Below, one piece after another: positions 1 to 64,000 of a stretch of 64,000 nt of DNA (within the stretch, counting starts at the first letter, position 1; each line of letters starts with the position of its first letter). Origin of the DNA: Candidatus Omnitrophota bacterium. Its GTDB lineage: Bacteria; Omnitrophota; Gorgyraeia; Ghiorseimicrobiales; Ghiorseimicrobiaceae. The translations under genes were made by a program, and so were the position numbers. Location: assembly GCA_030681595.1 (NCBI GenBank), contig JAUXSB010000055.1, positions 64,364 through 128,363 of the forward strand, in the 5' to 3' direction. The notes beneath the pieces were generated by a model. That model had not been told where the DNA came from. It saw only the letters and a list, made by a program, of their open reading frames with translations, and did not search any database.

Positions 1-233
1 GTGTTATGTTTGATAAACCGGGCATTTTGGCAATGGCTAATGCCGGCCCCGGCACTAATGGAAGCCAGTTTTTTATTACCACCGTGCCGGCACCTTGGCT
101 TAATATGCATCATACTATTTTCGGAGAAGTGGTTTCCGGCTATGATGTAGTGCAAAAAATTGAGAACATCCCTGTTGATGCGGTAGGTAAGCCGGCTAAT
201 GAGCAGAAAATAATCAAGGCTTACTTAAAGTAA
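1..233 (+). CDS. Peptidyl-prolyl cis-trans isomerase (cyclophilin), C-terminal part; the 5' end lies upstream of the window
   Basis: Translation [17 protein letters not shown]...HTIFGEV matches the conserved cyclophilin C-terminal core. The frame is open to the window start. Confidence 0.8.
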
Positions 234-234
234 A

Positions 235-534
235 ATGTTCGCGCATTTGGTGTTATTTGAAATTGAGCCGAAACAAGTCCGGGCCTACCGTAAGGATTGT
301 AAAATGTGGGCAAGCTATGCCCGAAAGCATAAAGGTTTTTTGGAGTATTCTACAGTAAGGCGCCTAGAATATAAAAATCAGTTCGCTTCCGTATATGCAT
401 GGAAGTCCAAAAAAAATCATGATGCTTTTATGAACAAGCTTCATGATTGGCTGGTAAGTAAATCTAAAGCTAAAGTTAAAGTACTGGCTTATTATAATTT
501 TAATGCTATCGATAAAATATCGGCGGCTAAATAA
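235..534 (+). CDS. Small hypothetical protein, possibly an ABM/ferredoxin-like fold
   Basis: 99 aa ORF 1 nt after the cyclophilin stop. No diagnostic motif was recognised. Confidence 0.35.
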   Translation: MFAHLVLFEIEPKQVRAYRKDCKMWASYARKHKGFLEYSTVRRLEYKNQFASVYAWKSKKNHDAFMNKLHDWLVSKSKAKVKVLAYYNFNAIDKISAAK

Positions 535-662
535 GCAGTATCTTTTAGCCGTTATCGCGAAATAACTTGTTGTACCTGCGGTAGTTATATAAGCACGCCA
601 AATCGGTTAGGTATATCAGGCCGATTATCTATAAAAAAACCATAAAAGTTTAAAACGAGAAA

Positions 663-2489
663 ATGGAAAAATTTTCTTATACAGGGCTTTTTTTGTTTGA
701 TGGGCTTTCTTGTTTTTTCTTAGTAGTTATCGCGCTTGTTTCTATCCCTTCAGCGATATTCTCAATAGGATACCTGTCTCCTTGCGTCTCAAAAATAAAG
801 TTTTCGTTAGCGAACATCCTTCTGGTTTTCTTTGTTTTCTCTATGTCAATGGTAGTTACCTCGGGAAACCTTTTTTCTTTTCTTGTATTCTGGGAGTTAA
901 TGTCGCTTTCTTCATATTTTTTGGTAGTTTTTGAGCATACCCACCAAAGGTGTGTGCGCGCCGGGACAATTTATCTGGTAATGACGCATATGGGTACCGC
1001 GTTTCTTATCGCGGCATTTGCTATTCTTTATGTCCATGCTGGGTCATTTGATTTTGGCGCGGTGAAATTGGCGGTACTTAGCATGCCGCAGGATATGCGT
1101 AATATTGTATTTTTATTACTCTTTATTGGTTTTGGGACAAAGGCCGGAGTAGTTCCTTTGCACATCTGGCTTCCTTACGCGCATCCTGCAGCACCGGCTC
1201 ATGTTTCAAGTCTTATGTCCGGCGTTATGATAAAGATAGCTATTTATGGGATGATCCGTTTTTTTATTATGCTTTTAGGAGTGGGGCCGCCTTGGTGGGG
1301 AATCGTTATTTTAGTCTTTGGGGCTGCCTCTTGCCTTATCGGTGTTATCTATGCTCTAATGGATCACGATTTAAAAAAACTGCTTGCTTATCATAGCGTA
1401 GAGAATATCGGAATTATTCTTTTGGGTTTAGGCATAGCCATGGTTTTTAAAGGTTATCCAGTTACAACTATCGTATTGTTAGGTATGTCTGGCGCGCTTT
1501 ACCATTTAGTTAATCACGGGTTGTTTAAGGGGTTATTATTCCTTTGTTCCGGAAGCGTGGCCAAGGCATGTGGAACCCTTGACATAGAAAAAATGGGCGG
1601 CTTGATAAAATCAATGCCGGTAACCGCCGTATGTTTTCTTGTTGGGGCAATGGGTATTTCAGCGCTTCCACCTTTAAACGGATTTGTCAGCGAATGGCTC
1701 ACTTTTCAGGCATTTTTTGGCGCCTTACTTAGTTCGCAGGGAGGATTAAAGATTTTTATGCTTATCTGTGTCGCTGTCCTTGCTTTAACTAGCGGACTTG
1801 CCGCGGCTTGTTTTGTTAAGGCATTTGGCATAACATTTTTAGCCCTGCCGCGCAGCCGAGCCGCCCAAGAGGCAAAAGAATCATCGCTTTCGATGAAGGT
1901 GGGAATGGGAATCTTAGCGGTTTTGGTAGTTTTATTTGGTATAGGATGCGGTTTAATTATGCCCTATATTTGTCAAGTGGCGCAAGAAGTCTTAGGTATA
2001 GAGAACACACTGTTTTCTTTTAATTGGTTTTCGCTTTCTTTAGCCCCGATTTCACCTATATCTATTTCGCCCATTATTTTTGTGTTTATTTTAGCAGCGG
2101 TATCCTTAGTGTTATTGGCATGGTTTGTTTTATCACCCAGAAAAGCCGTGCCTTGTAATACTTGGGATTGCGGTTATTATGTATTGGGTGCGCGTAACGA
2201 ATATACGGCAACAGCATATTCAAAGCCTTTTCGGATTGCCTTTAGCTTTTTTTTATTGCCGTATCGCAAGGTTGAAAAGATCCGTGATTCGTTTTATCAT
2301 GTGCGTTCTTTTACTTACCAGACGCATACGACTAAAATATTTAAGCAGTACTTTTATGATCCGCTGGTCGGTTTTACTTACAATGTCGCGCATAAATTGC
2401 GGTGGTTGCAGCCGGGAAGCATAAATCTTTATATTTCATATATATTTATCGCACTTACAATATTAATTTTAGCATTAGTTATTTTATGA
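663..2489 (+). CDS. Group-4 hydrogenase / complex-I-like antiporter subunit (NuoL/MrpA/HyfB-like), 608 aa polytopic membrane protein
   Basis: Very hydrophobic. Carries NuoL/MrpA-family motifs (WLPYAHPAAPAHVSSLMSG, KLLAYHSVENIG). First gene of a tightly packed six-gene operon. Confidence 0.8.
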   Translation: MEKFSYTGLFLFDGLSCFFLVVIALVSIPSAIFSIGYLSPCVSKIKFSLANILLVFFVFSMSMVVTSGNLFSFLVFWELMSLSSYFLVVFEHTHQRCVRAGTIYLVMTHMGTAFLIAAFAILYVHAGSFDFGAVKLAVLSMPQDMRNIVFLLLFIGFGTKAGVVPLHIWLPYAHPAAPAHVSSLMSGVMIKIAIYGMIRFFIMLLGVGPPWWGIVILVFGAASCLIGVIYALMDHDLKKLLAYHSVENIGIILLGLGIAMVFKGYPVTTIVLLGMSGALYHLVNHGLFKGLLFLCSGSVAKACGTLDIEKMGGLIKSMPVTAVCFLVGAMGISALPPLNGFVSEWLTFQAFFGALLSSQGGLKIFMLICVAVLALTSGLAAACFVKAFGITFLALPRSRAAQEAKESSLSMKVGMGILAVLVVLFGIGCGLIMPYICQVAQEVLGIENTLFSFNWFSLSLAPISPISISPIIFVFILAAVSLVLLAWFVLSPRKAVPCNTWDCGYYVLGARNEYTATAYSKPFRIAFSFFLLPYRKVEKIRDSFYHVRSFTYQTHTTKIFKQYFYDPLVGFTYNVAHKLRWLQPGSINLYISYIFIALTILILALVIL

Positions 2490-3391
2490 TCGAAAAAACT
2501 TTTTTAATTATTATTCAGGCAGTTTTCTTGGTAATACTCGCTCCTTTGATAAGCGGTATAATCCACAAGCTAAAGAATAATCTACGCATGCGCAAGGGGG
2601 CAAGCGTGTTTCAGCCGTATTATAATTTTGTTAAGCTTATTGCTAAAGATGAGGTTATCTCGCGCAATACCTCTTGGATTTTTAGAGCTACTCCGGTAAT
2701 TGTCTTGGGCAGTGTCTTTTGTGTTTGTTTTTTACTGCCGGTTCTGCATAAAAGCTTTTTTTTAGGCCCGCTTGGAGATATGTTGGCAGTTATTTTTGTT
2801 TTTTCTTTGGGCCGTTTTTTTCTTGCGCTAGCTGCTCTTGATGCTGCAGGTTCGTTTGGCGGGATGGGCTCATCTCGTGAGGTATTTATTGCTAGTTTTG
2901 CTGAGCCGGCAACACTGGTTTCGATATTTGTTTTAGGCCTAAATTGCGGCTCGCTTTCGCCGTCTGCTGTCGCGTCATTAGAAGGGTGGCGTTTCTCTAG
3001 CTTGCTTTGCGGCTCAGCCCTTGGGATGGTAGCACTTGCCGAGACAGCGCGTATTCCGGTAGATAACCAGGAAACACACCTGGAATTAACCATGGTGCAT
3101 GAGGCAATGGTTTTAGAGTATTCAGGAAGATCTCTTGCGCTTCTGGAATTGGCAGCGCACATAAAACAGATTATTTTTTTTACGATTCTTTCCTGGGTTT
3201 TTTTCCCATGTCCGGTTAACGCCGTGTGGGGGTGGGCTTGGTTTATAATAAAACTTTGTATTATCAGCGTTTTTGTCGCGGTTACGGAAATTTCGCTGGC
3301 CAAGATGCGTTTATTCCGCGTATTGGATTATTTAGGGTTTGCTTTTTTGATTGCTATTCTTTCGGCAGTTTTCGCATTAATAGGAATGTAG
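2486..3391 (+). CDS. NuoH/HycD/HyfC-like membrane subunit
   Basis: ATG at 2486 overlaps the upstream stop (ATGA). About 300 aa polytopic protein of the complex-I H-subunit type. The track ORF 2402..3391 begins at an upstream alternative start. Confidence 0.75.
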   Translation: MIEKTFLIIIQAVFLVILAPLISGIIHKLKNNLRMRKGASVFQPYYNFVKLIAKDEVISRNTSWIFRATPVIVLGSVFCVCFLLPVLHKSFFLGPLGDMLAVIFVFSLGRFFLALAALDAAGSFGGMGSSREVFIASFAEPATLVSIFVLGLNCGSLSPSAVASLEGWRFSSLLCGSALGMVALAETARIPVDNQETHLELTMVHEAMVLEYSGRSLALLELAAHIKQIIFFTILSWVFFPCPVNAVWGWAWFIIKLCIISVFVAVTEISLAKMRLFRVLDYLGFAFLIAILSAVFALIGM

Positions 3392-3392
3392 T

Positions 3393-4037
3393 ATGCTAAC
3401 AATCATTTTTTTATCCGGTTTTTTACTTAGTTTATTTCTTATGGTGGTTGCCAAGCGGATTACCGCGCTGGTAAAGACGTTTGCCCTGCAGTCTTTATTT
3501 TTATCTTTGTATGCTTTATATGTCGCGGTTTTACAAAGGCATGCCGAGTTATTAATAATCTCTGGTTTAATCTTTATTTTAAAGGTAATAATTATACCGC
3601 GGGTAATATTAAGGATTAAGCGCAGAATTAATGTTGAAGAAGACCTAGGCCTTACGCTTAATACGCAGGTTTCATTGATTGTAGCACTTTTTTTAATGTA
3701 TTTTTCTTATTTGTTTATTAGCCGCATTATTTCTTTTAGTTCTGGTGAGGCCATGCAGGCGGTTGCGTTTACGGTTTCGTTTACCGCGGTTTTTATCGGG
3801 CTTTTTTTGATGATTTTTAGGCAAAAGGCCTTAAGCCAGGTAGTAGGGCTTTTAGTGATGGAGAACGGCACTTTTCTTGCCGCTCTGGCGATTACAGGCG
3901 GGATGCCGTTTCTTGTGGAGATCGCGATTTTCTTTGATGTTTTTATTTTTGTTTTGATTATTGAAATTTTGGTCTATAGGATTAACCGGCTTTTTACGCA
4001 TATTGATACTACGAAATTAACTACGCTTAAAGGATAA
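3393..4037 (+). CDS. HyfE-like (doubled NuoK-like) small membrane subunit
   Basis: 214 aa, entirely hydrophobic. Its size and operon position fit the hydrogenase-4 E component. Confidence 0.55.
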   Translation: MLTIIFLSGFLLSLFLMVVAKRITALVKTFALQSLFLSLYALYVAVLQRHAELLIISGLIFILKVIIIPRVILRIKRRINVEEDLGLTLNTQVSLIVALFLMYFSYLFISRIISFSSGEAMQAVAFTVSFTAVFIGLFLMIFRQKALSQVVGLLVMENGTFLAALAITGGMPFLVEIAIFFDVFIFVLIIEILVYRINRLFTHIDTTKLTTLKG

Positions 4038-4040
4038 ATT

Positions 4041-5582
4041 ATGTTTATTTTGGTAATACTTTTTATCCCGTTTGCCTTAAGTATTATTTCTTTATTCACC
4101 CCGTTAGAGAAAGTTGCTGACGGTGGTTTAAAGCTTTTATTGAGGCAATCCGTTAAGGATGGGGGTTCTCTAACGGGGTTCATAAAAAAAGAACGCCTGT
4201 TTGGTATTATAAATGCTTTTGGGTACGCGATAGTTTTGGGAATATCTCTATTGCTTACCGCGCGTATTCTTACGCCGCCTTATGTTATCAGGCAATTCGG
4301 GATATTTTATATTGATGCCTTAAGCGCCTTTTTTATGCTTATCACCGCGATAATTGCATTTAGCGCGAGTATTTATTCTATCGGGTATATTTCAAACGAA
4401 ATAGAAGAGGCTAAGATTAGTTTTCATAACACCAAGGTTTATTATTGCCTATTCAATCTTTTTTGTTTTTCGATGTTATTAGCGCCCATGCTTAATAATT
4501 TGGCTTTGGTTTGGATTGTTATTGAAATGACGACACTTATTTCAGCTTTCCTTGTTGGTTTTCATAATGTTAAGGAATCTATTGAGGCGGCTTGGAAATA
4601 TGTTATTATCTGTTCCGTGGGGATTACTTTTGCTCTTTTAGGGATTATCTTTTTTTATTATACCGCTTCAAAAGACGCGCATGTTACGAGTTTACACTGG
4701 TTGAAAATGTATGAAGCCGCGCGGTTTTTTAATCCGCATACGGTTAAAATCGCGCTTATTTTTATTTTTGTCGGTTATGGCACAAAGGCAGGTTTGGCGC
4801 CTATGCATAGCTGGCTTCCGGACGCGCATAGCCAAGCGCTTTCTCCGGTGAGCGGGCTTTTATCAGGGGTATTACTCAAGATATCATTATACGCTATCTT
4901 GCGTTTTGTGATTTTAGCGATTCCTTCTTTGGGTTACGCGTTTAGCGCGCAATTGTTTATTTTATTTGGGCTATGTTCTCTTTTTGTCTCCGCGGGATTT
5001 ATCCTGGTACAGAAGGACCTAAAGCGTTTACTTGCTTACAGCAGTATTGAGCATATAGGCCTCGTGAGTATTGCTTTTGGTTTAGGGCCTGTTGCGGGAA
5101 TTTATGCCGGATTATTACATATTTTTAACCACGCTGTAACCAAGGCGTTTATGTTTTTCTGCGCCGGAGATACAGTTAAGGCGTATCGTACGAATAATAT
5201 GAATTTAATGCAAGGTATGTTTAAGATAGCGCCCTTTACCGCGGGCGCTTTACTTCTGGGGGTCTTTGCTTTAACCGGCTCACCGCCATTTTCTATATTT
5301 ATTAGTAAAATTTTAATTATTTTGGCCGCTTTCGGGGGCAAGAGGTATGCTATTGCCGCGGTTATGCTTTTATTGTTGGCGGTAGTTTTCGCCGGGTTAT
5401 TACAGCACATAACGAAGATTGTCTTTGGTAATAAACCGCAAAATATGATTAAAATAAAAGAGCCGTTAAGCACAAAGGCTGCCGTTTTGTTTTTAGCAAT
5501 TTTTATCGTGTGGTTTGGCATGAAAGTGCCGGTTTGGTTTAGCGGCCTTTTGTCGGCCTGCGGAAAAATTATTTCTGGTTAA
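4041..5582 (+). CDS. NuoN/NuoM/HyfF-like antiporter subunit
   Basis: 513 aa with motifs WLPDAHSQALSPVSGLLSG and KRLLAYSSIEHIG typical of the complex-I antiporter-like family. Confidence 0.8.
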   Translation: MFILVILFIPFALSIISLFTPLEKVADGGLKLLLRQSVKDGGSLTGFIKKERLFGIINAFGYAIVLGISLLLTARILTPPYVIRQFGIFYIDALSAFFMLITAIIAFSASIYSIGYISNEIEEAKISFHNTKVYYCLFNLFCFSMLLAPMLNNLALVWIVIEMTTLISAFLVGFHNVKESIEAAWKYVIICSVGITFALLGIIFFYYTASKDAHVTSLHWLKMYEAARFFNPHTVKIALIFIFVGYGTKAGLAPMHSWLPDAHSQALSPVSGLLSGVLLKISLYAILRFVILAIPSLGYAFSAQLFILFGLCSLFVSAGFILVQKDLKRLLAYSSIEHIGLVSIAFGLGPVAGIYAGLLHIFNHAVTKAFMFFCAGDTVKAYRTNNMNLMQGMFKIAPFTAGALLLGVFALTGSPPFSIFISKILIILAAFGGKRYAIAAVMLLLLAVVFAGLLQHITKIVFGNKPQNMIKIKEPLSTKAAVLFLAIFIVWFGMKVPVWFSGLLSACGKIISG

Positions 5583-5595
5583 GAATAGGATAATT

Positions 5596-7191
5596 ATGCT
5601 GCGTATAGAAGAAGAACTTAAAAGCCAAAAAATAGAAATTATTGAAAGTGAGCGTATCCATTCGGATGAGCTTTATCTTACGGTAAATAAAGAAGATTTT
5701 AAAACGGCTTGCCTTAGCCTGCATAAGTTGCTTAAGTCTGCGGTCATAATGTTTTTTGCCGAGGATATGCGCGCGCAATCAAAGGTTTTTAGGATTTATT
5801 GTGTTTTTTTGGATACGCAAAATCATTCTTGGGTGGTAGTACGGACAGATTTAAGTGAAGATGCGCTGTTATTTAGTTCTCTGGCAAAAGATATCTATTC
5901 TGCCAGTATTTTTGAGCGCGAGATAAAAGAGATGTTTGGAATTATGCCGCAAGGCTGCCCTGATTTAAGGCGCTTGCGCCTGCATGACGAAGTTTGGCCG
6001 GAGGGTTTTTATCCTTTGCGTAAAGATAGTGTTTTGCCGAAGATATGCGCGTTTCTCGGCTCTTATCAATTTAGGCGCGTAGAGGGTAACGGGGTGTTTG
6101 AGGTTGGCGTGGGGCCGGTGCATGCCGGAATTATTGGCCCGGGGCATTTTCGTTTTAGCGTGGTAGGAGAGCCGATTATCAATCTTGAGCTGCGTTTGGG
6201 CTGGACACATCGCGGGATAGAAAAATTATTGGAAGGAAAAGATATTTTTGCGGGAGTTAAAATTTTTGAATGTATAAGCGGCGATACGGCTTTTGGATAT
6301 TCTAGTGCTTATTGTCAGGCAATAGAAAAAATATTAAAAGTAAATATTCCTTTGCGCGCGCAATACCTACGGGTGATATTCTTGGAGTTTGAACGGATAT
6401 ATAACCATATTAATAGCCTCGGAGGGATTGCCCTTGATGTAGGTTTTAGTTTTCCGGCGCAATTTGCCAGCCTTATAAAAGAACGCCTTTTACAATTGCA
6501 TGAGCGGATTAGCGGCTCTCGTTATTTAAAAGGGATTAATACTGTGGGTGGTGTTCAAGTTGATATTGAAGATAATAAAGCGGAAATTATACGTAAATCC
6601 ATTTTTGGTATCCAAAAAGATATTTTAGAGCTTGAAAAAATGCTTTATTCCAGCACTTCTTTTATGGATCGCGTGGATTCTACGGGAATTTTACGTAAAA
6701 AAACAGCGCAGGACTTAGGCGTTACGGGCCTTGCCGCCCGCTCAAGCGGGATAGCGTTGGATATGCGTAAGGTTTTTGGAGGTATTTATGAAAAATTCAC
6801 GTTTAATATTATTGCAGAGCAAGCCGGCGATGTCTGTTCTCGCATGAAGGTGCGTTTTTGGGAAATAAAAGAATCATTGGGCCTGATTAATCAGGGCCTT
6901 GAAAAACTTAAAAGTGTAGTGGGCACCTCTGGAGTGGCCGGAGGTCTCCCCGGAGGTGGCGAAGCACGGTCGCTTGATGGTGTTGGTATTGGCTGCGTTG
7001 AGGCATGGCGGGGAATGTTGCGCGTATGGTGCCGGATAGATAAAGAAGGCAGGATTATCCGTTGTAAGATAGTTGACCCTTCGTTCCATAATTGGGAAGG
7101 GCTTAGTTTCGCGGCATTGGGCAATATCATCCCGGATTTTCCTTTATGTAATAAAAGTTTTGACCTTTCGTATGCAGGTAATGACCTATGA
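5596..7191 (+). CDS. Fused NuoC-NuoD / HycE-like 'large subunit' lacking the Ni-Fe cysteine ligands (Ehr-like)
   Basis: N-terminal NuoC-like domain. GPVHAGIIGPGHFRF and HRGIEKL motifs of NuoD/HycE are present. C-terminus reads DPSFHNW where NiFe large subunits have DPCxxCxxH. There is no CxxC after the HRGxEK motif. Confidence 0.8.
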   Translation: MLRIEEELKSQKIEIIESERIHSDELYLTVNKEDFKTACLSLHKLLKSAVIMFFAEDMRAQSKVFRIYCVFLDTQNHSWVVVRTDLSEDALLFSSLAKDIYSASIFEREIKEMFGIMPQGCPDLRRLRLHDEVWPEGFYPLRKDSVLPKICAFLGSYQFRRVEGNGVFEVGVGPVHAGIIGPGHFRFSVVGEPIINLELRLGWTHRGIEKLLEGKDIFAGVKIFECISGDTAFGYSSAYCQAIEKILKVNIPLRAQYLRVIFLEFERIYNHINSLGGIALDVGFSFPAQFASLIKERLLQLHERISGSRYLKGINTVGGVQVDIEDNKAEIIRKSIFGIQKDILELEKMLYSSTSFMDRVDSTGILRKKTAQDLGVTGLAARSSGIALDMRKVFGGIYEKFTFNIIAEQAGDVCSRMKVRFWEIKESLGLINQGLEKLKSVVGTSGVAGGLPGGGEARSLDGVGIGCVEAWRGMLRVWCRIDKEGRIIRCKIVDPSFHNWEGLSFAALGNIIPDFPLCNKSFDLSYAGNDL

Positions 7192-7712
7192 GCTTAAATA
7201 TTTTTAAAAATAGCCTAAGAAAAGGGAGAGTTACTGTTTCTCTTGATAAGGCTGCTTTTATCAGGCCAGCGGAAATTAACGAAATTGGCGAAGAGTTAAA
7301 GCGCTTGATCCATAAAAAATTCGCCCGCTCGTTTCATATCCGCGAAGTTGATACTGCCTCTTGTGGCGCTTGTGAATCGGAAATAATCGCCTGCTCTAAT
7401 CCTTTTTATGATATTCAGCGTTTTGGGATTGATTTTGTCGCTTCTCCCCGTCATGCCGATGCCTTGCTTGTAACTGGCCCGGTTTCAAAGAATATGGAGC
7501 TTGCGCTTAAGAAAACCTATGAGGCAGTGCCGGAGCCGAAATTTGTTATTGCCATGGGTGATTGCGCCAAAGGAGGCGCTCAATTCAGCGATTCGTATTA
7601 TACCTGCGGAGGGGTAGAAAATATCCTGCCTGTGTCTTTACATATTCCGGGATGTCCGCCTAATCCAACACAAATTATTTTTTGCTTGTTAGATTTTCTG
7701 GATAAAATTTAA
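7188..7712 (+). CDS. NuoB/HycG-like small subunit ([4Fe-4S] N2-type)
   Basis: Cys motifs CGAC, GDCAKGG and PGCPP match the NuoB/hydrogenase small-subunit signature. ATG overlaps the upstream stop. Confidence 0.85.
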   Translation: MSLNIFKNSLRKGRVTVSLDKAAFIRPAEINEIGEELKRLIHKKFARSFHIREVDTASCGACESEIIACSNPFYDIQRFGIDFVASPRHADALLVTGPVSKNMELALKKTYEAVPEPKFVIAMGDCAKGGAQFSDSYYTCGGVENILPVSLHIPGCPPNPTQIIFCLLDFLDKI

Positions 7713-7738
7713 TAAAAAAATAAAATAAAATTTATAGT

Positions 7739-7775
7739 CTTGACAAAAGAAATGCTTGTTGTATAATATATTTCG
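7739..7775 (+). promoter_or_regulatory. Near-consensus sigma70 promoter (TTGACA, 17 bp spacer, TATAAT) upstream of the ArsR-family gene
   Basis: cTTGACAaaagaaatgcttgttgTATAATat lies about 35 bp upstream of the ATG at 7809. Confidence 0.55.
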
Positions 7776-7808
7776 TTATATCCGAATATTGAGGAATAAG
7801 GAAATAAT

Positions 7809-8138
7809 ATGGAAGAATTGGCCTATAAGATAAAAGCGGATTTTTTAAAGACATTAGCCCATCCGGTGCGGCTTCAGATTGTTGAATTTTTAAAGAATGG
7901 CGAGAAGAATGCAGGAGCTATAGTTAAAACTCTCGGCATACCTCAATCTAGTCTTTCCCGGCACCTGTTGGTTTTAAGAGAAGGCGGTATTTTAAAATCA
8001 AGGCAACAGGGCACAGCTATTTATTACAATATTGAAGACCACGATATCTTTCAGGTGTTGCGGCCGATAGCGGAAATGCTGCGTAAGAAGCTTAAAAGAA
8101 CAGAGGTAGTCTTAAGTAGTTTAGGCAAGGAAAAGTAG
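7809..8138 (+). CDS. ArsR/SmtB-family metalloregulator (winged HTH)
   Basis: LAHPVRLQIVEFL...SQSSLSRHLLVLREGGIL is the classic ArsR HTH signature. Confidence 0.8.
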   Translation: MEELAYKIKADFLKTLAHPVRLQIVEFLKNGEKNAGAIVKTLGIPQSSLSRHLLVLREGGILKSRQQGTAIYYNIEDHDIFQVLRPIAEMLRKKLKRTEVVLSSLGKEK

Positions 8139-8402
8139 GTTTTCAAAAAGAAGGAGAGGCAAAATAGAGAAAACAGCAGAAATGTCGGGTCTTGGTGTTT
8201 TTTGGAGGCAGTTTTGAATTCTCGATCGAAACAAGAGCTAACAATAGCTTTCATATAAATTTTAAAACTCTCTTTAATGGGCCTCATACTTTTAGTTATC
8301 ATTTATAGTATTTCCCGCCAAGACCTACCATAATCATTCATCTCAAAACTAAAGCTAAAGAATAGCCTTTATTGAAAGCCATATTAAGGAGCTAAGTTTT
8401 TT

Positions 8403-8669
8403 ATGGGGGCCAATAAATCTTTGTTTCTCGAAGAAAGAATAAAAATTATTATTGCTAGCGCGTTGTGTGTAGAAAAAGATAAGGTTAAAAATGACGCTCT
8501 ACTGGATAAAGATTTAGGGGTGGATTATTTAGATAAGGCGGTCATCAAAATGGATTTAGAGGATGCATTTAAAATTGCCATTTCGGATAAAGATATAGCC
8601 GATAAAAATAAGGTTTCAGAGATTATGGATTATATAAAGAAAAGGACAGATGCTTCAGTTTCAAGGTAG
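8403..8669 (+). CDS. Small acidic protein with an ACP-like helical signature but Tyr in place of the phosphopantetheine Ser
   Basis: DLGVDYLDKAVIKMDLEDAF resembles the ACP motif DLGADSLD..E.EF with Ser replaced by Tyr. Weak. Confidence 0.3.
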   Translation: MGANKSLFLEERIKIIIASALCVEKDKVKNDALLDKDLGVDYLDKAVIKMDLEDAFKIAISDKDIADKNKVSEIMDYIKKRTDASVSR

Positions 8670-9051
8670 GAATATAACCAGCGAATTTGATTTGTTGAAG
8701 GTAAAGGTTCAGGCAATCGATTTTATTAAACCCATCAAATTCGAGAAAGCAGACCTCGAGAAATTAGCAGATTTAGTGTTTGAATTAGCTAAAGAGTTAA
8801 TTTTCAATCAGGTTGATGCCTACATCTGCTTAAACTGCTATAAACTGGAGCGCAAAATTGGCTTAGAGGTGTATGTGTATAACAAAAATATGTCTCTAGA
8901 AAAAGCGCAAGAAGCTTTAAATAATAACTATAATTTAAGCAAAAAGGGTATCTTCTTAAACAAAAATTCAGGATTTTTAGATAAATTTGAGTTAAAGAAA
9001 GAAGCAAAATCAGGCATTGAAATCAATATTCTTAAATGGTCAAAATTATAG
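8650..9051 (+). CDS. Hypothetical protein
   Basis: 133 aa ORF in the AT-rich islet. No motif recognised. Start uncertain. Confidence 0.3.
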   Translation: MLQFQGRNITSEFDLLKVKVQAIDFIKPIKFEKADLEKLADLVFELAKELIFNQVDAYICLNCYKLERKIGLEVYVYNKNMSLEKAQEALNNNYNLSKKGIFLNKNSGFLDKFELKKEAKSGIEINILKWSKL

Positions 9052-9111
9052 AAGAACCTAGAAGCCACAAGAAAAAATCAGGACAGGTAACTTTTGAAGG
9101 CGATAATAAAA

Positions 9112-9612
9112 ATGTTTAAAGTAGGCGATAAAATAATCCATAATTTTTACGGCCTTTGTGAGATTGCCGCAATCGAAATGCAAGATACCTATTACGGCAA
9201 GCAGGAATGTTACATTATCTATATGGATAAAACTAAAATAATGATCCCTGTTTCTCATTCTGAGATGTTGCGGTACCCAATAGGAAAGGAAGAAATCCCC
9301 GGAGTACTTGATAGGCTCAGCAATACTAATAATTTGCCAGAAGAACTACCTTCTGAAGAGCGCATCAGACTCTTTTTAGAGAAATTCAAGACCAATGATA
9401 TCGTAAAAATCTCCGAGATACTTAGAGATATTGTATTTTTAGGCGAAACGGATAAGTTAAAAACGCAGGAGAAGAATTTGCGTGAGCGAATTAATAAACT
9501 ATTATCGGATGAATTATCTTTTGTTCAAAACATTACCAAGGCGGAGGTTTTAAAAACTATTGATAATTGTCTGAGGAAGGTGAAGGAGAGCGCGAAATGC
9601 CGCAGAAAATAA
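9112..9612 (+). CDS. CarD/CdnL-family RNA-polymerase-binding transcription factor
   Basis: N-terminus MFKVGDKIIHNFYGLCEI matches the CarD_CdnL_TRCF RNAP-interacting domain (MFKVGDxVVYPxHG). The track ORF begins at an upstream TTG. Confidence 0.6.
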   Translation: MFKVGDKIIHNFYGLCEIAAIEMQDTYYGKQECYIIYMDKTKIMIPVSHSEMLRYPIGKEEIPGVLDRLSNTNNLPEELPSEERIRLFLEKFKTNDIVKISEILRDIVFLGETDKLKTQEKNLRERINKLLSDELSFVQNITKAEVLKTIDNCLRKVKESAKCRRK

Positions 9613-9827
9613 AATTAAGAGTAGGGGATACCATAGATTACGGTAATGGCAGAAAAGGTCAGATTGGAAAAATTAGAATAATTTCCAGCGGTAAGTTTGT
9701 CGAAGAATACGAATACGACGGTGACGGCCACGATTTAGTATTAACCGTGTGTGGTGATAGGAGCGTGACTAACCTTTGGGTTAAAGATACGCGCATCCAT
9801 ATAGTGCCGGCAGAAAAAAAGAGGTAA
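9597..9827 (+). CDS. Small hypothetical protein
   Basis: ORF with an internal ATG start MPQKIKLRVGD. No motif recognised. Confidence 0.3.
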   Translation: MPQKIKLRVGDTIDYGNGRKGQIGKIRIISSGKFVEEYEYDGDGHDLVLTVCGDRSVTNLWVKDTRIHIVPAEKKR

Positions 9828-9830
9828 GGC

Positions 9831-10094
9831 ATGTCTGCTTTTATACGGACTATTCAGGGAAAAATTTTTGGTATAGACCATAATAAGAAACTTTTTTCTT
9901 TGGCTATAGAAGAGATTTTGAGTGGAATAGCCCAGAAGAAGATAGATTTCTTGCTGGATCCCAACGTCAGGATTACAGATGTGGCTAATCAGCAAATGAA
10001 ACTCGTGGCTTTGAACGCGGACGATAAAGTAGAAGTCGGCTATATAAGGGATAAATCCCAAAGAACCGCCTTATTTATTAAGGTTATAGGTTAA
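9831..10094 (+). CDS. Small hypothetical protein
   Basis: 87 aa ORF tightly packed between its neighbours. Confidence 0.3.
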   Translation: MSAFIRTIQGKIFGIDHNKKLFSLAIEEILSGIAQKKIDFLLDPNVRITDVANQQMKLVALNADDKVEVGYIRDKSQRTALFIKVIG

Positions 10095-10099
10095 TATTT

Positions 10100-11011
10100 A
10101 TGGAAACCTTTGATTTGGGAATTGCCTGGGATAATGAATCAGATAATGAGTTTGTTAACGACCTCAATGCTTACGTTCTCAAAAAAGGGATAAAGCCGTA
10201 TCTGATCCATGTCTATAATTTCCTTTCTTCCTTAAAAGATATTACTGATAGCCAGCTAACTTTTCATTGTTTTTTTGACCGTTCTTCGGATGACAGTTAT
10301 ACTTTCGGTGGACTGGCAGATTTTCTTAAGAAAAAAGGCATCAATTTTATTAATCATCTCGATAATGTAAAAAATTCTATAGATAAATTTAAAATACATT
10401 CTATGTTTATAAGCCATGGTTTGTCTGTTCCTAAAACGGTTTTTTTAAAACCTCAAGAGGAAAAACAAATCATAGAGGCAAAGATTCAGCATGTTTCTGT
10501 CCCGTATATGCTTAAGCCGGCATTTGGTTCTTATGGTGATGGCACAGTTTTGAGTATTAATTCTTTAAATGACGCTTTGAGGTTAGTGGGGGACGCAAAA
10601 GATAAGTCTTATTTTGCACAAGAAGAAGTTATAGCCATAAATCTGGAGAATAAACCCGCATGGTTTAAGGTTTTATATTGTTTTGGGGAGATAATTCTTT
10701 TACGATGGCATCCGGTGATTCGAGAGTACGAGATGCTTTCCTTAAGGCAAATATATCGTTTAGGATTACATGAAATTTGGCCGATAACGAAGAAAATCAA
10801 GCAGGCATGCAAATTGGATTTTTTCTCCACAGATATAGCTATGAAAGAAAAGGGGAAATTTCTGGTCGTTGACTACGTAAATGATAGGCCGGATATGCGT
10901 AAAAAGTCAAAATTCAAAGATGTTTTACCTGATGAAATAGTTGATAAGATCATTAATAGCATTGTGTCTTTTATAAAAACTAATAAAAAAAGATGGTTCG
11001 CAGAGCGTTAG
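10100..11011 (+). CDS. Hypothetical protein, possibly ATP-grasp fold
   Basis: MLKPAFGSYGDGTVL resembles the ATP-grasp Gly-rich loop. Otherwise unassigned. Confidence 0.35.
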   Translation: METFDLGIAWDNESDNEFVNDLNAYVLKKGIKPYLIHVYNFLSSLKDITDSQLTFHCFFDRSSDDSYTFGGLADFLKKKGINFINHLDNVKNSIDKFKIHSMFISHGLSVPKTVFLKPQEEKQIIEAKIQHVSVPYMLKPAFGSYGDGTVLSINSLNDALRLVGDAKDKSYFAQEEVIAINLENKPAWFKVLYCFGEIILLRWHPVIREYEMLSLRQIYRLGLHEIWPITKKIKQACKLDFFSTDIAMKEKGKFLVVDYVNDRPDMRKKSKFKDVLPDEIVDKIINSIVSFIKTNKKRWFAER

Positions 11012-11219
11012 AGGCAAAAGTAGCAAAGGAGTTACTCTTTTAAGCTAAATCTCGAATCACCAACGCTCGCATTGAAGATACAAGCGTTAAGGCGCTTGGG
11101 TTTTCTAATATTAAGCCATGTAATAGAGCGGCCATAGATTACGTAAAAGAAAGTAGTGGCAAGTTAATTGCCTCTGATATTATTGTAATATCTAAATCAC
11201 AGAGAGGAGGTGAGAGGGG

Positions 11220-11591
11220 ATGGTTAAAATAATAAAGCTCGCGCTAGTGTGTTTAGCAGTGGTCGGGTTGGTAGGAGTGGCTGTGCCGGTCTATGCTCAA
11301 GGAGCGGCAGGACAGGAGGCTATCTTGGTTTCAGGCGAAGTGGTTTCAGTGGGTTTGGTGAAATCTGAAGTTGTGATTAAACAGCTTAAAGATGCAGTTA
11401 CCAGCACTTACGAAAATATTACTTTTGTGACAGCGCCTGAAACGAAAATTATCAAAGGCGATGCTGCCTTGAAGCTTTCTGATTTGAAGGCGGGGGATAA
11501 AGTTAGCGTTAAATATATCTCTGATGAATCAGGGAAACAAAAGGTAGGGAGTATCTCGTTAGAAGTTGAAGAAACAGCACTAGCTAAATAA
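11220..11591 (+). CDS. Small secreted protein (signal peptide)
   Basis: N-terminal MVKIIKLALVCLAVVGLVGVAVPVYAQG is a signal peptide. Good RBS gagaggagg. Followed by a 15 bp perfect-stem hairpin at 11601..11639. Confidence 0.45.
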   Translation: MVKIIKLALVCLAVVGLVGVAVPVYAQGAAGQEAILVSGEVVSVGLVKSEVVIKQLKDAVTSTYENITFVTAPETKIIKGDAALKLSDLKAGDKVSVKYISDESGKQKVGSISLEVEETALAK

Positions 11592-11915
11592 GCAATCAAA
11601 ATAGCGGCGGTTAATTATCGCTATATTAACCGCCGCTATTACAAAAAAGTAAGTTAAATTACGAGTGAAAGAAGGTGATTGAAATGGTAAGAAAGAAGAA
11701 AGTTCCGATTACGCCAGTGGCACCACAGAAGACCGAAAACCAACCCACACAGACCCCTCAAGCTCCATCTGGAGGTCAGTCTTCTATTCCTCAGGCACCA
11801 TCCACTCCCCAGAAAGCTTAAATGATGGGGTATTCTAAGTATGGGATGGCTAAAGTTAGAGACTTGTGCTGTCCTATGATTTATTTTTTATTTTAGAGAA
11901 AGGATAAAGTTAAGT

Positions 11916-12407
11916 ATGACAAAGGGGATCAAACACAGTGATATAAAACTGCCAGATTTACTCAAGGAAAAATACATTGAACTGGATTTGAAGGAAAAAG
12001 AAAAAACTAAGTTAATTGCTGAATTAGTAGATATAGTTGTTAAGCCTAGCCGAATAAAGGACGGGAAAGTTCTGTCTAAAGCTATTTTAGAACGAGAGAA
12101 ATTAGGCTCTACTGCTATCGGAAATGGCATAGCCATACCCCATGTTAAAATTAGAGGGATTAAGAAACCGTTGCTTATTTTAGGTAAGTCAGCTGAAGGT
12201 GTAGATTTTGATTCTTTGGACGGAGAGAAGACTTACCTATTTTTTATGCTTATTTCACCACAAAAAGAAATTGGCCTGCATCTTAAAATCTTAGCTAAGA
12301 TTTCGCATTTAGTAAAAGATAAATTTGTAGTAGAGCGCTTAAAAAAGATAAAGGAGAAACACGAAATTTTTGAGATAATTTCTGGTTTTGAGCGATTTTT
12401 TAAATAA
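11916..12407 (+). CDS. ptsN: PTS EIIA(Ntr)/fructose-type regulatory protein (PtsN-like)
   Basis: GNGIAIPHVKI with the active-site His and a LILGKS..GVDF region typical of PTS_EIIA_2. Confidence 0.7.
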   Translation: MTKGIKHSDIKLPDLLKEKYIELDLKEKEKTKLIAELVDIVVKPSRIKDGKVLSKAILEREKLGSTAIGNGIAIPHVKIRGIKKPLLILGKSAEGVDFDSLDGEKTYLFFMLISPQKEIGLHLKILAKISHLVKDKFVVERLKKIKEKHEIFEIISGFERFFK

Positions 12408-12428
12408 AAAATGTGGGAGGTGGTAAAT

Positions 12429-12878
12429 ATGAAAGTAGGTATAAGTTTAGAGAATGAGAATGGATTATATAGTAATGTTTGCAAGCATTTTCAAGAGAGC
12501 AGCCATTTTTTTATTTTAGATATTGATAAAAATAAAATTGTCAGTAGTAGGGTTGTTCCGAATCATGTTCGGCATAATGGCAAAGAATATATAGTGGCCG
12601 ATGAGGTATTAAAATATAGAATTACCCATCTGATCGCAGATAATGTGGGGGTGGCTGCGCAGAAAAGATTCGTACAAACCAATGTTCAGGTATTTAAATA
12701 TTCAGGCAACGTAAAAGATGCCATTGATAATTTTTTTAAAAAAAATATGGGGCTTGCGCTTAAGAAAACCTATGAGGCAATGCCGGAGCCGAAATTCGTT
12801 ATTGCCACGGGCGATTGCGCCAAAGGGGGCGCTCAGGCGGACAATTTAGCGATTCGTATTATACCTGCGGAGGGGTAG
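12429..12878 (+). CDS. NifX/NifB-type dinitrogenase FeMo-cofactor-binding domain protein whose 3' end is fused in frame to a decayed copy of the hydrogenase small-subunit C-terminus
   Basis: MKVGISLENENGLYSNVCKHFQESSHFFILDID matches the NifX-like domain. From about 12744 the sequence is a near-copy of 7491..7712. Confidence 0.5.
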   Translation: MKVGISLENENGLYSNVCKHFQESSHFFILDIDKNKIVSSRVVPNHVRHNGKEYIVADEVLKYRITHLIADNVGVAAQKRFVQTNVQVFKYSGNVKDAIDNFFKKNMGLALKKTYEAMPEPKFVIATGDCAKGGAQADNLAIRIIPAEG

Positions 12879-12973
12879 AAAATATCCTGCCTGTGTCTTT
12901 ACATATTTCGGGATGTCCGCCTAATCCAACACAAATTATTTTTTGCTTGTTAGATTTTCTGCATAAAGCATAG
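12744..12973 (+). pseudogene. Degenerate duplicate of the 3' end of the NuoB/HycG-like gene; direct repeat of 7491..7712 with an 8 nt insertion that shifts the frame
   Basis: About 90% nucleotide identity to 7491..7712 by eye across ~225 bp. After the frameshift the other frame reads YYTCGGVENILPVSLHISGCPPNPTQIIFCLLDFL. Confidence 0.75.
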
Positions 12974-13089
12974 TCTCTAAGTAGAAAAAAGTCAATAAAA
13001 AGAGGAATTAGGCTATTTACATCTGGTTTGGATTGCGATAGTATTATTTCGCTTGAAGCAATAGGGAATTATGTCAGATTTTTCGGCTG

Positions 13090-13345
13090 TTGGCTTCAAG
13101 ATCAAGTAAAATTGCGCTTCGCTTTGCAATTTTACTTGCGTCGCGCAAGCCAGCCCGACAAGCGTTCTGGCGGGTATGCGCGACATCGCGCCCGCCTGAC
13201 TTCATTCGGGCAGGCAAAATCTAATCGCCAGAGGCGGATCCGCCTGCGGCGGAAATCGCCAGCCACCGCCGAATGGCGGGGTGCCGCCAACGGCGGCATT
13301 GGCAGATTTTGCTTGACAAAGTTAACAGAGTGTGGCATACTATTT
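13090..13345. other. GC-rich (roughly 60% against a ~40% background) structured intergenic element with several stem-loops; possible ncRNA or REP-like element
   Basis: Inverted repeats caagtaaaattgc/gcaattttacttg, gtcgcgca/tgcgcgac, ggcggatccgcc, ccgccgaatggcgg and ccgccaacggcgg are visible. The ORF 13028..13381 over it is Arg-rich junk. Confidence 0.4.
13313..13341 (+). promoter_or_regulatory. Putative sigma70 promoter (TTGACA, 17 bp spacer, CATACT) for the XRE-CBM48 gene
   Basis: cTTGACAaagttaacagagtgtggCATACT about 130 bp upstream of 13473. Confidence 0.4.
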
Positions 13346-13472
13346 TTTCGCAGAACAAGTCATAGCTGGTTTGATGTATAATAAATAGGGCGAGGAAGGT
13401 AGTGGTAGGCACGAATTTTTGATGTACGTACTTATAATTTAACTATAATATTTACAACGAGTTAGGAATAAT

Positions 13473-13982
13473 ATGTTTGGGGAAAGTATAAAAAGATTAA
13501 GAGAGCGAAAAAAATTTACTCAGGATGACTTGGCGGGAAGGTTGGGTGTCTCAAGGCAGGCAATCTGTATGTGGGAGTTAGATAAGCGGGGGCTTACAGC
13601 CAAGATGTTAACCAAGATTGCTAATGTCTTTGAAGTGTCAGTGGATGAGGTGGTCAAGTTACAGCATTTTACTGTAACAGGAAAGGGGGAGGGTATGATT
13701 ACTGCTACAAAAAGGGTCAGAGAAAAGGATGTGGAGTTTCAGCTTAACGCTCCGCAGGCAAAGAGTGTTGTTTTAACCGGTAGTTTTAACTCTTGGTTAC
13801 AGAATGGAATAAAGATGCTAAAAGGCAAGAACGGCGCATGGAAAGCAAATGTTAACCTTAAGCCCGGCAGGTATGAATATAAATTTATTGTAGATGGGCA
13901 GTGGTGGACGGATCCGTCAAATAAAAATACTACTTCGAATTCATACGGAAGCCATAATTCATTAAAGGAAATTTCTGCTTAA
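13473..13982 (+). CDS. XRE-family HTH regulator fused to a CBM48 / AMPK-beta-type glycogen-binding domain
   Basis: N-terminus LTQDDLAGRLGVSRQAICMWE is an XRE HTH. The C-terminal block LTGSFNSW...GRYEYKFIVDGQWWTDP is the glycogen-binding-domain signature. Confidence 0.6.
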   Translation: MFGESIKRLRERKKFTQDDLAGRLGVSRQAICMWELDKRGLTAKMLTKIANVFEVSVDEVVKLQHFTVTGKGEGMITATKRVREKDVEFQLNAPQAKSVVLTGSFNSWLQNGIKMLKGKNGAWKANVNLKPGRYEYKFIVDGQWWTDPSNKNTTSNSYGSHNSLKEISA

Positions 13983-15142
13983 TGCGCATCGCGATTTTTT
14001 CCTGGGAGTCGGTGTATTCTATCTATGTGGGCGGCGTAGCGGCGCATGTCACAGAGCTTGCCTGCGCGTTAGAACGTAAGGGGCATGAAGTGCATGTTTT
14101 TACAAGACTAGCGCGCCATGATCAGCCGTGGTATGAGCGTATACATGGCGTACACTATCATCGTTGCCCTTTCAATACCAATCCTGATTTCGTGGAAGAA
14201 ATAAAAAATATGTGCCGTGCTTTTGTGGATGCGTTTTACCAGACTGAAAATTACGCGGGGTACTTTGATATTATCCATGCTCACGATTGGCTTACCGCGT
14301 ACGCGCTTATTTGGATTAAAGAAGGCCGCCCTAGAAAAGCGATTTTTACAATGCACTCGACCGAATACGGCAGGTGCGGTAATAATTTCTTCGGCGGAAA
14401 CTCCGAGAGGATCCGTCATATAGAATGGCTCGGCGCCTATTGCGCGGATAAGGTGGTCGCGGTCTCCAAATCGCTTAAAAATGAATTAATGTGGATATAT
14501 AGCTTACCCGACAATAAGGTTAGTGTAGCTTATAACGGCATAAATTATCATAATTACGATGGCTGGGTAGAGCCTGCGGCGGTAAGGCGGATGTATGATA
14601 TCGGAGCGATGGACCCGATGGTGCTTTTTGCCGGCAGGATGGTTTATCAAAAAGGGCCGGATATCCTTGTTGACGCGATTCCGCATATCTTAAAGTTCTA
14701 CGGTAACGCCAAGTTTGTTTTTGTCGGCGACGGAGAGATGCGTTGGAGCGCAGAAGACAGGGCGAAGCATCTAGGTGTTTCGCATGCTACCAGATTTCTC
14801 GGATATCACAATGGCTGGCGCTTAACCGACCTTTATAAGGCAAGTGATTGTGTATGCGTCCCCAGCCGTAATGAGCCGTTTGGGATAGTTATTTTGGAAG
14901 CATGGAGCGCGGGAAAGCCGGTAGTCGCCACTTCCAACGGCGGGCCTTCGGAGATAGTCTGGCATGACGTAAACGGCCTTAAAGTTTATCCAACTGCCGA
15001 TTCAGTGGCTTGGGGCATCGGCACGCTTTTTAGCGATTTTGAGCACGCGCGCTGGATGGGGAATAACGGCCGCATAGCGGTTGAGACGGTGTTTTCCTGG
15101 GATACGATTACAGACGAGGTATTAAGTATTTACAGTAATTAA
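13982..15142 (+). CDS. GT4-family (GT-B) glycosyltransferase, glycogen/alpha-glucan synthase-like
   Basis: MRIAIFSWESVYSIYVGGVAAHV start plus a C-terminal EPFGIVILEAWSAGKPVVAT motif (EX7E region) typical of GT4/glycogen synthases. Confidence 0.75.
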   Translation: MRIAIFSWESVYSIYVGGVAAHVTELACALERKGHEVHVFTRLARHDQPWYERIHGVHYHRCPFNTNPDFVEEIKNMCRAFVDAFYQTENYAGYFDIIHAHDWLTAYALIWIKEGRPRKAIFTMHSTEYGRCGNNFFGGNSERIRHIEWLGAYCADKVVAVSKSLKNELMWIYSLPDNKVSVAYNGINYHNYDGWVEPAAVRRMYDIGAMDPMVLFAGRMVYQKGPDILVDAIPHILKFYGNAKFVFVGDGEMRWSAEDRAKHLGVSHATRFLGYHNGWRLTDLYKASDCVCVPSRNEPFGIVILEAWSAGKPVVATSNGGPSEIVWHDVNGLKVYPTADSVAWGIGTLFSDFEHARWMGNNGRIAVETVFSWDTITDEVLSIYSN

Positions 15143-16432
15143 TTGAGGAGGGGCGAAGCTTTGGCCGTAAAAAGCGCAAAAACAACCAAGTCTAAAAAAG
15201 CGCCTGCACGAAAAGGGCAAAGCCGTTCTCTGCCGGGCCAAAAAAGTGTTTTTGAAACCATTCATCCTGTTCCGGCGTCATTTCCGCCGGAAAAATTCTC
15301 TGCTTTTGAAAAAGTAATACCTCCGATAAGTAGTAGCGAGGAGCCGGTCAAAAGAAATATTCCTCATCCGCCCCAAAAAGTTTCTCTGGAGAGTTGCGAG
15401 CTTCCTTCCGGATATAATTCCACATATATTACACTCATTGCCCGTGATCCGTACTGGTTATATGCCTATTGGGAAATTGCACCCAGCGCATTTTCCGACT
15501 TAAGAGATAAAATCGGCGATGAGATAAACCGCTGTGCATGGGTTTTGCGGGTATATGATGTTACTTGTATTGATTTTAACGGCACAAATGCGAATAGCTG
15601 GTTTGATATCGAAACAGGGCCGAGTGCTACTAATTGGTATATAAATTTCTGGAAGGATGGCGCAAGCGTTTGCGCGGAGTTTGGCCTGCGCGCGCCGAGC
15701 GGTCGGTTCTTTAGTTTTGCGCGTTCTAACTTTGTGCATACTCCGCGTGCGTCGTCTTCGTGGCGTAAGGAAGAGATCTGGCTTGACGTAAAGAATGATT
15801 CACCTAATGATCCCCCTTTTGTAATTTTCGAGAGAGATGAAGAAAAAAACGCGCGAAAAAACTCCGCGAAAAATAATCCCGGTGCCCGCAATTCGCAAAA
15901 TCCGCGCCGGCGCAAAATTTTTTTAACCGAAGCTGATATCCGCGCTTATTATTCAAAGTTATTCCCCTTACTAAAAAATATTTTATTAAGGCGTAAAGGT
16001 ATAGCCGCGCGAGGAGCAAATCCGCGCTTTAACTTAAAAGACGGTATATCGCTAGATGATATTTTACTGCGCGGCACATCGCGCGGGCAATTCATAAAGA
16101 AGATTTTGCTTGGCGCGTCAGAAGAGATGCTTGTTTTTGGCGGTGGCAGCGAACAGCTTTCCAGTGGCGCAAGTACGCAAGAACAAAAGAAAAGAACGTT
16201 CTTTTTTGAGATAGGAACCGAACTTATTGTTTACGGTCGTACTGAACCGGACGCGGAGGTCTGGCTCGCCGATAAAAAGATAAAATTACGCCAAGACGGT
16301 ACCTTTACCTTAAGATTTGCCCTCCCCGATGGAAAAATCCCCCTGGATTTTTCCGCTATATCCAATGATAAAGTTGAAAAACGGCGGATTGCTACCTCCG
16401 TTGAACGCGTAAAAACCATATACGAACCATAG
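15143..16432 (+). CDS. DUF4912-like protein, often found beside GH57 genes
   Basis: Low-complexity basic N-terminus followed by a conserved YWLYAYWEI-type block. Function unknown. Confidence 0.45.
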   Translation: MRRGEALAVKSAKTTKSKKAPARKGQSRSLPGQKSVFETIHPVPASFPPEKFSAFEKVIPPISSSEEPVKRNIPHPPQKVSLESCELPSGYNSTYITLIARDPYWLYAYWEIAPSAFSDLRDKIGDEINRCAWVLRVYDVTCIDFNGTNANSWFDIETGPSATNWYINFWKDGASVCAEFGLRAPSGRFFSFARSNFVHTPRASSSWRKEEIWLDVKNDSPNDPPFVIFERDEEKNARKNSAKNNPGARNSQNPRRRKIFLTEADIRAYYSKLFPLLKNILLRRKGIAARGANPRFNLKDGISLDDILLRGTSRGQFIKKILLGASEEMLVFGGGSEQLSSGASTQEQKKRTFFFEIGTELIVYGRTEPDAEVWLADKKIKLRQDGTFTLRFALPDGKIPLDFSAISNDKVEKRRIATSVERVKTIYEP

Positions 16433-16443
16433 AATAAGTTAAA

Positions 16444-18075
16444 ATGGCCCAAGGATATCTTTGTCTATTTCTGCACGCGCATCTTCCATATGTACGCCAT
16501 CCCGAAGAGGAATATTTTCTTGAGGAAAATTGGCTTTATGAAGCAATCACCGAAACATATATCCCGCTTTTGGATGTTTTTGAGCGCTTAGTTAATGACG
16601 GGGTAAATTTTCGTATTGCGATGTCGCTTACCCCGCCGTTGGCCTCAATGCTAAAAGACCCGCTCTTGCAAGACCGCTACATCCGCCATTTAAATAAACT
16701 CATCGAGCTCTCCGAAAAAGAAATCTACCGTACCGGGTTTGAGCCGCACTATCACGGCTTAGCACTCATGTATAATCACAGGCTACTCGAGGCAAAAGAG
16801 ACCTTTGTCAATAAATACAAGAAGGATTTAGTCTCCGGTTTTAAGAAGTTTCAGGATTTAGGCGTCTTGGAAGTCGTGGCATCGTGTGCGACTCACGGAT
16901 TTCTTCCTAATTTAAGCATTAATCCGGCGTCAGTAAAAGCCCAGGTATTTATCGGGGTGGAGAATTATAAAAAAATGTTCGGAAGGGCTCCGCGCGGATT
17001 TTGGCTTCCGGAGTGCGGTTATTACCCGCACGTTGATGAAGTTTTAAAAGAGGCAGGGATACGCTATTTTTTTGTGGATTCCCACGCCATAATGAATGCC
17101 GATCCCGCCCCGCGCTATAGTGTATATGCGCCGTTATATTGCCCCTCTGGTGTTGCCGCCTTTGCCCGCGACTGGGAGTCGTCAAAACAGGTCTGGAGTT
17201 CCAAGGAGGGTTATCCCGGTGACCCTGATTATCGTGAATATTACCGCGATATCGGATTTGAATTGGATTATGAATATATTAAGCCCTATATTCATCACAT
17301 GGGTTTTCGTATTAATACCGGGATAAAATACTGGAGGATTACCGGAAATACCGAATACAAAGAGGCTTACCGGCCGGATTGGGCGCGCGAGAAAGCGGCA
17401 CAACACGCCGCTAACTTTATGTTTAACCGCGAGCGCCAGATAGAATTTTTATGCTCGCATATGGATAGAAAGCCGATTATTATTGCGCCCTATGACGCGG
17501 AACTCTTCGGCCACTGGTGGTTTGAGGGGCCGATGTGGATTGATTTTTTAATCAGAAAAATTGTTTATGACCAGAAAACTGTAAAACTAGCCACCCCTTC
17601 AGACTATTTGGCGGAATATTCCACTAATCAGATGTCGCTTCCAACGCAGTCCAGCTGGGGGTGGAAGGGGTATTCGGAGTTTTGGCTGGAAGGTTCCAAT
17701 GACTGGGTTTATCGGCATCTGCATAACGCCAGCCGCAGGATGGCTGAACTATCCGAAAAATTCGCTAATTATTTGGATAAAGACGCAAAGCGGAGTTTAA
17801 TCAAGCGCGCGTTAAATCAGGCGGCGCGCGAACTTGTTTTAGCGGAATCCAGCGACTGGCCATTTATCATGAAGACCGGTACGATGGTGAGTTATGCCCA
17901 GAAAAGGATAAAGGATCATATCTGCCGTTTTAACCGCCTTTATAGCGACCTGTTAAATAACAGCATAAACAGTGAATGGCTCAAAGAAGTAGAGGGGCGC
18001 GATAATATATTTTCCGATATAGATTGCGCTAAATATTATCTGTCAGTAGCGCAGACACTAGAGGTGATAGCTTAA
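16444..18075 (+). CDS. Glycoside hydrolase family 57 (1,4-alpha-glucan branching enzyme type)
   Basis: N-terminal LFLHAHLPYVRHPE is the GH57 signature. 543 aa with the GH57 catalytic-region motifs (WLPECGY, AELFGHWW). Confidence 0.8.
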   Translation: MAQGYLCLFLHAHLPYVRHPEEEYFLEENWLYEAITETYIPLLDVFERLVNDGVNFRIAMSLTPPLASMLKDPLLQDRYIRHLNKLIELSEKEIYRTGFEPHYHGLALMYNHRLLEAKETFVNKYKKDLVSGFKKFQDLGVLEVVASCATHGFLPNLSINPASVKAQVFIGVENYKKMFGRAPRGFWLPECGYYPHVDEVLKEAGIRYFFVDSHAIMNADPAPRYSVYAPLYCPSGVAAFARDWESSKQVWSSKEGYPGDPDYREYYRDIGFELDYEYIKPYIHHMGFRINTGIKYWRITGNTEYKEAYRPDWAREKAAQHAANFMFNRERQIEFLCSHMDRKPIIIAPYDAELFGHWWFEGPMWIDFLIRKIVYDQKTVKLATPSDYLAEYSTNQMSLPTQSSWGWKGYSEFWLEGSNDWVYRHLHNASRRMAELSEKFANYLDKDAKRSLIKRALNQAARELVLAESSDWPFIMKTGTMVSYAQKRIKDHICRFNRLYSDLLNNSINSEWLKEVEGRDNIFSDIDCAKYYLSVAQTLEVIA

Positions 18076-18077
18076 AT

Positions 18078-19514
18078 ATGTACGGTATAATTGATAATTT
18101 TCCTGATATTGCCGCAACTCTCGACGATATTAAAAAACTCTCACCTCCTAAGAAGGAAAATTATGCCTCTATTTCTAATATTCATTTTGGGCATGTAAGT
18201 TCTTCCTTTGGCATAACGCTGCATATGCATCAGCCGACAATCATTAATACGCAAGACGCCTCCCATATGCACGCGGCAGGGCTTATCTCAAATCTGCAAT
18301 ATATGCTCGAACATCAGAATATCGGTGATAACCACAACGCGTCGGTATTCCTTAAATGCTATTCTCGGACATCGGATATTGTCCGTGATTTAGTCGCTCA
18401 GCATAAAAATCCAAGGGTAATGCTTGATTACTCCGGTAATCTATTTTGGGCATTTCAGCAGATGCTAGAAGAGAAGGTTTTAGAAAATCTTAAAGCCATC
18501 GCGGCAAGCGATAAATACCATCGTTATGTGGAGTGGCTGGGAACGATGTGGTCGCACGCAGTGGTAACCTCAACGCCTATCCCGGATATAAAACTGCATA
18601 TCATGGCTTGGCGTAAGCATTTTGCTTCTATTTTTGGAATTGAGGCGGTTAAGCGGGTTAAAGGTTTTTCGCCGCCTGAAATGCATCTACCTATTCATCC
18701 CGATGTTTGTTTTGAGTACGTCAAAGCCCTTAAAGAATGTGGTTATGAGTGGCTTTTGGTTCAAGAGCATACGATAGAAAACATGGATGGCGCATGGATT
18801 AAGCGGCCGCATTTTCCGCATCGTTTGGTGGCAAAAAATTCGAACGGCGATATTGAAGAGATAACGATCTTAATTAAAACCAAAGGCTCTGATACTAAAC
18901 TTGTGGGGCAAATGCAGCCTTATGCCGAGGCAAAATCTGTCGGCCGCGAAGATTATTGCGGTAAAAATCTACCGTCTTATGTTTCACAGATTGGCGACGG
19001 CGAAAACGGCGGGGTAATGATGAATGAATTCCCTGATGCCTATTGCCGCGCGTTTAGCGATATCGCAAATGAAGGCACGGTGTCGATGAACGGATCTGAA
19101 TACCTGGAATTCGTAAATAAAGAGGGTTTAAAAGAGAAAGATTTTATTCCGGTTCAGCCGGTTTCTCAGCACAAAATATGGGAGATAGTTGGTAAAAATT
19201 ATCATCCTGGCACTTGCGATGAGGCAATTAAAAAAATCCACGAAAAAGACCAGCATTTTAACTTAGACCGGGGTTCCTGGACTAACGATAAAAATTGGGT
19301 TAAAGGTTACGAGCACGTGCTTGATCCGATAAATAAACTAAGCGTTACCTTCCATGATAAATACGGCGATGGCTTTAGTGGCGGGAAAAACTACCAAGAA
19401 GCTCTGCTTTATCTATTGTTATCACAAACCAGCTGTTTTCGTTACTGGGGCAGTGGTATCTGGACCGAATACGCCAAAGAAATCTGCCGACGCGGAATGT
19501 CGGCGTTGGCATAA
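18078..19514 (+). CDS. Second GH57-related protein
   Basis: GITLHMHQPT motif of GH57 region 1. 478 aa. Confidence 0.5.
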   Translation: MYGIIDNFPDIAATLDDIKKLSPPKKENYASISNIHFGHVSSSFGITLHMHQPTIINTQDASHMHAAGLISNLQYMLEHQNIGDNHNASVFLKCYSRTSDIVRDLVAQHKNPRVMLDYSGNLFWAFQQMLEEKVLENLKAIAASDKYHRYVEWLGTMWSHAVVTSTPIPDIKLHIMAWRKHFASIFGIEAVKRVKGFSPPEMHLPIHPDVCFEYVKALKECGYEWLLVQEHTIENMDGAWIKRPHFPHRLVAKNSNGDIEEITILIKTKGSDTKLVGQMQPYAEAKSVGREDYCGKNLPSYVSQIGDGENGGVMMNEFPDAYCRAFSDIANEGTVSMNGSEYLEFVNKEGLKEKDFIPVQPVSQHKIWEIVGKNYHPGTCDEAIKKIHEKDQHFNLDRGSWTNDKNWVKGYEHVLDPINKLSVTFHDKYGDGFSGGKNYQEALLYLLLSQTSCFRYWGSGIWTEYAKEICRRGMSALA

Positions 19515-19569
19515 TAAGGAGTGATAATTCAGCCAGGTGTAGATTAGTCGGTTAGTTTGTAAAGGTTTT

Positions 19570-19610
19570 CCCGCTGCAAGAAAAATTTCACAGCGGGGTT
19601 TTTATTTTTA
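19570..19610 (+). terminator. Rho-independent terminator after the GH57 genes
   Basis: cccgctg-caagaaaaatttca-cagcggg followed by tttttatttttaatt. Confidence 0.65.
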
Positions 19611-19670
19611 ATTGGGCGTTCCCGTTTTAAAAAAGAGATCTAACGTAGTAAACCTTTGATAAGGCTAAAA

Positions 19671-20345
19671 ATGGTAAGCGTTATATGCCCCGTATATAAT
19701 GAAGAGAAAATCTTATTTGAAAACTTCGCCGCATTTCAAAAACTTTCTTCTCGGTCAGAACTTATTTTTGTAGATGGGGGAAGTATTGATGAAAGCCGCA
19801 AGATTGCTAATCGGTTCGGCAGGGTTTTAGAAAGCAAAAAAGGGCGCGCTGTCCAGATGAATTCCGGCGCCATAAGCGCCAACAATGAGATATTGTTGTT
19901 CCTGCACGCCGATACAACCGTATCTAAAGACGCCTTAGCAGCCATTGAGGCAGGGATAATAGAAAATGGCTATGCCGGTGGTTGCCTTACACAGCGTATC
20001 GATAAGAAAGGTTTAATATTCAGGCTGATTGAATTACAGGGAAATATCCGCGCCAGGCTTACCAAGGAATTTTACGGCGACCAGGGGATTTTCGTAAAAA
20101 AGAGCGTTTTTTTAAAAATAGGCGGTTTTCCGGAAGTTCCGATTATGGAAGACGTGCTTTTTACGAGGCGATTGCGGGATTTCGGAAAAACTGTTGTTTT
20201 GCCTGATAAAATTTTTGTATCTGCCCGCAGATGGGAAAGCCGCGGCATTATAAAGACGTTTTTGCTTTATAATTGGATAATTTTGCTTTTTCGATTCGGA
20301 TACCCTCTGAATAAGCTAAAGCGTCTATATGACGACTTAAGATAA
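19671..20345 (+). CDS. GT2-family glycosyltransferase, 'rSAM/selenodomain-associated transferase 2'-like
   Basis: MVSVICPVYNEEK start and a DGGSxDxT-like FVDGGSIDES motif typical of GT2. Confidence 0.65.
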   Translation: MVSVICPVYNEEKILFENFAAFQKLSSRSELIFVDGGSIDESRKIANRFGRVLESKKGRAVQMNSGAISANNEILLFLHADTTVSKDALAAIEAGIIENGYAGGCLTQRIDKKGLIFRLIELQGNIRARLTKEFYGDQGIFVKKSVFLKIGGFPEVPIMEDVLFTRRLRDFGKTVVLPDKIFVSARRWESRGIIKTFLLYNWIILLFRFGYPLNKLKRLYDDLR

Positions 20346-20352
20346 TCTAACC

Positions 20353-21024
20353 ATGTGCACTACCGCAGTGCACATGGTTAAAAAAATAGTAAAAGAGGAA
20401 GTGGTCTCGGTGAGGCGCATTCTTATTGTATTTGCTAAGGAACCGCAAAAAGGGAAAGTTAAGACAAGATTATCAAGGCATCTTTCGCAAGAGGGATGCC
20501 TTAAGCTTTATAAGGAACTTTTAGCTGATACCTTAGGACGAGCTAGAAAAATAAAATGTAGCCATAAAGTCTTAGCCTATGATTCCGCTAGTAAGAAGCC
20601 CGTGTATTTAAAGAAAATCGCCGCGGATTTTCAATTTTACAAGCAAGAGGGAGGCGACTTAGGCGAAAGGATGTTTAACGCCTTTAAGGCGTATGCCGCG
20701 CCCGGTGCTTGTGTAGTAATAATCGGCTCTGACTCGCCTAATCTGCCGCTAACGTACATAAATAGGGCTTTTCTGGAACTTAGCAAACGTGATTTGGTAT
20801 TGGGCCCTGCCTATGACGGCGGCTATTATCTTATTGGCTTAAAAGAGCCTTGCAGGAAGATATTTAAAGGCGTAAAATGGAGTTGCGGCTCGGTTTTTAA
20901 GGAAACGCTTAAGAGGGCGAGAGAGTTAAAAAAAAGTACGATTATTTTACCTTTTTGGCATGATATTGATACAGCGCGCGATTTAAGATATCTTAAGCAG
21001 GGGAAATTTTCTCATGCGCTATGA
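20353..21024 (+). CDS. DUF2064-family protein, 'rSAM/selenodomain-associated transferase 1'-like
   Basis: ILIVFAKEPQKGKVKTRL is the characteristic DUF2064 start. GPAYDGGYYLIGL motif present. Confidence 0.6.
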   Translation: MCTTAVHMVKKIVKEEVVSVRRILIVFAKEPQKGKVKTRLSRHLSQEGCLKLYKELLADTLGRARKIKCSHKVLAYDSASKKPVYLKKIAADFQFYKQEGGDLGERMFNAFKAYAAPGACVVIIGSDSPNLPLTYINRAFLELSKRDLVLGPAYDGGYYLIGLKEPCRKIFKGVKWSCGSVFKETLKRARELKKSTIILPFWHDIDTARDLRYLKQGKFSHAL

Positions 21025-22447
21025 TTATGATTTAGTTGTTTTAGGCGGGGGTGCAGCGGGCCTGGTTGCGGCAACAGGTAGTGCCTCTTTGGGTGCTAAA
21101 ACCGCGTTGGTTGAGAAAAATAAATTGGGTGGTGATTGCACGTGGTACGGCTGTATCCCCTCAAAAACCCTCCTAAAATCCGCGCAGGTTTTTTTTCTCT
21201 TAAGGCGCGCCAAAGAGTTCGGGATATATATTGATTCACCGGCTAAGTTTTCTCCGGATTTGGTAATGGCGCGTGTTCGGAGTGTTGTAAAAAAGATAGC
21301 TAGCCATCATCCCGCGGAGCTCTTTGAAAAACGCGGGATAAAGGTGCTTTTTGGCAACCCAAAATTTATTGACAGTAACAGCATCGAGTTAAACGGCACG
21401 CGCATCTCTGCAAAACGCTTTATTATCGCTTGCGGTTCTCACCCGTTGGTTCCTTCCATAGACGGCCTCAATGATATCGATTATTTTACCAATGCGAATA
21501 TATTTGATTTAGAGGTTTTGCCGAATTCTCTTGCGGTTTTAGGAGCAGGCCCTATCGGTATGGAGCTTGCTTTGGCTTTTGCGCGCCTTGGGGTGGAGGT
21601 TTCTATCATAGAAGCCTTTGACCGGCCACTTATAAGAGAGGATAAAGAGATTGCTGATGTTTTGGTAAATAGCTTTAAACAAGAAGGGATAAAAATTTTT
21701 ACCGAAAAGCGCGCGGTAAGGTTTAGTAAAAACGAAGGGTTAGTCGTTGTTACATTAGAGGATAAGGATAAGAAACTGTCAGTTATAAAAGCCGATAAGG
21801 TTTTGCTGGCAGTAGGACGTCTGGCCAATGTAGAAGGGCTTAGCCTTGAAAAAGCAGGGGTTAAGCATTCAAATAAAGGCATAGAGGTGGATGTTACTTT
21901 AAAAACTTCGGCCAAAAACATATACGCCTGCGGTGATATTACCGGGCCTTATCAGTTTAGCCATATGGCAGAGTATCAGGCGATTATTGCTGTTGGTAAC
22001 GCTCTTTTGCCTTTTAAGCGTAAAGCTAACTATAGCGTTGTACCGTGGTGCACGTTTACCGATCCGGAATTAGCGCGCGTGGGTTTGACTGAGGAGGAAG
22101 CTAGAACCAGTTATAGAAATATTAATGTTTATCGCTCAAACTATAACGCAAATGACCGGGCAGTTACGGATTTAGAAGAGGCCGGGTTTGCCAAGGTGAT
22201 TACCGATAAGAGAGGTTATATTCTTGGGGCGCATATAGTGGGCGCAAGCGCAGGCGAACTTATACATGAATACGTATTAGCAAAGTCCGCGGGGTTAAAA
22301 ATCAATAAACTAAGCTCGACGATTCATATATATCCGACACTAGCACAGATTGTTAAACGCTCGGCCGACCAATATTACTTTGATTTGATGAATAAGCCGA
22401 TATTAAAAGCGTTTTTCTGGCTAATGTTGAGGTTTTTGCCCCGTTAG
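21014..22447 (+). CDS. Pyridine nucleotide-disulfide oxidoreductase (mercuric reductase / dihydrolipoamide dehydrogenase-like)
   Basis: FAD motif DLVVLGGGAAG, redox-active GGDCTWYGCIPSK, and a second Rossmann motif AVLGAGPIGMELA. Confidence 0.8.
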   Translation: MRYDYDLVVLGGGAAGLVAATGSASLGAKTALVEKNKLGGDCTWYGCIPSKTLLKSAQVFFLLRRAKEFGIYIDSPAKFSPDLVMARVRSVVKKIASHHPAELFEKRGIKVLFGNPKFIDSNSIELNGTRISAKRFIIACGSHPLVPSIDGLNDIDYFTNANIFDLEVLPNSLAVLGAGPIGMELALAFARLGVEVSIIEAFDRPLIREDKEIADVLVNSFKQEGIKIFTEKRAVRFSKNEGLVVVTLEDKDKKLSVIKADKVLLAVGRLANVEGLSLEKAGVKHSNKGIEVDVTLKTSAKNIYACGDITGPYQFSHMAEYQAIIAVGNALLPFKRKANYSVVPWCTFTDPELARVGLTEEEARTSYRNINVYRSNYNANDRAVTDLEEAGFAKVITDKRGYILGAHIVGASAGELIHEYVLAKSAGLKINKLSSTIHIYPTLAQIVKRSADQYYFDLMNKPILKAFFWLMLRFLPR

Positions 22448-22595
22448 AGATCATAAGAGATGCGTTTATGGGGGTAGTTGTTATGCAGGGAAGTAATAGG
22501 CAATATTTAGTTTTATGTTTTTAGACGGTCACCGTTGGCGACCTACCCGCCAGAACGAAGTCGGGCTGGTCTCTAACGGGGCTTGTGACAGGTTT

Positions 22596-23285
22596 ATGGG
22601 AAAAACCCGTAGCGCACTTATAATAAAATTAGTTATAGGCGGGCTTATTGTGGTGGCTGTTTGGTGGTTAGTCAGATGCCATTGTGTAAGTTTTAAAAGC
22701 CTTACGCCGCTAGCGTTACGTGATTATATTCGCTCTTTCGGGAATTTTGCGGTTTTTGCCTACATCATTGCCTATGTTTTAAATACAATATCAATTATGC
22801 CGCCTATTGCGGCTTTGTCATTGGCCGCCGGACTTGCCTTTGGCAAGGTAATGGGGGCAATATATTTGATGATTGGGGCAATGATTGGAACTAGCGCTAC
22901 ATTTATAACTTCGCGCTATTTCGGCAGGCATTTTATAGAAAACATGTTAAAAGGCAGATTTAAAGGACTTGATGAAAAATTGGGAAAGAAAGGCTTTGAG
23001 GCAGTTTTATTTTTCCGGCTTATACCATTAGTTCCTTATGAAGCATTGAATTACTTTGCCGGATTATCTCGGATTAAGTTTAGGGATTATTTCCTGGCGA
23101 GTTTTTTGGGTTTTATCCCCGGTGTAATTATCGCGGCTTTTTTCGGCGGCAGCCTAGGTGAGATTAAAAATTTTAAAGATTTATTCGCGCCGAAGTTCCT
23201 GATTGCTGCGGCCCTTATGGCGGGCATTATGATGGTTCCGGTATTTTATCAAATAATACGTAAGCATAAAGCGAGGTTAGAGTGA
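22596..23285 (+). CDS. DedA / TVP38-TMEM64-family membrane protein
   Basis: Polytopic. RLIPLVPYEALNYFAGLS is the DedA/SNARE-associated motif. The start is uncertain; the track ORF begins at 22515. Confidence 0.65.
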   Translation: MGKTRSALIIKLVIGGLIVVAVWWLVRCHCVSFKSLTPLALRDYIRSFGNFAVFAYIIAYVLNTISIMPPIAALSLAAGLAFGKVMGAIYLMIGAMIGTSATFITSRYFGRHFIENMLKGRFKGLDEKLGKKGFEAVLFFRLIPLVPYEALNYFAGLSRIKFRDYFLASFLGFIPGVIIAAFFGGSLGEIKNFKDLFAPKFLIAAALMAGIMMVPVFYQIIRKHKARLE

Positions 23286-24253
23286 ACGCCTTTTTAGAAG
23301 TATTAGAAAAACGCCAAATAAAGACGGATATTTTAAGAAGGTTGGCTCTTACGACATTGCAGGTAAATATGGGAGACCTTTGCAATCAGAGCTGCTTACA
23401 TTGCCATATTGAGGCATCCCCGCGGGGAAAAAAGATAATGCCCAAAAGCGTAGTTGAGGCTATCCTTGATTTTTTAAGAAGAAATAAGATTAGGACACTC
23501 GATATTACCGGAGGCGCGCCGGAGTTAAATCCTAATTTTGATTATTTTGTTGCCTCAGCCCGTTCTTTAGTTAGCGAGCTCATTGTTCGTTCAAACCTGA
23601 CGGTATTGCTGGAGGATGGGAAGGAGTATTCGCCGGGATTTCTTAAGTCGAATAAAGTCCATCTCGTCTGTTCTCTGCCTTGCTACACAAAAGAAAATGT
23701 AGATCGTCAGCGCGGGACAGGTGTTTTTGAAAAAAGTATTAAGGTTTTAAAGTTATTAAATGATTTAGGGTATGCAAGAGAGGCCGATTTAGCGCTGGAT
23801 ATTGTCTATAATCCCGGTGGCGCGTTTTTACCGGCAGCGCAAGATGTGCTGGAAAGAGATTATAAGAAAGTTTTAAAGGAAGGTTACGGAATTGAATTTA
23901 ATCGGTTGCTTACGATTACTAACGTAGCGATTAAGAAATTTAAGGATTACCTGGAATCAAACAACGAATACGAGAACTATTCTAATATTCTGGAGAATGG
24001 CTTTAATCCGAAAACCATCGAAACATTGATGTGCCGCACGTTTTTAAGCGTGGGCCATGACGGCAGGTTGTATGATTGTGATTTTAACCTTGCTATGGGG
24101 TATGCCTTGAGGGATAAAGAAGATAACGATTTTAATATTGACGGGTTTTCCGTGATAGATTTGGAAAATAGAGAAATTACGACCGGAGAACATTGCTTGG
24201 CATGTACCGCGGGCAGCGGCTCAAGCTGTCAAGGCGCGTTATGCCGCCAATAG
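23282..24253 (+). CDS. Radical SAM / Cys-rich domain protein, ArsS-like
   Basis: CNQSCLHCH radical-SAM cluster motif near the N-terminus. C-terminal Cys-rich tail EHCLACTAGSGSSCQGALC, Cys type rather than Sec. ATGA overlap with the dedA stop. Confidence 0.75.
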   Translation: MNAFLEVLEKRQIKTDILRRLALTTLQVNMGDLCNQSCLHCHIEASPRGKKIMPKSVVEAILDFLRRNKIRTLDITGGAPELNPNFDYFVASARSLVSELIVRSNLTVLLEDGKEYSPGFLKSNKVHLVCSLPCYTKENVDRQRGTGVFEKSIKVLKLLNDLGYAREADLALDIVYNPGGAFLPAAQDVLERDYKKVLKEGYGIEFNRLLTITNVAIKKFKDYLESNNEYENYSNILENGFNPKTIETLMCRTFLSVGHDGRLYDCDFNLAMGYALRDKEDNDFNIDGFSVIDLENREITTGEHCLACTAGSGSSCQGALCRQ

Positions 24254-24440
24254 CGGTTCTTGTTGTTAAAAGGAGCTACGATGCAAAAAATTTTTGTATC
24301 AACCCTATAAACATTACTGATAATTCTGCCGCTCTACGCTTTATCCCGAAAGAAGATTTAGAAAAAGAAGGGTATGGGGCATACAAGGGAATTTTTGAAA
24401 AGTAGCGAAAATGAAACACCGGGGGCAATAGGAGTGTGAT

Positions 24441-26366
24441 ATGAATAATAAGAGTAAAAAAAAAGACACTGCTGCAAGAGGCGGGCTAAAAACTTCTTCA
24501 TTGATAGAGGATGCGTTAAGTAACAGCGAGCGTAGGTTCAGGGAATTATTTAATAATATGGATACGTGTGTAGCTATCTACGAGGCAAAAAATGACGGTA
24601 GTGACTTTATTTTTAAAGATTTTAATAAGGCCGCCGAGAGAGTAGAAAAAATTAAAAAAGAAACGCTTATTGGTAAAAGTGTTCTTGAGATATTCCCGGG
24701 AGTAAAAGAATTCGGACTTTTTGAGGTTTTTCAGCGAGTCTGGAAAACTGGTAAACCGCAAGAACACCCGGTTGCCTTATATAAAGATAAAAGAATCACA
24801 GGCTGGAAGGAAAATTATGTTTATAAATTACCCAGCGGTGAGATTGTGGCGATTTACAGTGATGCTACTGCGCGTAAACAAATAGAGGAGTCGTTGAAAC
24901 AATCGTACTCATTGCTGAGCGCTACTTTGGAGTCTACGGCCGATGGTATCTTGGTGGTTGATGTCCATGGCAGGGTAAGTAGTTTCAACCAGAAGTTTCT
25001 GGAGTTGTGGCGGATTCCCAAAACCATCGTGGACAGGCTGGACGATCAGCAGTTGCTTAAGTTTGTCCTGGATCAACTGGAAGATCCGGCCGCGTTTCTT
25101 GCCAGAGTCCAGGAGCTTTATCTGTTCCCGCAGGACAGCTCTTGGGAGGAGTTGAAATTCCGCGACGGGCGCGTGTTCGAACGTTATTCTCAGCCTCAGC
25201 GTTTAGGCGATGCTGTCGTGGGCCGCGTATGGAGTTTTCGCGATATCACCGAACGCAAAAAGGCAGAGGATGCGCTGCAAAGGTTAGAACAGGAAAAAAA
25301 CATGGTTTTGGATACAGTAAGCGAGCTAATTGTTTATCAGGATACACAAAATACAATTTTATGGGCAAACAAGGCAGCTGCAGAATCGGTAGGATTGACT
25401 GCAGATCAAATTATCGGCAAAAAATGCTATGAAGTATGGCATAACCGCAGCGTTCCCTGTTTACTCTGCGCAGTCAGAGATTGTATTCGTACCGGCCTTG
25501 CCGAATCCAGCGAGAATCAGACTTCCGACGGAAGATATTGGAAGGTAAATGCCCAGCCGCTGAAAGATAATAAAGGTGTTGTAACCGGAGTAATTGAAAC
25601 AACAATAGATATTACTCGTCAAAAAAAGATAGAAGATGAATTAAGGCGGGATAAGAAAAACATTGAGAAGCAGCTTGAAGATTCGCGCCGCCTGGCTGAC
25701 ATCGGTACGCTTGCCGCTACCGTTGCCCATGAATTAAGGAATCCTTTGGGTGTTATAAATACTGCTATTTATAATCTTAGAATGAAGATTGGCGATAATG
25801 AAAACCTTATAAAGCATATAAAAAATATTGAGAAAAAAATAGCTGAAAGCGACCAAATTATTGAAAATCTTTTAAGTTATTCCCGTATTAAGACGCCTAA
25901 TTATACAAAAATGAATGTATCTAGCGTTTTGGATGATTGCCTTGCATTTTGCCGTAATAAATATACGGGATATGATGTGGAGGTAAAAATAATCTACGGT
26001 AATTGCCCAAAAGACCTATTAATTGACGCTGATCCCGTGCATATAACAGCCCTTTTTTCCAATATTCTGGATAATGCTTACCAGGCGTTTGGCGATAAAA
26101 AAGGCCGTATAGATATTTCTGTCGATTGCGATAAGAAAAAGGATATGTTTAATATCGTTTTTACGGATAATGGCTGCGGCATGGATGACTATGAATTAGA
26201 CAAGGCGTTTGAACCATTTTTTACCACGCGGTCAAGAGGCATGGGCTTGGGCCTTAGCGTATGCCAGCAGGTAGTAAATTTACATTCGGGAAGCATAAAT
26301 ACTAAAAGTAAAAAAGACGAAGGCACATCTATGTATGTATCATTGCCGCTTATAGCGCAGCCATGA
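24441..26366 (+). CDS. Multi-PAS sensor histidine kinase
   Basis: Several PAS-like segments, an H-box AHELRNPL, and N/G boxes (DNAYQAF, DNGCGMD, GMGLGLS). Confidence 0.8.
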   Translation: MNNKSKKKDTAARGGLKTSSLIEDALSNSERRFRELFNNMDTCVAIYEAKNDGSDFIFKDFNKAAERVEKIKKETLIGKSVLEIFPGVKEFGLFEVFQRVWKTGKPQEHPVALYKDKRITGWKENYVYKLPSGEIVAIYSDATARKQIEESLKQSYSLLSATLESTADGILVVDVHGRVSSFNQKFLELWRIPKTIVDRLDDQQLLKFVLDQLEDPAAFLARVQELYLFPQDSSWEELKFRDGRVFERYSQPQRLGDAVVGRVWSFRDITERKKAEDALQRLEQEKNMVLDTVSELIVYQDTQNTILWANKAAAESVGLTADQIIGKKCYEVWHNRSVPCLLCAVRDCIRTGLAESSENQTSDGRYWKVNAQPLKDNKGVVTGVIETTIDITRQKKIEDELRRDKKNIEKQLEDSRRLADIGTLAATVAHELRNPLGVINTAIYNLRMKIGDNENLIKHIKNIEKKIAESDQIIENLLSYSRIKTPNYTKMNVSSVLDDCLAFCRNKYTGYDVEVKIIYGNCPKDLLIDADPVHITALFSNILDNAYQAFGDKKGRIDISVDCDKKKDMFNIVFTDNGCGMDDYELDKAFEPFFTTRSRGMGLGLSVCQQVVNLHSGSINTKSKKDEGTSMYVSLPLIAQP

Positions 26367-26755
26367 ACAAGATAAAAATACTAATAGTTGAAGATGACGA
26401 AGAAATGTGCGAAGAATTGCGCGAGATCCTTGAGAGCGAGGGATATCTTGTAGATGTTGCCTATAATGCGATAGGCGGGCTGCGCGATATCAATATAGAC
26501 GGCTATAATATTGTGCTTTTGGATCTAAAATTACCCGGGGTAAGCGGAATAGAGGTATTAAAATATATACATGAACATGTCATCGCTTTAAAAGTCATAG
26601 TCCTAACGGGCAGTCCGATGGCAAAGGCAGAGGGAGGCGATTTTAAACACAATTACCCTGAACTTGCCTATGCCAGTGCTATAATGAATAAACCCTTTAG
26701 CATACCGGAAGTCTTGGATAAAATAAAACAACTATCTGATCCGGAAAGATCTTAA
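26363..26755 (+). CDS. Single-domain response regulator (receiver)
   Basis: ILIVEDDEE...DIVLLDLKLPGVSG receiver signature. ATGA overlap with the kinase. Confidence 0.8.
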   Translation: MNKIKILIVEDDEEMCEELREILESEGYLVDVAYNAIGGLRDINIDGYNIVLLDLKLPGVSGIEVLKYIHEHVIALKVIVLTGSPMAKAEGGDFKHNYPELAYASAIMNKPFSIPEVLDKIKQLSDPERS

Positions 26756-26758
26756 TAT

Positions 26759-27151
26759 ATGAATACCCTGTCTAAAAAAATTTATTATCACGATACCGAT
26801 TGCGGAGGAGTGGTCTATTATGCCAATTATCTCAAATATCTTGAAGAAGCGCGTACGGAATTTTTAAGAGATAAGGGCGTAGATATAAAATTATTATCCG
26901 AAAAAGGCGGCCTGTTTGCTGTAAAATGCGTCAACATTGATTATAAGACGCCTGCCCGTTATGCGGATACGCTTGAGATAACCAGCCAGATTACCAAAAT
27001 AAAAAATGCCTCGTTGGAATTTATTCAGGAAGTAAAACGTAATGGCCAAGTTTTAGTAACTGCTGCTACAGTGTTGGTTTATATAGATACTAATTTCCAG
27101 CCCAAGGCTATGCCCGAAGACATTGTAAAAAAGCTAGGTCAATCCGGATAA
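26759..27151 (+). CDS. YbgC/4HBT-family acyl-CoA thioesterase
   Basis: KIYYHDTDCGGVVYYANYLKYLEEARTEFL hotdog-fold thioesterase signature. Confidence 0.7.
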   Translation: MNTLSKKIYYHDTDCGGVVYYANYLKYLEEARTEFLRDKGVDIKLLSEKGGLFAVKCVNIDYKTPARYADTLEITSQITKIKNASLEFIQEVKRNGQVLVTAATVLVYIDTNFQPKAMPEDIVKKLGQSG

Positions 27152-27205
27152 ATCCCGCCCCAGGGGCAGGACTAGAGTTTAGTAAACATATAAGCGCGTA
27201 ATAAT

Positions 27206-28183
27206 ATGTATAACCAAAAGCTTCCCAAGGGGTTTGTAACGCCAGAAAAGGTGGTTTGTCAGGCAGAGGCCCTTTCTAGTACTCTTCGTAAACATTTTCG
27301 GCATTTCTCCAGAAAATTTAAACGCGAGGGAATTGATTGCTTTCGGCTTTACGATTGGGACGCCCCGGATATCCGCATGGTTGTAGATTGGTACGCTGGG
27401 CGTATTGTTGTTGCGGAATATGAGCGCCTGCAGACAGGGCCGGAATATCTGTCACAAATGGCGAGTGTTGCGGCAGGCGCTTTAAATGTTTCCCCGGATA
27501 AAGTCTATATCAGGCGCCGGCATACAAATACTGCCCGAGGCCCGCGCTATACAAAAATTGATTCTTCCGGTAAGCGCTTTGAGGTGCGTGAACTAACCTT
27601 GCGTTTTTGGGTCAATTTAAGCGATTATCTTGATACCGGGTTGTATTCCGACCATCGCAATACGCGTGTAATTATCGGAAAGCTATCCCAAGGAAAAGAT
27701 TTTTTAAACCTCTTTGCTTACACCGGCACGTTTACTTGTGCAGCGGCGGCTGGGGGTGCTAAATCAACAGTGACGGTTGACCGCTCGCGAACCTACCTTG
27801 ATTGGGCGAAAGATAATCTAGTGTTAAACGGGCTTTGGGGAAAACAGCATACATTAGTGCAGTCCGATGCGATAACCTATTTACATAACGCATATAGTAG
27901 GGGTGAGCGTTTTACGTTGGCGTTTGTTGACCCGCCGTCTTTTTTTAAAGATGATTCCGCGCGCGTATCGTTTGATATCAACCTCGACCATCCTGAATTG
28001 ATCCGTAATGTTTTAAAGCTGATGCAGCCGGGGTCTGATTTATTTTTCTCAACAAATCACCAGCGCTTCACGCCGCGTTTTGATGATATTCCGGCAAAGC
28101 AAATTATTAAACTCACCCCCAAAACAATCCCTGAAGATTATCGCAACCGCAATACACATAATTGCTGGCATATAAAAGTTTAA
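27206..28183 (+). CDS. Class I SAM-dependent methyltransferase, rRNA large-subunit (RlmI/RlmK) type
   Basis: FLNLFAYTGTFT and AFVDPPSF motifs. 325 aa. Confidence 0.6.
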   Translation: MYNQKLPKGFVTPEKVVCQAEALSSTLRKHFRHFSRKFKREGIDCFRLYDWDAPDIRMVVDWYAGRIVVAEYERLQTGPEYLSQMASVAAGALNVSPDKVYIRRRHTNTARGPRYTKIDSSGKRFEVRELTLRFWVNLSDYLDTGLYSDHRNTRVIIGKLSQGKDFLNLFAYTGTFTCAAAAGGAKSTVTVDRSRTYLDWAKDNLVLNGLWGKQHTLVQSDAITYLHNAYSRGERFTLAFVDPPSFFKDDSARVSFDINLDHPELIRNVLKLMQPGSDLFFSTNHQRFTPRFDDIPAKQIIKLTPKTIPEDYRNRNTHNCWHIKV

Positions 28184-28343
28184 ATCTTAAATTGCGTGGC
28201 TTTGGCTATATTGAAAGCCAAACCATTGCCCTCTGGCTTGGATAAGGCTTGGAATTTATTGGGATAGTATTATAATATATAAAGATAGCGAAATAGTTAA
28301 GCAGTTCTGATACGAATTTTCGAGTGTGAGGGAGAAATGACAA

Positions 28344-28589
28344 ATGATAAAAGAAGAACCCCAAGAGACAAAGTGGTATTTTAAAACTTTCTGGATCGTT
28401 ACTGCTTTATTAAGCGTAGGCCCGTTAGCCCTGCCTTTAGTCTGGCTAAACTCACGTTTTAGCCAGAAAAAGAAGGTAATCGTAACCATAATAGTTATTA
28501 TTTTAAGCTGGTATTTAGGCTCTTTGCTTATTAATTCCCTGAAATATTTAAAACAATATTACGGGTTAATTTTGCAGAACAATTTTTAA
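28344..28589 (+). CDS. Small membrane protein
   Basis: Two predicted TM helices. Preceded by a family-1 intergenic repeat. Confidence 0.3.
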   Translation: MIKEEPQETKWYFKTFWIVTALLSVGPLALPLVWLNSRFSQKKKVIVTIIVIILSWYLGSLLINSLKYLKQYYGLILQNNF

Positions 28590-28778
28590 CTGCTTTAGAA
28601 GATTGCGGAGTGTAAGAAGAAAGAAAAACAGGTACTCTGTTTTGACCTTACCCCCTAAAACAGTACCACTTTTAATTGGACAACCGGCATGGTAAAACAA
28701 CTAGCAAGGAAATCAAGGGACAAAATCAAGGGACACAATGCTGAATTCCGAGAAATTCCGTAAAATTTCGCTGCCCTC

Positions 28779-28833
28779 CCAGAATTTATTTATAGCTGAA
28801 ATATTACCAAATAGTTAAGCAGTTCTGATACGA
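28779..28833. repeat. Family-1 intergenic repeat (full copy): cagaa..agaatttatttatagc...aaatagttaagcagttctgatac
   Basis: Near-identical to 43935..43992. Half-copies at 28291..28315, 29574..29605 and 36414..36430. Confidence 0.75.
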
Positions 28834-28847
28834 GTTTTTTCTTAAAG

Positions 28848-29483
28848 ATGATAAAGAAGTGGATAGACATATCGGTTACGATTAAAAACGGAATGGCCCG
28901 CTGGCCGAGCGATCCTCCGGTTTTGATTAAGCAAACCAAAAATATAGATACAGGGGATAATGATAATGTTTCTTTTCTTTCGATGGGATCGCATACCGGA
29001 ACACATATGGATGCGCCTCTTCATTTCATGCCTAAAGGCAGAAGTTTAGATAAAATGCCGCCAGACGCGGCTATCGGGGTGGCGCGTATTATCCCAATCA
29101 AAGATAAGGTAAGCATCAAGCCGGATGAATTACGTAAACATCGTATCGGCCCGGGAGAGCGGATACTTTTTAAGACTAAAAATTCAACATACTGGAAGAA
29201 GGGCAGTTTTAACAAAAGCTTTGTTTATATTTCCAAAGAGGCGGCAAATTATCTTGTGTCGGTAAGAGTGCGTGCCGTAGGCGTGGATTATCTTTCGGTG
29301 GGAGGATATCATAAAGATGGCGTCCAGACGCATCAGAAACTGCTTAAAGCAGGCATTTGTATTATTGAGGGGTTGGATCTTTCCGGTATTAAGCCGGGAA
29401 AGTATGATTTAATCTGCCTACCGCTAAAAATATTGAATTCAGACGGCGCTCCCGCAAGGGCAGTTATCCGTAGACGAAAATAA
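28848..29483 (+). CDS. Cyclase-family protein (kynurenine formamidase-like)
   Basis: GSHTGTHMDAPLHF is the HxGTHxDxPxH cyclase-family motif. Confidence 0.75.
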   Translation: MIKKWIDISVTIKNGMARWPSDPPVLIKQTKNIDTGDNDNVSFLSMGSHTGTHMDAPLHFMPKGRSLDKMPPDAAIGVARIIPIKDKVSIKPDELRKHRIGPGERILFKTKNSTYWKKGSFNKSFVYISKEAANYLVSVRVRAVGVDYLSVGGYHKDGVQTHQKLLKAGICIIEGLDLSGIKPGKYDLICLPLKILNSDGAPARAVIRRRK

Positions 29484-29880
29484 TCCGAAATAATTTGTAT
29501 TGTAACTCCTTTACGAGTTGAAACACATAAAGATGTGGTATAGTTATTTTTTAATTCCGAAAAAATTCAATATCAGAACTCAGAATTTATTTATAGCTTT
29601 AATACGAAGTAGCCCTTTAGGTAAGATTTTTCGGAGAGAAAGGGATGGTTAAATATAACCGTCCCTTTTTTGCTTAAAGTTAAGTTTGAGCGTGTTCCAA
29701 AATGGAACATGCTGCCACGGACGGGAAAGTCTATTATTTTTTAAATCCTTCGAAGAAAGCTCTCGTTTTTTAAATAGTCAAACTTAACAGAATAAAAGCG
29801 ATTCTTCTACTTTTTTTTGCCAGTTTTTGGTATAATGAAGTTTATTGTAGTCATGGTTGACTGTTTGGATAAGGGCGGTT

Positions 29881-30456
29881 ATGAAAAATAAAGCGGTTTA
29901 TATCATAGCAGGGCCAAATGGAGCGGGTAAGACGACTTTTGCTAAGTTATTTCTGCCTGACTATGTGAATTGTCCAAATTTTGTAAATGCTGATCTTATC
30001 GCTCAAGGATTAGCCCCGTTTGAGCCTCGCGCCGCAGCTATTAAAGCCGGCAAGCTCGTGCTGCAAGAAATCCATGAATATGCCAGACGTGGTTTTGATT
30101 TTGCTTTTGAAACGACATTGTCCGGTAAAACTTATGCAGGCTTGCTTGCAGAGTTAAAATCGAAAGGTTATGTGTTGCATCTTTTTTTTCTCTGGATTCC
30201 CAGTCCGGAATTAGCAATAGCCCGTATTAAAGATCGCGTCGCAGAAGGCGGGCATAATGTGCCTGCGGAAGACGTGCGGAGAAGATTCACTCGCGGTGTA
30301 AATAACTTTTTCAACCTATATGAGCCATTACTTGATTCGTGGATATTATTTGATAATTCAAAGGTAAAACCTATATTGATCGCGAAAAGACGAAACAGTC
30401 ACAGAGAAGTGATTAATGATAATTTATTTACAATGGTTCAAAGAAGCAAGAGGTAA
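29881..30456 (+). CDS. Zeta-toxin / COG4185-type P-loop kinase
   Basis: AVYIIAGPNGAGKTTFAK Walker A at the N-terminus. About 190 aa. The track ORF starts 24 nt upstream. Confidence 0.55.
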   Translation: MKNKAVYIIAGPNGAGKTTFAKLFLPDYVNCPNFVNADLIAQGLAPFEPRAAAIKAGKLVLQEIHEYARRGFDFAFETTLSGKTYAGLLAELKSKGYVLHLFFLWIPSPELAIARIKDRVAEGGHNVPAEDVRRRFTRGVNNFFNLYEPLLDSWILFDNSKVKPILIAKRRNSHREVINDNLFTMVQRSKR

Positions 30457-30459
30457 TAA

Positions 30460-30612
30460 ATGAAAAAAAGAATGTCTTTGCAGGATAAGGCGGAAGCCGC
30501 ATTAAAAAAAGCGGTGCGGGGAGTTATCGAGCGGCACAAGATAACAGGCCGCCCACTCGCGGTATGGAAAAATGGCAAGACCATCCGCATTTCACCGAAT
30601 ACGGTTAAGTAG
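30460..30612 (+). CDS. Small 50 aa ORF directly after the zeta-like kinase, a possible antitoxin-type partner
   Basis: ATG 4 nt after the kinase stop. Encodes MKKRMSLQDKAEAALKKAVRGVIERHKITGRPLAVWKNGKTIRISPNTVK. Absent from the ORF track because it is under 60 aa. Confidence 0.3.
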   Translation: MKKRMSLQDKAEAALKKAVRGVIERHKITGRPLAVWKNGKTIRISPNTVK

Positions 30613-30637
30613 GATACTTTTATAAGATTTCTACATA

Positions 30638-30760
30638 AAAAAGGGAATGGTTAAACACAGCCGCCCATTTTTTTGTTTCTCATTGGTTAATGAGGTTGGA
30701 AAATAGCCAAAAGAGAGTAAAATATGTAGAAGTTAGGAAGTTCTGTCACTGGTTTATTAT
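30638..30760. repeat. Family-2 repeat: hairpin with conserved loop (tggttaaacacagccg) plus about 80 bp of conserved downstream sequence
   Basis: Aligns by eye with 33202..33312. Shared blocks are aaaagggaNtggttaaNcacaNcNg, (g/t)gaaaatNg and aaaagagagtaNaat. A partial third copy lies at 29644..29700. Confidence 0.65.
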
Positions 30761-30776
30761 TTAAAGGAGGTTTAGC

Positions 30777-30896
30777 GTGGCAGTAAAAAAAGTCGGAGAA
30801 AAATATCGGTGCAATGTTTGCGGCAATGAAGTTACCGTAACAAAAGTAGGCGGCGGAGAACTTGTTTGTTGCGGCCAGCCGATGGAAAAGACATAG
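30777..30896 (+). CDS. Desulforedoxin (Fe(Cys)4 mini-rubredoxin)
   Basis: GTG start 7 nt after a perfect RBS aaaggagg. The 39 aa product [33 protein letters not shown] has the desulforedoxin CxxC...CC motif and spacing. Confidence 0.7.
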
Positions 30897-30927
30897 AAGA
30901 TAAAAAAAATTTCAACAGGAAAAAACA

Positions 30928-31692
30928 ATGAAAATAAAACGTATTTTTAACTGGCAGGTTTTTTTATGTATCTTATTGATCGCCCTATCCGCGCTTGTTT
31001 ATTTTATCCATTATTTGGTCTTTAGGGATCTTCACCATATTTTAATATATCTAATCGGAGATATTGCGTTTGTTTTCATTGAAGTAATGCTGGTAACGCT
31101 GGTTTTGCATCAGTTGTTGCACTATAGGGAAAAAAGGGTTTTGCTGAATAAATTAAATATGGTTATCGGCACTTTTTTTACCGAAGTAGGAACTGAGTTG
31201 CTGAGAATCTGTTCTGCTTTTGACCAAAATACTGCCAATGTCACGCAGTATCTTGTTGTAAATAACGATTGGTCGGATAAAGAGTTCGCGAGGGTAAAAA
31301 AACATATCGAAAAACACGAAGCGCAGATTGACAGTAAAAAAAATGGCCTCGGCGAAATGAAAAAATATTTAGTCGCCAAGCGGCAGTTTTTGCTGAATTT
31401 ACTGGAAAACCCCAATTTACTGGAACATGAATCATTTACAGACTTACTCTGGGCAGTTTTTCATTTAACCGATGAATTAGCTTATAGAATAGACTTCAGC
31501 CGATTGCCCGAAACAGACTACCAGCATCTTTCCGGCGATATCAAAAGGGCTTATTATCAATTAACCGTTCAGTGGTTAGCTTATATGAAACACTTAAAGC
31601 AATCTTACCCTTATCTTTTTTCTCTAGCAATGCGGACTAATCCGTTTGACCCTAACGCTAAGGTAGAAGTAGGCAAGATTGATGAAAAATAA
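30928..31692 (+). CDS. Hypothetical membrane-anchored protein
   Basis: Two N-terminal TM helices and a soluble C-terminal domain. No motif recognised. Confidence 0.4.
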   Translation: MKIKRIFNWQVFLCILLIALSALVYFIHYLVFRDLHHILIYLIGDIAFVFIEVMLVTLVLHQLLHYREKRVLLNKLNMVIGTFFTEVGTELLRICSAFDQNTANVTQYLVVNNDWSDKEFARVKKHIEKHEAQIDSKKNGLGEMKKYLVAKRQFLLNLLENPNLLEHESFTDLLWAVFHLTDELAYRIDFSRLPETDYQHLSGDIKRAYYQLTVQWLAYMKHLKQSYPYLFSLAMRTNPFDPNAKVEVGKIDEK

Positions 31693-31728
31693 CATATAGG
31701 GCGGTTTTTTAAACAAAAGGAGGGTTAT

Positions 31729-33162
31729 ATGAAAAAGAAATATCTTACCACTAATCAGGGAGTACCGGTTAGCGATAATCAGAATTCGCTGACTGTCGGC
31801 AGGCGCGGGCCGGTTTTGCTGCAGGACGTGCATTTTATCGAGAAGATGGCTAGCTTTGACCGTGAAAGAATCCCGGAGCGGGTGGTTCATGCCAAAGGCG
31901 CGGGAGCGCATGGTTATTTTCAGGCTAATAAGAGCATGGCAAAATATACCACGGCAAAATTCCTTCAGGATCCAAAGAAGAAAACTCCGGTATTCGTACG
32001 ATTTTCCACGGTGGTCCAATTCAGAGGGTCTGCGGATACTGTTCGTGATCCGCGAGGGTTTGCGGTGAAATTTTACACCGAAGAGGGTAACTATGATCTG
32101 GTGGGGAATAATCTTCCGGTGTTTTTCATCCGTGATGCCATCAAGTTCCCGGATATGGTCCATGCCTTTAAGCCTGCTCCGGATACCAATATCGGTAACG
32201 ACGCTCGTTTCTGGGATTTTATTTCCCTGACCTCGGAATCCACGCATATGATTACTTGGCTGCATTCTGACCGGGGCACAGTCAAAAGTTACCGTAAGAT
32301 GGAGGGATTCGGGGTGCACACCTATAAGTGGGTGAATGCCGATGGTCGCGCTATCTATGTTAAATATCACTGGAAACCCAAGGCCGGGATAGAAACGATT
32401 GACCGCCACGAGGCTGCCCGTTTAACCGGAAAAGACCCGGATATTGCCACGCGTGATCTTTATGATACCATTGCATCCGGAAAAACAGTTACCTTTGAAT
32501 TAAAAGTTCAGATTATGGAAATCGCCGACGAATTAAAACAGGACTTTGATCCGCTTGACCCGACAAAGACCTGGCCGGAAGATAAATTTCCATTGATGGC
32601 TGTAGGCAAGATGGTGTTGAATCGCAACCCGAAAAACTTCTTTGCCGAAGTTGAGCAGGCCGCATTCTGTCCTGCGTCGCTGGTTCCGGGGATCGAGCTT
32701 TCAGCCGACAAACTCCTGCAAGGCAGAGTATTCTCCTATGCGGATACTCAGCGGCATAGACTCGGTGCAAATTATTTGCAGCTTCCTATTAATCGGCCTC
32801 TGGCGCAAGTAAACAATAACCAGCGCGACGGAGCGATGCAATATGCTATCCCAGAGGGGACGGTCAACTATGAGCCAAATTCTTTGGCTGGCGGTATGCC
32901 TTGCGAAGCACCTACCGGAACTGCGGCAGATTACTATCTTGAAGGAAACGCGGTGCGTCAGAAGGTCAGTCTTACCGACGATTTCACACAGGCAGGCCAG
33001 CGTTATCACTCGCTTAGCAAAAAAGACCAGAGTCATCTAGTGGACAATATCGTTGATTCTTTGCAGAAAGCCACTAAATCTACCCAAAAGCGCATGGTGG
33101 GGAACTTAACCAAGGCCGACCCTGATCTGGGTAAGCGAGTAGCTAAGGGGATAAAAATTTAA
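31729..33162 (+). CDS. katA: Monofunctional haem catalase
   Basis: FDRERIPERVVHAKGAGAHGYF, RFSTV, and the RVFSYADTQRHRLG proximal-Tyr region are all canonical. 477 aa. Confidence 0.9.
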   Translation: MKKKYLTTNQGVPVSDNQNSLTVGRRGPVLLQDVHFIEKMASFDRERIPERVVHAKGAGAHGYFQANKSMAKYTTAKFLQDPKKKTPVFVRFSTVVQFRGSADTVRDPRGFAVKFYTEEGNYDLVGNNLPVFFIRDAIKFPDMVHAFKPAPDTNIGNDARFWDFISLTSESTHMITWLHSDRGTVKSYRKMEGFGVHTYKWVNADGRAIYVKYHWKPKAGIETIDRHEAARLTGKDPDIATRDLYDTIASGKTVTFELKVQIMEIADELKQDFDPLDPTKTWPEDKFPLMAVGKMVLNRNPKNFFAEVEQAAFCPASLVPGIELSADKLLQGRVFSYADTQRHRLGANYLQLPINRPLAQVNNNQRDGAMQYAIPEGTVNYEPNSLAGGMPCEAPTGTAADYYLEGNAVRQKVSLTDDFTQAGQRYHSLSKKDQSHLVDNIVDSLQKATKSTQKRMVGNLTKADPDLGKRVAKGIKI

Positions 33163-33202
33163 TTCAAGAAGAGAGATTAGGTTAAAGTAATCAAGCCGGA
33201 TA

Positions 33203-33240
33203 AAAGGGATGGTTAAGCACAACTGTCCCTTTTTACTTTT
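33203..33240 (+). terminator. Rho-independent terminator after catalase; member of a conserved-loop hairpin repeat family
   Basis: aaaaggga-tggttaagcacaactg-tccctttttactttt. Confidence 0.6.
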
Positions 33241-33372
33241 TAGAGTCATTTTGGATTGAAAAATGGAGAAAAGAGAGTAGAATAAGACGTAGTTAGGGAG
33301 TTGCGCCGAAAGCAAAGCACTTGAAAATTTGCAACAAATTTTCTCGTAGTTTCAGCATTAATTCCGGCAGAT

Positions 33373-33401
33373 AATTTACGTAAATTGAATTTACGTAAAT
33401 T
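33373..33401 (+). promoter_or_regulatory. Two tandem copies of the perfect palindrome AATTTACGTAAATT; putative operator
   Basis: aatttacgtaaatt g aatttacgtaaatt lies 25 bp upstream of the ATG at 33427. Confidence 0.45.
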
Positions 33402-33426
33402 ATGCCGTCATTAAGGAGGGCGTAAA

Positions 33427-33831
33427 ATGGGATGTGGATCTTGTGGAGAAAAGGCTAAGGTGTCTAAATATGTATGCTCAAAATGCGGTAAAGAAGAAAT
33501 AAGGGAAGTAAAAGAAGAAGTAAGAAGCTGTTGCGGGCAGAATATGATAAAAAAAGAAGAGTACATCGATAAATTAGCCACACAGCTAAAAGAATGGAAT
33601 GCCAAGATTAACCTTTTGAAGGATAAGGCGGCAAAAGGAACAGCTGATATAAAAATCGCGATAAATAAAGATGTTGAAGTATTGAACAAGAAGATGAAAG
33701 ACGCCCAAGTCAATCTCCATGAATTAAAAGGAAAAAGCGGCGATGCATGGAAAGTTTTTGCAGAAGGGGCCGGTAAGTCCTGGAATGATTTAAGAGAAGC
33801 CGTGCGCCAGGCCGGGGAGAAGTTTAAATAA
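33427..33831 (+). CDS. Desulforedoxin-like Cys4 domain fused to a coiled-coil C-terminal region
   Basis: YVCSKCGKEE...SCCGQNM reproduces the CxxC...CCG(Q)xM pattern of the desulforedoxin at 30777. Confidence 0.45.
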   Translation: MGCGSCGEKAKVSKYVCSKCGKEEIREVKEEVRSCCGQNMIKKEEYIDKLATQLKEWNAKINLLKDKAAKGTADIKIAINKDVEVLNKKMKDAQVNLHELKGKSGDAWKVFAEGAGKSWNDLREAVRQAGEKFK

Positions 33832-34124
33832 ATTGGGAATTATGTTGTAACTTATTATAATGATTTAAGTTACGCAGAAACGACACGGTTTTTCTTGCAG
33901 AGATGGGAAAAGGTTGAGGCATTTAAACACCCCCGAGGTGGCCGCAGGTCTCCTCGGGGGTGGCGAAGCGCGGTTAAGTAGGGATTAGATACGTGCTCTC
34001 GGAATTATTTCTTGGCTAACTTCTAAAGTTGAGGTCTGACCCCGTTTGCATATGTCCCCCGATTTTCGTAGTTAAGCAGTTTGATGTGAGGTTTTTAGCC
34101 TTGAGAATCTAGGAGAATTTTTTT

Positions 34125-35282
34125 ATGGAAATGGAAAGAGAAATACTAGTCAATAAGGAGGTATTGAAATGGGCCCGGGAAAGTAAGCGCCTCGAAATTG
34201 AGGACGTTGCTTATAAGCTTAAGCAAGATCCTGCACTTATCAAAGAGTGGGAGGAAGGTATTAGAGCACCTTCGTATGCACAACTGGAGAAATTGGCGTA
34301 TGATATTTACAAACGTCCACTGGTTGTTTTTTTCTTTAATGATGTTCCAGAAGAAAAGAACTTGAAAGCAGACTTTAGAACTTTACCAGAAGGGATCATT
34401 GATGCATTTAGTTCTGACTTAATCAAATATATAAGAGAAGCGAGAGATAAGCAATTTGTTTTAAGAGAGCTATTCCCTAGCGGAAACCCAAGTAATAAAT
34501 TTTTGCTAACTCGATTTCAACCCGATAAATCAAATCCAGAAAAGACCGCTCATGCTTTGAGAAACTTTCTTAAAATCTCATTTGAGGTGCAAAAAAGCTT
34601 TAAATCAGCAGAGGCAGCATATCAGCATTACCGAGACCTTCTTGCAGAATATGGTGTTTTTGTGTTTCAATACCCTATTGATCGAAATGAAGCTAGGGGT
34701 TTTTGTCTTTACGATGAAAATTTTCCCGTAATACTTGTTAGTTCTAAGGAGCGTGAAGCTAGTTCAAGAATATTTACTATTTTTCATGAGGTTGCGCATC
34801 TAATTTTTAAAACTAGTGGTATTACGACCTGGGATGATCAAATAGGCTTTAGAAATAAACAAAGTGAGGAAATAGAAGTTTTTTGTAATAAATTTTCTGC
34901 CGATTTTTTAGTTCCAAAAAGTTTTCTTATTGAACATTCTCTTGTCAAAAGTAAGAAAGGAAAAAGCTGGGAATTGGATGAGTTAAGAAAAATTGCCAAT
35001 GAACTTAATGTGAGTATTGAAGTAATATTTCGAAGGTTGTTAGATTTAGGATGGGCTGATAAGAAAGAATATGAAGCATACAGAACGCATCCTTACCAGA
35101 TACGGAAATTAACCGGTGGTCCAAGTTACGCCGTTAAAACAGTGTCTCAATTAGGATCTAGCTTTATTAGAGTAGTTCTAAATTATCTGTACAGCGGTAA
35201 AATTACACCGTATCAAGCGTCAGGCTATTTAAAAGTCAAGGCAAATAATATGGGTAAAATTGAAGCTATTGTTTTTACTTGA
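34125..35282 (+). CDS. XRE-HTH plus ImmA/IrrE (COG2856, DUF955) zinc metallopeptidase
   Basis: N-terminal HTH. HEXXH motif IFHEVAHLIF in the central domain. Confidence 0.75.
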   Translation: MEMEREILVNKEVLKWARESKRLEIEDVAYKLKQDPALIKEWEEGIRAPSYAQLEKLAYDIYKRPLVVFFFNDVPEEKNLKADFRTLPEGIIDAFSSDLIKYIREARDKQFVLRELFPSGNPSNKFLLTRFQPDKSNPEKTAHALRNFLKISFEVQKSFKSAEAAYQHYRDLLAEYGVFVFQYPIDRNEARGFCLYDENFPVILVSSKEREASSRIFTIFHEVAHLIFKTSGITTWDDQIGFRNKQSEEIEVFCNKFSADFLVPKSFLIEHSLVKSKKGKSWELDELRKIANELNVSIEVIFRRLLDLGWADKKEYEAYRTHPYQIRKLTGGPSYAVKTVSQLGSSFIRVVLNYLYSGKITPYQASGYLKVKANNMGKIEAIVFT

Positions 35283-35755
35283 GGATTATGAATAAATATG
35301 TATTTGATACTGGCGTCTGGGTGGTGCTCTTCCGACATTATCCCGAATCAACGTTTTCAGGATTATGGGAAAAATTTGATTTAATGGTTTCAGGTGGGCG
35401 CATACTTTCGTCATCTGAAGTTTTACGGGAGTTAAAATCATACGAGGATTTAATTTATCAGCAAGCTAAGGATATTGATCATGTATTTTTGAAGCCCTCT
35501 AGTGAGGAGTTAATAGTAATCAAGGATTTAGCAAATAAATATAAATATCTCGTGTCTGATCGAAATATTAATAATGGTTCACCAGTCGCAGATTGCCACG
35601 TGCTTGCTTTAGCAAAAGTAGTAGAAGGGACAGTTGTTACGACTGAGCGCTTTAAGCCAAATTCGCAGAAAATACCGAATATCTGTGATAAGCTGGGGAT
35701 AGGCTGTTTAGATTTACATAAATTTTTTGCGCAAGAGGAGTGGAAGTTTGTTTAG
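35279..35755 (+). CDS. DUF4411-like PIN-fold protein
   Basis: YVFDTGVW N-terminal acidic motif and SPVADCHVLALA block. ATGA overlap with ImmA. Confidence 0.55.
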   Translation: MRIMNKYVFDTGVWVVLFRHYPESTFSGLWEKFDLMVSGGRILSSSEVLRELKSYEDLIYQQAKDIDHVFLKPSSEELIVIKDLANKYKYLVSDRNINNGSPVADCHVLALAKVVEGTVVTTERFKPNSQKIPNICDKLGIGCLDLHKFFAQEEWKFV

Positions 35756-35843
35756 GGTTTTAGAAACACAACATTTAATTTATGATCTATCGGGACATAT
35801 AGAGACAAAGAATTATGATATTTGTTCCTCTGATTAAAAAGTC

Positions 35844-36398
35844 ATGCCCAAAATTGATTTTGCAGAAATAAAAGATCTATTATCTAAAGGACAATACCAA
35901 AAAGCTATGCTTAATACGCATGATTTTGTCCAGCTGGCTCTCTATCAAGTAATTATTTCTGCGTTATGGTTTTTAGGGGAGACCAAGAAGCTTCATATAT
36001 ATCTTCAAAAATATATGGGAACATTTAAGGTCTCTACTTTTAAATGCCCTGAGATTGAAGAGGCTTATCAGCTAGGTCTTATTTCAAAAAATGAGAAAGA
36101 TTTTATTAAAAAGCTAAAAAAATTTAGAGATTCGCAGGGTGTTGCGCATCATAGCATTTATTTTGATAAAGAACTCGAAGAAAATTTAGATAAAAAGAGA
36201 GAAGTGGAGAATTTTATATATGAAAGTGAAAAAATTATACCAATTTTATTAGCTAAATCTAATAAAATTGGTATAAGCCATATGCAGGAAGGTTTTAATT
36301 TGATAGAAAGCGGTAAAATAAAAGTGGGTGACATTATTAAATTCGGCCATTCTAAAGAAGATTTATGTAATATATTGAATCCCGGAAGCATTATCTAA
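35844..36398 (+). CDS. Hypothetical protein (184 aa), no recognisable domain
   Basis: ORF with an RBS. It sits between DUF4411 and the SIR2-like gene with 88 and 35 bp gaps. Confidence 0.35.
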   Translation: MPKIDFAEIKDLLSKGQYQKAMLNTHDFVQLALYQVIISALWFLGETKKLHIYLQKYMGTFKVSTFKCPEIEEAYQLGLISKNEKDFIKKLKKFRDSQGVAHHSIYFDKELEENLDKKREVENFIYESEKIIPILLAKSNKIGISHMQEGFNLIESGKIKVGDIIKFGHSKEDLCNILNPGSII

Positions 36399-36433
36399 TT
36401 CATTAATACCATTCCAAATAGTTAAGCATATCT

Positions 36434-37561
36434 ATGGAATCTAAACGTATATACATTCTTGGGGCGGGTAGTTCAATTGCGCATAGTAAAGGCGATTTTC
36501 CTTCTATTAAACAATTCTTTATTAAGGCCAGAGAGGAAGGCGCTGATATAAAGCAAGATTTCGGACAAATAGTAGCGTATATTAAAAAAATAACCGGAAG
36601 AAATATTGCAACTGGAAAAGCCATCTTAGATATCGAAAGCTTATTCACAAACCTTGAAATTGACATAGAAAAGAGGACTACGCCTACGTTACTTGAAATA
36701 AGGCAGCAGCTTCTTATGATTATTAAGAAAGTCCTTTATCTTAAAGAGAGAAAAATGCCTCGGTTAAATGGTGACTATAATAATTTTTCCAGATTATTAA
36801 ATGTATCTGATACCATTATTACCTTTAATTGGGATTTGTTACTAGATAATGTTATGGGGCGTGAAAGTACGCTGGGGGCAGGAGTGTCAGAAGCAGAAAA
36901 TGTTTCTTCTTGTCGACCGCAATTAATCGGTCAATATAACGAATTTATATATAACATATCTGCTTACAGTGAGCGTACTATAGGTTGTTTATCTCCCAAC
37001 TTACCCTATAATAAATGGAACTTAAAAAAAGGGGTTTATTTGAAGTTGCATGGTTCTATTGATTGGTTTTATTGTTTGAATGAAAAATGTAGAGCCGTAA
37101 ACAAAGTTTTTCCTTTGTTGCAACCGTTAGATAAATATTTTTGTTCAGAATGCCATGAGTCGCTCGAAACATTATTAATTCCTCCTGTTCTAAATAAGGA
37201 TTATCGACGTTCGCCATTCATTCGTAAAATTTGGAATATTGCAGGTAAAGAGCTTTCATCGGCTAGCGAAGTAATAATATGGGGGTATGGTTTGCCGCCA
37301 ACTGATTTTTATGCTACTTGGCTTCTACGACAAGCCAGAACTGATTTTCTTAAGAAACTTGTTATCATTAATCCACGTGTTATTTCAAAAAAGGGAAGAT
37401 TGCAAACTAGTTTTGTCCGAAAGATATACAACATTTTTCTTGGTGTAATAAAAAAAGGTGATTTATGTCTATATGAATCTTTTAGCGATTTCACGGAAGA
37501 AAAAGATGTATTAGTAAAATATGAGTTAGGGGATAAAAAAGAGGCTTATAAATCAATATGA
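36434..37561 (+). CDS. Stand-alone SIR2-like (sirtuin-fold) protein
   Basis: IYILGAGSS Rossmann start, ITFNWDLLLD (cf. TTNxD), LKLHGSIDW (HG motif), and the Zn ribbon CLNEKC...CSECHE. Confidence 0.65.
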   Translation: MESKRIYILGAGSSIAHSKGDFPSIKQFFIKAREEGADIKQDFGQIVAYIKKITGRNIATGKAILDIESLFTNLEIDIEKRTTPTLLEIRQQLLMIIKKVLYLKERKMPRLNGDYNNFSRLLNVSDTIITFNWDLLLDNVMGRESTLGAGVSEAENVSSCRPQLIGQYNEFIYNISAYSERTIGCLSPNLPYNKWNLKKGVYLKLHGSIDWFYCLNEKCRAVNKVFPLLQPLDKYFCSECHESLETLLIPPVLNKDYRRSPFIRKIWNIAGKELSSASEVIIWGYGLPPTDFYATWLLRQARTDFLKKLVIINPRVISKKGRLQTSFVRKIYNIFLGVIKKGDLCLYESFSDFTEEKDVLVKYELGDKKEAYKSI

Positions 37562-37614
37562 GTAAATAAAGGAGCAATTCCATTCTTTCTAAAGATTACT
37601 ACTGAATTAATTTT

Positions 37615-38895
37615 ATGTCCTCTCGTCTCATAACTATTTTTTTCTCGGCCATATTTTTTTTCTGCATCTTGTTTAATCTAGCTATTGCTGACGAAATCCT
37701 CACTTGGCAGGATTGCGTAAGGGAAGCGGCGAAGAATCATCCGGATTTGATTTCGGCAGAGGAGAAGGTAAAGCAGTCAGAGGCGGATAAGAAAATTACG
37801 GGAAGCGCGCTTTTGCCGCAAGTAGACGGCACAGTGAGCGCATCTACCGCAAAGACGGATACGGGAACTACAAGTAGCACCACCGATAGCTATTCTTATG
37901 GGGCAAGCGGGACACAGCTGTTGTTTGACGGGACAAAGTCTATAAATGAAGTTAAGTCTGCGGCGGAAGATATTAAGGCGGCGCAGTTTAATTATAAATT
38001 TGTCTCAAGCAATGTGCGCCTGCGGTTGAGGAGCGCATTTATCAATTTATTAAGGGCGCAGGAGCTTGCGCGTATCACCGAAGAAATTTTTGATATCCGG
38101 CGTTCAAATTTAGTTTCTATAACTTTGCGTTATGAATCAGGTCTTGAGCATAAAGGGGCGCTTCTTACCTCTGAGGCAAATTTGGCGCAGGCTAGTCTTG
38201 AAATAGCCCAGGCAAAAAGAGAGCTTGAGCTTCGCCAGAGAGAGCTTGTCAAGGAAATGGGCCGCGACGAGGTTAACCCGGTCAAAGTATCCGGTGATTT
38301 TGAAGTCGCAAACGCTGAAAGAGAAAAACCGGACTTTGCAGTACTCATCAAAAACAATCCTTCCTTATTAAAAACTATTTCCCAGAAAACCTCGGCTGAG
38401 TTTGGGCTTAAATCAAATTACGCGGAATTTTATCCTTCGCTTTCAGCAAAGGCAGGTACAAGTAAAAGCGGCGCGAACTTTCTTCCTGAGAATGACCAGT
38501 GGAATATGGGGCTTGCGCTGTCATACCCTTTATTTGAGGGGGGCTTACGTTCTGCCAAGATAAGTAAAGCAGAGGCATTGTTAAACCAGTTAAAGGCTGA
38601 TGAAAAAAGTACAAAAGACGTCTTAACACTTGCCTTGGAAGAGGCATGGGTAGGATTGCAGGATGCGATAGATAATGTTAGCGTACAGAAAAAGTTTTTG
38701 CAGGCGGTAGAGGCGCGCGCTGTGATTTCCGAAGCGCAATATTCTTTGGGTTTGATTAAATTTGATGACTGGACGATTATTGAAGATGATTTAGTGAGGA
38801 AGAAAAAAAGTTTCTTGGATGCCGAGGCAGAGGCACTTTTAGCCGAGGCGAATTGGGTGCAGGCAAAAGGAGAGGTGTTATATGTTAAAAATTAA
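37615..38895 (+). CDS. TolC-like outer-membrane efflux protein
   Basis: Signal peptide and two repeated coiled-coil/beta-barrel halves (YPLFEGG motif). Confidence 0.7.
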   Translation: MSSRLITIFFSAIFFFCILFNLAIADEILTWQDCVREAAKNHPDLISAEEKVKQSEADKKITGSALLPQVDGTVSASTAKTDTGTTSSTTDSYSYGASGTQLLFDGTKSINEVKSAAEDIKAAQFNYKFVSSNVRLRLRSAFINLLRAQELARITEEIFDIRRSNLVSITLRYESGLEHKGALLTSEANLAQASLEIAQAKRELELRQRELVKEMGRDEVNPVKVSGDFEVANAEREKPDFAVLIKNNPSLLKTISQKTSAEFGLKSNYAEFYPSLSAKAGTSKSGANFLPENDQWNMGLALSYPLFEGGLRSAKISKAEALLNQLKADEKSTKDVLTLALEEAWVGLQDAIDNVSVQKKFLQAVEARAVISEAQYSLGLIKFDDWTIIEDDLVRKKKSFLDAEAEALLAEANWVQAKGEVLYVKN

Positions 38896-39847
38896 AATCG
38901 CGGTGGTTTTGGCCGTTGTGATTATAGTGGGAGTTTTTTTGTTTTATAGAAGTAGCAATAAATCTTCTTACAAAGAGGCAAAGGAGATAACACCTGCGCG
39001 TGGGTCAATCCAGTCAATTATCTCGACGACCGGAACAATCCTGCCGAAAAACCGGCTTGAGGTTAAGCCTCCTGTGGGCGGGCGCGCCGAAGAGCTCTTG
39101 GTAAAAGAGGGCGATAAGGTAAGGGTGGGCCAGATACTTGCCTGGATAAGCTCGACGGAAAGAGCAGCTCTTCTTGATGCGGCGCGCGGCAAAGGTGAGG
39201 AACAGCTTAAATACTGGCAGGATACCTATAAGCCGATACCGCTTATCTCACCTATTGACGGCGAGGTGATTGTGGCAAAGACGCAGGCAGGACAGACGAT
39301 TACGGCTGCTGACGCGGTGGTGGTTTTATCCGACCAGCTGATTACACGGGCGCAGGTAGATGAGACTGATATCGGAAAGATTAAAGAAGGGCAGAGTGCA
39401 GTAATTACGCTCGATGCCTATCCGGAAGTAAAAATCAAAGGGATGGTCGAGCATATATATTATGAATCAAAGACGGTAAATAACGTGACGGTATATGAGG
39501 TAGATGTTACCCCGGATGAAGTGCCGGGATTTTTCCGCTCGGGGATGAACGCGGAAATAGATTTTAAGGAAAAAACTAATGATAACGCCCTGCTCTTGCC
39601 GCAGGAGGCAGTGCATCATGATAAAAATTCAGCCTGGGTATTGGTCAAACAGGCAGGCAGTACAGAATCGATAAAAACTAAGGTGGAATTGGGGATTAGC
39701 GATGATAAGAACGTGGAGATTGTTTCCGGATTAAGTGAGAGCGACATCGTGGTTGTGGATTCTAAAAAATACGAACTGCCTAAGAATGATGCCGGGACAA
39801 ATCCTTTTATGCCGTCTAGGCGCCGTCCTTCTAATCAGGGACGTTAA
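38882..39847 (+). CDS. macA: Periplasmic adaptor (HlyD/MacA-like membrane fusion protein)
   Basis: N-terminal TM anchor and biotinyl-lipoyl-like hairpin (VKEGDKVRVGQILA). Overlaps the tolC stop. Confidence 0.7.
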   Translation: MLKIKIAVVLAVVIIVGVFLFYRSSNKSSYKEAKEITPARGSIQSIISTTGTILPKNRLEVKPPVGGRAEELLVKEGDKVRVGQILAWISSTERAALLDAARGKGEEQLKYWQDTYKPIPLISPIDGEVIVAKTQAGQTITAADAVVVLSDQLITRAQVDETDIGKIKEGQSAVITLDAYPEVKIKGMVEHIYYESKTVNNVTVYEVDVTPDEVPGFFRSGMNAEIDFKEKTNDNALLLPQEAVHHDKNSAWVLVKQAGSTESIKTKVELGISDDKNVEIVSGLSESDIVVVDSKKYELPKNDAGTNPFMPSRRRPSNQGR

Positions 39848-39858
39848 GGTAAAATAGT

Positions 39859-41823
39859 ATGATTGAATTAAAAAATATATCCAAGACATACCAGATGGGC
39901 AAGGTGGAAGTAAAGGCCCTAGAGGGAGTAACGCTTACAATTAATCCCGGCGAATTTGTCGCGATTATGGGGCCGTCGGGCTCTGGTAAATCTACGTTGA
40001 TGCATGTTATTGGCTTATTGGACAAGCCGGATAGTGGTGAGTATCAGCTTTGCGGGAAATCAATGCAGAATTTAAGCGATGAACAGGCGGCGTTGTTGCG
40101 TAACCGTATTATCGGCTTTATTTTTCAGCAGTTTCATCTCCTGCCGCGGATGAATGTCTTGGATAATACATGCCTGCCGCTAATCTATGCCGGGAAGCGC
40201 GCGCTTAAAGACAAGGCAAGGGAAAAGATTAATCAGGTAGGCCTCTCTGATCGTATTTTGCATCGGCCGAATGAACTTTCCGGTGGCCAGCAGCAGCGTG
40301 CGGCAATCGCGCGCTCATTAGTGAATGAGCCGTTTCTCATCCTTGCTGATGAGCCGACCGGCAACCTTGATACAAAAAGCCGGGAAGAGATACTTTCCGT
40401 GTTAAAAGAGCTTAATCAGAAGGGGAAGACTGTTATTATCGTAACCCATGAAAGCGAAGTGGCTGCATATGCTAAGCGCGTGATTAGCATGCGCGACGGA
40501 AAGATTATCTCCGATAAATATAACGGGGTAAAACCGCAGAATAAAGATTTATCGCGCATGAAAGAGGCATGCGATATTGTAACGCAATCTCACCATAAAG
40601 TTGGAAAAGCGGAATTTAGCGATTTTCTGCGTCAGGCAATAATCGCGATGCTTGCACATAAAGGGCGTTCGTTTCTTTCGATTTTGGGGATTTTAATCGG
40701 CGTTGCCGCGGTTATCGCCATGTTGGCGCTGGGTACAGGAGCAAAAGAGTCCATTGAAAAGCAGCTGGCTTCTTTAGGGTCAAATCTTTTGGTAGTCAGG
40801 CCCGGTTCTTCTCAGATGCATGGCGTGGCCATAGAGGCTGGTTCAGTTACCCGGTTTACCTTTAGCGATGTTACGGCTATAGGCAGATTGACTGATGTGG
40901 TGCGCAGGGTCAGTCCGGCGGTTAACGGCCGGGCGCAGTTAGTCTATGGTAACCAAAATTGGAATACGCAGGTAGAAGGCGTGGGCCTTGAATATGAAGA
41001 GATGCGCAATTCCTCACCCGCAGTAGGGAGATTTTTTAGCGAAGAAGAATTACGCATGCGCGAAAAGGTGGCAATTTTGGGGACAACTGTGGCGCGTGAG
41101 CTTTTCGGCGAGAATAACCCGGTAGGTGAGGCTATAAAAATAAACCTGCTAAATTTTAGAGTTATCGGAGTGTTGCCGACAAAAGGGGCAAACGCTTTTC
41201 GCGATCAGGACGATAATATTCTTATTCCAGTAACCACGGCAATGTTCCGGCTCTTAGGTAAGGAATACATAGATACGATTTATGTGGAAGTAAATGATGC
41301 AGGCAAAATGTCTGAAGCGCAGGATACGATTTCAAAATTGATTATTAAGCTGCATAGGCTAAAAAAGGATGAGGAAGATTCATTTCAAATCCGTAATATG
41401 TCGGATATCAGGGCGACACTTGAAGCAACCACCAAGACGATGTCGATGCTCTTGGGTGCTATTGCCGCGATTTCCCTTTTAGTCGGCGGCATAGGGATTA
41501 TGAATATTATGCTTGTATCAGTTAGTGAACGCACGAGGGAAATCGGCCTACGCAAGGCAATAGGGGCAACTAATAATGATATAATGTTTCAGTTCCTAGT
41601 CGAGGCAGTATTAATGTCATGTCTCGGCGGGATCATCGGGATAATCTTAGGCAGCGGGATAGCGATACTGATTACATTCTTTGCTGGCTGGGCGGTAAGG
41701 ATTTCTTTATCTTCGGTAATTCTTGCCACTGCCTTTTCCGTGATTGTCGGAGTGGTCTTTGGCTTATGGCCTGCCCGTCAAGCCGCCCGCCTTAACCCGA
41801 TTGAAGCATTAAGGTATGAGTAA
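39859..41823 (+). CDS. macB: MacB-type ABC transporter, fused ATPase and FtsX permease
   Basis: Walker [10 protein letters not shown], signature LSGGQQQR and Walker B ILADEPT, followed by a C-terminal FtsX-like four-TM permease. Confidence 0.85.
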
Positions 41824-41889
41824 TGAGCGGGGGCAGCATAATGTTTGACAAGCTTAAATATCGTGATATACTAATACATGAGAAAGATT

Positions 41890-41925
41890 AGAAAATCTTA
41901 AGCCGCAGAAGGAAGATAGCTAATC
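41890..41925 (+). terminator. Weak hairpin plus T-run after macB
   Basis: aagccg...cggctttttttcc. Confidence 0.4.
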
Positions 41926-42319
41926 TTTACGGCTTTTTTTCCGGCGCTTTCTAAAAAAGGAGCAGCCATCAAAAAAATAAAGACTTCATCTAAGGGCAGG
42001 AGATGCAAATTCCTGCATTGCAGGAATGTATTGAGTATTTATAATCACGAGATATACTGTCATACGCATTTAGGTAAGCTACCCGATGAGTATAGGGTTA
42101 AGGCGCTGGCCTCTGTATGACATAGAGGTAAAGAGTATAAATTGCAGAACAAGTATCGCGCGTACCCGCCATTAAAGCAAGCTTTAACCTATCACGTTTT
42201 CAATCGAACACATAGCCGCATCGCATTTTGCATGCCTAAAATGATTGCAATTATTTCATCGGGCTTTTAGCCGATTATTTATCGGCAAGCGGTATGCGGG
42301 AAAAATCGGCAGAGGAAAT

Positions 42320-43891
42320 ATGTTTGATTCTTCCAAGAAAAGAAAAAGATTTAGACTCATAATTCCGGCGTACCCCGCTTTTAACATTTATTCGGGTATA
42401 GCCAATAGAACTACAGCGCTAGGCCCGGTATGTATTGCGACTGTTGTGAATAAAATGGAAGGATGGGATGCTGAGGTTGTTGATGAGAATAACCTGCGTA
42501 GATACGGGCCAAAAGGTGCATCCTTCGGAGCCGACCATGAATTTTTACAGAACTTACGGCCCGTAGATGTTGTTGGGTTCTATGGCGGCTTAACAAGCAC
42601 TATGCTCCGGCTCTATGAAATAGCCCGTTTTTACAAAGATAAAGGTGTCGTAACTATTGCCGGAGGCCAGCATTTTGTTGAAGATAATATCGCTGATGCC
42701 CTGTCTTCTAGCATTGATTATGTGGTAATCGGAGAGGGAGAAGAAACAATCAGAGAGCTTTTAGGCGCTATAGAAGCTAACTTAGAGATAAATAAAGTCA
42801 AAGGCATTGCCTATTTAAATAATGGCCGGGTTATATTGACTTCCAAGAGAGAGCACCTGACTGATTTTGAAAAAATTCCCTTACCGGATTTTTCCTTAGT
42901 GCGCTATGCTAAGATTCAAATATATCCTGTCGGAAGAATACGCGGCTGTGGCATGGATTGCGAGTTTTGCACGGTGAAAGGGAAGCCGCGGTATGCTCCG
43001 CCGGAAAGGCTTCTTGAGCAGATCAGTTTTCTTCTTGAGACTAAAGACGCCAGGAATTTTTTTATCGTTGATGATCTTTTTGGGCAGCAGCGGGATGAAA
43101 CAATAAGGTTCTGTAATATGCTCAGGGATTATCAAAAAAATGTAGGCACAAGGCTGGATTTAGCAGTTCAGATAAGGTTGGATAAAGCCAAAGACCATGA
43201 ACTTCTTTCTGCTATGCGCCAAGCGGGAATTAACATGGTGGCTATTGGCTTTGAGTCACCTATTAAAGAAGAACTAATCGCGATGAACAAACATCTGATG
43301 CCTGAGGATATGTTGGCCATGACAAGGATCTTTCATAAATTCGGATTTTTAGTGCATGGTATGTTTATCTTTGGCTATCCGTTGCAGGAAGGCGTAAATT
43401 TCAAAATGTCAGCCAAGGAGCGGGCAAAGCGTTTTAAAAGCTTCATAAAAAAAGCTAAAATTGACACAGTGCAAATTTTGTTGCCGACCCCTCTTTCCGG
43501 GACAGAATTAAGGCGTAGGCTTGCAGCGCAAAACCGGCTTTATGCACTTAGCGATCTTAGCTGGGAATATTATGACGGAAATTTCCCGCTTTTTGAGCCT
43601 GATGCGCCTATGACTGCTGAAGAAATGCAGGATTCTATTAGAAATATCATGGGGAAGTTTTATCAGTTTAAGTATATGTTTATGGTGGGTTTGCATATTT
43701 TTTCTTTTCCTGCCATGGTTTTCTTTTTGCATAATATCAGATTAGGGTGGAGAAAATGGTACAGGCTTTGGCGTAATGACTTGGCTCGTTTTGGCGGATG
43801 GCTTATTATGAAGCGTTGGCGCTCGCAGTTTAAAAAAGATACGTTTCTTGAAAGATTACAAAAAGCAAAAGCGCGCCTAAAAGTCAAATAA
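42320..43891 (+). CDS. B12-binding-domain radical SAM protein
   Basis: N-terminal B12-binding Rossmann region, then the CxxxCxxC motif GCGMDCEFC. The track ORF begins 75 nt upstream. Confidence 0.7.
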   Translation: MFDSSKKRKRFRLIIPAYPAFNIYSGIANRTTALGPVCIATVVNKMEGWDAEVVDENNLRRYGPKGASFGADHEFLQNLRPVDVVGFYGGLTSTMLRLYEIARFYKDKGVVTIAGGQHFVEDNIADALSSSIDYVVIGEGEETIRELLGAIEANLEINKVKGIAYLNNGRVILTSKREHLTDFEKIPLPDFSLVRYAKIQIYPVGRIRGCGMDCEFCTVKGKPRYAPPERLLEQISFLLETKDARNFFIVDDLFGQQRDETIRFCNMLRDYQKNVGTRLDLAVQIRLDKAKDHELLSAMRQAGINMVAIGFESPIKEELIAMNKHLMPEDMLAMTRIFHKFGFLVHGMFIFGYPLQEGVNFKMSAKERAKRFKSFIKKAKIDTVQILLPTPLSGTELRRRLAAQNRLYALSDLSWEYYDGNFPLFEPDAPMTAEEMQDSIRNIMGKFYQFKYMFMVGLHIFSFPAMVFFLHNIRLGWRKWYRLWRNDLARFGGWLIMKRWRSQFKKDTFLERLQKAKARLKVK

Positions 43892-43934
43892 GCGCTATAA
43901 TAAAAATTTGGTGTCGCTAAAGAAAGTTGGCCCC

Positions 43935-43992
43935 AGAACTAAGAATTTATTTATAACCTTAATATTACTAAATAGTTAAGCAGTTTTGACAC
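43935..43992. repeat. Family-1 intergenic repeat (full copy)
   Basis: cagaactaagaatttatttataaccttaatattactaaatagttaagcagttttgacac, aligned by eye to 28779..28833. Confidence 0.75.
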
Positions 43993-44069
43993 TAACTTGC
44001 GTGCCTGTGCGTAAAATAAGGTTTCTGTATCCGGTAAGAGTGTTTTATTAAAAAAAGAAAGGGGAACGA

Positions 44070-44588
44070 ATGAGCGAACAGTTTAAACATAATGATTCTT
44101 TACCTCATGTCTCAGCTGAGCAGGATGTGATGGCTTTGGTTAAAAAGATGCAACAGCAGTTGATCTCTTTAGAGAAGAAGATAGACATCTTGATCAACCA
44201 GTCTCAAGATAGGCCTTTTAGACAGAAGCCTTTTTCAAAACCTTTTCGGTCTTTCGGCCATCATCGTCGTCCCGAAAGAGAGCATGGTGATGCCTCCGAA
44301 GGAAAAAGCTTTGACCGCGCTCGCCATTTTGAGAAACGTCCTTACGGAGAAAAGAGAGGGTTTGGCTACAAGAAAGAGTCTTACGGTAATTATCGGGAAA
44401 GTAATTTTACCCCAGAGCGTCCTTTTAAGAAACGTTACGACCCAGAAAAGAGAGGGTTTGGCCGCAAGAGAGAGTCTTACGGTAATCCTCAGGAAAGTAC
44501 TTTTACCAAAGAGCATCATTTTGAGAAACGTTCCGGCCCAGAAAAGAGAGGGTTTGATCAAAAAAAGAAGCCGTTCCATCATAAGTAA
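44070..44588 (+). CDS. Basic, Cys-free repeat protein with E(K/R)RGFG repeats
   Basis: Four or more repeats of ...EKRGFGxKKESYGN.... pI very high. Possibly nucleic-acid binding. Confidence 0.4.
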   Translation: MSEQFKHNDSLPHVSAEQDVMALVKKMQQQLISLEKKIDILINQSQDRPFRQKPFSKPFRSFGHHRRPEREHGDASEGKSFDRARHFEKRPYGEKRGFGYKKESYGNYRESNFTPERPFKKRYDPEKRGFGRKRESYGNPQESTFTKEHHFEKRSGPEKRGFDQKKKPFHHK

Positions 44589-44661
44589 AAAGACCGGAGA
44601 TAAATAACCGGATAGTTCGTTAACTCGGTACCTAAAATAGGTACCCAAAAGAGGAGGGAAC

Positions 44662-44832
44662 ATGGGTTTTCAAGGCGGCGGGTATGGCGGATATGACAGG
44701 GGGCCACGAGAGATGCACAAGGCTGTTTGCTCGGAATGCAAGAAAGAGTGTGAAGTTCCTTTCAAGCCCAGTGCAGACCGTCCAATTTATTGCAAAGAGT
44801 GCTACTCAAAGCGAAAAGATAGCGGCCGCTAA
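44662..44832 (+). CDS. 56 aa Gly/Tyr-rich zinc-ribbon protein (CxxC-x16-CxxC)
   Basis: MGFQGGGYGGYDRGPREMHKAVCSECKKECEVPFKPSADRPIYCKECYSKR with an RBS aggagggaa. Not in the ORF track because it is under 60 aa. Confidence 0.4.
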   Translation: MGFQGGGYGGYDRGPREMHKAVCSECKKECEVPFKPSADRPIYCKECYSKRKDSGR

Positions 44833-45004
44833 AAGAGGCGCCGACTGGCGCAAAATCTCCTGTTTTTAAGGCTAGGGGGAAGAGGTTGCTAAAAGATAGC
44901 AATGCGTTTTTATTGCCAACGTATTTGGTGTCAGGACTCGTTATAAACAAGACGCTTTATATAACTATCTGTAAATCAAAGGATCATGAAATAAATATTT
45001 CTGC

Positions 45005-45136
45005 AAGCCAGAGGGCAGTGGTTTGGCTTTCAATATAGCCACAAGCCACAAGCCAGAGGGCAGTGGTTTGGCGCGCAATTTGCCAAAGCCACAAGCCAGA
45101 GGGCAGTGGTTTGGCGCGCAATTTGCCAAAGCCACG
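45005..45136. repeat. Tandem array, about 2.7 copies, of a 43 bp unit each containing a short hairpin
   Basis: Unit aagccagagggcagtggtttggcgcgcaatttgccaaagccac. Two perfect copies at 45051..45093 and 45094..45136, one partial copy before. The unit contains the inverted repeat tttggc/gccaaa. Confidence 0.8.
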
Positions 45137-45232
45137 AAAGCCGTATTTATTTTATAGCATCTTGATAATTATAGGGTTATATAAAGCGTCTTCTATTCTA
45201 TTGTCTTCTATTTTTATTTTCTATTTTAATAA

Positions 45233-45901
45233 ATGACTGAAATCCGAATAGATAAACTTCTTAGATCAAGAAGGCGTACTATAGAGTTAGAAGTTAGCCA
45301 AGACGCCAAGCTCGTTGTTCGTGCACCACTTCATGTCCCAGTAGAAGATATACAAAACATACTACTAAAGAAGCGGGATTGGATTATTGAAAAGCAGGCA
45401 TTTCTACGAAAGCGCAAGGATCAATATATCCCAAAAAAGTTCATCAATGGCGAAAGCTTTTACTATCTTGGAAAACCATACCGGCTTAATTTGATAAATG
45501 AAGGCACGATTAGGCTAACTGATTATTTAGAATTTCCAAGTGCCTTGCTTTCAGATGCGCATCACCAGTTAACTCAGTGGTACAAAGCCGTTGCTTATGA
45601 AAATATAAAGGAAAGAGCCGAGCTATATTCTAAAATAATTGGTTTATCGTACGAAAGAGTAAAAATCTCCGACGCTAAGAAGAGATTTGGCTCCTGCAGC
45701 GTAAGAGGTAATTTGAATTTTAGTTGGAGGATTATTATGTCTCCGCTTTATGTAATTGATTATGTTGTGGTGCATGAGCTCATACATCTAGAGGAGCATA
45801 ATCATTCACAAAGATTTTGGCAAAAAGTTAAGCGCATTTTTCCGGGGTATCAACAAGCAAAAGAGTGGTTAAAGGAAAACGATCATTTATTAAAGATATG
45901 A
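45233..45901 (+). CDS. YgjP/DUF45-type (M48/WLM-like) HExxH metal-dependent hydrolase
   Basis: [16 protein letters not shown] motif near the C-terminus. Confidence 0.7.
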
Positions 45902-46314
45902 AATCTTATACACAGTATTTAGTTTTTAATACCAAAAGTAGGCGGGAGTTTATTAACGTTACACCTCAGATTGAGGAAGCGGTCAAAAAGAGCGGGATAA
46001 AAGAAGGGCTTTGCCTGGTGAACGCAATGCATATTACCGCCAGCATCTTTATTAATGACGATGAAGGCGGCTTGCACCAAGATTTTAGCCATTGGTTAGA
46101 GGGCTTGGCACCTTACGGAAAAGAAAAATATAAGCATAACTTAACCGGCGAAGACAACGCTGATGCGCATCTGAAAAGGACGGTTATGGGCAGAGAAGTT
46201 ACCGTGGCTGTTAGCGCAGGAAAATTGGATTTTGGGCCATGGGAACAGATATTTTACGGCGAATTTGACGGCGGGCGCAGGAAGCAGGTATTGATTAAGA
46301 TCATCGGGGAATGA
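45898..46314 (+). CDS. yjbQ: YjbQ/UPF0047 family protein
   Basis: [16 protein letters not shown]...[18 protein letters not shown] matches the UPF0047 signature. ATG overlaps the upstream stop. Confidence 0.75.
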
Positions 46315-46838
46315 TAGCCAAACAAAGAGGGCATAAAATGGATGCGATAGAGTTGATAAAAATTAGAAGGAGTATCAGAGAATATCAGGATAAGCCCATA
46401 CCAAAAGAAATTTTAGAAACGATAGTAGACGCCGCCCGGTTTGCTCCTACAGCCAGGGGAGTAGAGCCTTGGGAATTTATTGTGATTACTAAGCCGCAAA
46501 CGCTTGAGAAATTAGCCGGACTAGCAGATAACGGCAGATTTATTCTGCAGGCTAAGGCCTGTATCGCGGTTTTCTGTAATGATACCAAATATTATTTAGA
46601 AGACGGTTGCGCTGCCACGCAAAATATCCTCCTATCTGCGGCGAGTTTGGGCATCGGGTCTTGTTGGGTAGCCGGAGATAAAAAGCCGTATTGCCTTGAG
46701 GTGGGTAAATTGCTAGGGGTTCGCGATACTCTCAAGCTTGTTAGTTTAGTTTCTTTGGGGTATCCTAAAACGCAAAATGCTTTTAAGGTAGCAGAGAAAA
46801 GAAGCCTGCGGGAAGTGCTCCATTGGGAAAAATTTTGA
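46311..46838 (+). CDS. Nitroreductase-family protein
   Basis: [13 protein letters not shown] and [12 protein letters not shown] motifs of the NADH oxidase/nitroreductase fold. Confidence 0.75.
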
Positions 46839-46857
46839 AGTATTCATTATCTACATA

Positions 46858-47091
46858 AATAGTCAATCTTGCCCTGACATCAAAATCAAAGACAGATATT
46901 ATTACAATCGCGGCGATTACGGACAAATGAATAATCCGGTCACTGTTCCTGAGGGGCAGTATTATGTTTTGGGCGATAATAGCGCATCAAGTAATGACAG
47001 TCGTTATTGGGGTTTTGTTCCGAAGGAAAATCTTATCGGCAAGATTTATAAAATTTACTGGCCACTAAATAGATCTGGAGCCGTGGAGTAA
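46858..47091 (+). pseudogene. lepB: 3' remnant of a signal peptidase I (lepB) gene with no start codon or catalytic N-terminal half
   Basis: The open frame encodes ...[39 protein letters not shown], the conserved SPase I C-terminal box, and begins directly after an in-frame stop. Confidence 0.55.
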
Positions 47092-47141
47092 GGTAAAATA
47101 CAGGAATTCCATGGAAACAATACTTAATTTTAATATTTACT

Positions 47142-47867
47142 ATGTTTAAGAAAATAATTTTAGCGTTCTTGTTTATATTACTTGTAGGCTATGCTGTGTT
47201 TTTTATGCTAAACCACAAAACGGAAGTTGTCGTAGATATTAAAACATTTACGCCAGTTTACTTTGCCTGGCCTGCGTCGCATGAAGGTGTAAGCAATATC
47301 TTAGTTACCGATAAACCATATTTTATTAAAAATGAACCTATCTATTACGGAAACCGACAGGTTTATGGATGCATGAATCTGGGAAATTATGAATACAACC
47401 AATATTGTTTTGCTATTGATATAGCTACTCCTGAAAACACTGTTATGTATTTTGATTTTAATCAAAACTATAATTTAACTGATGACGGCGGCCCGTTAAT
47501 CAACCAGGGGGCTTTTAAAAAAAATAGCCTTGGTTTTGCGGCCACGTTGTCAATCCCCTGGCAGCAAGTAATGGCTTATTCTCCGTTTGAAGGTGCTTTT
47601 GATATCTGGTTTTATGCCAACGAAGACGCAGGAGCGCTTAGAACGTTCAGTCATTATAGCCGTACTCAACTTGAGGGATATATTCCTATCGGCAAAAAGT
47701 TTTATCATGCCTATATCGCAGATAATGATATTAATGATGCCGATCTTACTAACGACGGTATTTCTATTGAGGTTAAGCAAGGTAAATGGCTAAAATTATC
47801 TAACGAAGAAATAGGTAAAACAGCTGTAATTAACGGCAAAAAGTTTATACTTAGGATCTTGTATTAG
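47142..47867 (+). CDS. Hypothetical secreted or membrane-anchored protein
   Basis: N-terminal hydrophobic segment. No motif recognised. Confidence 0.35.
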   Translation: MFKKIILAFLFILLVGYAVFFMLNHKTEVVVDIKTFTPVYFAWPASHEGVSNILVTDKPYFIKNEPIYYGNRQVYGCMNLGNYEYNQYCFAIDIATPENTVMYFDFNQNYNLTDDGGPLINQGAFKKNSLGFAATLSIPWQQVMAYSPFEGAFDIWFYANEDAGALRTFSHYSRTQLEGYIPIGKKFYHAYIADNDINDADLTNDGISIEVKQGKWLKLSNEEIGKTAVINGKKFILRILY

Positions 47868-47984
47868 TAAATATATAAGAATTCAGGGATCTGGCCAGGG
47901 AATATTGTTAATTTGAAAGATAAATTAGTTTTCTGTTATAATAGTACAGCGCTAAGTAAGTAAAATTATTACTTCAAAAAACAG

Positions 47985-48449
47985 ATGGATTATATTAAAA
48001 AGACAAAACGAATAGTTGATAAATATAACAATGATAAGGAAGCGGTTCTGGATATTCTTCAGGATGTGCAGGAAGAGTTCGGATACGTGCCGAAGGAATC
48101 GGTTGCCTATATTGCTTCTGCCTGTTCCGTCAATCTAAGCCGGCTGTTTGGCATCCTCACCTTTTATTCCCAATTCTATTTATCTCCCCGCGGAAAAAAT
48201 ATTCTTAAAGTATGCTGCGGTACAGCTTGTCATGTCAAAGGAGCTGAGCGTAATTTGGCTAAAGCGGAAGAAGTGCTAAATATAAAAGACGGACAAACTA
48301 GCGCTGATAGGATGTACACCTTGGAAAAAATCGCCTGCATGGGAGCGTGCGGGTTAGCACCGGTCGTTACTATCAATAAAGATGTGTATGGGCATGTGAC
48401 TCCAGAAAGAATAGATAAAATTATTAAAAATAAGGGCTATCGTGAATAA
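47985..48449 (+). CDS. NuoE/HndA-like thioredoxin-fold [2Fe-2S] subunit
   Basis: Cys pattern C..C...CxxxC (VCCGTACH...CMGAC) of the 24 kDa complex-I subunit family. Confidence 0.8.
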   Translation: MDYIKKTKRIVDKYNNDKEAVLDILQDVQEEFGYVPKESVAYIASACSVNLSRLFGILTFYSQFYLSPRGKNILKVCCGTACHVKGAERNLAKAEEVLNIKDGQTSADRMYTLEKIACMGACGLAPVVTINKDVYGHVTPERIDKIIKNKGYRE

Positions 48450-50292
48450 AGAAAAGATAAAAGTGTTTATTGGTATGGCAACTTGCGGCCGTGCCGCCGG
48501 AGCGCAAGCAGTCTTGGACGCGGCAAAATATGAGATTGCGCAGAAGCAATTAGCAATTGAAATTATCGAAACCGGATGCATCGGGATGTGTTCTAAAGAA
48601 GTGCTTCTGGACGTAGTTTTACCCGGCAAAAGCAGGGTTACCTATGGTAATGTCACGCCGCAAGATGTGCCGGTTATATTTTCCGAGCATATAGAGAAAG
48701 GCCTGCCGGTTAAGAAATTAATAGTGGGCCAATTGCCTGTTGATAGCAAGATAAATTATGAGCAAATAGCTTGCTATGGCAGTTTGCCGTTTATGGCTAA
48801 ACAAAAACGCCAGATTATCAAGCGTTGCGGAGAAATAAATCCGGAAAAAATAGATGATTATTTAGCTTTTGCTGGTTATAAAGCTTTGTCCAAGGTATTA
48901 AAAATGTCTCCGGAGGCGATTATCAAGGAGATTGAGGATTCGCAGTTGCGCGGGCGGGGAGGCGGAGGCTTTCTTACGGGTTTAAAATGGTCGATTTGCG
49001 CCTCTGCCCAGTCAGAAATTAAATATATGATTTGTAATGCCGACGAAGGCGATCCGGGCGCGTTTATGGACAGGAGTTTGCTGGAAAGCGACCCGCATTC
49101 GGTTATTGAGGGTATAATCATCGGCTGTTTTGCCATAGGGGCGGCTGAAGGGTATATTTACATCCGCAGCGAATATCCACTTGCTGTTGAGCGTTTAAAA
49201 ATCGCCATTAAACAAGCCGAGGAACGCGGGTTCTTAGGAAAAAATATTTTAGGCAGCGGCTTTAACTGTAATCTTAAAATTAAAAAAGGTTCCGGTGCGT
49301 TTGTCTGCGGCGAAGAAACGGCCTTAATGGCATCCATTGAGGGCAGGCGCGGTATGCCACGGCCCAGGCCTCCGTTTCCTGCTGAAGTGGGCTTGTGGGG
49401 TAAGCCGACCAATATTAATAATGTGGAAACCTTTGCTAATGTACCGTTGATTATTTTAGAAGGCGGCAAAACCTATGCCCAGACAGGTACGCTTAAAAGT
49501 AAGGGCACAAAAATATTCGCACTCACGGGCAAGGTGAATAATACAGGCATGATCGAGGTGCCTATGGGTATTACCATTCGCGAAATCGTTTTTGATATTG
49601 GCCAGGGGATCGCGGATAATAAAAAATTTAAGGCGGTCCAGATCGGCGGGCCGAGCGGCGGCTGTTTAGGCCATACGAATTTAGACACCCCCATAGATTA
49701 TGATTCTTTAACCCAGGCCGGCGCGATCATGGGCTCGGGCGGATGCGTGGTCATGGATGAAGATACCTGCATGGTGGATATCGCCCGATATTTTATGGAT
49801 TTTATCCAGAACGAATCCTGCGGCAAATGTGTTCCCTGCCGCATCGGCTCTAAGCGGATGTTGGAAATTCTTACCCGGATTTGCCAAGGAGATGGCAGAG
49901 AAAAAGACTTGGTATTATTAGAGGAGTTGGCCAATAATGTAAAAGCTTTGTCTTTATGCGGATTAGGCAAGACTTCCGCTAATCCGATTTTAAGCACTTT
50001 ACGATATTTTAAAGACGAATATATCGCGCATATTAAGGAAAAGCGATGCCCGGCAAAAGCCTGCAAAAAACTCATTCAATACCGCGTAGTCGCTTTAAAC
50101 TGTAAAACTTGTTCTTTATGTGTCAAGGTTTGTTCATCCAATGCAATAGAAGGCGGAGCAAAGGGGGTTGCGGCGTTTATCTTAGACGGTAAATGTGTAT
50201 CGTGCGGCGCCTGTTTCGAAAAATGCCCTCACAACGCCATTGTCGTAACTGATGCAAATGATTTTCTTCGGGATAAAGAGACGCAATTATGA
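48442..50292 (+). CDS. NuoF/HndC-like NAD(H)-binding FMN flavoprotein with N-terminal [2Fe-2S] and C-terminal 2x[4Fe-4S] domains
   Basis: GRGGGGF and FMDRS...EGDPGAF motifs, SCGKCVPCR (the N3 cluster), and C-terminal ferredoxin-type Cys clusters. Confidence 0.85.
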   Translation: MNKEKIKVFIGMATCGRAAGAQAVLDAAKYEIAQKQLAIEIIETGCIGMCSKEVLLDVVLPGKSRVTYGNVTPQDVPVIFSEHIEKGLPVKKLIVGQLPVDSKINYEQIACYGSLPFMAKQKRQIIKRCGEINPEKIDDYLAFAGYKALSKVLKMSPEAIIKEIEDSQLRGRGGGGFLTGLKWSICASAQSEIKYMICNADEGDPGAFMDRSLLESDPHSVIEGIIIGCFAIGAAEGYIYIRSEYPLAVERLKIAIKQAEERGFLGKNILGSGFNCNLKIKKGSGAFVCGEETALMASIEGRRGMPRPRPPFPAEVGLWGKPTNINNVETFANVPLIILEGGKTYAQTGTLKSKGTKIFALTGKVNNTGMIEVPMGITIREIVFDIGQGIADNKKFKAVQIGGPSGGCLGHTNLDTPIDYDSLTQAGAIMGSGGCVVMDEDTCMVDIARYFMDFIQNESCGKCVPCRIGSKRMLEILTRICQGDGREKDLVLLEELANNVKALSLCGLGKTSANPILSTLRYFKDEYIAHIKEKRCPAKACKKLIQYRVVALNCKTCSLCVKVCSSNAIEGGAKGVAAFILDGKCVSCGACFEKCPHNAIVVTDANDFLRDKETQL

Positions 50293-52982
50293 AAGAAGCC
50301 ACTGTCTATATTAACGGCAAAAAGGTTATTGTCTCATCCCATATGACAATATTAAAGGCGGCTAAATCTGCCGGCTTTTCTATTCCACATTTATGTAATG
50401 ACAAAAGACTCGAGCCTTATGGCGCCTGCCGCATGTGTATTGTCGAGATAAAAGGCGTAAATGGTTTTGTTGCCGCCTGTCATACCAAGGTCAGGGATGG
50501 CATGGAAATTACCACCGATTCAGAAGATATCCGCGCCAAGAGAAAATTTATTTTGGAGTTATTATTGAGCGATCATCCCCGGGATTGCGTTATATGTGAT
50601 TCGGATGGTAACTGTAAGTTACAGCGTTATGCCTATGAATACGGCGTTGAACTTGATAAATATAATGGCGAAACGCACTCTTTTGAAAAAGTTAATGACG
50701 CAAACTTATTGGTGCATCGCGATCCGGCAAAATGTATCCTTTGCGGCCGCTGCGTGCGTATCTGCGATGAAGTTGTGGGAGCAGAGGCGATAGATTTCGC
50801 TAACCGTGGTTTTAAAGCGCAGATTGCTACGCCGTATCACGTGTCTCTTTTAGATACCACTTGTGAACTTTGCGGACAATGCGTATCGAGTTGCCCTACG
50901 GGGTCATTATCAGAAAAAATGGCCATAGGAAAAGGCAGAGCATATAATTTAAAGAAAGTGCGCACAACCTGCCCTTATTGCGGCGTGGGATGCACTTTTG
51001 ATATTAATGTAAATGACAAAGGGAAGATTATAAAAATCACTTCTGAAACAGGTTCTGTACCTAACAATGGTAATCTTTGTGTTAAGGGGCGCTTTGCCTA
51101 TGATTTTATAGAGCATCCTGAGCGCTTACGTAAACCGTTAATGAAAAAAGGTGATAAACTCGTTGAAGTAGAGTGGGATGAGGCAATAAGTACTGCGTGT
51201 ACAAAAATGCTTGCGATTAAGGAAAAATACGGCGCAGAAAGCTTAGGGTTTGTTTCATCCTGCCGCTGTACTAACGAAGAAAATTATCTGATGCAAAAAT
51301 TAGCGCGGGCGGTTTTTGGTTCAGCCAATATCGATCAATGCGCGCGCACCTGCCATGCGCCGACAGTAGCCGGGTTGTCTATGTCTTTTGGGAGTGGTGC
51401 AATGACTAATTCTATCGAAGAGATTTCTGCTATGGATTTGATCTTTGTCATCGGCTCAAATCCTACTGAAGCGCATCCGATTATCGGTATGGAAATGAAG
51501 CGTGCCATGCGGCGTGGGGCGCAGCTTATCGTGGTAGACCCAAGACGAACATGGATGGCAGAACGCGCTAGCGTGCACTTAGCGCTTAAACCGGGTACTG
51601 ATGTCCCCTTAATGAATGCCATGATGCATACGATTATCAGCGAAGATATTTATGATAAGGAATTTGTCCAAAAGCGCACGGAAGATTTCGATAAGCTTAA
51701 AGAAATGGTGCTCACTTGGCCGCCGGAAAGAGCAGCTCTCTTGTGTCAGGTGGAGGCAGAAGACATTAAGAAAGCAGCGCGGATGTACGCAAAGGCTGAT
51801 AAGGCGGGTATTTTTTATACATTGGGCTTAACCGAACATATCTGCGGCACGGATAACGTGCGTTCAACCGCTAATTTAGCCATGCTTACCGGCCATATCG
51901 GCAGAGAGAGTACAGGGGTCAATCCGTTGCGCGGCCAGAACAATGTGCAGGGCGGTTGCGATATGGGCGCTTTGCCTGATGTATTTTCCGGCTATCAAAA
52001 AGTAGAGGATCCGGCAATAAATGAAAAATTTTCCAAGGCCTATGGCGTGAAATTGCCCGATAAAAAAGGCTATACCATTACCGACATGATCGAGAAGGCT
52101 GATGAAGGAAAAATAAAGGCCTTGTTTATTATGGGAGAAGATAATTTAATGAGCGAGCCTGACTCCGGCCTTGTCAAACAGGCATTTGAAAAGCTGGAAT
52201 TACTTATTGTGCAGGATATTTTTCTCTCGGAAACCGCAAAAATTGCCGATGTGGTTTTTGCCGCGTCAAGTTACGCCGAAAAAGACGGCACATTTACAAA
52301 TACCGAACGCCGGGTGCAAAGAGTAAGAAAAGCTATTGAACCCGTGGGAGATTCCCGGCCTGACTGGCAGATACTTTGCAATATAGCCAAAGAAGTAGGC
52401 TACGACAAAATGACTTATAATCATCCCTCGCAAATTTGGGATGAAATGGCTCAGCTGACTCCGATCTTTGCCGGCGTCAGTTATGAAAGAATTGAAAAAA
52501 TCGGCTTGCAATGGCCTTGTTTTGATTTTGATCATTGCGGCACAAAATTTCTCCATGAAGGTAATTTTACGCGCGGCAAAGGCAAGTTTTTTGCCCTTGA
52601 TTATCGCCCACCCGCTGAAGAGCCTAATGATGAATACCCATTCTATCTGACTACAGGCAGAATTTTATATCACTACAACGTAGGCACAATGACTCTGCGC
52701 TCAAAGGGCACACTGCAGAAAGCCCCGGAAAATTTCTGTGAGCTGAATTTTCATGACGCGCAAAAAATCGGCGTGCGAGACGGCGAGAAGGTCAAGATTA
52801 TAACCCGAAGGGGCGAGCTAACCGTAAAAGCCAACGTAGGCGAAAAAGTCAGGCGCGGGCGCCTTTGGATGCCATTCCATTATCCGGATTCACCGACAAA
52901 TCTTTTAACCAATAGCGCTTTTGATGACATAACGCGTACCGCAGAATACAAAGTTTGCGCCGCGCGCATTGTCAAACCATGA
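50289..52982 (+). CDS. fdhA: Formate dehydrogenase alpha subunit (molybdopterin, Cys-type) with an N-terminal NuoG-like FeS domain
   Basis: The 2Fe-2S and 4Fe-4S N-terminus, followed by a Mo-bisPGD domain with CARTCHAPTVAGL where FdhF has the Sec/Cys ligand. The codon is TGC (Cys), not TGA. C-terminal MopB barrel. Confidence 0.8.
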   Translation: MKEATVYINGKKVIVSSHMTILKAAKSAGFSIPHLCNDKRLEPYGACRMCIVEIKGVNGFVAACHTKVRDGMEITTDSEDIRAKRKFILELLLSDHPRDCVICDSDGNCKLQRYAYEYGVELDKYNGETHSFEKVNDANLLVHRDPAKCILCGRCVRICDEVVGAEAIDFANRGFKAQIATPYHVSLLDTTCELCGQCVSSCPTGSLSEKMAIGKGRAYNLKKVRTTCPYCGVGCTFDINVNDKGKIIKITSETGSVPNNGNLCVKGRFAYDFIEHPERLRKPLMKKGDKLVEVEWDEAISTACTKMLAIKEKYGAESLGFVSSCRCTNEENYLMQKLARAVFGSANIDQCARTCHAPTVAGLSMSFGSGAMTNSIEEISAMDLIFVIGSNPTEAHPIIGMEMKRAMRRGAQLIVVDPRRTWMAERASVHLALKPGTDVPLMNAMMHTIISEDIYDKEFVQKRTEDFDKLKEMVLTWPPERAALLCQVEAEDIKKAARMYAKADKAGIFYTLGLTEHICGTDNVRSTANLAMLTGHIGRESTGVNPLRGQNNVQGGCDMGALPDVFSGYQKVEDPAINEKFSKAYGVKLPDKKGYTITDMIEKADEGKIKALFIMGEDNLMSEPDSGLVKQAFEKLELLIVQDIFLSETAKIADVVFAASSYAEKDGTFTNTERRVQRVRKAIEPVGDSRPDWQILCNIAKEVGYDKMTYNHPSQIWDEMAQLTPIFAGVSYERIEKIGLQWPCFDFDHCGTKFLHEGNFTRGKGKFFALDYRPPAEEPNDEYPFYLTTGRILYHYNVGTMTLRSKGTLQKAPENFCELNFHDAQKIGVRDGEKVKIITRRGELTVKANVGEKVRRGRLWMPFHYPDSPTNLLTNSAFDDITRTAEYKVCAARIVKP

Positions 52983-53422
52983 TGCGGACAATAGTTGTAT
53001 CAGGAGAAAAAAGCGGTATCGGTAAAACTTATCTTGCCGAGCATCTGCTAAATAACCTTCGTGGCTGGTCAGCGCTTAAGGTAACCGTAAAAAAGAATGG
53101 CGTTTGCCAAAGTGTAAAAAATTGCGGTTTATGCCAAGAAATTAAAAAGCCGTTTGATATTATAAAAGATAAAAATATAATCAACCAACCCGGAAAAGAT
53201 ACTGCACGGCTGAAAGTTGCAGGGGCCAATGAAGTTATTTGGCTAAAGGCAACGACAGGTGGATTAAAAAGCGGCCTTGAAAAAGCACTGGCGGAATTTT
53301 CCAAATGTCCGGGAATAGTAATTGAAGGAACCTCTGTTTTAAAATTTCTAAAACCCTATTTAAATCTGCACGTCTATTCTGGCGGCACTTACACCGTTTC
53401 CCACCTCCGAGGTGGGAATTAG
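52979..53422 (+). CDS. mobB: MobB-like P-loop protein (molybdopterin-guanine dinucleotide biosynthesis adaptor)
   Basis: IVVSGEKSGIGKTYL Walker A. Its size and neighbours fit MobB. ATGA overlap with fdhA. Confidence 0.5.
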   Translation: MMRTIVVSGEKSGIGKTYLAEHLLNNLRGWSALKVTVKKNGVCQSVKNCGLCQEIKKPFDIIKDKNIINQPGKDTARLKVAGANEVIWLKATTGGLKSGLEKALAEFSKCPGIVIEGTSVLKFLKPYLNLHVYSGGTYTVSHLRGGN

Positions 53423-53448
53423 GTTAGAAACACGCTATTTTTTAAAAT

Positions 53449-53970
53449 ATGCTTCTAATTAGTTTATTTCTGGCTTTTTTGAGGATCGGATTTTTTGCTA
53501 TAGGAGGCGCTTATTCTTTCCTGCCTCTAATAGAAAACGAAGTCGTGCATAAATATCACTGGCTTACAAATAACGAATTTCTGGAAATCTTAGGCGTAAC
53601 TCAGATGTTTCCCGGGGCGATTTCTATAAAGTTTGCCACTTATACCGGATATAAAATAGCCGGTATCCCCGGAGCAATACTGGCAAATCTGGGCAATATA
53701 TCGGCGCCGGTATTGTTTATAGCCGTCTTCACTATTTTTTACAGAAAATTTAAAGATTCGCCCGGCATTAAGGGTTCTTTTGACATGATACGATTGGTGG
53801 TGTTTGCCATGATTATGGCTGTTGCTTTTAAAACAGTGGATATTTATAAATTGGCCGAGCTAAAGAGCGTTTTAGTGATTATTGCCTCCTTTGTTCTATT
53901 TATGTTTACAAAAATCCATCCGGCCTTGATCATTGCCGCGGCCGGCATATTCGGTTTTTTCTGGAGATAG
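53449..53970 (+). CDS. chrA: Half-size chromate-transporter (ChrA) family protein
   Basis: LRIGFFAIGGAYSFLPLIENEVV...FLEILGVTQMFPG is the CHR family signature. 173 aa, a single half. Confidence 0.7.
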   Translation: MLLISLFLAFLRIGFFAIGGAYSFLPLIENEVVHKYHWLTNNEFLEILGVTQMFPGAISIKFATYTGYKIAGIPGAILANLGNISAPVLFIAVFTIFYRKFKDSPGIKGSFDMIRLVVFAMIMAVAFKTVDIYKLAELKSVLVIIASFVLFMFTKIHPALIIAAAGIFGFFWR

Positions 53971-53981
53971 GGCGTTCAATT

Positions 53982-55184
53982 ATGATTTCATACGAACAGG
54001 CAATCACAGATATACTCAAAAACACGCATCTGCTAGCCGATCAGCAAGTTTTGCTTTGCGATTCTCTTGGGAGGATTTTAAGGGAAGATATTATTTCCGG
54101 AATAGAAATGCCTCCTTTTGACAGATCAGCAATGGACGGCTATGCCTTAAATTCTGCTGATCTTAAAAAGATCCCGGCAAAATTAAGATGCATTGGTTTA
54201 ATACAAGCGGGGGACAGTTTTAAGAAAAGGCTAAAGCGCGGCGAGTGTGTCAAGATAATGACCGGAGCGCCTATTCCGGAGGGCGCTGATTGTGTAGTGA
54301 TGGTGGAGTTTACAAAAGCATCAGGGAAAGAGGTTACGATATTAAAGGCAATTCAAAAATGGGAAAATATATTTTTTAAGGGCGAAGATTTTAAGAAAGG
54401 GCAATGCGTCCTTAAGAAAGGTGTAAAAATTTCCGCTTCGCATGTGGCTATACTTGCGGCAGTGGGAAGAAAGTATGTTATGGTAAGCCCTAAGCCGCAA
54501 GTCGCCGTCTTAAATACGGGCGGAGAAATTATTCCGCTAGGCGTTAAATTAAGTAAAAATCAAATATATAACAGTAACGGCCCGATACTTGAGGCGTTAC
54601 TTAAGTCGGATCATATCCAGCCAATAGCTTTAGGAATCGCGCGGGATAATATTAAGGACTTAACTTGCGCGATAAAAAATGGGCTAGGCGCGGATGTGCT
54701 ATTGATTTCCGGTGGCGTATCAATGGGGGATTATGACCTTGTTCCGGATGCATTAAACAGCTTGGGTGTTAAGAAAATATTTCATAAGGTAAATATTAAG
54801 CCGGGCAAGCCGCTTTTTTTTGGGATAAAGGGCAAAACTATTGTTTTTGGAATCCCCGGTAATCCGGTATCAAATTTTTTATCGTATCTAATATTTACGC
54901 GCCCGGCTATACGGAAGATGATGGGATATTTAAATTATAACACTGAATTTAAAGAAGGTATTATTGAGAAGGAATTTCGTGCCAAATCCGGGCGGAGGAA
55001 TTTTGTTTTGGTTAAAATTTTAAAAAAGGCAGGCCTTTATTATTTATCTCCTGTCGCCGGCCGCAGTTCAGCCGATACTTTGTCTTTGTCTTGTGCAGAC
55101 GGATTTATGATGCTGGATGATGGTGTTGCGGTTATGAAAAAGAAATCCAAAATACGCTTTATTACATGGAAGACGATATGGTAA
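53982..55184 (+). CDS. moeA: Molybdopterin molybdenumtransferase MoeA
   Basis: N-terminus MISYEQA...LGRIL plus SAMDGYA and LISGGVSMGDYD motifs. Confidence 0.8.
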   Translation: MISYEQAITDILKNTHLLADQQVLLCDSLGRILREDIISGIEMPPFDRSAMDGYALNSADLKKIPAKLRCIGLIQAGDSFKKRLKRGECVKIMTGAPIPEGADCVVMVEFTKASGKEVTILKAIQKWENIFFKGEDFKKGQCVLKKGVKISASHVAILAAVGRKYVMVSPKPQVAVLNTGGEIIPLGVKLSKNQIYNSNGPILEALLKSDHIQPIALGIARDNIKDLTCAIKNGLGADVLLISGGVSMGDYDLVPDALNSLGVKKIFHKVNIKPGKPLFFGIKGKTIVFGIPGNPVSNFLSYLIFTRPAIRKMMGYLNYNTEFKEGIIEKEFRAKSGRRNFVLVKILKKAGLYYLSPVAGRSSADTLSLSCADGFMMLDDGVAVMKKKSKIRFITWKTIW

Positions 55185-55447
55185 AAGAAAATAAGAAGCA
55201 TTTTGTCTATATTGTAGAATGCGCGGATAAGACTTTTTATACCGGGTATACGAATGATTTAAAGAAAAGATTAGAAAAACATAATAATGGCGTTGCTTCA
55301 AAATATACCAGAGCGCGGCTTCCGGTTAGGTTAGTATGGTATAGCGCGTATCGTCAACTTAGCGGAGCGCTTCGCTCCGAGGCAATGATTAAAAAGTTAA
55401 CCAGAAACCAGAAAGAGTTCTTATTGAGAGGGGAGTGTTTTGCGTAA
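55166..55447 (+). CDS. GIY-YIG nuclease-domain protein (93 aa)
   Basis: HFVYIVECADKTFYTGYTNDLKKRLEKHN is the GIY-YIG signature. Confidence 0.7.
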   Translation: MEDDMVKENKKHFVYIVECADKTFYTGYTNDLKKRLEKHNNGVASKYTRARLPVRLVWYSAYRQLSGALRSEAMIKKLTRNQKEFLLRGECFA

Positions 55448-56222
55448 GAAAATTTTAATTATAGATGATGAACGCGGATTTACCAATATCCTAAAACTTT
55501 TTTTTCAAGAAAACGGCTTTGATGTTATTGTTGCCGAAGACGGAAAAATTGGCCTAGCGAAGGCAAAATACGAAAAACCGGATCTTATTATTTTAGATTT
55601 AGAGCTTCCGGGTTTTTCCGGCGAGGAGGTCTGCCGGCAAATTCGTAAAGGGGAACATTCCAAAAGAACCCCGATTATTATGCTAACTGGGAATGATTCG
55701 GATGTGGATAGAGTGGTGGTCAAAGTCATCGGCGTTGACAGCTATTTAACCAAGCCTTGTGAAATGAAAATTTTACTAAAAGAGATTGACCGGCTGACAG
55801 GAATTACCGATGAAGGCCGCAAAATTCTTTCTCTTGTAGATGAGTTAAAAAAAGAGCACCTTGTTATAGTAAGCATGCTTGATGAAGCGCAAAAATCCGG
55901 CATAGACAAAAAAGATGGCCAGGATAAGCTTATAGCGGTAAAAGATAAGTTATCTGCTCATTTGAATACAGAAGACATGGTATTCTACCCTTTATTAAAG
56001 AAGGCAGCCGGGAAAGATGAGGGGCTTAAGGAGGCATTTGATTTTTTTGGAAAAGATTTTGAAATGATTACCCGGCGCTGTAATGAATTCTTTAATAGAT
56101 ACCCGGGCAATTGTTCTGATAAAAGTTGTTTGTATGATTTTAAGGATTTTTTCTCATCTCTTAAGCAACGGATGCGCAAAGAAGAAATCGTGCTCTTTAC
56201 GATAAGTAAAAATATACATTAA
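55440..56222 (+). CDS. Response-regulator receiver fused to a probable hemerythrin-like (HHE) domain
   Basis: ILIIDDE...DLIILDLELPGFSG receiver motif. C-terminal half has repeated H...E motifs (EHLVIVSMLDE, HLNTEDMVFYPLL). Confidence 0.55.
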   Translation: MRKKILIIDDERGFTNILKLFFQENGFDVIVAEDGKIGLAKAKYEKPDLIILDLELPGFSGEEVCRQIRKGEHSKRTPIIMLTGNDSDVDRVVVKVIGVDSYLTKPCEMKILLKEIDRLTGITDEGRKILSLVDELKKEHLVIVSMLDEAQKSGIDKKDGQDKLIAVKDKLSAHLNTEDMVFYPLLKKAAGKDEGLKEAFDFFGKDFEMITRRCNEFFNRYPGNCSDKSCLYDFKDFFSSLKQRMRKEEIVLFTISKNIH

Positions 56223-56318
56223 AAATAATTAACCGCTGCCAGCGAACCATTTGGTTTACGTAATTTACTTGACAAAATAATCCTTATGGTAATTTGTTAC
56301 CATAACTATGGTGAAAAG

Positions 56319-56864
56319 ATGATATCTTTACGTTCAAAAGTCACAATAAAATTATTGGATTATTATTTCCTTAATCCGGAAGCTCAAGTCTATATTAATG
56401 AGCTGGCAAGGATTCTAGAGCTTGATCCTAAAAATACGGAGACTAAGCTTAAGGAATTTGAAAAAGAAGGCCTTTTTAAAAGCGAATTCCGCGGGAAGCA
56501 AAGGTATTTTTATCTTGCAAAAGATAATCCAGTTTTGGAACATTACCGCCAGATTTTCCTAAAGACCCACGGTATAGAAAAAAGGCTCAAAGATATGATA
56601 GGTAATATTAAAGGGCTTAAGGAAGCTTATCTGTTCGGCTCATACGCAAGCAACAAAATGGATTCTTCAAGCGATATTGATCTTTTGGCCATAGGTACGC
56701 ACTCGGTTTTGGAATTACAGAGAGTTATTGCTAAATTGCAGAAAGATACAGGTAGAGAATTCAATGTAACTAATTTAAGCATGAATGAATTCGAGGTTAA
56801 AAAAAAGAACAAAGATCCATTTATAAACACTATCTTTAAAACTAAAATTATCAGGCTTATATGA
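56319..56864 (+). CDS. wHTH plus minimal nucleotidyltransferase (MNT/AbiEii-like)
   Basis: GS..S...DIDLLAIG is the pol-beta NTase motif. N-terminal winged-helix region. Confidence 0.6.
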   Translation: MISLRSKVTIKLLDYYFLNPEAQVYINELARILELDPKNTETKLKEFEKEGLFKSEFRGKQRYFYLAKDNPVLEHYRQIFLKTHGIEKRLKDMIGNIKGLKEAYLFGSYASNKMDSSSDIDLLAIGTHSVLELQRVIAKLQKDTGREFNVTNLSMNEFEVKKKNKDPFINTIFKTKIIRLI

Positions 56865-57256
56865 TCCATTTTGAGAGTCAACACTTTCAAAAACTGGTAT
56901 TTAAAGAAGAACAAATTGACCAATTCTTGAAATCTGCCTTACATGATCCGAAGATAGCTGAAGAATCAGATATTCCCGATGTTATTTTTAAGTTCAGTTA
57001 TGATGCTCTTATAAAATTAGGTATCGCGCTAATTGCCAAAAAAGGGCACAAAGTAAGAAGTACAGCCGGCCATCACGTTAAGATTTTAGAGAAACTGAGC
57101 CAGCTATTTAAAGATGAAGATATCCTTGTGCTTGGCAATAAAATGAGACAAGAGCGTAACGTCAATCTTTATGACGGCGGATTTTTTGTAGGAGAGAAGG
57201 ACAGCCTTGAATACCTCAAATTTGTCAAGAGCACCTTTAAAAAAGCGGGAATTTAA
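56861..57256 (+). CDS. Probable HEPN-domain partner of the upstream NTase
   Basis: ATGA overlap with the NTase. RSTAGH matches the Rx4-6H HEPN motif. Weak. Confidence 0.45.
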   Translation: MIHFESQHFQKLVFKEEQIDQFLKSALHDPKIAEESDIPDVIFKFSYDALIKLGIALIAKKGHKVRSTAGHHVKILEKLSQLFKDEDILVLGNKMRQERNVNLYDGGFFVGEKDSLEYLKFVKSTFKKAGI

Positions 57257-57289
57257 AGGGTAATAGGATATGTTGACCTAGATGCCTTA

Positions 57290-57560
57290 AGGGTGCCTAG
57301 GTTTTTTATTTTGGCCGGAAATTCTAGAAGGAATTTAAAATTATGCCTAAAATCTACATCCGTACCTTCGGATGGCCGTTGTCCAATTAACAGTAGCACG
57401 ATGCGCAGTCTGGCCGAGGCTGTAGTAGGCGATAGGCTATGGGCAATAGGCGATAGGAACGAGGCGAGAGGCCATAGGCAATAGGGACGAGGCGATAGGC
57501 TATGGGCAATAGGCAATAGGCAAAAACAAAAACCTATAGCCTCTCGCCTATAGCCTATTT
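57290..57560. repeat. Low-complexity ATAGGC-based tandem duplication with a downstream reverse-complement arm (large imperfect dyad)
   Basis: ggcgataggctatgggcaataggc occurs twice. The downstream sequence cctatagcctctcgcctatagcctat is the reverse complement of the ataggc units. Confidence 0.6.
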
Positions 57561-57661
57561 TTGAGTGACATGGATTGACATAAATCTGTCACAAAAAGTA
57601 TATAGTTTTTCTGATAAAACCACGACGTTTGATAATCCGCATTTACGCCCCCAATAATTTA

Positions 57662-57690
57662 TTGACAAACCGTCTGCTGTGTTCTATACT
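57662..57690 (+). promoter_or_regulatory. Sigma70-like promoter (TTGACA, 17 bp spacer, TATACT) for the second NTase-HEPN pair
   Basis: aTTGACAaaccgtctgctgtgttcTATACTat about 40 bp upstream of 57732. Confidence 0.5.
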
Positions 57691-57731
57691 ATCGAACAGT
57701 TGTATTATCAAATAGAACAGGAGATGAAAAC

Positions 57732-58358
57732 ATGTTGATCCCGGCCGGAAGAAAAAAGATGCTGGAAATATTCCTAAAAGACCCTTTTAAGGAAATCCAC
57801 TTACGAGAGATCGCCCGCCAATCAAAATCGTCACTTGCTAATGTGGACAATTCAATGCGGTTATTCGTGAAAAACGACATGTTTAAACGCAATGAAATGT
57901 CGCATTCCACGTTCTTTAAGCCCAACCTTGAAAATGATGAGACTATAAAGATATTCGAGCTTTTGGAGCTTGAGAGGCGCAAAGCATTTTATGCGAAGAA
58001 CAAGAATATAGCTCGCCTTATTAAGAAATACACAGATTCTATTATAGAGTTTTCAAACAAAAGGATCCAGCTTGTCATTCTTTTTGGTTCCGTAGCAAGG
58101 GGCGAATGGACAAAGGGTAGCGATATTGACATACTGGCGGTCGTTCCGGATAAAGAAAACGATATCATCGATATATTAAACAAGGCCAAGACAGATGTCA
58201 GTCCGCTTTTAGAAATAAGGCCGATAAGTACTACAACAAAAAAGTTTATCGATGGTTTTAAGGCCAAGACTGAATTTTACGATAATTTATGGAAGGATCG
58301 TATTGTGCTGTATAGCGAATTCTTATTTTGGCAACTTATAAGAGAGGGAGGCAAATGA
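57732..58358 (+). CDS. wHTH plus nucleotidyltransferase (second MNT-like)
   Basis: LFGSVARGEWTKGSDIDILAVV pol-beta NTase motif. Confidence 0.65.
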   Translation: MLIPAGRKKMLEIFLKDPFKEIHLREIARQSKSSLANVDNSMRLFVKNDMFKRNEMSHSTFFKPNLENDETIKIFELLELERRKAFYAKNKNIARLIKKYTDSIIEFSNKRIQLVILFGSVARGEWTKGSDIDILAVVPDKENDIIDILNKAKTDVSPLLEIRPISTTTKKFIDGFKAKTEFYDNLWKDRIVLYSEFLFWQLIREGGK

Positions 58359-58359
58359 T

Positions 58360-58857
58360 ATGCCCGAGAATTTAGAGCGGATTTTACAGGGTTGTTTTCA
58401 TCCAAAAGAAGGCAGGCCTAATCTACAAAAAGTGCCGGTTAGCTCAGAGCGCGCGCAACAACACATTGACAAAGCGCACAGTAACCTTCGAGCGATGAAG
58501 ATGATGTTTGACGGTGACTTGTTTGATTGGACGATTATTTGTGGATATTACGCGATGTATCATGCTGTTTTGGCGGCTCTTTATAAAATAGGCATCCGTG
58601 CGACAGCCCATTACTGCGCGCTTGCGGCGTTTAAGGAATTCTATGTCAAGCGAGGGAAAGTAAAACCGGAATTTGTAACATATATAAATCGCGCCAAACA
58701 GCTTGAGCATAAATATTCCGAGACGTTAGATAAGGCTCAAGAGAATAGAGTTGTGGAACAGTACGGCGTTGAAATTATCACCAATGACGATGCCGAATGG
58801 ATTATTGAAGATGCGAAAGACTTTGTACTTAAGATTGAAGAAGTGCTGGCATCATAA
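58360..58857 (+). CDS. HEPN-domain protein
   Basis: HEPN-like helical region and an R-x-x-x-H motif (RATAH). Start is 2 nt after the NTase stop. Confidence 0.65.
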   Translation: MPENLERILQGCFHPKEGRPNLQKVPVSSERAQQHIDKAHSNLRAMKMMFDGDLFDWTIICGYYAMYHAVLAALYKIGIRATAHYCALAAFKEFYVKRGKVKPEFVTYINRAKQLEHKYSETLDKAQENRVVEQYGVEIITNDDAEWIIEDAKDFVLKIEEVLAS

Positions 58858-58872
58858 AGGAAAGCATAAGCT

Positions 58873-59238
58873 ATGGGAACTACAACATTTTTTCTCAGAC
58901 ATAATGATTTGAGCAAGCCATTAAACAAAATGGGTAAGGAAGAATTAGAGAAACTCAATAATCTTTCGCCCTATGGCGAAACGCAACATCATGCCGGTTG
59001 GAGCGTGCCTTTCGAGCTTCATAATGGCAATACTTATGCTCTGGTGTTTTGGAAGGGCAGGCTAATGAAAATTGAGGACGCCCCCAAGGTCCTCAATAAA
59101 AAATATTACAGTAAATACCAAGGCAGGAAAGTTAATGAGTACGAATGGACAGTCTTGAAAAAATACCTCTTGGCAGAGGTGCAAAGGCTGGATAAAGAAT
59201 TTAAGAAATTTGTTAGGAAAAAGCCGAAGAATGATTAA
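58873..59238 (+). CDS. Hypothetical protein
   Basis: 121 aa. No motif recognised. Confidence 0.3.
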   Translation: MGTTTFFLRHNDLSKPLNKMGKEELEKLNNLSPYGETQHHAGWSVPFELHNGNTYALVFWKGRLMKIEDAPKVLNKKYYSKYQGRKVNEYEWTVLKKYLLAEVQRLDKEFKKFVRKKPKND

Positions 59239-59267
59239 TTCACCGGCGCTTCAGGAGACTGTAATAA

Positions 59268-59891
59268 GTGCGGATAGTCGCTATAGGAGATACTCATACC
59301 AAACACCGGAAACTTCAGGTTCCTGATGGCGATGTTTTGGTTTTTGCGGGCGATGGCGAATTTCGCTCAGCATTAGATTTAATCGACTTTAATAACTGGC
59401 TTTCAGGATTAGGGCACGATCTTGTTATTGTTATCGCAGGGAATCATGATTTTTTCTGCGAGCGGTTTCCGAATGAAGTCGGGAAGTATTTGACCAAAGC
59501 GATTTATTTAAGAGATGAACAGTATGCCTTACCGAATGGCATGGCGCTATGGGCATCTCCGATGACTCCGACATTTTTAAATTGGGCGTTCATGGAATCA
59601 GACGACAATTTGGATAGATATTATTGGAGCAAGATACCACAAAAGACCGATGTGCTTTTGACGCATGGGTCTGCTCATGGCTATTTGGATGTTTCTCAAC
59701 CTCAAGGCGATCATTTGGGCAGTAAAACCTTGGCCGACAGAATTGAGAAGCTAAAAATTCCATATGTCATCCATGGGCACATTCATGGCAGTTATGGCAT
59801 CAAAAAAACAAAGGAAACAACTTATATCAATTGCTCCGTATTGAACGAAGACTATGACTTGGTAAATCAGCCTATAGTGTTTGACGTATAA
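59268..59891 (+). CDS. Calcineurin-like metallophosphoesterase
   Basis: GDTH, AGDG, GNHD and GHIH motifs in canonical order. Confidence 0.7.
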   Translation: MRIVAIGDTHTKHRKLQVPDGDVLVFAGDGEFRSALDLIDFNNWLSGLGHDLVIVIAGNHDFFCERFPNEVGKYLTKAIYLRDEQYALPNGMALWASPMTPTFLNWAFMESDDNLDRYYWSKIPQKTDVLLTHGSAHGYLDVSQPQGDHLGSKTLADRIEKLKIPYVIHGHIHGSYGIKKTKETTYINCSVLNEDYDLVNQPIVFDV

Positions 59892-60193
59892 AGTGTAGGG
59901 AAGAACAGAGAAGAGAAGAATGGTGAAGGAAAGAAAAGCTACAGGCATAAAGACTTGGCCGGAGGATGATAGGCCGCGCGAGAAGTTGAAGAGATAACTT
60001 CTAATTTCGAGGCCTGACCCCTATGACCCCTAAGGTTGGCGGAGAGATATATAAAGCGTCTTGAGTATCTCAATTGAGATTATCATTTCACATTTCAATG
60101 GCTGATCCCATATGAGCTTCCGCTTGTGGGTAACAGGCTTGTTTCAACATTTAAGGCCTGACCCCAAAAGTCCCTGAAATTAGGAGAAAATCA

Positions 60194-60541
60194 ATGAGTG
60201 AGATAAAAGCAATTACTGAAAAGATTAAAAAATTCAGAGATGAGCGGGAATGGATGCAGTTTCATGATCCTAAAAATATGGCAGTTTCTATCATTCTGGA
60301 GGCATCGGAGCTTCTTGAGCATTTTCAATGGAAAACGCTTGAAGAGGTTGAAAAGTATGTTAAAGAAAATCACGGCGAGATTAAAGATGAAATCGCAGAT
60401 ATATCTTTATACTTGTTTGAGTTGGCAGATAATCTGGGCATTGATTTGATTGAAGCTATGGAACATAAGCTTAAAAAGAATGAAATGAAATACCCTGCTG
60501 AAAAGGCTCGTGGCAAACATACGAAATATAATAAATTGTAA
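60194..60541 (+). CDS. MazG-family (all-alpha NTP pyrophosphohydrolase) small protein
   Basis: KKFRDEREWMQFHDPKNMAVSIILEASELLEHFQWK with the EExxE-type metal motif of MazG/HisE-like NTP-PPases. Confidence 0.65.
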   Translation: MSEIKAITEKIKKFRDEREWMQFHDPKNMAVSIILEASELLEHFQWKTLEEVEKYVKENHGEIKDEIADISLYLFELADNLGIDLIEAMEHKLKKNEMKYPAEKARGKHTKYNKL

Positions 60542-60543
60542 AA

Positions 60544-62958
60544 ATGAGATTATATTCTGGTAGTTCTCAGCAATTCATTGACGACGCAATACAAAATCAG
60601 ATCGCAGAGAAGCTTCGGCTTGCCTTTTTCAATTATTATAGGTTTTATCCTTCCCCTTCAGAAATAAATTCTTGGCGAAATTCTCTAAGAGCAGTTTGTC
60701 AAATTTTTCAACATGCTAATCTTCTTGATCACGGCATTATTCTTGAATACCAATTGCCGTTGACTTCGAAAAGATTAGATTGTTTGATTTGTGGGCGCAA
60801 TAAAGATAAAAAGGATAATGCTGTTATCTTAGAGTTGAAGCAATGGGAAAAATGCGAAGAGGCTTATGGTGAAAATGAAGTTTTGACATGGGTTGGTGGT
60901 GGGAAAAGAGAGGTTTTGCATCCTTCTGTTCAAGTTGGGCAGTATCAGATGTATCTTGAAGATACCCATACCGCTTTTAATAACGAATCGAATCCAGTTG
61001 TTCTTGATGCCTGCACGTATTTACATAATTATAATTATTACTCCGAAGATGTAATCTTTTCAAAAAAATTCCAGACAATATTAGAAAAGTATCCTTTATT
61101 TACTGCTGATGATGTAGATAAGCTCAAATACTATTTATTGGATAAATTGGCGCTTGGGGGTGGGTTAGATGTTTTAAATCGAATTGAGGAGAGCAAATAT
61201 CGTCCTAGCAAAAAATTAATGGACCACGTTGGCAATATTATAAAAGGCAAAACAGAATATGTGTTACTTGATGAGCAACTAATCGTTTATGATTCTGTTT
61301 TTTCTTGTGCAAAGCAAGGTTTCCATGATAAGCAGAAATCAGTCATAATCGTTAAGGGAGGTCCAGGTACGGGCAAATCTGCTATTGCCATTAACCTTAT
61401 GGCTGATTTATTGTTGAAGGGATATAACGCTCACTATGCAACAGGGTCAAAGGCTTTCACAACCACTTTGCGAAAGATTATCGGAGTTAGGGGTTCGGCA
61501 CAGTTCAAATATTTTAGCAGTTATGCTGGCGCAGATCTGAACATTATAGATATTTTAATTGCAGATGAAGCACATAGAATTCGTATTACTAGTAATAATC
61601 GTTTTACAAAAAGGGCAAACAAATCTGATTTATTCCAAATTGAAGAACTTTTGAAAGCTTCGAAAGTTGCTGTATTTTTTATTGATGACAATCAGGTTGT
61701 GCGGCCCAATGAGATTGGTTCGGTTTCCTATATTAAAGAAGTTGCCTCTCAAAATAAATGTAAAGTTTTTGAGTATGAGTTAGAAGCTCAGTTTAGATGT
61801 AATGGTTCTGATGCTTTTGTTAATTGGATTAATAATACTTTGGGAATTAAAAAAACAGCAAATGTTATTTGGGATCAACATGAAGAATTTGATCTTAAGA
61901 TTTTTTCTAACCCATTCGAATTAGAAAATGTTATAAAACAGAAAGTTAAAGAAGGTTCTACGGGTCGTGTAACTGCTGGATTTTGTTGGGATTGGTCTAT
62001 GCCAAATGATGATGGAACCTTAAAGGATGACGTTGTTATTGGAGATTACAAGAGGCCATGGGATGCTAAGGAAGAAGCTAGAATATTGGCACCTGGCATC
62101 CCAAGGGCTTCGCTTTGGGCATATGACCCAAACGGTATTAATCAGGTAGGCTGTATATATACGGCCCAGGGTTTTGAGTTTGATTATATTGGAGTAATTT
62201 TTGGTGAAGATTTAGTTTATGATTTTGATAAACAAGAGTGGCAAGGCAATCTACAAAAATCTGCTGATAGTGTTGTAAAGAGATCTGGAGATAAATTCGT
62301 CGAATTAGTAAAAAATACATATCGTGTTTTACTCAGCAGAGGAATGAAGGGGTGTTATGTTTATTTTATGAATAAAGATACGGAAAGATTTTTTAGGTCT
62401 AGGATAGAAGGGTTAGTTGATTATAAGGCTCAAGATTTATCTCTGTCTGAGTCTTTTGCGCAAGATTCGGATTTTGTCGATGATATTTTAAAAGAAATTG
62501 AAGAAGAGCAAAAATTTACAGAATATTTGCCTATTTATTCTTTAGCAGCCGCTTGTGGAAAGTTTGGTGAAGGCGTTGATGTGCAAATAGACAGTTGGTT
62601 TAAAGTGGCCAAGGAGGTAGTGCCTTATCGTAATATGTTTGTTTCTAAAGTTCATGGGCATTCTATGGAGCCACTTGTTCCTGACGGTAGTTATTGTTTA
62701 TTCCGAAGCGGTATTGTGGGCAGTCGCCAGAATAAGATTGTGTTAGTTCAATATAATGGGCCAGCTGATGTTGAGACTGGCGGTCGTTATACCGTAAAAA
62801 AATATACTAGCAAAAAGAAAACGAAAAAAGATGGATCGTGGGAACACGAGGACATTATACTATTGCCTTTGAATAAAGCTTATGATTCTATTGTCATTCC
62901 GAATTCAGAAGAGAGCGAGTTTAGGATTATTGCAGAATTTTTGCAAGTTTTGAAATAA
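60544..62958 (+). CDS. Three-module protein: N-terminal PD-(D/E)xK nuclease-like domain, DUF2075/SF1-like P-loop ATPase, C-terminal S24 (LexA/UmuD-like) self-cleaving peptidase
   Basis: LDCLI...VILELK is the D...ExK motif. Walker A GGPGTGKS and Walker B ILIADEAHR. C-terminus has a cleavage-site-like AAACG, then HGHSME (Ser nucleophile) and YTVKKY (Lys base). Confidence 0.65.
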   Translation: MRLYSGSSQQFIDDAIQNQIAEKLRLAFFNYYRFYPSPSEINSWRNSLRAVCQIFQHANLLDHGIILEYQLPLTSKRLDCLICGRNKDKKDNAVILELKQWEKCEEAYGENEVLTWVGGGKREVLHPSVQVGQYQMYLEDTHTAFNNESNPVVLDACTYLHNYNYYSEDVIFSKKFQTILEKYPLFTADDVDKLKYYLLDKLALGGGLDVLNRIEESKYRPSKKLMDHVGNIIKGKTEYVLLDEQLIVYDSVFSCAKQGFHDKQKSVIIVKGGPGTGKSAIAINLMADLLLKGYNAHYATGSKAFTTTLRKIIGVRGSAQFKYFSSYAGADLNIIDILIADEAHRIRITSNNRFTKRANKSDLFQIEELLKASKVAVFFIDDNQVVRPNEIGSVSYIKEVASQNKCKVFEYELEAQFRCNGSDAFVNWINNTLGIKKTANVIWDQHEEFDLKIFSNPFELENVIKQKVKEGSTGRVTAGFCWDWSMPNDDGTLKDDVVIGDYKRPWDAKEEARILAPGIPRASLWAYDPNGINQVGCIYTAQGFEFDYIGVIFGEDLVYDFDKQEWQGNLQKSADSVVKRSGDKFVELVKNTYRVLLSRGMKGCYVYFMNKDTERFFRSRIEGLVDYKAQDLSLSESFAQDSDFVDDILKEIEEEQKFTEYLPIYSLAAACGKFGEGVDVQIDSWFKVAKEVVPYRNMFVSKVHGHSMEPLVPDGSYCLFRSGIVGSRQNKIVLVQYNGPADVETGGRYTVKKYTSKKKTKKDGSWEHEDIILLPLNKAYDSIVIPNSEESEFRIIAEFLQVLK

Positions 62959-62991
62959 CTAAATAGGATTGCTTTTTAAAAATTATAATTT

Positions 62992-64000
62992 ATGAAACGA
63001 GCATATTATTCTGATTCAATTAGTAATTTTTGTAAGTCTAGCCCAGAGGAGATAGTTGGTAAGCTTGCAATAAATAATGATTTTTCCTTGGAACAAACAC
63101 AGCGTGATGCATGGTTAGAAGAAATCAATATATTACATAGAACTATTTCGTCTTTTCAGGGATCAATTTACTTTGAATATTCTATTCCGCGAATGGGACA
63201 ACGAATTGACGTGGTGCTTCTAATTGGTCCCGTGATTTTTGTTCTTGAATTTAAAATTGGTGAAGATGAATTCGCATCATATGCCATTGATCAGGTTTGG
63301 GATTATGCTTTGGATTTAAAAAACTTTCATGAATCGAGCCACGATCAGTACATTGCTCCACTTCTGATTGCTACAAAAGCTGAAAATGCCTATTCAGTTA
63401 TTTCTATAACACCACAAAATGACAAACTTCTGTTTCCTGTTAAATGTAATATAGAGATGCTCGAAAAAGTGATTAAAGATGTTTTACACTTTGTTGAAGG
63501 TGATAATATTGACCGAATACAGTGGGAAAGCGGTCGATATTGTCCAACTCCAAACATTATAGAAGCAGCTATGGCGTTATACAACGGTCACTCGGTTAGC
63601 GAAATTTCTCGCAGTGACGCAAGTGCGATTAATTTAAGCCAAACGTCAGATGCGATTTCGGCCGTTATACGTCTTTCAAAAGAAAAGTTTCAAAAATCCA
63701 TTTGTTTTGTTACGGGTGTTCCAGGCTCTGGTAAAACGCTGGTTGGGCTGAATATCGCAACTACGCATATTGATGCTTCGAATGACCTTTATAGTGTTTA
63801 TCTTTCTGGTAATGGGCCGCTTGTTGAGATTCTTCGAGAGGCATTGGCACGTGATAAAGTTCGGCTGACACAGGAGCGTGGGAATAGAATTAAAAAAGGC
63901 GAGGCTATGAGTGAAGTTAAGGCATTTATCCAAAATGTGCATCATTTTCGTGATGATTGTCTTGTCGATGTAAAATCGCCACCCATTGAGCACGTTGCAT
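62992..64000 (+). CDS. Paralogous PD-(D/E)xK nuclease plus DUF2075 ATPase protein, 3'-truncated at the window end
   Basis: RIDVVLL...FVLEFK is the D...ExK motif. Walker [10 protein letters not shown]. The frame is open to position 64000. The minus-strand track ORF 63676..63993 is spurious. Confidence 0.65.

Follow-up and report, generated by a model that had tools for sequence, protein, structure and literature searches.

A probable Ehr-type, hydrogenase-related membrane complex in an uncultured Omnitrophota bacterium

Ehr complexes ("energy-converting / Ech hydrogenase-related") have been reported in Geobacter (PMC7894505), Nitrospira (PMC10284858, PMC12342949) and Saganbacteria (PMC6349859), and the name has also been used for complexes of Margulisbacteria (PMC6349859). 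Description of the family is credited to Coppi and to Marreiros et al. These complexes lack the CxxC motifs, are close to group 4f and have no known function (PMC10284858, PMC12342949), and a link between a redox reaction in the cytoplasm and charge translocation is suspected (PMC6349859). Their shared features, documented in PMC6349859, PMC7894505, PMC10284858 and PMC12342949 for Geobacter sulfurreducens (GSU0739-45), Nitrospira, Saganbacteria, Margulisbacteria and Melainabacteria, are a large subunit without CxxC Ni-Fe motifs in which NuoC is fused to NuoD, a NuoB-like small subunit, and HyfB-, HyfE-, HyfF- and NuoH-like membrane subunits. All of these features likewise occur in an operon of an uncultured Omnitrophota bacterium. 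A literature search found no paper describing an Ehr-type complex in Omnitrophota; the operon is a further member of an already described family of unsolved function, not a new kind of complex.

The six genes are tightly packed on the + strand (663-7712) of a 64-kb stretch of DNA, here called the window (Table 1). Adjacent genes overlap by 4 nt or are separated by 1-13 nt, and the start of the HycD-like gene at 2486, an ATGA overlap with the preceding stop, matches the public gene call. Based on Pfam and NCBIfam profiles, the products were assigned, from 5′ to 3′, as HyfB/NuoL-like, HycD/NuoH-like, HyfE-like, HyfF/NuoN-like, fused NuoC-NuoD/HycE-like and NuoB/HycG-like proteins. Gene calls and profiles thus bear out the first-pass annotation, which had described a six-gene operon with a hydrogenase-like membrane module and a NuoB-like subunit. 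In other Omnitrophota MAGs, these six genes likewise stand as a unit of their own, and the genes that flank them are unrelated. An Omnitrophota MAG protein that bears the name "NADH-quinone oxidoreductase subunit C" at NCBI matches the large subunit with 100% identity.

Table 1. Features of the operon and its flanking DNA (positions counted from the first nucleotide of the window)
Feature	Position	Strand	Evidence
Intergenic region 5′ of operon, presumed promoter/operator	535-662	+	128-nt gap after ABM-like gene
HyfB/HycC/NuoL-like antiporter-type membrane subunit, 608 aa	663-2489	+	Pfam Proton_antipo_M 4.2e-60
HycD/NuoH-like membrane subunit, 301 aa	2486-3391	+	Pfam NADHdh 3.7e-34
HyfE-like membrane subunit, 214 aa, NuoK-like C-terminal half	3393-4037	+	NCBIfam hydrogenase 4 membrane subunit 1.2e-24
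HyfF/NuoN(M)-like antiporter-type membrane subunit, 513 aa	4041-5582	+	NCBIfam hydrogenase 4 subunit F 447 bits
Fused NuoC-NuoD/HycE-like large subunit without Ni-Fe ligands, EhrL-type, 531 aa	5596-7191	+	Pfam Complex1_30kDa and Complex1_49kDa
L1-equivalent ECISGDTAFGYS, residues 225-236, ligand positions S228 and T231	6268-6303	+	HycE alignment
L2-equivalent FDLSYAGNDL, residues 522-531, ligand positions S525 and G528	7159-7188	+	HycE alignment
NuoB/HycG/MbhJ-like small subunit, EhrS-type, 174 aa, one [4Fe-4S] site	7188-7712	+	Pfam Oxidored_q6 1.2e-27
arsR own promoter, TTGACA-16-TATAAT, 12/12 matches	7740-7767	+	Sequence match
ArsR/SmtB-family regulator gene	7809-8138	+	Pfam HTH_20/HTH_5; NCBIfam HTH_metalloreg 79.5 bits

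The large subunit matches Complex1_49kDa (7.3e-40) and NiFeSe_Hases (7.2e-07) in Pfam and is related to E. coli HycE (7z0s_E; phmmer E = 8.8e-57); its AlphaFold2 model (pLDDT 91.3) resembles the same chain with a TM of 0.91 and an rmsd of 2.1 Å. In the phmmer alignment, RVCGICGFAHS of HycE (L1) lies opposite CISGDTAFGYS, the cysteines being replaced by S228 and T231, and DPCYSCT (L2) lies opposite the C-terminal DLSYAGN, with replacement by S525 and G528. The first-pass annotation had allowed for at most one of the four Ni-Fe-ligating cysteines and had placed L2 at DPSFHNW. The loss was correctly recognized, but the count is zero of four; C226 precedes the first ligand position by two residues and corresponds to no ligand. 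Likewise, DPSFHNW (residues 494-500) aligns with AATYANW of HycE and the true L2 equivalent is at the C-terminus, yet the conclusion that the catalytic subunit has lost its Ni-Fe site survives this misplacement. The protein stops three residues past L2, with no C-terminal maturation extension.

The residues that took the place of these motifs are widely shared. Among Cys-less representatives (n of about 113), G229 was present in 107, D230 in 99 and E225 in 97, and, in L2, S525 and Y526 each in 102, G528 in 104 and D530 in 112. The Ni-Fe cysteines were likewise replaced at both L2 positions in all 120 closest homologues and were missing from about 112 of 150 family representatives, and the large subunit has 37 invariant columns across phyla. 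Strong conservation of the replacement motifs indicates that the pocket is under selection rather than decaying.

The NuoB-like subunit matches MbhJ (2e-34) and HycG (2.4e-33), and its C59 and C62 (CGAC), C126 (GDC) and C156 (GCPP) align with the cluster ligands of both proteins, in agreement with the intact cluster proposed earlier. No complete Omnitrophota homologue lacks any of these four residues. Together with the fused NuoC-NuoD-like protein, the NuoB-like subunit makes up a peripheral arm of two proteins, and its single [4Fe-4S] cluster is the only predicted redox cofactor of the complex. The subunit has no NuoI-like domain and no cysteine in its N-terminal 58 residues, and no NuoI/HycF-like gene was found in the operon, nor a stand-alone one in the window: matches to CxxCxxCxxxC in six frames of the 64 kb occurred only inside NuoF-like and FdhA-like genes at 48-53 kb. 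Motif search and ORF scan of the 64 kb thus agree with the first-pass annotation on the missing NuoI/HycF-like gene, which was also absent from the operon in three further Omnitrophota MAGs. In addition, no hyp or hycI family was detected in the scanned ORFs of the window (at least 120 aa and a few shorter ones). Patterns for hyp signatures gave two loose matches among six-frame segments of at least 50 aa, neither in a hyp-like gene, and hyp genes were likewise not detected in the 2.7 kb upstream of the window. Nearby hyp genes together with a NuoI-like gene had been named as a finding that would speak against the earlier reading, and neither was found in the window.

These observations bear on the possibility that the complex is an active, H2-producing [NiFe]-hydrogenase of group 4 (Hyf / formate hydrogenlyase-2 type). 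The architecture and the best family matches are those of hydrogenase-4 and FHL subunits, and homologues are named 'Ni,Fe-hydrogenase III large subunit' and 'formate hydrogenase HycE' at JGI. However, all four metal-ligating cysteines are replaced, the C-terminal processing extension and a HycF-like subunit are missing, no hyp or protease genes were detected in the window, true hydrogenases with the CCCC signature form a separate clade in a neighbor-joining (NJ) tree without support values, and H2 did not raise Ehr expression in Nitrospira moscoviensis (PMC12342949); an active hydrogenase is extremely unlikely. A reduced respiratory complex I (NADH:quinone oxidoreductase) is implied by the NCBI name of the identical protein and by Pfam/NCBIfam matches to the NuoB, NuoC, NuoD, NuoH and NuoL/M/N families, but this too we regard as very improbable. 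The large subunit is far below all NCBIfam Nuo equivalog cut-offs (NuoD 223.7 vs 360), NuoH scores 46.7 against a cut-off of 305, and the broad NuoB subfamily model alone passes (124.5 vs 116). The Nqo4 quinone-head ligands His38 and Tyr87 align, ungapped, to I180 and G229 (T. thermophilus 2fug_4), the NuoB-like subunit has the hydrogenase-type CxxC and not the CC pair of complex I, and FHL chains are the best matches by both structure and sequence. Furthermore, the operon has no NuoI and no NuoE/F/G, and the NuoE- and NuoF-like genes, at a distance of 40 kb, form a set with the gene of a formate dehydrogenase alpha subunit. Most likely, the complex neither makes nor uses H2 and is not an NADH:quinone oxidoreductase. 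We are highly confident that it is of the Ehr type and not a hydrogenase; loss of all four Ni-Fe cysteines, the retained NuoB-like cluster, the Hyf-type membrane module and the missing NuoI/HycF gene uphold the Ehr-type reading of the first-pass annotation.

The same core operon was found in 83 further loci from many phyla. Of the 70 Cys-less loci in which the NuoB-like gene is complete, 39 had a short form of it and neither a NuoI-like domain nor a NuoI-like gene; absence of NuoI is therefore the commonest state in the sampled family and not peculiar to the Omnitrophota locus. The NuoI-like part was also missing in loci of Nitrospirota, Rokubacteria and Actinobacteria, and the recovered Nitrospirota and Saganbacteria loci had gene order and motifs in common with the Omnitrophota locus. 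In an NJ tree of large subunits, which has no support values and is indicative only, the window protein fell within an Omnitrophota/Saganbacteria clade of Cys-less sequences. It clustered with Cys-less Nitrospira and Saganbacteria/Margulisbacteria sequences, lineages whose complexes are called Ehr in the literature. The seven CCCC loci (true hydrogenases) formed one clade; six had either a 4Fe-4S motif of the NuoI type or a distinct ferredoxin gene, and the seventh (L063) had an N-terminal extension of equal length. In this tree, the window protein is placed among Cys-less sequences and apart from the CCCC clade.

The HyfB-like subunit (NCBIfam hydrogenase 4 subunit B, 637 bits; best solved relative HycC 7z0s_C, 6.9e-74) keeps the canonical charged residues E78, K160, K191, H285/K289 and E344. 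The best solved relative of the HycD-like subunit is HycD (7z0s_D, 4.7e-31). Residues 126-214 of the HyfE-like subunit match Pfam Oxidored_q2, and the protein has two membrane-embedded glutamates, E157 and E176. The HyfF-like subunit contains a Proton_antipo_M domain (Pfam), and its alignment with MbhH and MbsH showed that E162, K249, K280, H364/K368 and K423 are kept. The four membrane subunits retain the charged residues with which complex I, Mbh and Mrp translocate ions.

Our best overall explanation, held with modest confidence, is an Ehr-type complex acting as a single-cluster, redox-coupled ion translocator; the redox-coupled mechanism, taken by itself, is more tentative. A low-potential donor (reduced ferredoxin or a docking dehydrogenase) would pass electrons straight to the NuoB-like cluster, which may be more exposed as NuoI is missing. 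Electrons would then reach a small acceptor in the remodeled large-subunit pocket, the site of Ni-Fe in hydrogenases and of quinone in complex I, with walls presumably formed by the conserved SGD[ST] and LSYxGxDL motifs. The resulting charge change could be transmitted via the HycD-like and HyfE-like subunits, so that the two antiporter-like subunits would move H+ or Na+ through the membrane, and the process could also run in reverse.

It would be unusual for a redox pump to operate with one cluster and no further redox site, and this counts against the mechanism. So does the finding that in none of the 84 loci was a gene for a donor, an acceptor or a partner linked to the operon. Moreover, the NuoB-like cluster cysteines were lost in seven of the 39 NuoI-less loci (CPR bacteria, Thermoleophilia, Bdellovibrionales and Methanosarcina), in which the large-subunit SGD.. 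and LSYxGxDL motifs persist, and this suggests that the core function of the family may not need electron transfer. The complex might accordingly be a non-redox ion transporter, either a cation/proton antiporter of the Mrp kind or a machine that uses an ion gradient to act on a bound ligand, a reading that we consider rather unlikely. It has in its favor a graded loss of redox cofactors (Ni-Fe in all Cys-less members, NuoI in many, cluster ligands in some), intact antiporter residues, the lack of a syntenic electron-donor gene and, as sole recurrent neighbor, an ArsR-family regulator rather than a redox partner. The peripheral arm would then be a structural plug, a sensor or a gate, with the [4Fe-4S] cluster serving, if anything, to sense redox state or oxygen; this is equally a minority possibility. 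However, retention of all four cluster ligands in every complete Omnitrophota homologue argues for a selected cofactor, conservation of the large subunit goes far beyond what a plug would need, and Mrp antiporters work without a peripheral arm.

A further reading is that the complex is the membrane arm of a formate-oxidizing 'FDH-Ehr', in which NuoE-NuoF-FdhA (47985-52982) would dock and feed in electrons from formate. Such a complex was proposed for Margulisbacteria and Saganbacteria on the same gene co-occurrence (PMC6349859), and Geobacter Ehr subunits were more abundant on formate (PMC7894505). The window encodes NuoE-like and NuoF-like proteins and FdhA (TIGR01591, 880 bits vs cut-off of 666), as well as MoeA and MobB-like proteins, and the scaffold derives from formate hydrogenlyase. 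On the other hand, 40 kb of DNA with about 35 unrelated genes separate the two gene sets, and homologues of FdhA, NuoE and NuoF were within 10 kb of the operon in none of the 84 loci. NuoEF-FdhA alone is a complete soluble NAD-linked enzyme, a HycB/HycF-like connector is missing and no acceptor is known. Docking of this enzyme is thus improbable.

The product of the ArsR/SmtB-family gene is a possible regulator of the operon. The region upstream of the operon contains GAAATAACTTGTTGTA...GTTATAT, of which the 9-mer CTTGTTGTA (566-574) and adjacent words recur in the promoter region of arsR, and an inverted repeat, AATCGG-N14-CCGATT, is present at 601-626. An ArsR-family gene adjoins the homologous operon in 14 other loci and, likewise, in M. 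tuberculosis (rv0081; PMC6901956).

Compared to known Ehr complexes, the Omnitrophota operon differs from that of Margulisbacteria, in which one fused gene encodes the NuoB-like part and a NuoI homologue (PMC6349859), in having no NuoI-like part. Among solved structures, E. coli formate hydrogenlyase-1 (PDB 7Z0S) is the closest relative for four subunits (HycC, HycD, HycE and HycG), and the HyfB, HyfE and HyfF families of E. coli hydrogenase-4 are the best NCBIfam matches. Unlike FHL/Hyf, the Omnitrophota complex has no [NiFe] site and no HycF (2x[4Fe-4S]), HycB or FdhF, and, unlike FHL, it has no C-terminal maturation peptide and no Hyp/HycI genes nearby. The nearest sequences with all four cysteines (Thermincola, Desulfotomaculum, Selenomonas and Ectobacillus; 36-39% identical) share the order HyfB-NuoH-HyfE-HyfF-CD-NuoB, but they keep CGxC ... 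CxxC, form their own clade and mostly have a NuoI-like motif or ferredoxin gene. They are putative group 4f [NiFe]-hydrogenases, a label taken from a literature statement (PMC10284858).

In Mbs/Mbx (membrane-bound sulfane sulfur reductase) of Pyrococcus, which is likewise related to complex I, the large subunit no longer binds Ni-Fe. The 13 subunits of Mbs include NuoI-like MbsN and an Mrp-type module, and substrate reduction presumably takes place at the proximal [4Fe-4S] cluster or close to it. The electron sink of Mbs/Mbx is sulfur, not protons (PMC8165549). Membership of the Omnitrophota complex in this group was considered and rejected, with MbsL (1.2e-26, vs 8.8e-57 for HycE) and MbsJ (2e-16) matching far more weakly than FHL chains and with six genes that include neither a NuoI-like subunit nor an Mrp-type module; the 'Mbx/Mbs-like' comparison of the first-pass annotation is thus a poor one. 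Mbs/Mbx is a useful mechanistic analogy, not the same family.

In M. tuberculosis, rv0081-rv0087 is a 'predicted formate hydrogenlyase' in which the regulator rv0081 precedes and controls six structural genes, annotated as oxidoreductase, oxidoreductase, hycD, hycP, hycQ and hycE (PMC6901956). Likened by annotation, rv0082-rv0087 are of the same six-gene kind as the Omnitrophota operon. The order in actinobacterial loci (ArsR, NuoB-like, HyfB-like, NuoH-like, HyfE-like, HyfF-like, CD) equals the annotated M. tuberculosis order; the NuoB-like gene is first there and last in Omnitrophota, and the ArsR-family gene, which precedes the operon in M. tuberculosis, lies downstream with its own promoter in Omnitrophota. 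The large subunit is 38% identical to that of Nonomuraea (L073), and its S-T-S-G signature is present in 120 of 120 actinobacterial homologues, including Mycobacterium sp.

The six genes of the operon are tightly packed: genes 1 and 2 overlap by 4 nt, as do genes 5 and 6, and the three junctions between them are gaps of 1, 3 and 13 nt, in this order. The start of gene 2 listed in the table produces the ATGA overlap and agrees with the public gene call for the contig; a GTG at 2402 proposed by the ORF finder was dropped. The window belongs to a Candidatus Omnitrophota MAG, and its large subunit is 100% identical to a protein that NCBI lists as 'NADH-quinone oxidoreductase subunit C'. The 2.7 kb 5′ of the window contain genes for a sigma-70 factor, a LacI-type binding protein, a phosphoribosyltransferase, a PPIase and an ABM-domain protein.

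Features of the operon, the remainder of the window and homologous loci in other genomes
Locus	Feature	Position	Strand	Evidence or content
Window	Operon upstream region	558-591		Words shared with arsR promoter
Window	Six-gene operon	663-7712	+
Window	Gene 1, HyfB/NuoL-like		+	Proton_antipo_M 4.2e-60; hydrogenase-4 subunit B 637 bits
Window	Gene 2, NuoH/HycD-like	start 2486	+	NADHdh 3.7e-34
Window	Gene 3, HyfE-like		+	Hydrogenase-4 membrane subunit 1.2e-24
Window	Gene 4, HyfF/NuoN-like		+	447 bits (family scan)
Window	Gene 5, large subunit	5596-7191	+	Complex1_30kDa and Complex1_49kDa fusion (NuoC-NuoD, as in HycE)
Window	Gene 6, NuoB-like small subunit	7188-7712	+	Oxidored_q6 1.2e-27
Window	3′ third of nuoB-like gene	7487-7712		Duplicated
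Window	arsR promoter	7740-7767		TTGACA-16-TATAAT
Window	ArsR-family gene	7809-8138
Window	NifX/NifB-C-like (Nitro_FeMo-Co) ORF	12411-12878		Partial Oxidored_q6 match
Window	Copy of nuoB-like end	12740-12975		88-93% identity
Window	Glycogen-type cluster	13473-19514		HTH-CBM48 glycogen-binding fusion, GT4/GT5 glycosyltransferase, DUF4912, GH57 branching enzyme, second GH57
Window	Flavoprotein, DedA/VTT and ArsS-type group	21014-24253		ArsS-type: TIGR04167, 403 bits, 'arsenosugar biosynthesis'
Window	Probable toxin-antitoxin or defence genes	29857-30456, 34125-35755, 56286-58857, 60544-62958
Window	Haem catalase	31729-33162		Pfam Catalase 7e-188
Window	NuoE-NuoF-FdhA genes	47985-52982		FdhA: TIGR01591, 880 bits
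Window	Formate dehydrogenase gene set	47985-55184		NuoE-like, NuoF-like with extra ferredoxin domain, FdhA, MobB-like, chromate-transporter family, MoeA
Window	Response regulator-hemerythrin fusion	55440-56222
L038	Cluster-less NuoB-like gene	4263-4850
L044	Cluster-less NuoB-like gene	4355-4909
L072	Cluster-less NuoB-like gene	4280-4798
L053	Cluster-less NuoB-like gene	4269-4874
L070	Cluster-less NuoB-like gene	4193-4753
L067	Cluster-less NuoB-like gene	11631-12143
L083	Cluster-less NuoB-like gene	11749-12264
L032	Paired Ehr-type operons	4823-19892
L055	Paired Ehr-type operons	62-15708
L003	Second group-4-like cluster	15678-19578		Omnitrophota MAG

The large subunit has lost the Ni-Fe site. 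In a phmmer alignment with E. coli HycE (7z0s_E, E = 8.8e-57), L1 of HycE, RVCGICGFAHS, is paired with CISGDTAFGYS and L2, DPCYSCT, with the C-terminal DLSYAGN, and the ligand columns are therefore occupied by S228, T231, S525 and G528. With none of the four cysteines kept, the loss proposed in the first-pass annotation was borne out; L2 had been misplaced, as DPSFHNW (residues 494-500) aligns with the non-ligand stretch AATYANW of HycE, which does not affect the conclusion. C226 lies two residues upstream of the first ligand column and is common only in close Omnitrophota homologues (88 of 121). The protein stops three residues past the L2 equivalent and hence carries no C-terminal maturation peptide. 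It also lacks the complex I quinone ligands: His38 and Tyr87 of T. thermophilus Nqo4 correspond to I180 and G229 in an ungapped alignment. Hydrogenase and complex I readings of the operon are effectively excluded. An AlphaFold2 model computed from an alignment of 40 sequences was confident (pLDDT 91.3, pTM 0.93), and its best solved match was HycE (TM 0.91, rmsd 2.1 Å, 525 columns), indicating that the predicted fold is intact and not degenerate.

The NuoB-like small subunit matched MbhJ (2e-34) and HycG (2.4e-33), and in alignment its C59 and C62 (CGAC), C126 (GDC) and C156 (GCPP) fall on the [4Fe-4S] ligands of both, confirming the intact cluster described earlier. The CxxC spacing is of the hydrogenase type, in contrast to the CC pair of complex I, and residues 1-58 contain no cysteine. 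The reported absence of a NuoI/HycF gene from the operon also held. A CxxCxxCxxxC regex run on six frames of the whole 64-kb window matched only within the NuoF-like and FdhA-like genes at 48-53 kb, and Pfam scans of window ORFs of at least 120 aa, plus a few shorter ones, revealed no hyp, hycI or stand-alone ferredoxin genes. Hyp signature regexes gave two loose pattern matches in the window, neither within a hyp-like gene.

Searching 1.84 billion representative proteins in full with HMMER yielded 828 matches below 1e-30. Among the best 150 of these, 21 had all four Ni-Fe cysteines and approximately 112 were Cys-less. In the Cys-less representatives of this best-150 set (~113), L1 reads [S/A/C]-G-D-[S/T/E/N], with G229 in 107 and D230 in 99, and L2 reads L-S-Y-x-G-x-D-L, with S525 and Y526 in 102 each, G528 in 104 and D530 in 112. 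Most invariant residues outside the ligand columns were common to Cys-less and Cys-containing groups, and a search for further specificity-determining positions between the two found, beyond these columns, only position 495 (Pro versus Ala). The S-T-S-G signature of the window protein occurred in all 120 actinobacterial homologues examined, among them Mycobacterium sp. and proteins annotated as 'formate hydrogenase HycE'.

We also scanned one genome per species, which gave 594 relatives, and fetched 80 loci from Omnitrophota, Saganbacteria, Nitrospirota, Acidobacteriota, Rokubacteria/Methylomirabilota, Actinobacteria, Chloroflexi, Firmicutes, CPR/Patescibacteria, Thaumarchaeota, Methanosarcina and Methanomassiliicoccales. 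Actinobacteria with Ehr-type operons include Mycobacterium. The core order HyfB-NuoH-HyfE-HyfF-CD, where CD is the fused large subunit, was constant wherever a contig spanned the whole operon. Large subunits were Cys-less in 77 of 84 loci; the seven with all four cysteines (CCCC loci: Thermincola, Desulfotomaculum, Peptococcaceae, Selenomonas, Anaerovibrio, a Negativicutes MAG and Ectobacillus) formed a single clade in a neighbour-joining tree. Paired Ehr-type operons lie close together in one Nitrospirota genome and one Fibrobacteria MAG. An Omnitrophota MAG (L003) has a different second group-4-like cluster 7 kb 3′ of its Ehr operon, composed of a ferredoxin subunit and NuoH-, NuoB- and NuoC-like subunits, with Fer4_22 and DHODB-type genes 5′.

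The membrane arm appears functional. In it, the HyfF-like subunit retains E162, K249, K280, H364/K368 and K423 (aligned with MbhH and MbsH), and the HyfB-like subunit retains E78, K160, K191, H285/K289 and E344 (aligned with HycC); two membrane glutamates, E157 and E176, occur in the HyfE-like subunit. Residues of these classes move protons or sodium in complex I, Mbh and Mrp structures. Their retention, judged from alignments, is consistent with ion movement rather than proof of it. The complex has an FHL-like scaffold from which Ni-Fe ligands, quinone ligands and NuoI are absent, and in which one [4Fe-4S] site, ion-translocation residues and replacement pocket motifs are conserved. We tentatively view it as a redox-coupled ion translocator, a reading that is possible but short of probable. 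A low-potential donor would reduce the NuoB-like cluster directly, and this cluster would then reduce a small acceptor in the remodelled pocket.

Distribution of Fe-S clusters was assessed in the 70 Cys-less loci whose NuoB-like gene is complete. In 32, the NuoB-like protein was short (about 160-225 aa), had four cluster cysteines and lacked any NuoI-like part; its gene lay at the 3′ end of the operon in 20 (all Omnitrophota, Saganbacteria and Nitrospirota) and at the 5′ end in 12 (Rokubacteria, Actinobacteria, Binatia and Chloroflexi). Long N-terminal extensions were present in 19 (Acidobacteria, Verrucomicrobia and Thaumarchaeota); of five examined with Pfam, three had weak or partial ferredoxin-type matches and two none. 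An N-terminal 2x[4Fe-4S] NuoI-like fusion was seen in 8 (Firmicutes, Vicinamibacteria and Methanogranum) and a separate small ferredoxin gene in 3, including locus L016, which the automatic tally had placed among the 3′-end short forms. The single remaining locus (L010, Saganbacteria) has a short four-cysteine gene at the operon 3′ end and a stand-alone 2x[4Fe-4S] ferredoxin gene 2.5 kb 3′, outside the operon. Six of the seven CCCC loci, the true hydrogenases of the set, had a NuoI-like 4Fe-4S motif or separate ferredoxin gene, and in the seventh (L063) the N-terminal extension was equally long. The window therefore truly lacks NuoI, but this state is typical of its branch. Together with its relatives, the window locus shows a minimal Ehr form, with one Fe-S cluster and without NuoI, to be common, and much of the family can do without NuoI.

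In the other 7 of the 70, three or all four [4Fe-4S] cysteines of a short NuoB-like protein were replaced. These loci belong to three CPR bacteria, a Thermoleophilia MAG, a Bdellovibrionales MAG and two Methanosarcina, and, as predicted from their genes, their complexes would contain zero redox cofactors. The SGD.. and LSYxGxDL motifs of the large subunit persist in all seven. That relatives without even the NuoB-like cysteines still keep the pocket motifs favors the main rival explanation, a non-redox antiporter or ligand-coupled machine whose cluster would be a sensor at most; we consider it somewhat unlikely. Across the family, redox cofactors were lost stepwise, first Ni-Fe, then the NuoI clusters and last the NuoB-like cluster (CPR bacteria, Methanosarcina and others), while the SGD[ST] and LSYxGxDL motifs and antiporter residues were conserved throughout. 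This pattern suggests that Ehr, including the NuoI-less Omnitrophota form, could couple an ion gradient to the binding or conversion of a small non-redox ligand, or alternatively be a peripheral-arm-gated antiporter. Such a complex-I-type machine whose core job is other than electron transfer is, in our judgment, unlikely; if it exists, the single cluster in the window would serve only as a redox or oxygen sensor. The family-wide loss is a more interesting lead than the single locus.

A formate dehydrogenase comprising FdhA and NuoE/NuoF has been hypothesised as an Ehr partner (PMC6349859). The NAD-linked formate dehydrogenase genes of the window match this proposed set but lie 40 kb from the operon, and this co-occurrence is the sole observation in favor of an FDH-Ehr complex. 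The synteny test was negative, as no FdhA, NuoE or NuoF homologue was found within 10 kb of the operon in any of 84 loci; we regard this complex as possible but quite improbable. In three other Omnitrophota MAGs, unrelated genes flank the six-gene set.

The only recurrent neighbor was an ArsR-family regulator, which adjoins the operon in 14 other loci and lies directly 3′ of it in the window. The promoter 5′ of the arsR-family gene matches the sigma-70 consensus at 12/12 positions. This promoter region and the operon upstream region share CTTGTTGTA and flanking GAAAT and GTTATAT words, which may represent a candidate common operator; the 9-mer alone has a chance expectation of about 1 in 10, and the shared operator is therefore only a lead.

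A second copy of the 3′ third of the nuoB-like gene lies 5.25 kb further 3′. The copy has its frame broken by an 8-nt insertion, and its first 31 codons are fused in frame with the end of the NifX/NifB-C-like ORF, which explains the partial Oxidored_q6 match of the latter. This ORF was considered as a partner because of the weak match and rejected, since the matching part is a frame-broken duplicate and not a functional domain. The copy is either a local duplication relic or an assembly artefact.

The + strand carries all credible genes in the window (1-64000), and each 2-kb bin shows positive GC skew; the whole window probably belongs to a single leading-strand replichore. Genes for a MerA/dihydrolipoamide-dehydrogenase-like flavoprotein, a DedA/VTT membrane protein and an ArsS-type radical SAM protein are grouped. 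The catalase and hemerythrin genes encode oxygen-related functions; the host lineage is usually described as anaerobic. The defence-type set comprises a Zeta-toxin-like kinase, an IrrE/M78 peptidase with DUF4411, nucleotidyltransferase-domain proteins and a Schlafen-type helicase-S24 peptidase fusion.

The operon is an Omnitrophota member, in the common NuoI-less form, of the known, widespread and functionally unsolved Ehr family. The first-pass assignment to Ehr is supported; its comparison with Mbx/Mbs is loose. The practical value of the finding is in annotation. Homologues carry database names such as 'Ni,Fe-hydrogenase III large subunit' and 'formate hydrogenase HycE', and it would be an error for a metabolic reconstruction to treat the operon as complex I or as an H2-evolving hydrogenase. 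In Omnitrophota, PF00346 was the model by which one survey scored complex I (PMC10066038); the large subunit matches PF00346 and would therefore be counted.

To our knowledge, Ehr is one of few large branches of the complex I superfamily without a known substrate. Our literature search found no description of Ehr in Omnitrophota, and the window locus extends the list of Ehr-bearing lineages to this phylum. The name came from Geobacter work (Coppi et al. 2004, as cited in PMC7894505); its general use dates from Marreiros et al. 2013 (as cited in PMC4758237). [quoted passage not shown] In Nitrospira, Ehr is placed near group 4f hydrogenases, has no CxxC motifs, is of unknown function and was not induced by H2 (PMC10284858, PMC12342949); it is found in about half of Nitrospirales genomes (PMC12342949). 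Geobacter Ehr subunits were more abundant on formate (PMC7894505). The gene order in actinobacterial loci (ArsR, NuoB-like, HyfB, NuoH, HyfE, HyfF, CD) is that of M. tuberculosis rv0081 and rv0082-rv0087, an operon under the control of rv0081 (PMC6901956). Mbs uses sulfur as an electron sink (PMC8165549), and the mechanism proposed here for Ehr would be loosely analogous.

Follow-up and report, generated by a model that had tools for sequence, protein, structure and literature searches.

The arrangement at the 3′ end of hycG, a NuoB/HycG-like small-subunit gene, is probably the scar of one illegitimate insertion, made without a recombinase, of a copy of a ~5.04-kb chromosomal gene cluster. Our best reading is that the insertion was guided by microhomology, by way of template switching or double illegitimate recombination (DIR), and was accompanied by duplication of 213 bp of the target. 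The direct repeats that bracket the cluster are a target duplication rather than attachment sites. Though clean, the scar is on this reading an ordinary product of rearrangement, a fresh instance of a known process. The window referred to below is the whole 64,000-nt stretch of Omnitrophota DNA that was analysed, and the features described all lie on its + strand. An earlier note made from the sequence alone had suggested an integrative element with attL/attR-like ends, and a recombination-mediated insertion as its fallback.

The duplicated end of hycG and the empty site

The intact hycG gene (7188–7712; 174 aa; PF01058, E = 1.2e-27) is the last in an operon for a group-4 hydrogenase-like membrane complex, and its orthologues have 87 and 84% amino acid identity. 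Repeat copy A (7488–7700), the duplicated target segment, lies within this working gene. Copy B is located at 12741–12961, and is identical to copy A at 204 of 213 positions (95.8%), with nine substitutions. Comparison of the left and right flanks by blastn aligned 7491–7706 with 12744–12967 (92.4% over 224 columns, E = 4.6e-89), almost exactly where the earlier note had placed its repeat; there is no other long direct repeat within the 64-kb window. The 8-nt insertion and scattered substitutions ascribed to the second copy are both found. The insertion (12836–12843) shifts the reading frame, and the substitutions hit conserved residues (M to T in AMGDCA and P to S in PGCPP). Beyond the repeat, 7701–7712 and 12962–12973 contain five of the 14 differences between the two copies within just 12 nt; these segments are better read as non-homologous, with the exception of a short ATAAA. 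The 3′ flank had also been counted as part of the repeat, but the two flanks are unrelated. That of copy B matches the native hycG flank of L081, the closest relative, and that of copy A matches DNA found upstream of the inserted cluster in relatives.

The window is taken from a contig of a metagenome-assembled genome (MAG), and an assembly or amplification artefact might be considered. This is scarcely credible. An artefactual duplication would be identical, whereas the copies differ by the nine substitutions and the 8-nt indel, and their longest identical run is 60 nt (another is 52 nt). Moreover, an assembler could not bridge the junctions on the at most seven perfect bases that they share.

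In L081/L082 (87% amino acid identity in HycG) hycG is followed directly by the HTH-CBM48, glycosyltransferase, DUF4912 and GH57 genes. The window is collinear with L081 over 250–7699, then over 12756–13022, and then over 13313–18042; the second of these stretches aligns to L081 10316–10575 with 79.5% identity. It includes the native end of hycG (HKA-stop, with TAG at 12971–12973) and its native 3′ flank (together 12962–13022). Since the sequence downstream of copy B is joined directly to hycG in L081, copy B is the displaced and now decaying native 3′ segment of the gene, and 7701–12740 is an insertion. The final four codons of the present hycG (7701–7712, DKI-stop) derive from inserted DNA. 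The empty site that the earlier note had sought in related genomes is thus present, and its fallback was essentially right. Neither of the outcomes that it named as contrary is found: copy B does not belong to a full-length hycG paralogue, and the same 5 kb does not occur between hycG and the glycogen genes without the repeat, as L081/L082, the sole relative with the hycG-to-glycogen-gene neighbourhood, lacks the block.

Over the repeat segment copies A and B have 76.0 and 76.4% identity to L081, respectively. The copies have diverged from each other by ~4%, far less than the window has from L081 (~20% overall and ~24% over the repeat segment). The duplication therefore took place after the lineages of the window and L081 had separated, and L081 is a true empty site. 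It is distinctly improbable that the arrangement is instead ancestral, with loss of the cluster from L081 by recombination between the repeats and gene conversion keeping A and B alike. Deletion between direct repeats would indeed yield the exact structure of L081, and the cluster adjoins a homologous membrane-complex operon in other Omnitrophota, lying directly upstream of it in L170 for example. However, the disparity in divergence is contrary to this, and the indel and the other differences are scattered over the repeat, arguing against recent conversion. Such an ancestry would in any case alter only the date, because the repeats would still require the same kind of insertion.

Gene content and relatives of the inserted cluster

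Starting at the left end, the junction and cluster-derived upstream DNA occupy 7701–7739, as judged by the differences between copies A and B, the start of blastn matches and the upstream alignments. These are followed by the consensus sigma-70-type promoter that had been recognized earlier (7740–7767), in which TTGACA and TATAAT are separated by 16 nt and match the consensus at 12 of 12 positions. The first gene encodes an ArsR-family regulator (7809–8138; PF01022, PF12840), after which come an ACP-like protein (8403–8669) and a conserved 133-aa protein with a weak PqqD-like match (8650–9051), both in the order kept in relatives. Next are a CarD/CdnL-like protein (9094–9612; PF21095, PF02559) and two small conserved proteins (9567–9827 and 9831–10094) with orthologues in the same place in relatives; these last two have no family match in Pfam, NCBIfam and PHROGs scans. 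A RimK-like ATP-grasp protein (10100–11011) matches PF08443 above the cut-off, with PF14397 slightly under its cut-off and TIGR00768 far under its curated one. The strand continues through a secreted DUF5666-like protein (11220–11591; profile match), a 48-aa ORF downstream of it (11675–11821), and a PTS EIIA-2 (PtsN-like) protein (11916–12407; PF00359, E = 5.7e-36) for which TIGR00848 is over the cut-off and the PtsN model TIGR01419 is under it. The final ORF (12411–12878) is chimeric, as stated in the earlier note. A NifX-like domain that runs up to 12740 is fused in frame to the displaced hycG from codon 101 onward, with PF02579 matched at residues 21–109 and PF01058 at residues 105–142, and the ORF terminates past the frameshift. 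The gene list that the note had given for the 5 kb is likewise borne out by the profile scans.

The inserted segment is ordinary Omnitrophota chromosome. The order ArsR, ACP-like, CarD-like, ATP-grasp, PtsN-like and NifX-like is kept on >80 Omnitrophota contigs, with a mean nucleotide identity to the cluster of ~77–86%, and dozens of relatives also keep the promoter and leader 5′ of ArsR. Among the matches listed, ArsR has 94–98% amino acid identity at most of 80 metagenome loci. In its 5′ part the conserved cluster comprises ArsR, ACP-like, the 133-aa protein, (Fer4), CarD-like, the two small ORFs and ATP-grasp; after this come DUF5666-like proteins, (PG-binding, ArsB-like, OmpA/LysM), PtsN-like and NifX-like. 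The island in the window agrees with this in gene order, promoter and leader, and is a compact version: Fer4, two of the DUF5666-like paralogues and the block from PG-binding to LysM are missing. Unlike that of the conserved cluster, its NifX-like gene has lost the native last ~8 codons. Native NifX-like proteins have 95–136 aa, and the ORF in the window is alone in its fusion to hycG among the NifX-like homologues listed (68 of 261 matches). All the cluster ORFs retain the lengths of their orthologues while the 213-nt copy B already has an indel, which indicates that the cluster genes are under purifying selection. We know of no published description of this ArsR-to-NifX cluster.

The source of the insert would be either the same genome or a related cell. 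No second copy of the cluster is present within the 64-kb window, and no second or ancestral copy was located for this genome or for that of L081. A search with the ATP-grasp protein gave 71 homologues (the top non-self match having 84% identity), none of them a second ATP-grasp attributable to this MAG.

The cluster also occurs in other chromosomal contexts, and in other lineages the operon is flanked by ArsR and EIIA-2 homologues. The cluster could be a repeatedly relocating module without a recombinase, with a functional link to the hydrogenase-like (Ehr-type) membrane-complex operon, although we regard this as improbable. If it were so, RecA could reversibly excise the cluster by way of repeats of 213 bp with 96% identity, leaving hycG intact once more, and the linkage of cluster and operon could be switched on and off instead of being a dead scar.

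The mobile-element interpretation

An integrase-type element was the first suggestion of the earlier note, and is largely refuted: there is no recombinase, no attP in relatives and no similarity to mobile elements. According to this interpretation a copy of the hycG 3′ end borne by the element would have served as attP in a site-specific integration, and the integrase would later have been lost from what is now a fossil. This is highly improbable. The insert is bracketed by direct repeats at the 3′ end of a gene that has been regenerated, and a relative has the empty site, just as for integrase-mediated islands and prophages at the 3′ ends of genes; however, direct repeats and an empty site are also seen in insertions made without a recombinase, and hence do not discriminate. 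The insert is also slightly AT-richer than its surroundings, as the note had remarked, with 35.8% GC compared with 40.7% upstream and 44.8% downstream. The contrast is modest, and the low GC belongs to the cluster itself, which has 36–37% in all the other genomes examined.

Several features separate the island from such elements. No recombinase or integrase, transposase or phage family was found in its ORFs by Pfam, NCBIfam and PHROGs scans, consistent with the statement in the note that no integrase is visible, and the 5 kb is full of conserved cluster genes, leaving no space for a lost one. There is no recombinase in the flanks, both of which are syntenic with L081, and no similarity of the insert to plasmids, phages or viral contigs was found. 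The >80 cluster-bearing Omnitrophota contigs have no hycG fragment after NifX, so that an element-borne copy of the att site is lacking in relatives. The only cluster-bearing loci with hycG are L151 and L157, where the gene is full-length and lies kilobases downstream of ArsR, with no NifX match in the locus. Lastly, the boundaries are arbitrary. The right one falls at a chance similarity within the coding sequence of NifX and truncates the gene, and the left one cuts upstream DNA that is kept in relatives.

Junctions and proposed mechanism of insertion

At the right junction, 12741–12757 can be aligned with hycG as well as with the 3′ end of native NifX genes. The native NifX end AAAGAATGTAGAACTTGC (L085, L136) and the hycG sequence AAAGAATATGGAGCTTGC match at 15 of 18 nt, including a perfect 7-nt AAAGAAT; a random pair of positions attains 14 of 18 with P ~1.3e-5. 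Homology to native NifX genes found by blastn extends to 12757, that is 17 nt inside copy B. The similarity is also apparent in the proteins, where native NifX ends ...FLKKNVELAKK... and HycG reads ...VSKNMELALKK....

The left breakpoint lies within 7700–7714. Collinearity with L081 stops at 7699, and blastn homology to cluster relatives begins at 7714–7718. Within the 7701–7739 region GGATAAAATTTAA resembles GGA(A)TAATTTA, a motif 5′ of the cluster promoter in relatives. Only TG.ATAA(A) is shared at this junction with proxy donor sequences, from which the true donor may differ. In L084 and L097, which are close relatives of the cluster, 13 nt of the hycG end (TGTTAGATTTTCT) recur exactly ~300 nt 5′ of the ArsR gene; their presence there is left unaccounted for by the insertion model.

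The segment from the ArsR promoter through the 3′ end of the NifX-like gene would have been inserted as follows. The left end of the cluster would be joined behind hycG position ~7700, and the right end joined back at hycG 7488. The second joint is 213 bp upstream of the first, and so the 213 bp between them are written twice. This could arise by two template switches during replication, forward from hycG into the cluster and then back into hycG at the short similarity, or with equal outcome by DIR of an incoming DNA fragment. Since the insertion, copy A has remained under selection as the end of a working gene, with three harmless replacement codons supplied by the insert, and copy B has drifted, acquiring the frameshifting insertion and the substitutions at conserved residues. 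The NifX-like gene now reads into copy B as a chimeric tail.

The regenerated hycG end (DKI-stop) is exactly as long as the native one (HKA-stop), which for a purely illegitimate join is a mild coincidence. An equal length would be expected if copy A derived from the hycG of the donor itself. This might be so in homology-facilitated illegitimate recombination, whereby the incoming DNA belonged to a related strain that already had the cluster directly downstream of hycG. One end would recombine homologously within hycG, the NifX 3′ end would join illegitimately at the 15/18-nt similarity (the same right junction as in our preferred model), the 3′ part of copy A would be donor DNA, and the divergence of A and B would partly be that of donor and recipient. 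Such a scheme would also account for derived states of copy A at 7527 and 7701 that are in no outgroup. Nevertheless we consider it unlikely. The cluster is directly downstream of hycG in none of ~170 loci (among them 83 with hycG homologues and >80 with the cluster), the left junction would need an earlier illegitimate event in the donor, one extra step, and copies A and B are equidistant from outgroups.

Insertion guided by microhomology at its right end resembles known processes. Fork stalling and template switching, and microhomology-mediated break-induced replication (MMBIR), were reportedly set out by Hastings et al. in 2009. They are alike in that a distant segment is templated in, with return upstream of the point of departure, duplication of the target at the insertion site and microhomology at a joint. 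Most descriptions of them concern eukaryotes and the amplification systems of E. coli, and a replication-based origin here is suggested by the topology. Both are listed among the mechanisms for breakpoints of horizontal gene transfer, and natural breakpoints are enriched in microhomology (PMC11317153). How complex chromosomal insertions arise in humans is the stated subject of PMC5120786. Bacteria are documented to integrate ectopic DNA during replication with the guidance of microhomology, and DIR and short-patch DIR are described in Acinetobacter baylyi (bioRxiv 10.1101/2023.11.22.568220). The Acinetobacter events, observed under laboratory conditions, mainly involve short patches or selected markers, whereas the present one is a 5-kb natural event, fixed in an uncultured phylum. 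The original DIR papers are said to be those of de Vries, Huelter and Wackernagel. As in the window, DNA without long homology is joined in DIR with no site-specific recombinase; DIR uses two microhomologies, and here one junction of the two has a clear one. In DIR the source may be intra- or extragenomic, and the target between the joints can be deleted or duplicated.

Repetition of the hycG 3′ end and the empty site in a relative

The 3′ end of hycG, the NuoB/HycG-like small-subunit gene at 7188–7712 (ORF calls and Pfam scans) that closes a hydrogenase-like membrane-complex operon, is present twice. Self-comparison of 6000–14500 gives two adjoining direct-repeat blocks offset by 8 nt (7487–7582 with 12740–12835, 93% identity; 7574–7736 with 12835–12997, 88%). 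Pairwise alignment agrees with this picture, and blastn of the left against the right flank aligns 224 columns at 92.4% (E = 4.6e-89). The repeat described in the earlier note is therefore confirmed, and no other long direct repeat occurs in the 64-kb window. Once the 8-nt insertion at 12836–12843 is removed, the second copy aligns codon for codon with 7488–7712 with 14 differences, of which nine are scattered over 7488–7700 (213 nt, 95.8% identity) and five are crowded into the final 12 nt. We term 7488–7700, within the working gene, copy A, and the displaced segment at 12741–12961 copy B. The 8-nt insertion (GGCGGACA) resembles an imperfect tandem duplication of the preceding GGCGCTCA, which points to a slippage event in a decaying fragment.

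An NCBI protein of a Candidatus Omnitrophota MAG matches HycG at 100% identity, and the next relatives have 87 and 84% identity; exact-sequence look-ups with the window HycG and the NifX fusion matched no contig. A 132-kb contig from ENA (locus L081; ERZ21828306) and a Logan contig (L082) carry the 87% relative. In this relative the next genes after the same operon are the HTH-CBM48, glycosyltransferase, DUF4912 and GH57 genes, which begin at 13473 in the window. By blastn L081 is collinear with window 250–7699 (80%), 12756–13022 (79.5%) and 13313–18042 (86%), and 7700–12755 has no match anywhere in it. The L081 hycG flank is homologous to the sequence that follows copy B, native stop region included, but not to that following copy A. 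Copy B and its flank are thus the original 3′ end of hycG, and 7701–12740 is inserted DNA; the earlier note was right to regard the 5 kb as an insertion.

The relative ages follow from the divergences. Copies A and B differ by ∼4%, over a segment in which the identity of each to L081 is only ∼76%, and they are equidistant from all outgroups. If it has evolved neutrally, a fragment 96% identical to copy A cannot, barring gene conversion, predate the split between the window and L081, and recent conversion is argued against by the even spread of the differences and by the indel. L081 thus represents a genuine empty site, and the insertion is of comparatively recent date. An ancestral arrangement from which L081 lost the intervening genes is contradicted by the same figures. 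Nor is an assembly artefact compatible with two copies that differ by nine substitutions and an indel, or with joints that have no more than seven perfect bases in common. Residues that are otherwise invariant have derived states in copy B (M to T in AMGDCA and P to S in PGCPP), which also has a frameshift and an altered stop, as would be expected of decay in a displaced fragment.

The insert as a conserved chromosomal gene cluster

ORF calls and Pfam scans recover the island genes listed in the earlier note, and the sigma70 consensus promoter is present at 7740–7767 as a perfect TTGACA and TATAAT separated by 16 nt. The same genes occur on >80 Omnitrophota contigs, reached through the ATP-grasp, NifX-like and ArsR homologues, and their order is always kept: ArsR, ACP-like, a 133-aa protein, (Fer4), CarD-like, two small ORFs, ATP-grasp, DUF5666-like proteins, (PG-binding, ArsB-like, OmpA/LysM), a small ORF, PtsN-like and NifX-like. 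The island is a compact version of this cluster, with a mean nucleotide identity of ∼77–86% to those of relatives; the homology has its left limit at 7714–7778 and its right limit at 12757. All of the island ORFs match the lengths of their orthologues while the 213-nt copy B has already been hit by an indel, indicating that the cluster genes are under purifying selection. The ACP-like protein, a weakly PqqD-like protein, the two small ORFs and the RimK-like ATP-grasp suggest that the cluster may be a peptide-maturation system. On most cluster contigs ArsR is 94–98% identical; the CarD-to-ATP-grasp segment exists as two divergent allelic types (ATP-grasp ∼80% versus ∼54% amino acid identity), and the optional blocks are variable.

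The insert is no mobile element: no integrase, transposase or phage function was found in the island by Pfam, NCBIfam or PHROGs searches; plasmid and phage collections gave no match, and IMG/VR contigs nothing beyond one partial ArsR-family match at 40% identity. Neither tRNA, tmRNA nor Rfam families lie at or near the junctions. The attL/attR-like reading offered earlier was accordingly mistaken, and the gene content and boundaries both contradict a fossil integrase element, as does the finding that no relative has an att-like hycG fragment. The island is indeed richer in AT, with a GC content of 35.8% against 40.7–44.8% in the window flanks. We rejected this composition as a sign of foreign origin: low GC is typical of the cluster in every genome (36.4–37.3%, with flanks of 38.7–45.2%), and its GC3 overlaps that of the flanks. 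A second copy of the cluster was not found in the window, nor did a protein search reveal one attributable to this MAG. The cluster flanks of relatives have no counterpart in the 64-kb window, barring one weak match of the L121 downstream flank near 39.9–40.5 kb (27–37% translated identity) that is not a donor site.

Repeats next to the cluster were examined in relatives. A 51-nt direct repeat brackets the whole cluster in L136 (5291–5341 and 14645–14695, 96% identical). It contains a terminator-like hairpin and the neighbours of the L136 cluster are conserved in L118 and L143, so we rejected a fresh target duplication; it is probably a repeated terminator module. A 33-nt repeat in L089 was rejected as the sign of a mobile unit, being a multi-copy hairpin. 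No flanking repeats surround the cluster in L104, L106 or L084/L097 combined with L085.

The two junctions and the mode of insertion

At the right junction the chimeric ORF (12411–12878) comprises a NifX-type domain followed by a NuoB fragment, the in-frame fusion noted from the sequence. Native NifX-like proteins, of 95–136 aa, terminate in ...DNFLKKNVELAKK followed by a variable tail; the window protein switches at ...DNFFKKNMGLALKKTYEAMPEP... into the HycG sequence ...VSKNMELALKKTYEAVPEP..., and is the only PF02579–PF01058 fusion among 261 hits. The junction has truncated the NifX-like gene by ∼8 codons. At the 3′ end of native NifX, L085 and L136 have AAAGAATGTAGAACTTGC, where hycG has AAAGAATATGGAGCTTGC. 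The two are identical at 15 of 18 nt, including a perfect AAAGAAT, which is why blastn homology to native NifX extends 17 nt into copy B. Of ∼4 million pairings of positions in a relative's cluster with positions in hycG, only ∼1.3e-5 reach even 14/18, and this rarity indicates that the junction was guided by a short chance similarity.

At the left junction, collinearity with L081 ends at 7699, copies A and B agree to 7700 and thereafter differ at five of 12 positions, and homology to the cluster relatives is detectable from 7714–7718. Seven loci with the same promoter type (L096, L099, L102, L103, L109, L110 and L129) have upstream GGA(A)TAATTTA(A/G)AAAA...TTTATAGTCTTGACA, which the window sequence GGATAAAATTTAAT...AAAATTTATAGTCTTGACA resembles. 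These relatives share a further ∼100 nt upstream that are absent from the window, so that the insert was cut at an arbitrary point rather than at an element end. The last four codons of the present hycG (DKI-stop) thus derive from the insert; the C-terminus is variable among orthologues. Any microhomology here would be at most TG.ATAA(A), as judged from proxy donor sequences. An exact 13-mer, TGTTAGATTTTCT, is shared between the end of hycG (7687–7699) and L084 (7376–7388) and L097 (9700–9712), where it lies ∼300 nt upstream of ArsR. There is no wider homology around it in either locus and no consistent model uses it; it may be an unexplained coincidence or the trace of a more complex history of this junction.

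Two target joints 213 bp apart in 'reversed' order, a short-homology signature at one of them and no recombinase define the geometry. Two template switches during replication would give this product, with a first departure from hycG at ∼7700 into the cluster upstream region and a second switch, at the NifX 3′ end, back to hycG at 7488. The outcome would be no different if a DNA fragment had entered by double illegitimate recombination, and the source could be the same chromosome or a related cell. Alternatively, the cluster could have been imported, anchored by homology, from a donor that already had it after hycG. This would account for a C-terminus of native length and for the substitutions specific to copy A at 7527 and 7701, but it requires an unseen donor arrangement and an extra illegitimate event; hycG is followed directly by ArsR in none of 83 hycG loci and >80 cluster loci. 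The feature is best read as a microhomology-guided illegitimate insertion that duplicated its target, and as such adds a new example to a known class of event. In Acinetobacter, ectopic strands integrate at microhomologies during replication (bioRxiv 10.1101/2023.11.22.568220), and in gut bacteria natural HGT breakpoints are enriched in microhomology (PMC11317153).

This is a natural and well-resolved case from an uncultured phylum of bacterial gene order changing without mobile-element machinery. An entire cluster with its own promoter has been relocated, guided by ∼18 nt of chance similarity, leaving a long target duplication and a chimeric NifX–HycG′ ORF. It also provides a caution for island and prophage callers: an att-flanked integrative element is mimicked by the combination of direct repeats of a gene 3′ end, a relative with an empty site and a reduced GC content. 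The insertion by itself opens no new biological question, and its interest is low to moderate.

Linkage to the operon and other features of the window

In L170 (208–12246), whose sample differs from that of L081, the homologous membrane-complex operon is directly preceded by the cluster (ArsR to ATP-grasp) and then a SulP transporter and an HTH_17-EIIA-2 gene. ArsR homologues are found upstream of the operon in five loci (L028, L029, L147, L151 and L157), and of the 36 loci with an EIIA-2 hit, many have an EIIA-2 gene before the operon. Linkage between cluster genes and the operon therefore recurs. It may be functional, and a selected or reversible association retains a low probability. The large subunit (5596–7191, of the fused 30-kDa/49-kDa type) retains none of the four NiFe cysteine ligands of Escherichia coli HycE (7z0s_E), with CGIC replaced by SGDT and DPCYSC by DLSYAG. 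The complex is thus hydrogenase-like (Ehr-type) and not a true [NiFe] hydrogenase.

A GC-rich insertion of ∼290 nt at 13023–13312 has no counterpart in L081, where the interval is 66 nt. It stops exactly at the −35 TTGACA (13313) of the HTH-CBM48 gene promoter, and 13100–13316 is strongly structured (−110 kcal/mol, z = −5.7). No further copy was found in the window or the fetched loci, nor any Rfam hit; in L131 and L132, comparable GC-rich hairpins adjoin the −35 box of ArsR. The insertion may be a terminator or insulator module, a MITE-like element or a small RNA. Elsewhere in the window, a 43-nt GC-rich intergenic unit (AAGCCAGAGGGCAGTGGTTTGGC...) occurs once inverted at 28203–28245 and three times in tandem at 44999–45128. 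A 51-nt intergenic motif ending in AAATAGTTAAGCAGTTCTGATAC is present at 28263–28313, 28781–28831 and 43942–43992, and 96-nt tandem repeats lie within an ORF at 44322–44513.

What the first reader, a model, noticed from the sequence alone, without database searches (positions are those of the whole stretch)
34125..37561. HTH-ImmA/IrrE + DUF4411 (PIN-like) + unknown 184 aa protein + minimal stand-alone SIR2: four co-directional genes that look like a defence locus
The ImmA/IrrE metalloprotease (HEVAHL) with an N-terminal XRE HTH overlaps, by ATGA, a DUF4411-like PIN-fold gene. That pairing is recurrent and thought to be toxin/defence-like, with the protease acting as a signal-responsive regulator. 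Directly downstream are a 184 aa protein with no recognisable domain and a 375 aa SIR2-like protein. The SIR2 protein has the Rossmann start, the TFNWD and HG motifs and an intact Zn ribbon, but none of the partner domains (SLOG, TIR, pAgo, HerA) that define known SIR2 defence systems such as Thoeris, DSR, SIR2-HerA or SPARSA. A short SIR2 with an unknown small partner may be an uncharacterised NAD-depleting system. The 35 bp gap before the SIR2-like gene carries a family-1 repeat fragment.
Basis: partly seen in the sequence, partly recalled or inferred. Interest (0 to 1): 0.7.

Follow-up and report, generated by a model that had tools for sequence, protein, structure and literature searches.

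The report
Defence islet: three independent small modules
The four genes are real and sit in a variable, low-GC defence hotspot, but they are three unrelated modules rather than one system: a known protease-regulator plus PIN nuclease pair, a solo HEPN RNase-like protein, and a partnerless 375-residue SIR2 enzyme from an uncharacterised family.

Summary
All four ORFs exist at the stated coordinates, and each has homologues elsewhere.

- **g1+g2:** g1 (HTH + Peptidase_M78, HEVAH) and g2 (DUF4411, PIN-like) form a conserved two-gene cassette. It recurs at about 80% identity next to restriction-modification systems. This architecture is already published and resembles RosmerTA.
- **g4 family:** About 250 clusters, all single-domain proteins. 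No neighbour is conserved in 80 genomes, and small ORFs checked in the 40 closest loci gave none either.

The region has 34% GC against 45-49% in the flanks. In the closest relative, a restriction-modification cassette and an IS element occupy the same site.

The best reading is a defence hotspot stacking three autonomous abortive-infection-type effectors. g4 is an untested candidate for a single-protein NADase. All functions are inferred.

The parts
34069..34078 (+). Core TAGTTAAGCA of a recurring upstream motif, 46 nt before the g1 start. It may be a promoter or operator element.
   Evidence: Five copies in the window, all on the + strand, against 0.2 expected. Aligned.
34125..35282 (+). g1: 385 aa fused XRE-type HTH (res 14-58) + ImmA/IrrE Peptidase_M78 (res 175-305, HEVAH at res 221 = nt 34785-34799). 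RmrA-like regulator/antitoxin.
   Evidence: Pfam HTH_3 5e-6 and Peptidase_M78 3e-12. PADLOC RmrA 2.3e-19 over res 9-377. Copies 81% identical in L085-L090.
35288..35755 (+). g2: 155 aa DUF4411 PIN-like nuclease (an alternative TTG start at 35279 gives 158 aa). Predicted toxin/effector of the g1-g2 cassette.
   Evidence: DUF4411 4.4e-23 and PIN 5e-4. Invariant D7, E44, E48, D102, E120 in 12 homologues. Directly downstream of a Peptidase_M78 gene, with an HTH hit in all but L091, in all 7 loci retrieved.
35844..36398 (+). g3: 184 aa solo HEPN-fold protein, with the R95-DSQGVA-H102 motif at nt 36126-36149. Predicted RNase effector.
36235..36276 (.). Perfect 18-bp inverted repeat with a 6-nt loop inside the g3 coding sequence. 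Meaning unknown.
   Evidence: Absent from the three g3 homologue genes.
36414..36433 (+). 20-nt copy of the CCAAATAGTTAAGCA... repeat family, filling the end of the 35-bp g3-g4 gap and ending 1 nt before the g4 ATG.
   Evidence: Family D5, 90% identity to the reference copy. Also.
36434..37561 (+). g4: 375 aa stand-alone SIR2-fold protein. Motifs: LGAGSS nt 36458-36475; TFNWD (N132, D134) 36821-36835; H206-G 37049-37054; zinc ribbon C214/C219/C237/C240 37073-37153; IPPVLNK in place of the sirtuin FGE loop 37178-37198.

Best explanation
Window 34.1-37.6 kb is a small, horizontally acquired defence islet. It lies in a variable hotspot just upstream of a conserved TolC-HlyD-MacB efflux operon. 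It stacks three autonomous modules that are unrelated in their evolution.

**(A) g1+g2.** This is a RosmerTA-like, three-component-type toxin-antitoxin/defence cassette. The fused HTH-ImmA/IrrE protein is inferred to repress the operon and hold the DUF4411 PIN-like nuclease in check. A phage- or damage-derived cue acting on the metalloprotease domain would then release the nuclease, which would cleave RNA and arrest growth.

**(B) g3.** This is a solo HEPN protein of the AbiU2/Abi_C type. It is inferred to be a latent dimeric RNase that switches on during infection.

**(C) g4.** This belongs to an uncharacterised family of about 370-residue, single-domain SIR2 enzymes. The family keeps every NAD-binding and catalytic motif and the ancestral sirtuin zinc ribbon, but has lost the acyl-lysine (FGE) loop. 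It has the helical small domain seen in defence SIR2s. It is inferred to be a self-contained NAD+ hydrolase, autoinhibited by its small domain and activated directly by an infection cue, with no partner protein.

**Shown:** gene existence, domain and fold identity, residue conservation, independence of the three modules, compositional anomaly and variability of the site.

**Inferred:** every biochemical activity, every trigger and the anti-phage role.
For: **Modules are independent**
- tblastn of g1, g2 and g3 against 80 genome loci carrying g4 relatives gave no hit.
- No neighbour family recurs next to g4 relatives. No small ORF within 700 bp recurs either, in the 40 closest loci.
- Immediate upstream neighbours are unrelated: DUF5647, ATP-grasp, flavodoxin, ParE and others.
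- g3 homologues sit in three different contexts, and none includes g1, g2 or g4.
- The g1-g2 pair is kept intact in 7 of 7 loci, with different downstream genes.

**Defence setting**
- g1-g2 copies lie beside type I, type ISP and type III restriction-modification genes.
- g4 relatives lie beside SduA_C (Shedu), Mrr_cat, PLDc_2 plus an integrase, methylases and nSTAND1.
- Islet GC is 0.34 and GC3 0.25-0.35, against 0.45-0.49 and 0.45-0.52 in the flanks.
- The relative L101 has the efflux operon at 83-89% identity, but carries RadC, a C5-methylase, Vsr and an IS3 transposase at this site.

**g1-g2 identity**
- Pfam and PADLOC hits.
- The architecture is published (PMC5499597), as is the ImmA antitoxin role in RosmerTA (PMC10440598).

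**g3 identity:**

**g4 identity**
- Fold.
- Residue conservation.
- 20 of 53 members touch SIR2_2 against 3 of 53 for SIR2. 43 of 53 touch PADLOC defence SIR2 models.
- All listed family members are single-domain proteins.
Against: - No experiment exists. No g4 family member, g3 homologue or this g1-g2 pair has been tested.
- Many g4 relatives have housekeeping neighbours (tRNA synthetase, RNR, DXP synthase, aminotransferase), so enrichment in defence islands was not quantified.
- g4 retains a zinc ribbon, a feature of true protein-modifying sirtuins. That ribbon is reported absent from SIR2-HerA and ThsA SIR2 domains (PMC11472057).
- No g4 or g3 relative was found in the phage collection. The plasmid collection, searched with g4 only, held only distant SIR2 proteins.
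- g3's Pfam HEPN hit is below threshold (13 bits against 22).
- g3 and g4 are only 35 bp apart and no terminator was detected between them. Co-transcription in this genome cannot be excluded.
Confidence: 0.62

Rival explanations
1. The four genes are a single four-component defence system. The ImmA/HTH protein would regulate PIN, the 184 aa protein and SIR2 together, and the 184 aa protein would be the sensor partner of the SIR2.
For: The genes are co-directional and tightly packed, with gaps of 5, 88 and 35 bp. They share low GC. No terminator was detected between them.
Against: No co-occurrence was found in any direction across 80 + 4 + 7 loci. g3 has only 3 homologues, against about 290 for g4 in the same database. 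The g1-g2 cassette recurs with other downstream genes. A promoter-like repeat copy sits before both g1 and g4.
Confidence: 0.04
2. g4 is not an immune NADase. It is a divergent protein-modifying sirtuin (a deacylase or a SirTM-like ADP-ribosyltransferase) with a regulatory or stress role, and it happens to lie next to defence genes here.
For: - The zinc ribbon lies 8 residues after the catalytic His, as in CobB and Sir2Af1, and is invariant.
- Several relatives have housekeeping neighbours.
- A catalase lies 1 kb upstream in the window.
Against: - The FGE acyl-lysine loop is replaced by (L)NK, and the cofactor-loop FR is absent (manual motif comparison).
- Only 3 of 53 members hit Pfam SIR2, and weakly, against 20 of 53 for SIR2_2 and 43 of 53 for PADLOC defence SIR2.
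- The best structural matches, with the longest alignments (260 against 209 residues), are defence SIR2s.
- Distribution is patchy: 129 hits in 185,579 species genomes across many phyla.
- No macrodomain, GcvH-L or LplA2 partner is present, as SirTM operons have.
Confidence: 0.2
3. g3 (HEPN) and g4 (SIR2) form a lineage-specific two-effector operon that arose recently in this genome, even though neither family normally pairs with the other.
For: The gap is 35 bp with no terminator. These two genes have the lowest GC (0.30 and 0.34).
Against: No other locus shows the pair. The closest g4 homologue outside this genome is only 60% identical. Both families function alone elsewhere. The repeat element in the gap suggests a separate cassette boundary or promoter.
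Confidence: 0.06

Closest known systems
HTH-DUF955(ImmA/IrrE) + DUF4411.1 three-component toxin-antitoxin architecture (Matelska et al. 2017, PMC5499597); RosmerTA (RmrA/RmrT) defence systems (PMC10440598)
   Same: A fused N-terminal HTH + M78 zinc peptidase gene sits immediately upstream of a small toxin gene. The DUF4411 hit is well above threshold, and RmrA models match g1 over its full length. The cassette sits among restriction-modification genes.
   Different: g2 matches no PADLOC model, RmrT included. No DUF4411-type pair has been tested for defence, as far as the papers read here show.
Solo HEPN abortive-infection proteins: AbiU2 / Abi_C families, and HepS of the Gifsy-1 prophage (PMC13043305, PDB 9oik)
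   Different: Sequence similarity is below every Pfam cut-off. g3 has a distinct C-terminal extension (res about 156-184). Only four sequences of this kind exist in 5.8 billion. Trigger and target are unknown.
SIR2 subunit of SIR2-HerA (Nezha) defence systems (PDB 8w9l, 8yhx, 8j4u; PMC11472057)
   Different: No HerA gene is adjacent here, and no conserved neighbour of any kind accompanies relatives. g4 has an invariant C4 zinc ribbon, which that paper reports as absent from SIR2-HerA and ThsA SIR2s. Identity is 15-20%, and no HMMER hit to any PDB sequence was found.
Single-protein SIR2 defence NADases DSR1/DSR2 and Avs5; Thoeris ThsA; SPARSA
   Different: Each of these has a large sensor or partner: the MID and C-terminal domains of DSR2 (about 1000 aa in all), a STAND NTPase, SLOG plus ThsB, or a short pAgo. 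g4 is 375 aa with nothing but the SIR2 fold, and all listed relatives are 330-430 aa.
Classical sirtuins (CobB, Sir2Af1, Sir2Tm)
   Different: The FGE loop is replaced by (L)NK. The helical small domain is much larger. Pfam SIR2 does not match, and hhalign against CobB aligns only the GAGxS start.

Membership tests
HTH-DUF955 + DUF4411.1 cassette (PMC5499597) | DUF4411 (PF14367) match above the gathering score | tested here: met
   82.3 bits against a cut-off of 23.5, full-length 1-159/159.
HTH-DUF955 + DUF4411.1 cassette (PMC5499597) | Gene lies directly downstream of a fused HTH + Peptidase_M78/COG2856 gene | tested here: met
   g1 has HTH_3 + Peptidase_M78. The junction is a 5-nt gap or a 4-nt overlap. 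Six of 7 homologue loci show the same arrangement; in the seventh, L091, the upstream gene has only a Peptidase_M78 hit.
HTH-DUF955 + DUF4411.1 cassette (PMC5499597) | Conserved acidic PIN active-site residues | tested here: met
   D7, E44, E48, D102 and E120 are invariant in 12 sequences.
RosmerTA (RmrA + RmrT) | RmrA: HTH + zinc-peptidase antitoxin | tested here: met
   PADLOC RmrA model PDLC03949, E 2.3e-19, res 9-377 against 2-330/363.
RosmerTA (RmrA + RmrT) | Adjacent gene matches a recognised RmrT toxin family | tested here: not met
   g2 has no PADLOC hit at E<=0.1. PIN-like partners of ImmA nodes are, however, noted in PMC10440598.
RosmerTA (RmrA + RmrT) | Toxicity neutralised by the antitoxin; phage protection | not testable with these tools
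   Requires expression and phage assays.
HEPN superfamily | All-alpha HEPN fold | tested here: met
HEPN superfamily | Rx4-6H catalytic motif | tested here: met
   R95-DSQGVA-H102 is invariant in all 4 sequences. It lies inside the stretch of P0124 that matches HEPN_AbiU2.
HEPN superfamily | Pfam HEPN-clan model above its cut-off | tested here: not met
   HEPN 13.1 bits against 22. Homologue HEPN_AbiU2 24.6 against 26.8, and Abi_C 17.7 against 24.
HEPN-MNT toxin-antitoxin | Adjacent minimal nucleotidyltransferase gene | tested here: not met
   The neighbours are DUF4411 and SIR2. The neighbours of homologues carry no NTP_transf hit on record.
SIR2 superfamily (fold level) | Rossmann SIR2 fold with GAGxS, N/D and HG motifs | tested here: met
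Pfam SIR2_2 (PF13289) | Model match at or above the gathering score | tested here: not met
   g4 has no hit at E<=1. 20 of 53 relatives hit weakly, best E 3.4e-4.
Classical sirtuin / CobB deacylases | Pfam SIR2 (PF02146) match | tested here: not met
   No hit for g4. 3 of 53 relatives hit, best E 0.059.
Classical sirtuin / CobB deacylases | C4 zinc ribbon after the catalytic His | tested here: met
   C214, C219, C237 and C240 are invariant in 214 of 214 members. The position is comparable with CobB. Metal binding itself was not tested.
Classical sirtuin / CobB deacylases | FGE acyl-lysine-binding loop | tested here: not met
   CobB has LRPHVVWFGE; g4 has LLIPPVLNK, with N254 in 179 of 214 and K255 in 213 of 214 members. 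The registration was done by hand and not verified structurally.
SIR2-HerA (Nezha) | Adjacent HerA (DUF87) ATPase gene | tested here: not met
   The window neighbours are HEPN and OEP/TolC. No family recurs next to g4 relatives in 75 loci. No HerA family appears among the families shown for 118 neighbours of the 35 closest loci scanned; only the top 25 families are listed, which include every family hitting two or more neighbours.
Thoeris (ThsA/ThsB) | SLOG domain fused to SIR2, plus a TIR ThsB gene | tested here: not met
   g4 is 375 aa, all accounted for by the SIR2 fold. No TIR or SLOG hit was found in g1-g4 or the flanking genes.
DSR1/DSR2, Avs5, SPARSA | Large C-terminal sensor, STAND NTPase, or short pAgo/APAZ partner | tested here: not met
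   Length is 375 aa. All listed relatives are at most 430 aa and match as a single SIR2 unit. No such neighbour was found.

The most novel reading that the evidence does not exclude
The g4 family would be a previously unrecognised single-protein anti-phage NADase. It has about 250 clusters at 50% identity and is spread patchily over Omnitrophota, Desulfobacterota, Planctomycetota, Nitrospirota, Acidobacteriota and other phyla. It would be the smallest self-sufficient SIR2 immune effector, sensing infection through its own variable helical small domain, its 29-114-residue insertion or its zinc ribbon. It would also be an evolutionary intermediate that keeps the sirtuin zinc ribbon while having lost the protein-substrate loop.
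Probability: 0.35. Interest if true: 0.55.

Novelty: new variant of a known kind. Interest (0 to 1): 0.42.

Why it matters
If the g4 family is an autonomous NADase, SIR2 immune effectors would not need a dedicated sensor domain or partner. That would give a compact model for asking how a bare SIR2 fold is kept off and then switched on. It would also link classical zinc-ribbon sirtuins to the zinc-less defence SIR2s.

The result also corrects an attractive but wrong "four-gene system" reading. Tight, co-directional packing in a defence hotspot here reflects stacking of independent cassettes.

The g1-g2 pair and the HEPN protein are ordinary members of known kinds. They add little beyond annotation, although g3 gives a fold and motif to an ORFan.

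Tried and rejected
1. **One four-gene system.** Rejected by the absence of synteny in all three directions.
2. **A small conserved partner of g4 missed by ORF calling.** Six-frame segments of at least 25 aa within 700 bp either side of the 40 closest loci gave no recurrent family.
3. **Upstream neighbours of g4 relatives being cryptic HEPN proteins.** Pfam scans show unrelated families.
4. **Sequence-level link of g4 to solved structures.** The profile search found nothing at E<=1. hhalign against CobB aligned only the GAGxS start.
5. **g4 and g3 on phages, g4 on plasmids.** No phage hits were found. The plasmid collection was searched with g4 only and held just distant SIR2 proteins on Rhizobium plasmids and one partial hit to a hypothetical protein on a Cohnella plasmid.
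6. **Finding g2 relatives in metagenome contigs with the single sequence.** This found nothing. It was solved through the protein search and contig look-ups instead.
7. **Known RNA families in the region.** Only a sub-threshold miRNA-model hit on the g3 hairpin, which is chance.
8. **tRNA, integrase or flanking direct repeats that would define an integrated element.** None were found.
9. **Sigma-70 promoter and terminator scan.** No more sites than in shuffled sequence, so it is uninformative.
10. **Homology of the DNA 3' of g3 between loci, to explain the shared TAGTTAAGCA.** The flanks do not align.


Full report
**Observation**

- **g1** matches HTH_3 (res 14-58) and Peptidase_M78 (res 175-305) and carries HEVAH at residue 221. 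PADLOC RmrA models match it over its full length (2.3e-19).
- **g2** matches DUF4411 end to end (82 bits against a cut-off of 23.5) and PIN weakly.
- **The g1/g2 junction** is not an ATGA overlap. g1 ends at TGA 35280-35282. g2 begins either at TTG 35279 or, as in the NCBI call and every homologue, at ATG 35288.
- **The 35-bp g3-g4 gap** does carry a copy of a short repeat (36414-36433). Its core TAGTTAAGCA occurs five times in the window, always on the + strand and upstream of genes, against 0.2 expected.

The window comes from a Candidatus Omnitrophota MAG.

**Module A (g1+g2)**

The protein search returned 20 DUF4411 relatives. In all seven contigs recovered for three of them, the DUF4411 gene sits directly after a Peptidase_M78 gene of 349-384 residues, with an HTH hit in all but L091. 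Copies 80% identical to the window's are embedded among other defence genes:

- a type ISP/MmeI-like enzyme and an SMC-like ATPase (L085);
- a type I restriction-modification system (L088-L090);
- Fic plus a type III-like methylase and helicase (L091).

The gene downstream of the pair differs between loci and is never g3 or g4. D7, E44, E48, D102 and E120 of g2 are invariant.

This architecture is in print. Matelska et al. describe DUF4411.1 genes downstream of fused DUF955(ImmA)-HTH genes as putative three-component toxin-antitoxin systems (PMC5499597). ImmA-type antitoxins define the RosmerTA defence systems, and PIN-like partners are noted for them (PMC10440598).

The mechanism I give is inferred from those families. 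The HTH would repress, the protease domain would respond to a cue, and the PIN nuclease would be released.

**Module B (g3)**

g3 has no hit in Pfam, PADLOC or NCBIfam at the usual thresholds. It has only three homologues among 5.8 billion proteins.

- TT1696, HEPN toxins of HEPN-MNT pairs, the AbiA HEPN, HepS, RnlA and LsoA.

At relaxed thresholds g3 touches Pfam HEPN (E 0.11). Homologue P0124 reaches 24.6 bits on HEPN_AbiU2 (cut-off 26.8) and also hits Abi_C.

The homologues lie in three unrelated settings. One is next to a ParB-methylase and a terminase-like gene, and none is near a SIR2, DUF4411 or MNT gene.

So g3 is a solo HEPN protein. Its nearest functional analogues are single-gene HEPN abortive-infection proteins such as AbiU2 or HepS (PMC13043305). 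RNase activity is inferred.

**Module C (g4)**

About 290 relatives were found, nearly all 340-410 residues, and none has a precomputed Pfam domain. An exhaustive profile search gave 250 clusters at E<=1e-30 and 3,288 at E<=1e-10. All listed members are single-domain proteins.

The AlphaFold model is confident (pLDDT 90.4, pTM 0.90).

- Foldseek's best hits are the SIR2 subunit of E. coli SIR2-HerA (7e-9), followed by classical sirtuins, ThsA and DSR2.
- At sequence level, 20 of 53 members weakly touch SIR2_2 and only 3 of 53 touch SIR2. 43 of 53 touch PADLOC defence SIR2 models, and a few touch the single-gene candidates PDC-S21 and PDC-S25.

In 214 full-length members, N132, H206, G207 and all four cysteines (C214, C219, C237, C240) are 100% conserved, and D134 is conserved in 212 of 214.

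I compared the motifs by hand with E. coli CobB. GAGxS, NxD, HG, the zinc ribbon starting eight residues after the catalytic His, G(T/Y)S and the late Asn are all present. The FGE acyl-lysine loop is replaced by (L)NK.

The SIR2-HerA structural paper states that the zinc finger and FGE loop are absent from bacterial defence SIR2s (PMC11472057). g4 is therefore a hybrid: it has a defence-type helical small domain, retains the zinc ribbon and lacks FGE.

Variability is concentrated in the small domain, a 29-114-residue insertion (res about 140-200) and the C-terminal tail.

**No partner for g4**

- Among 80 species-representative genomes with a g4 relative, tblastn finds no g1, g2 or g3 relative within 7 kb.
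- All-against-all clustering of 924 neighbouring ORFs finds no family that recurs beside the gene.
- Clustering of short six-frame segments around the 40 closest loci finds none either.
- Neighbours mix housekeeping genes with defence or mobile genes. The latter include methylases, nSTAND1, CopG, DUF499, PD-(D/E)XK, REase-ARP and patatin.
- Individual loci add SduA_C immediately downstream in one, Mrr_cat/NA-iREase plus GIY-YIG in another, and PLDc_2 plus an integrase-bounded island in a third.

Its other criterion (grouping with CobB) is not met.

**The locus as a whole**

The islet has 34% GC (GC3 0.25-0.35). The catalase upstream and the TolC-HlyD-MacB operon downstream have 45-49% GC (GC3 0.45-0.52).

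A metagenomic relative keeps the efflux operon at 83-89% protein identity. Immediately upstream it carries RadC, a C5-cytosine methylase, an unknown 375-residue protein, Vsr and an IS3-family transposase instead. A more distant relative has an ECF sigma factor and metal-resistance genes there.

The site is thus a variable hotspot that collects mobile and defence cargo. No tRNA, integrase or flanking repeats delimit the islet.

**Verdict**

The proposed unit is wrong, because these are three independent cassettes.

Two of them are members of known kinds. The third, g4, represents an uncharacterised, fairly large family of minimal zinc-ribbon SIR2 proteins. It is a plausible but untested single-protein NADase.

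- Confidence that the modules are independent is high, about 0.9.
- Confidence that g4 acts in defence as an NADase is moderate, about 0.35-0.5.
- The main rival is a divergent protein-modifying sirtuin, about 0.2.

All activities are inferred.

Noticed in passing
window 28291, 28809, 34069, 36416, 43970 (+ strand): The motif AAATAGTTAAGCAG (core TAGTTAAGCA) recurs only on the + strand, 5-90 nt upstream of start codons (5 copies against 0.2 expected). Copies at 28781-28831 and 43942-43992 share 51 nt at 86% identity. It may be a lineage-specific promoter or operator element. The copy before g4 would imply a leaderless or near-leaderless transcript.
   Followed up: partly
window 36235-36276: A perfect 18-bp inverted repeat with a 6-nt loop lies inside the g3 coding sequence. 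It is absent from the three g3 homologue genes, and its purpose is unknown.
   Followed up: partly
L101:869-6977 (relative of the window, upstream of its TolC gene): The equivalent site in the closest relative carries RadC, a C5-cytosine methylase, an unannotated 375 aa protein (probably the cognate endonuclease), Vsr and an IS3 transposase. The spot upstream of the efflux operon is therefore a variable hotspot.
   Followed up: yes
L085:5476-6642 and L088:5510-6625: Copies of the g1-g2 cassette are followed by an unannotated 388/371 aa protein. Its C-terminus has a D...EVK motif that looks like a PD-(D/E)XK nuclease, and its middle region looks PUA/EVE-like. It may be another defence gene.
   Followed up: no
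window 29857-30456: A zeta-toxin/AAA_33-like kinase gene (Zeta_toxin E 2e-11) lies 4 kb upstream of the islet. No obvious epsilon-type antitoxin was examined.
   Followed up: no
window 29639-29670, 30641-30672, 33203-33234: A family of AAAGGGA...TCCCTTTTT hairpins lies after genes, including the catalase. They look like intrinsic terminators with a shared sequence.
   Followed up: no
window 44322-44556 and 44998-45128: 96-nt tandem repeats lie inside ORF 44070-44588, which encodes a repetitive basic protein with EKRGFG units. 43-nt tandem repeats lie just downstream.
   Followed up: no
window 7487-7736 and 12740-12997: A segment of about 250 nt is duplicated at 88-93% identity, 5.25 kb apart. 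It probably reflects paralogous genes.
   Followed up: no
window 57427-57520: A run of 7-nt-period repeats (AGGCGAT / AGGCTAT / GGGCAAT).
   Followed up: no
L081:4550 / L082:3858: The same 10-mer TAGTTAAGCA overlaps the stop codon of the g3 homologue in an unrelated metagenome. The DNA beyond the stop does not align with the window, so this may be coincidence or a cassette boundary signal.
   Followed up: partly
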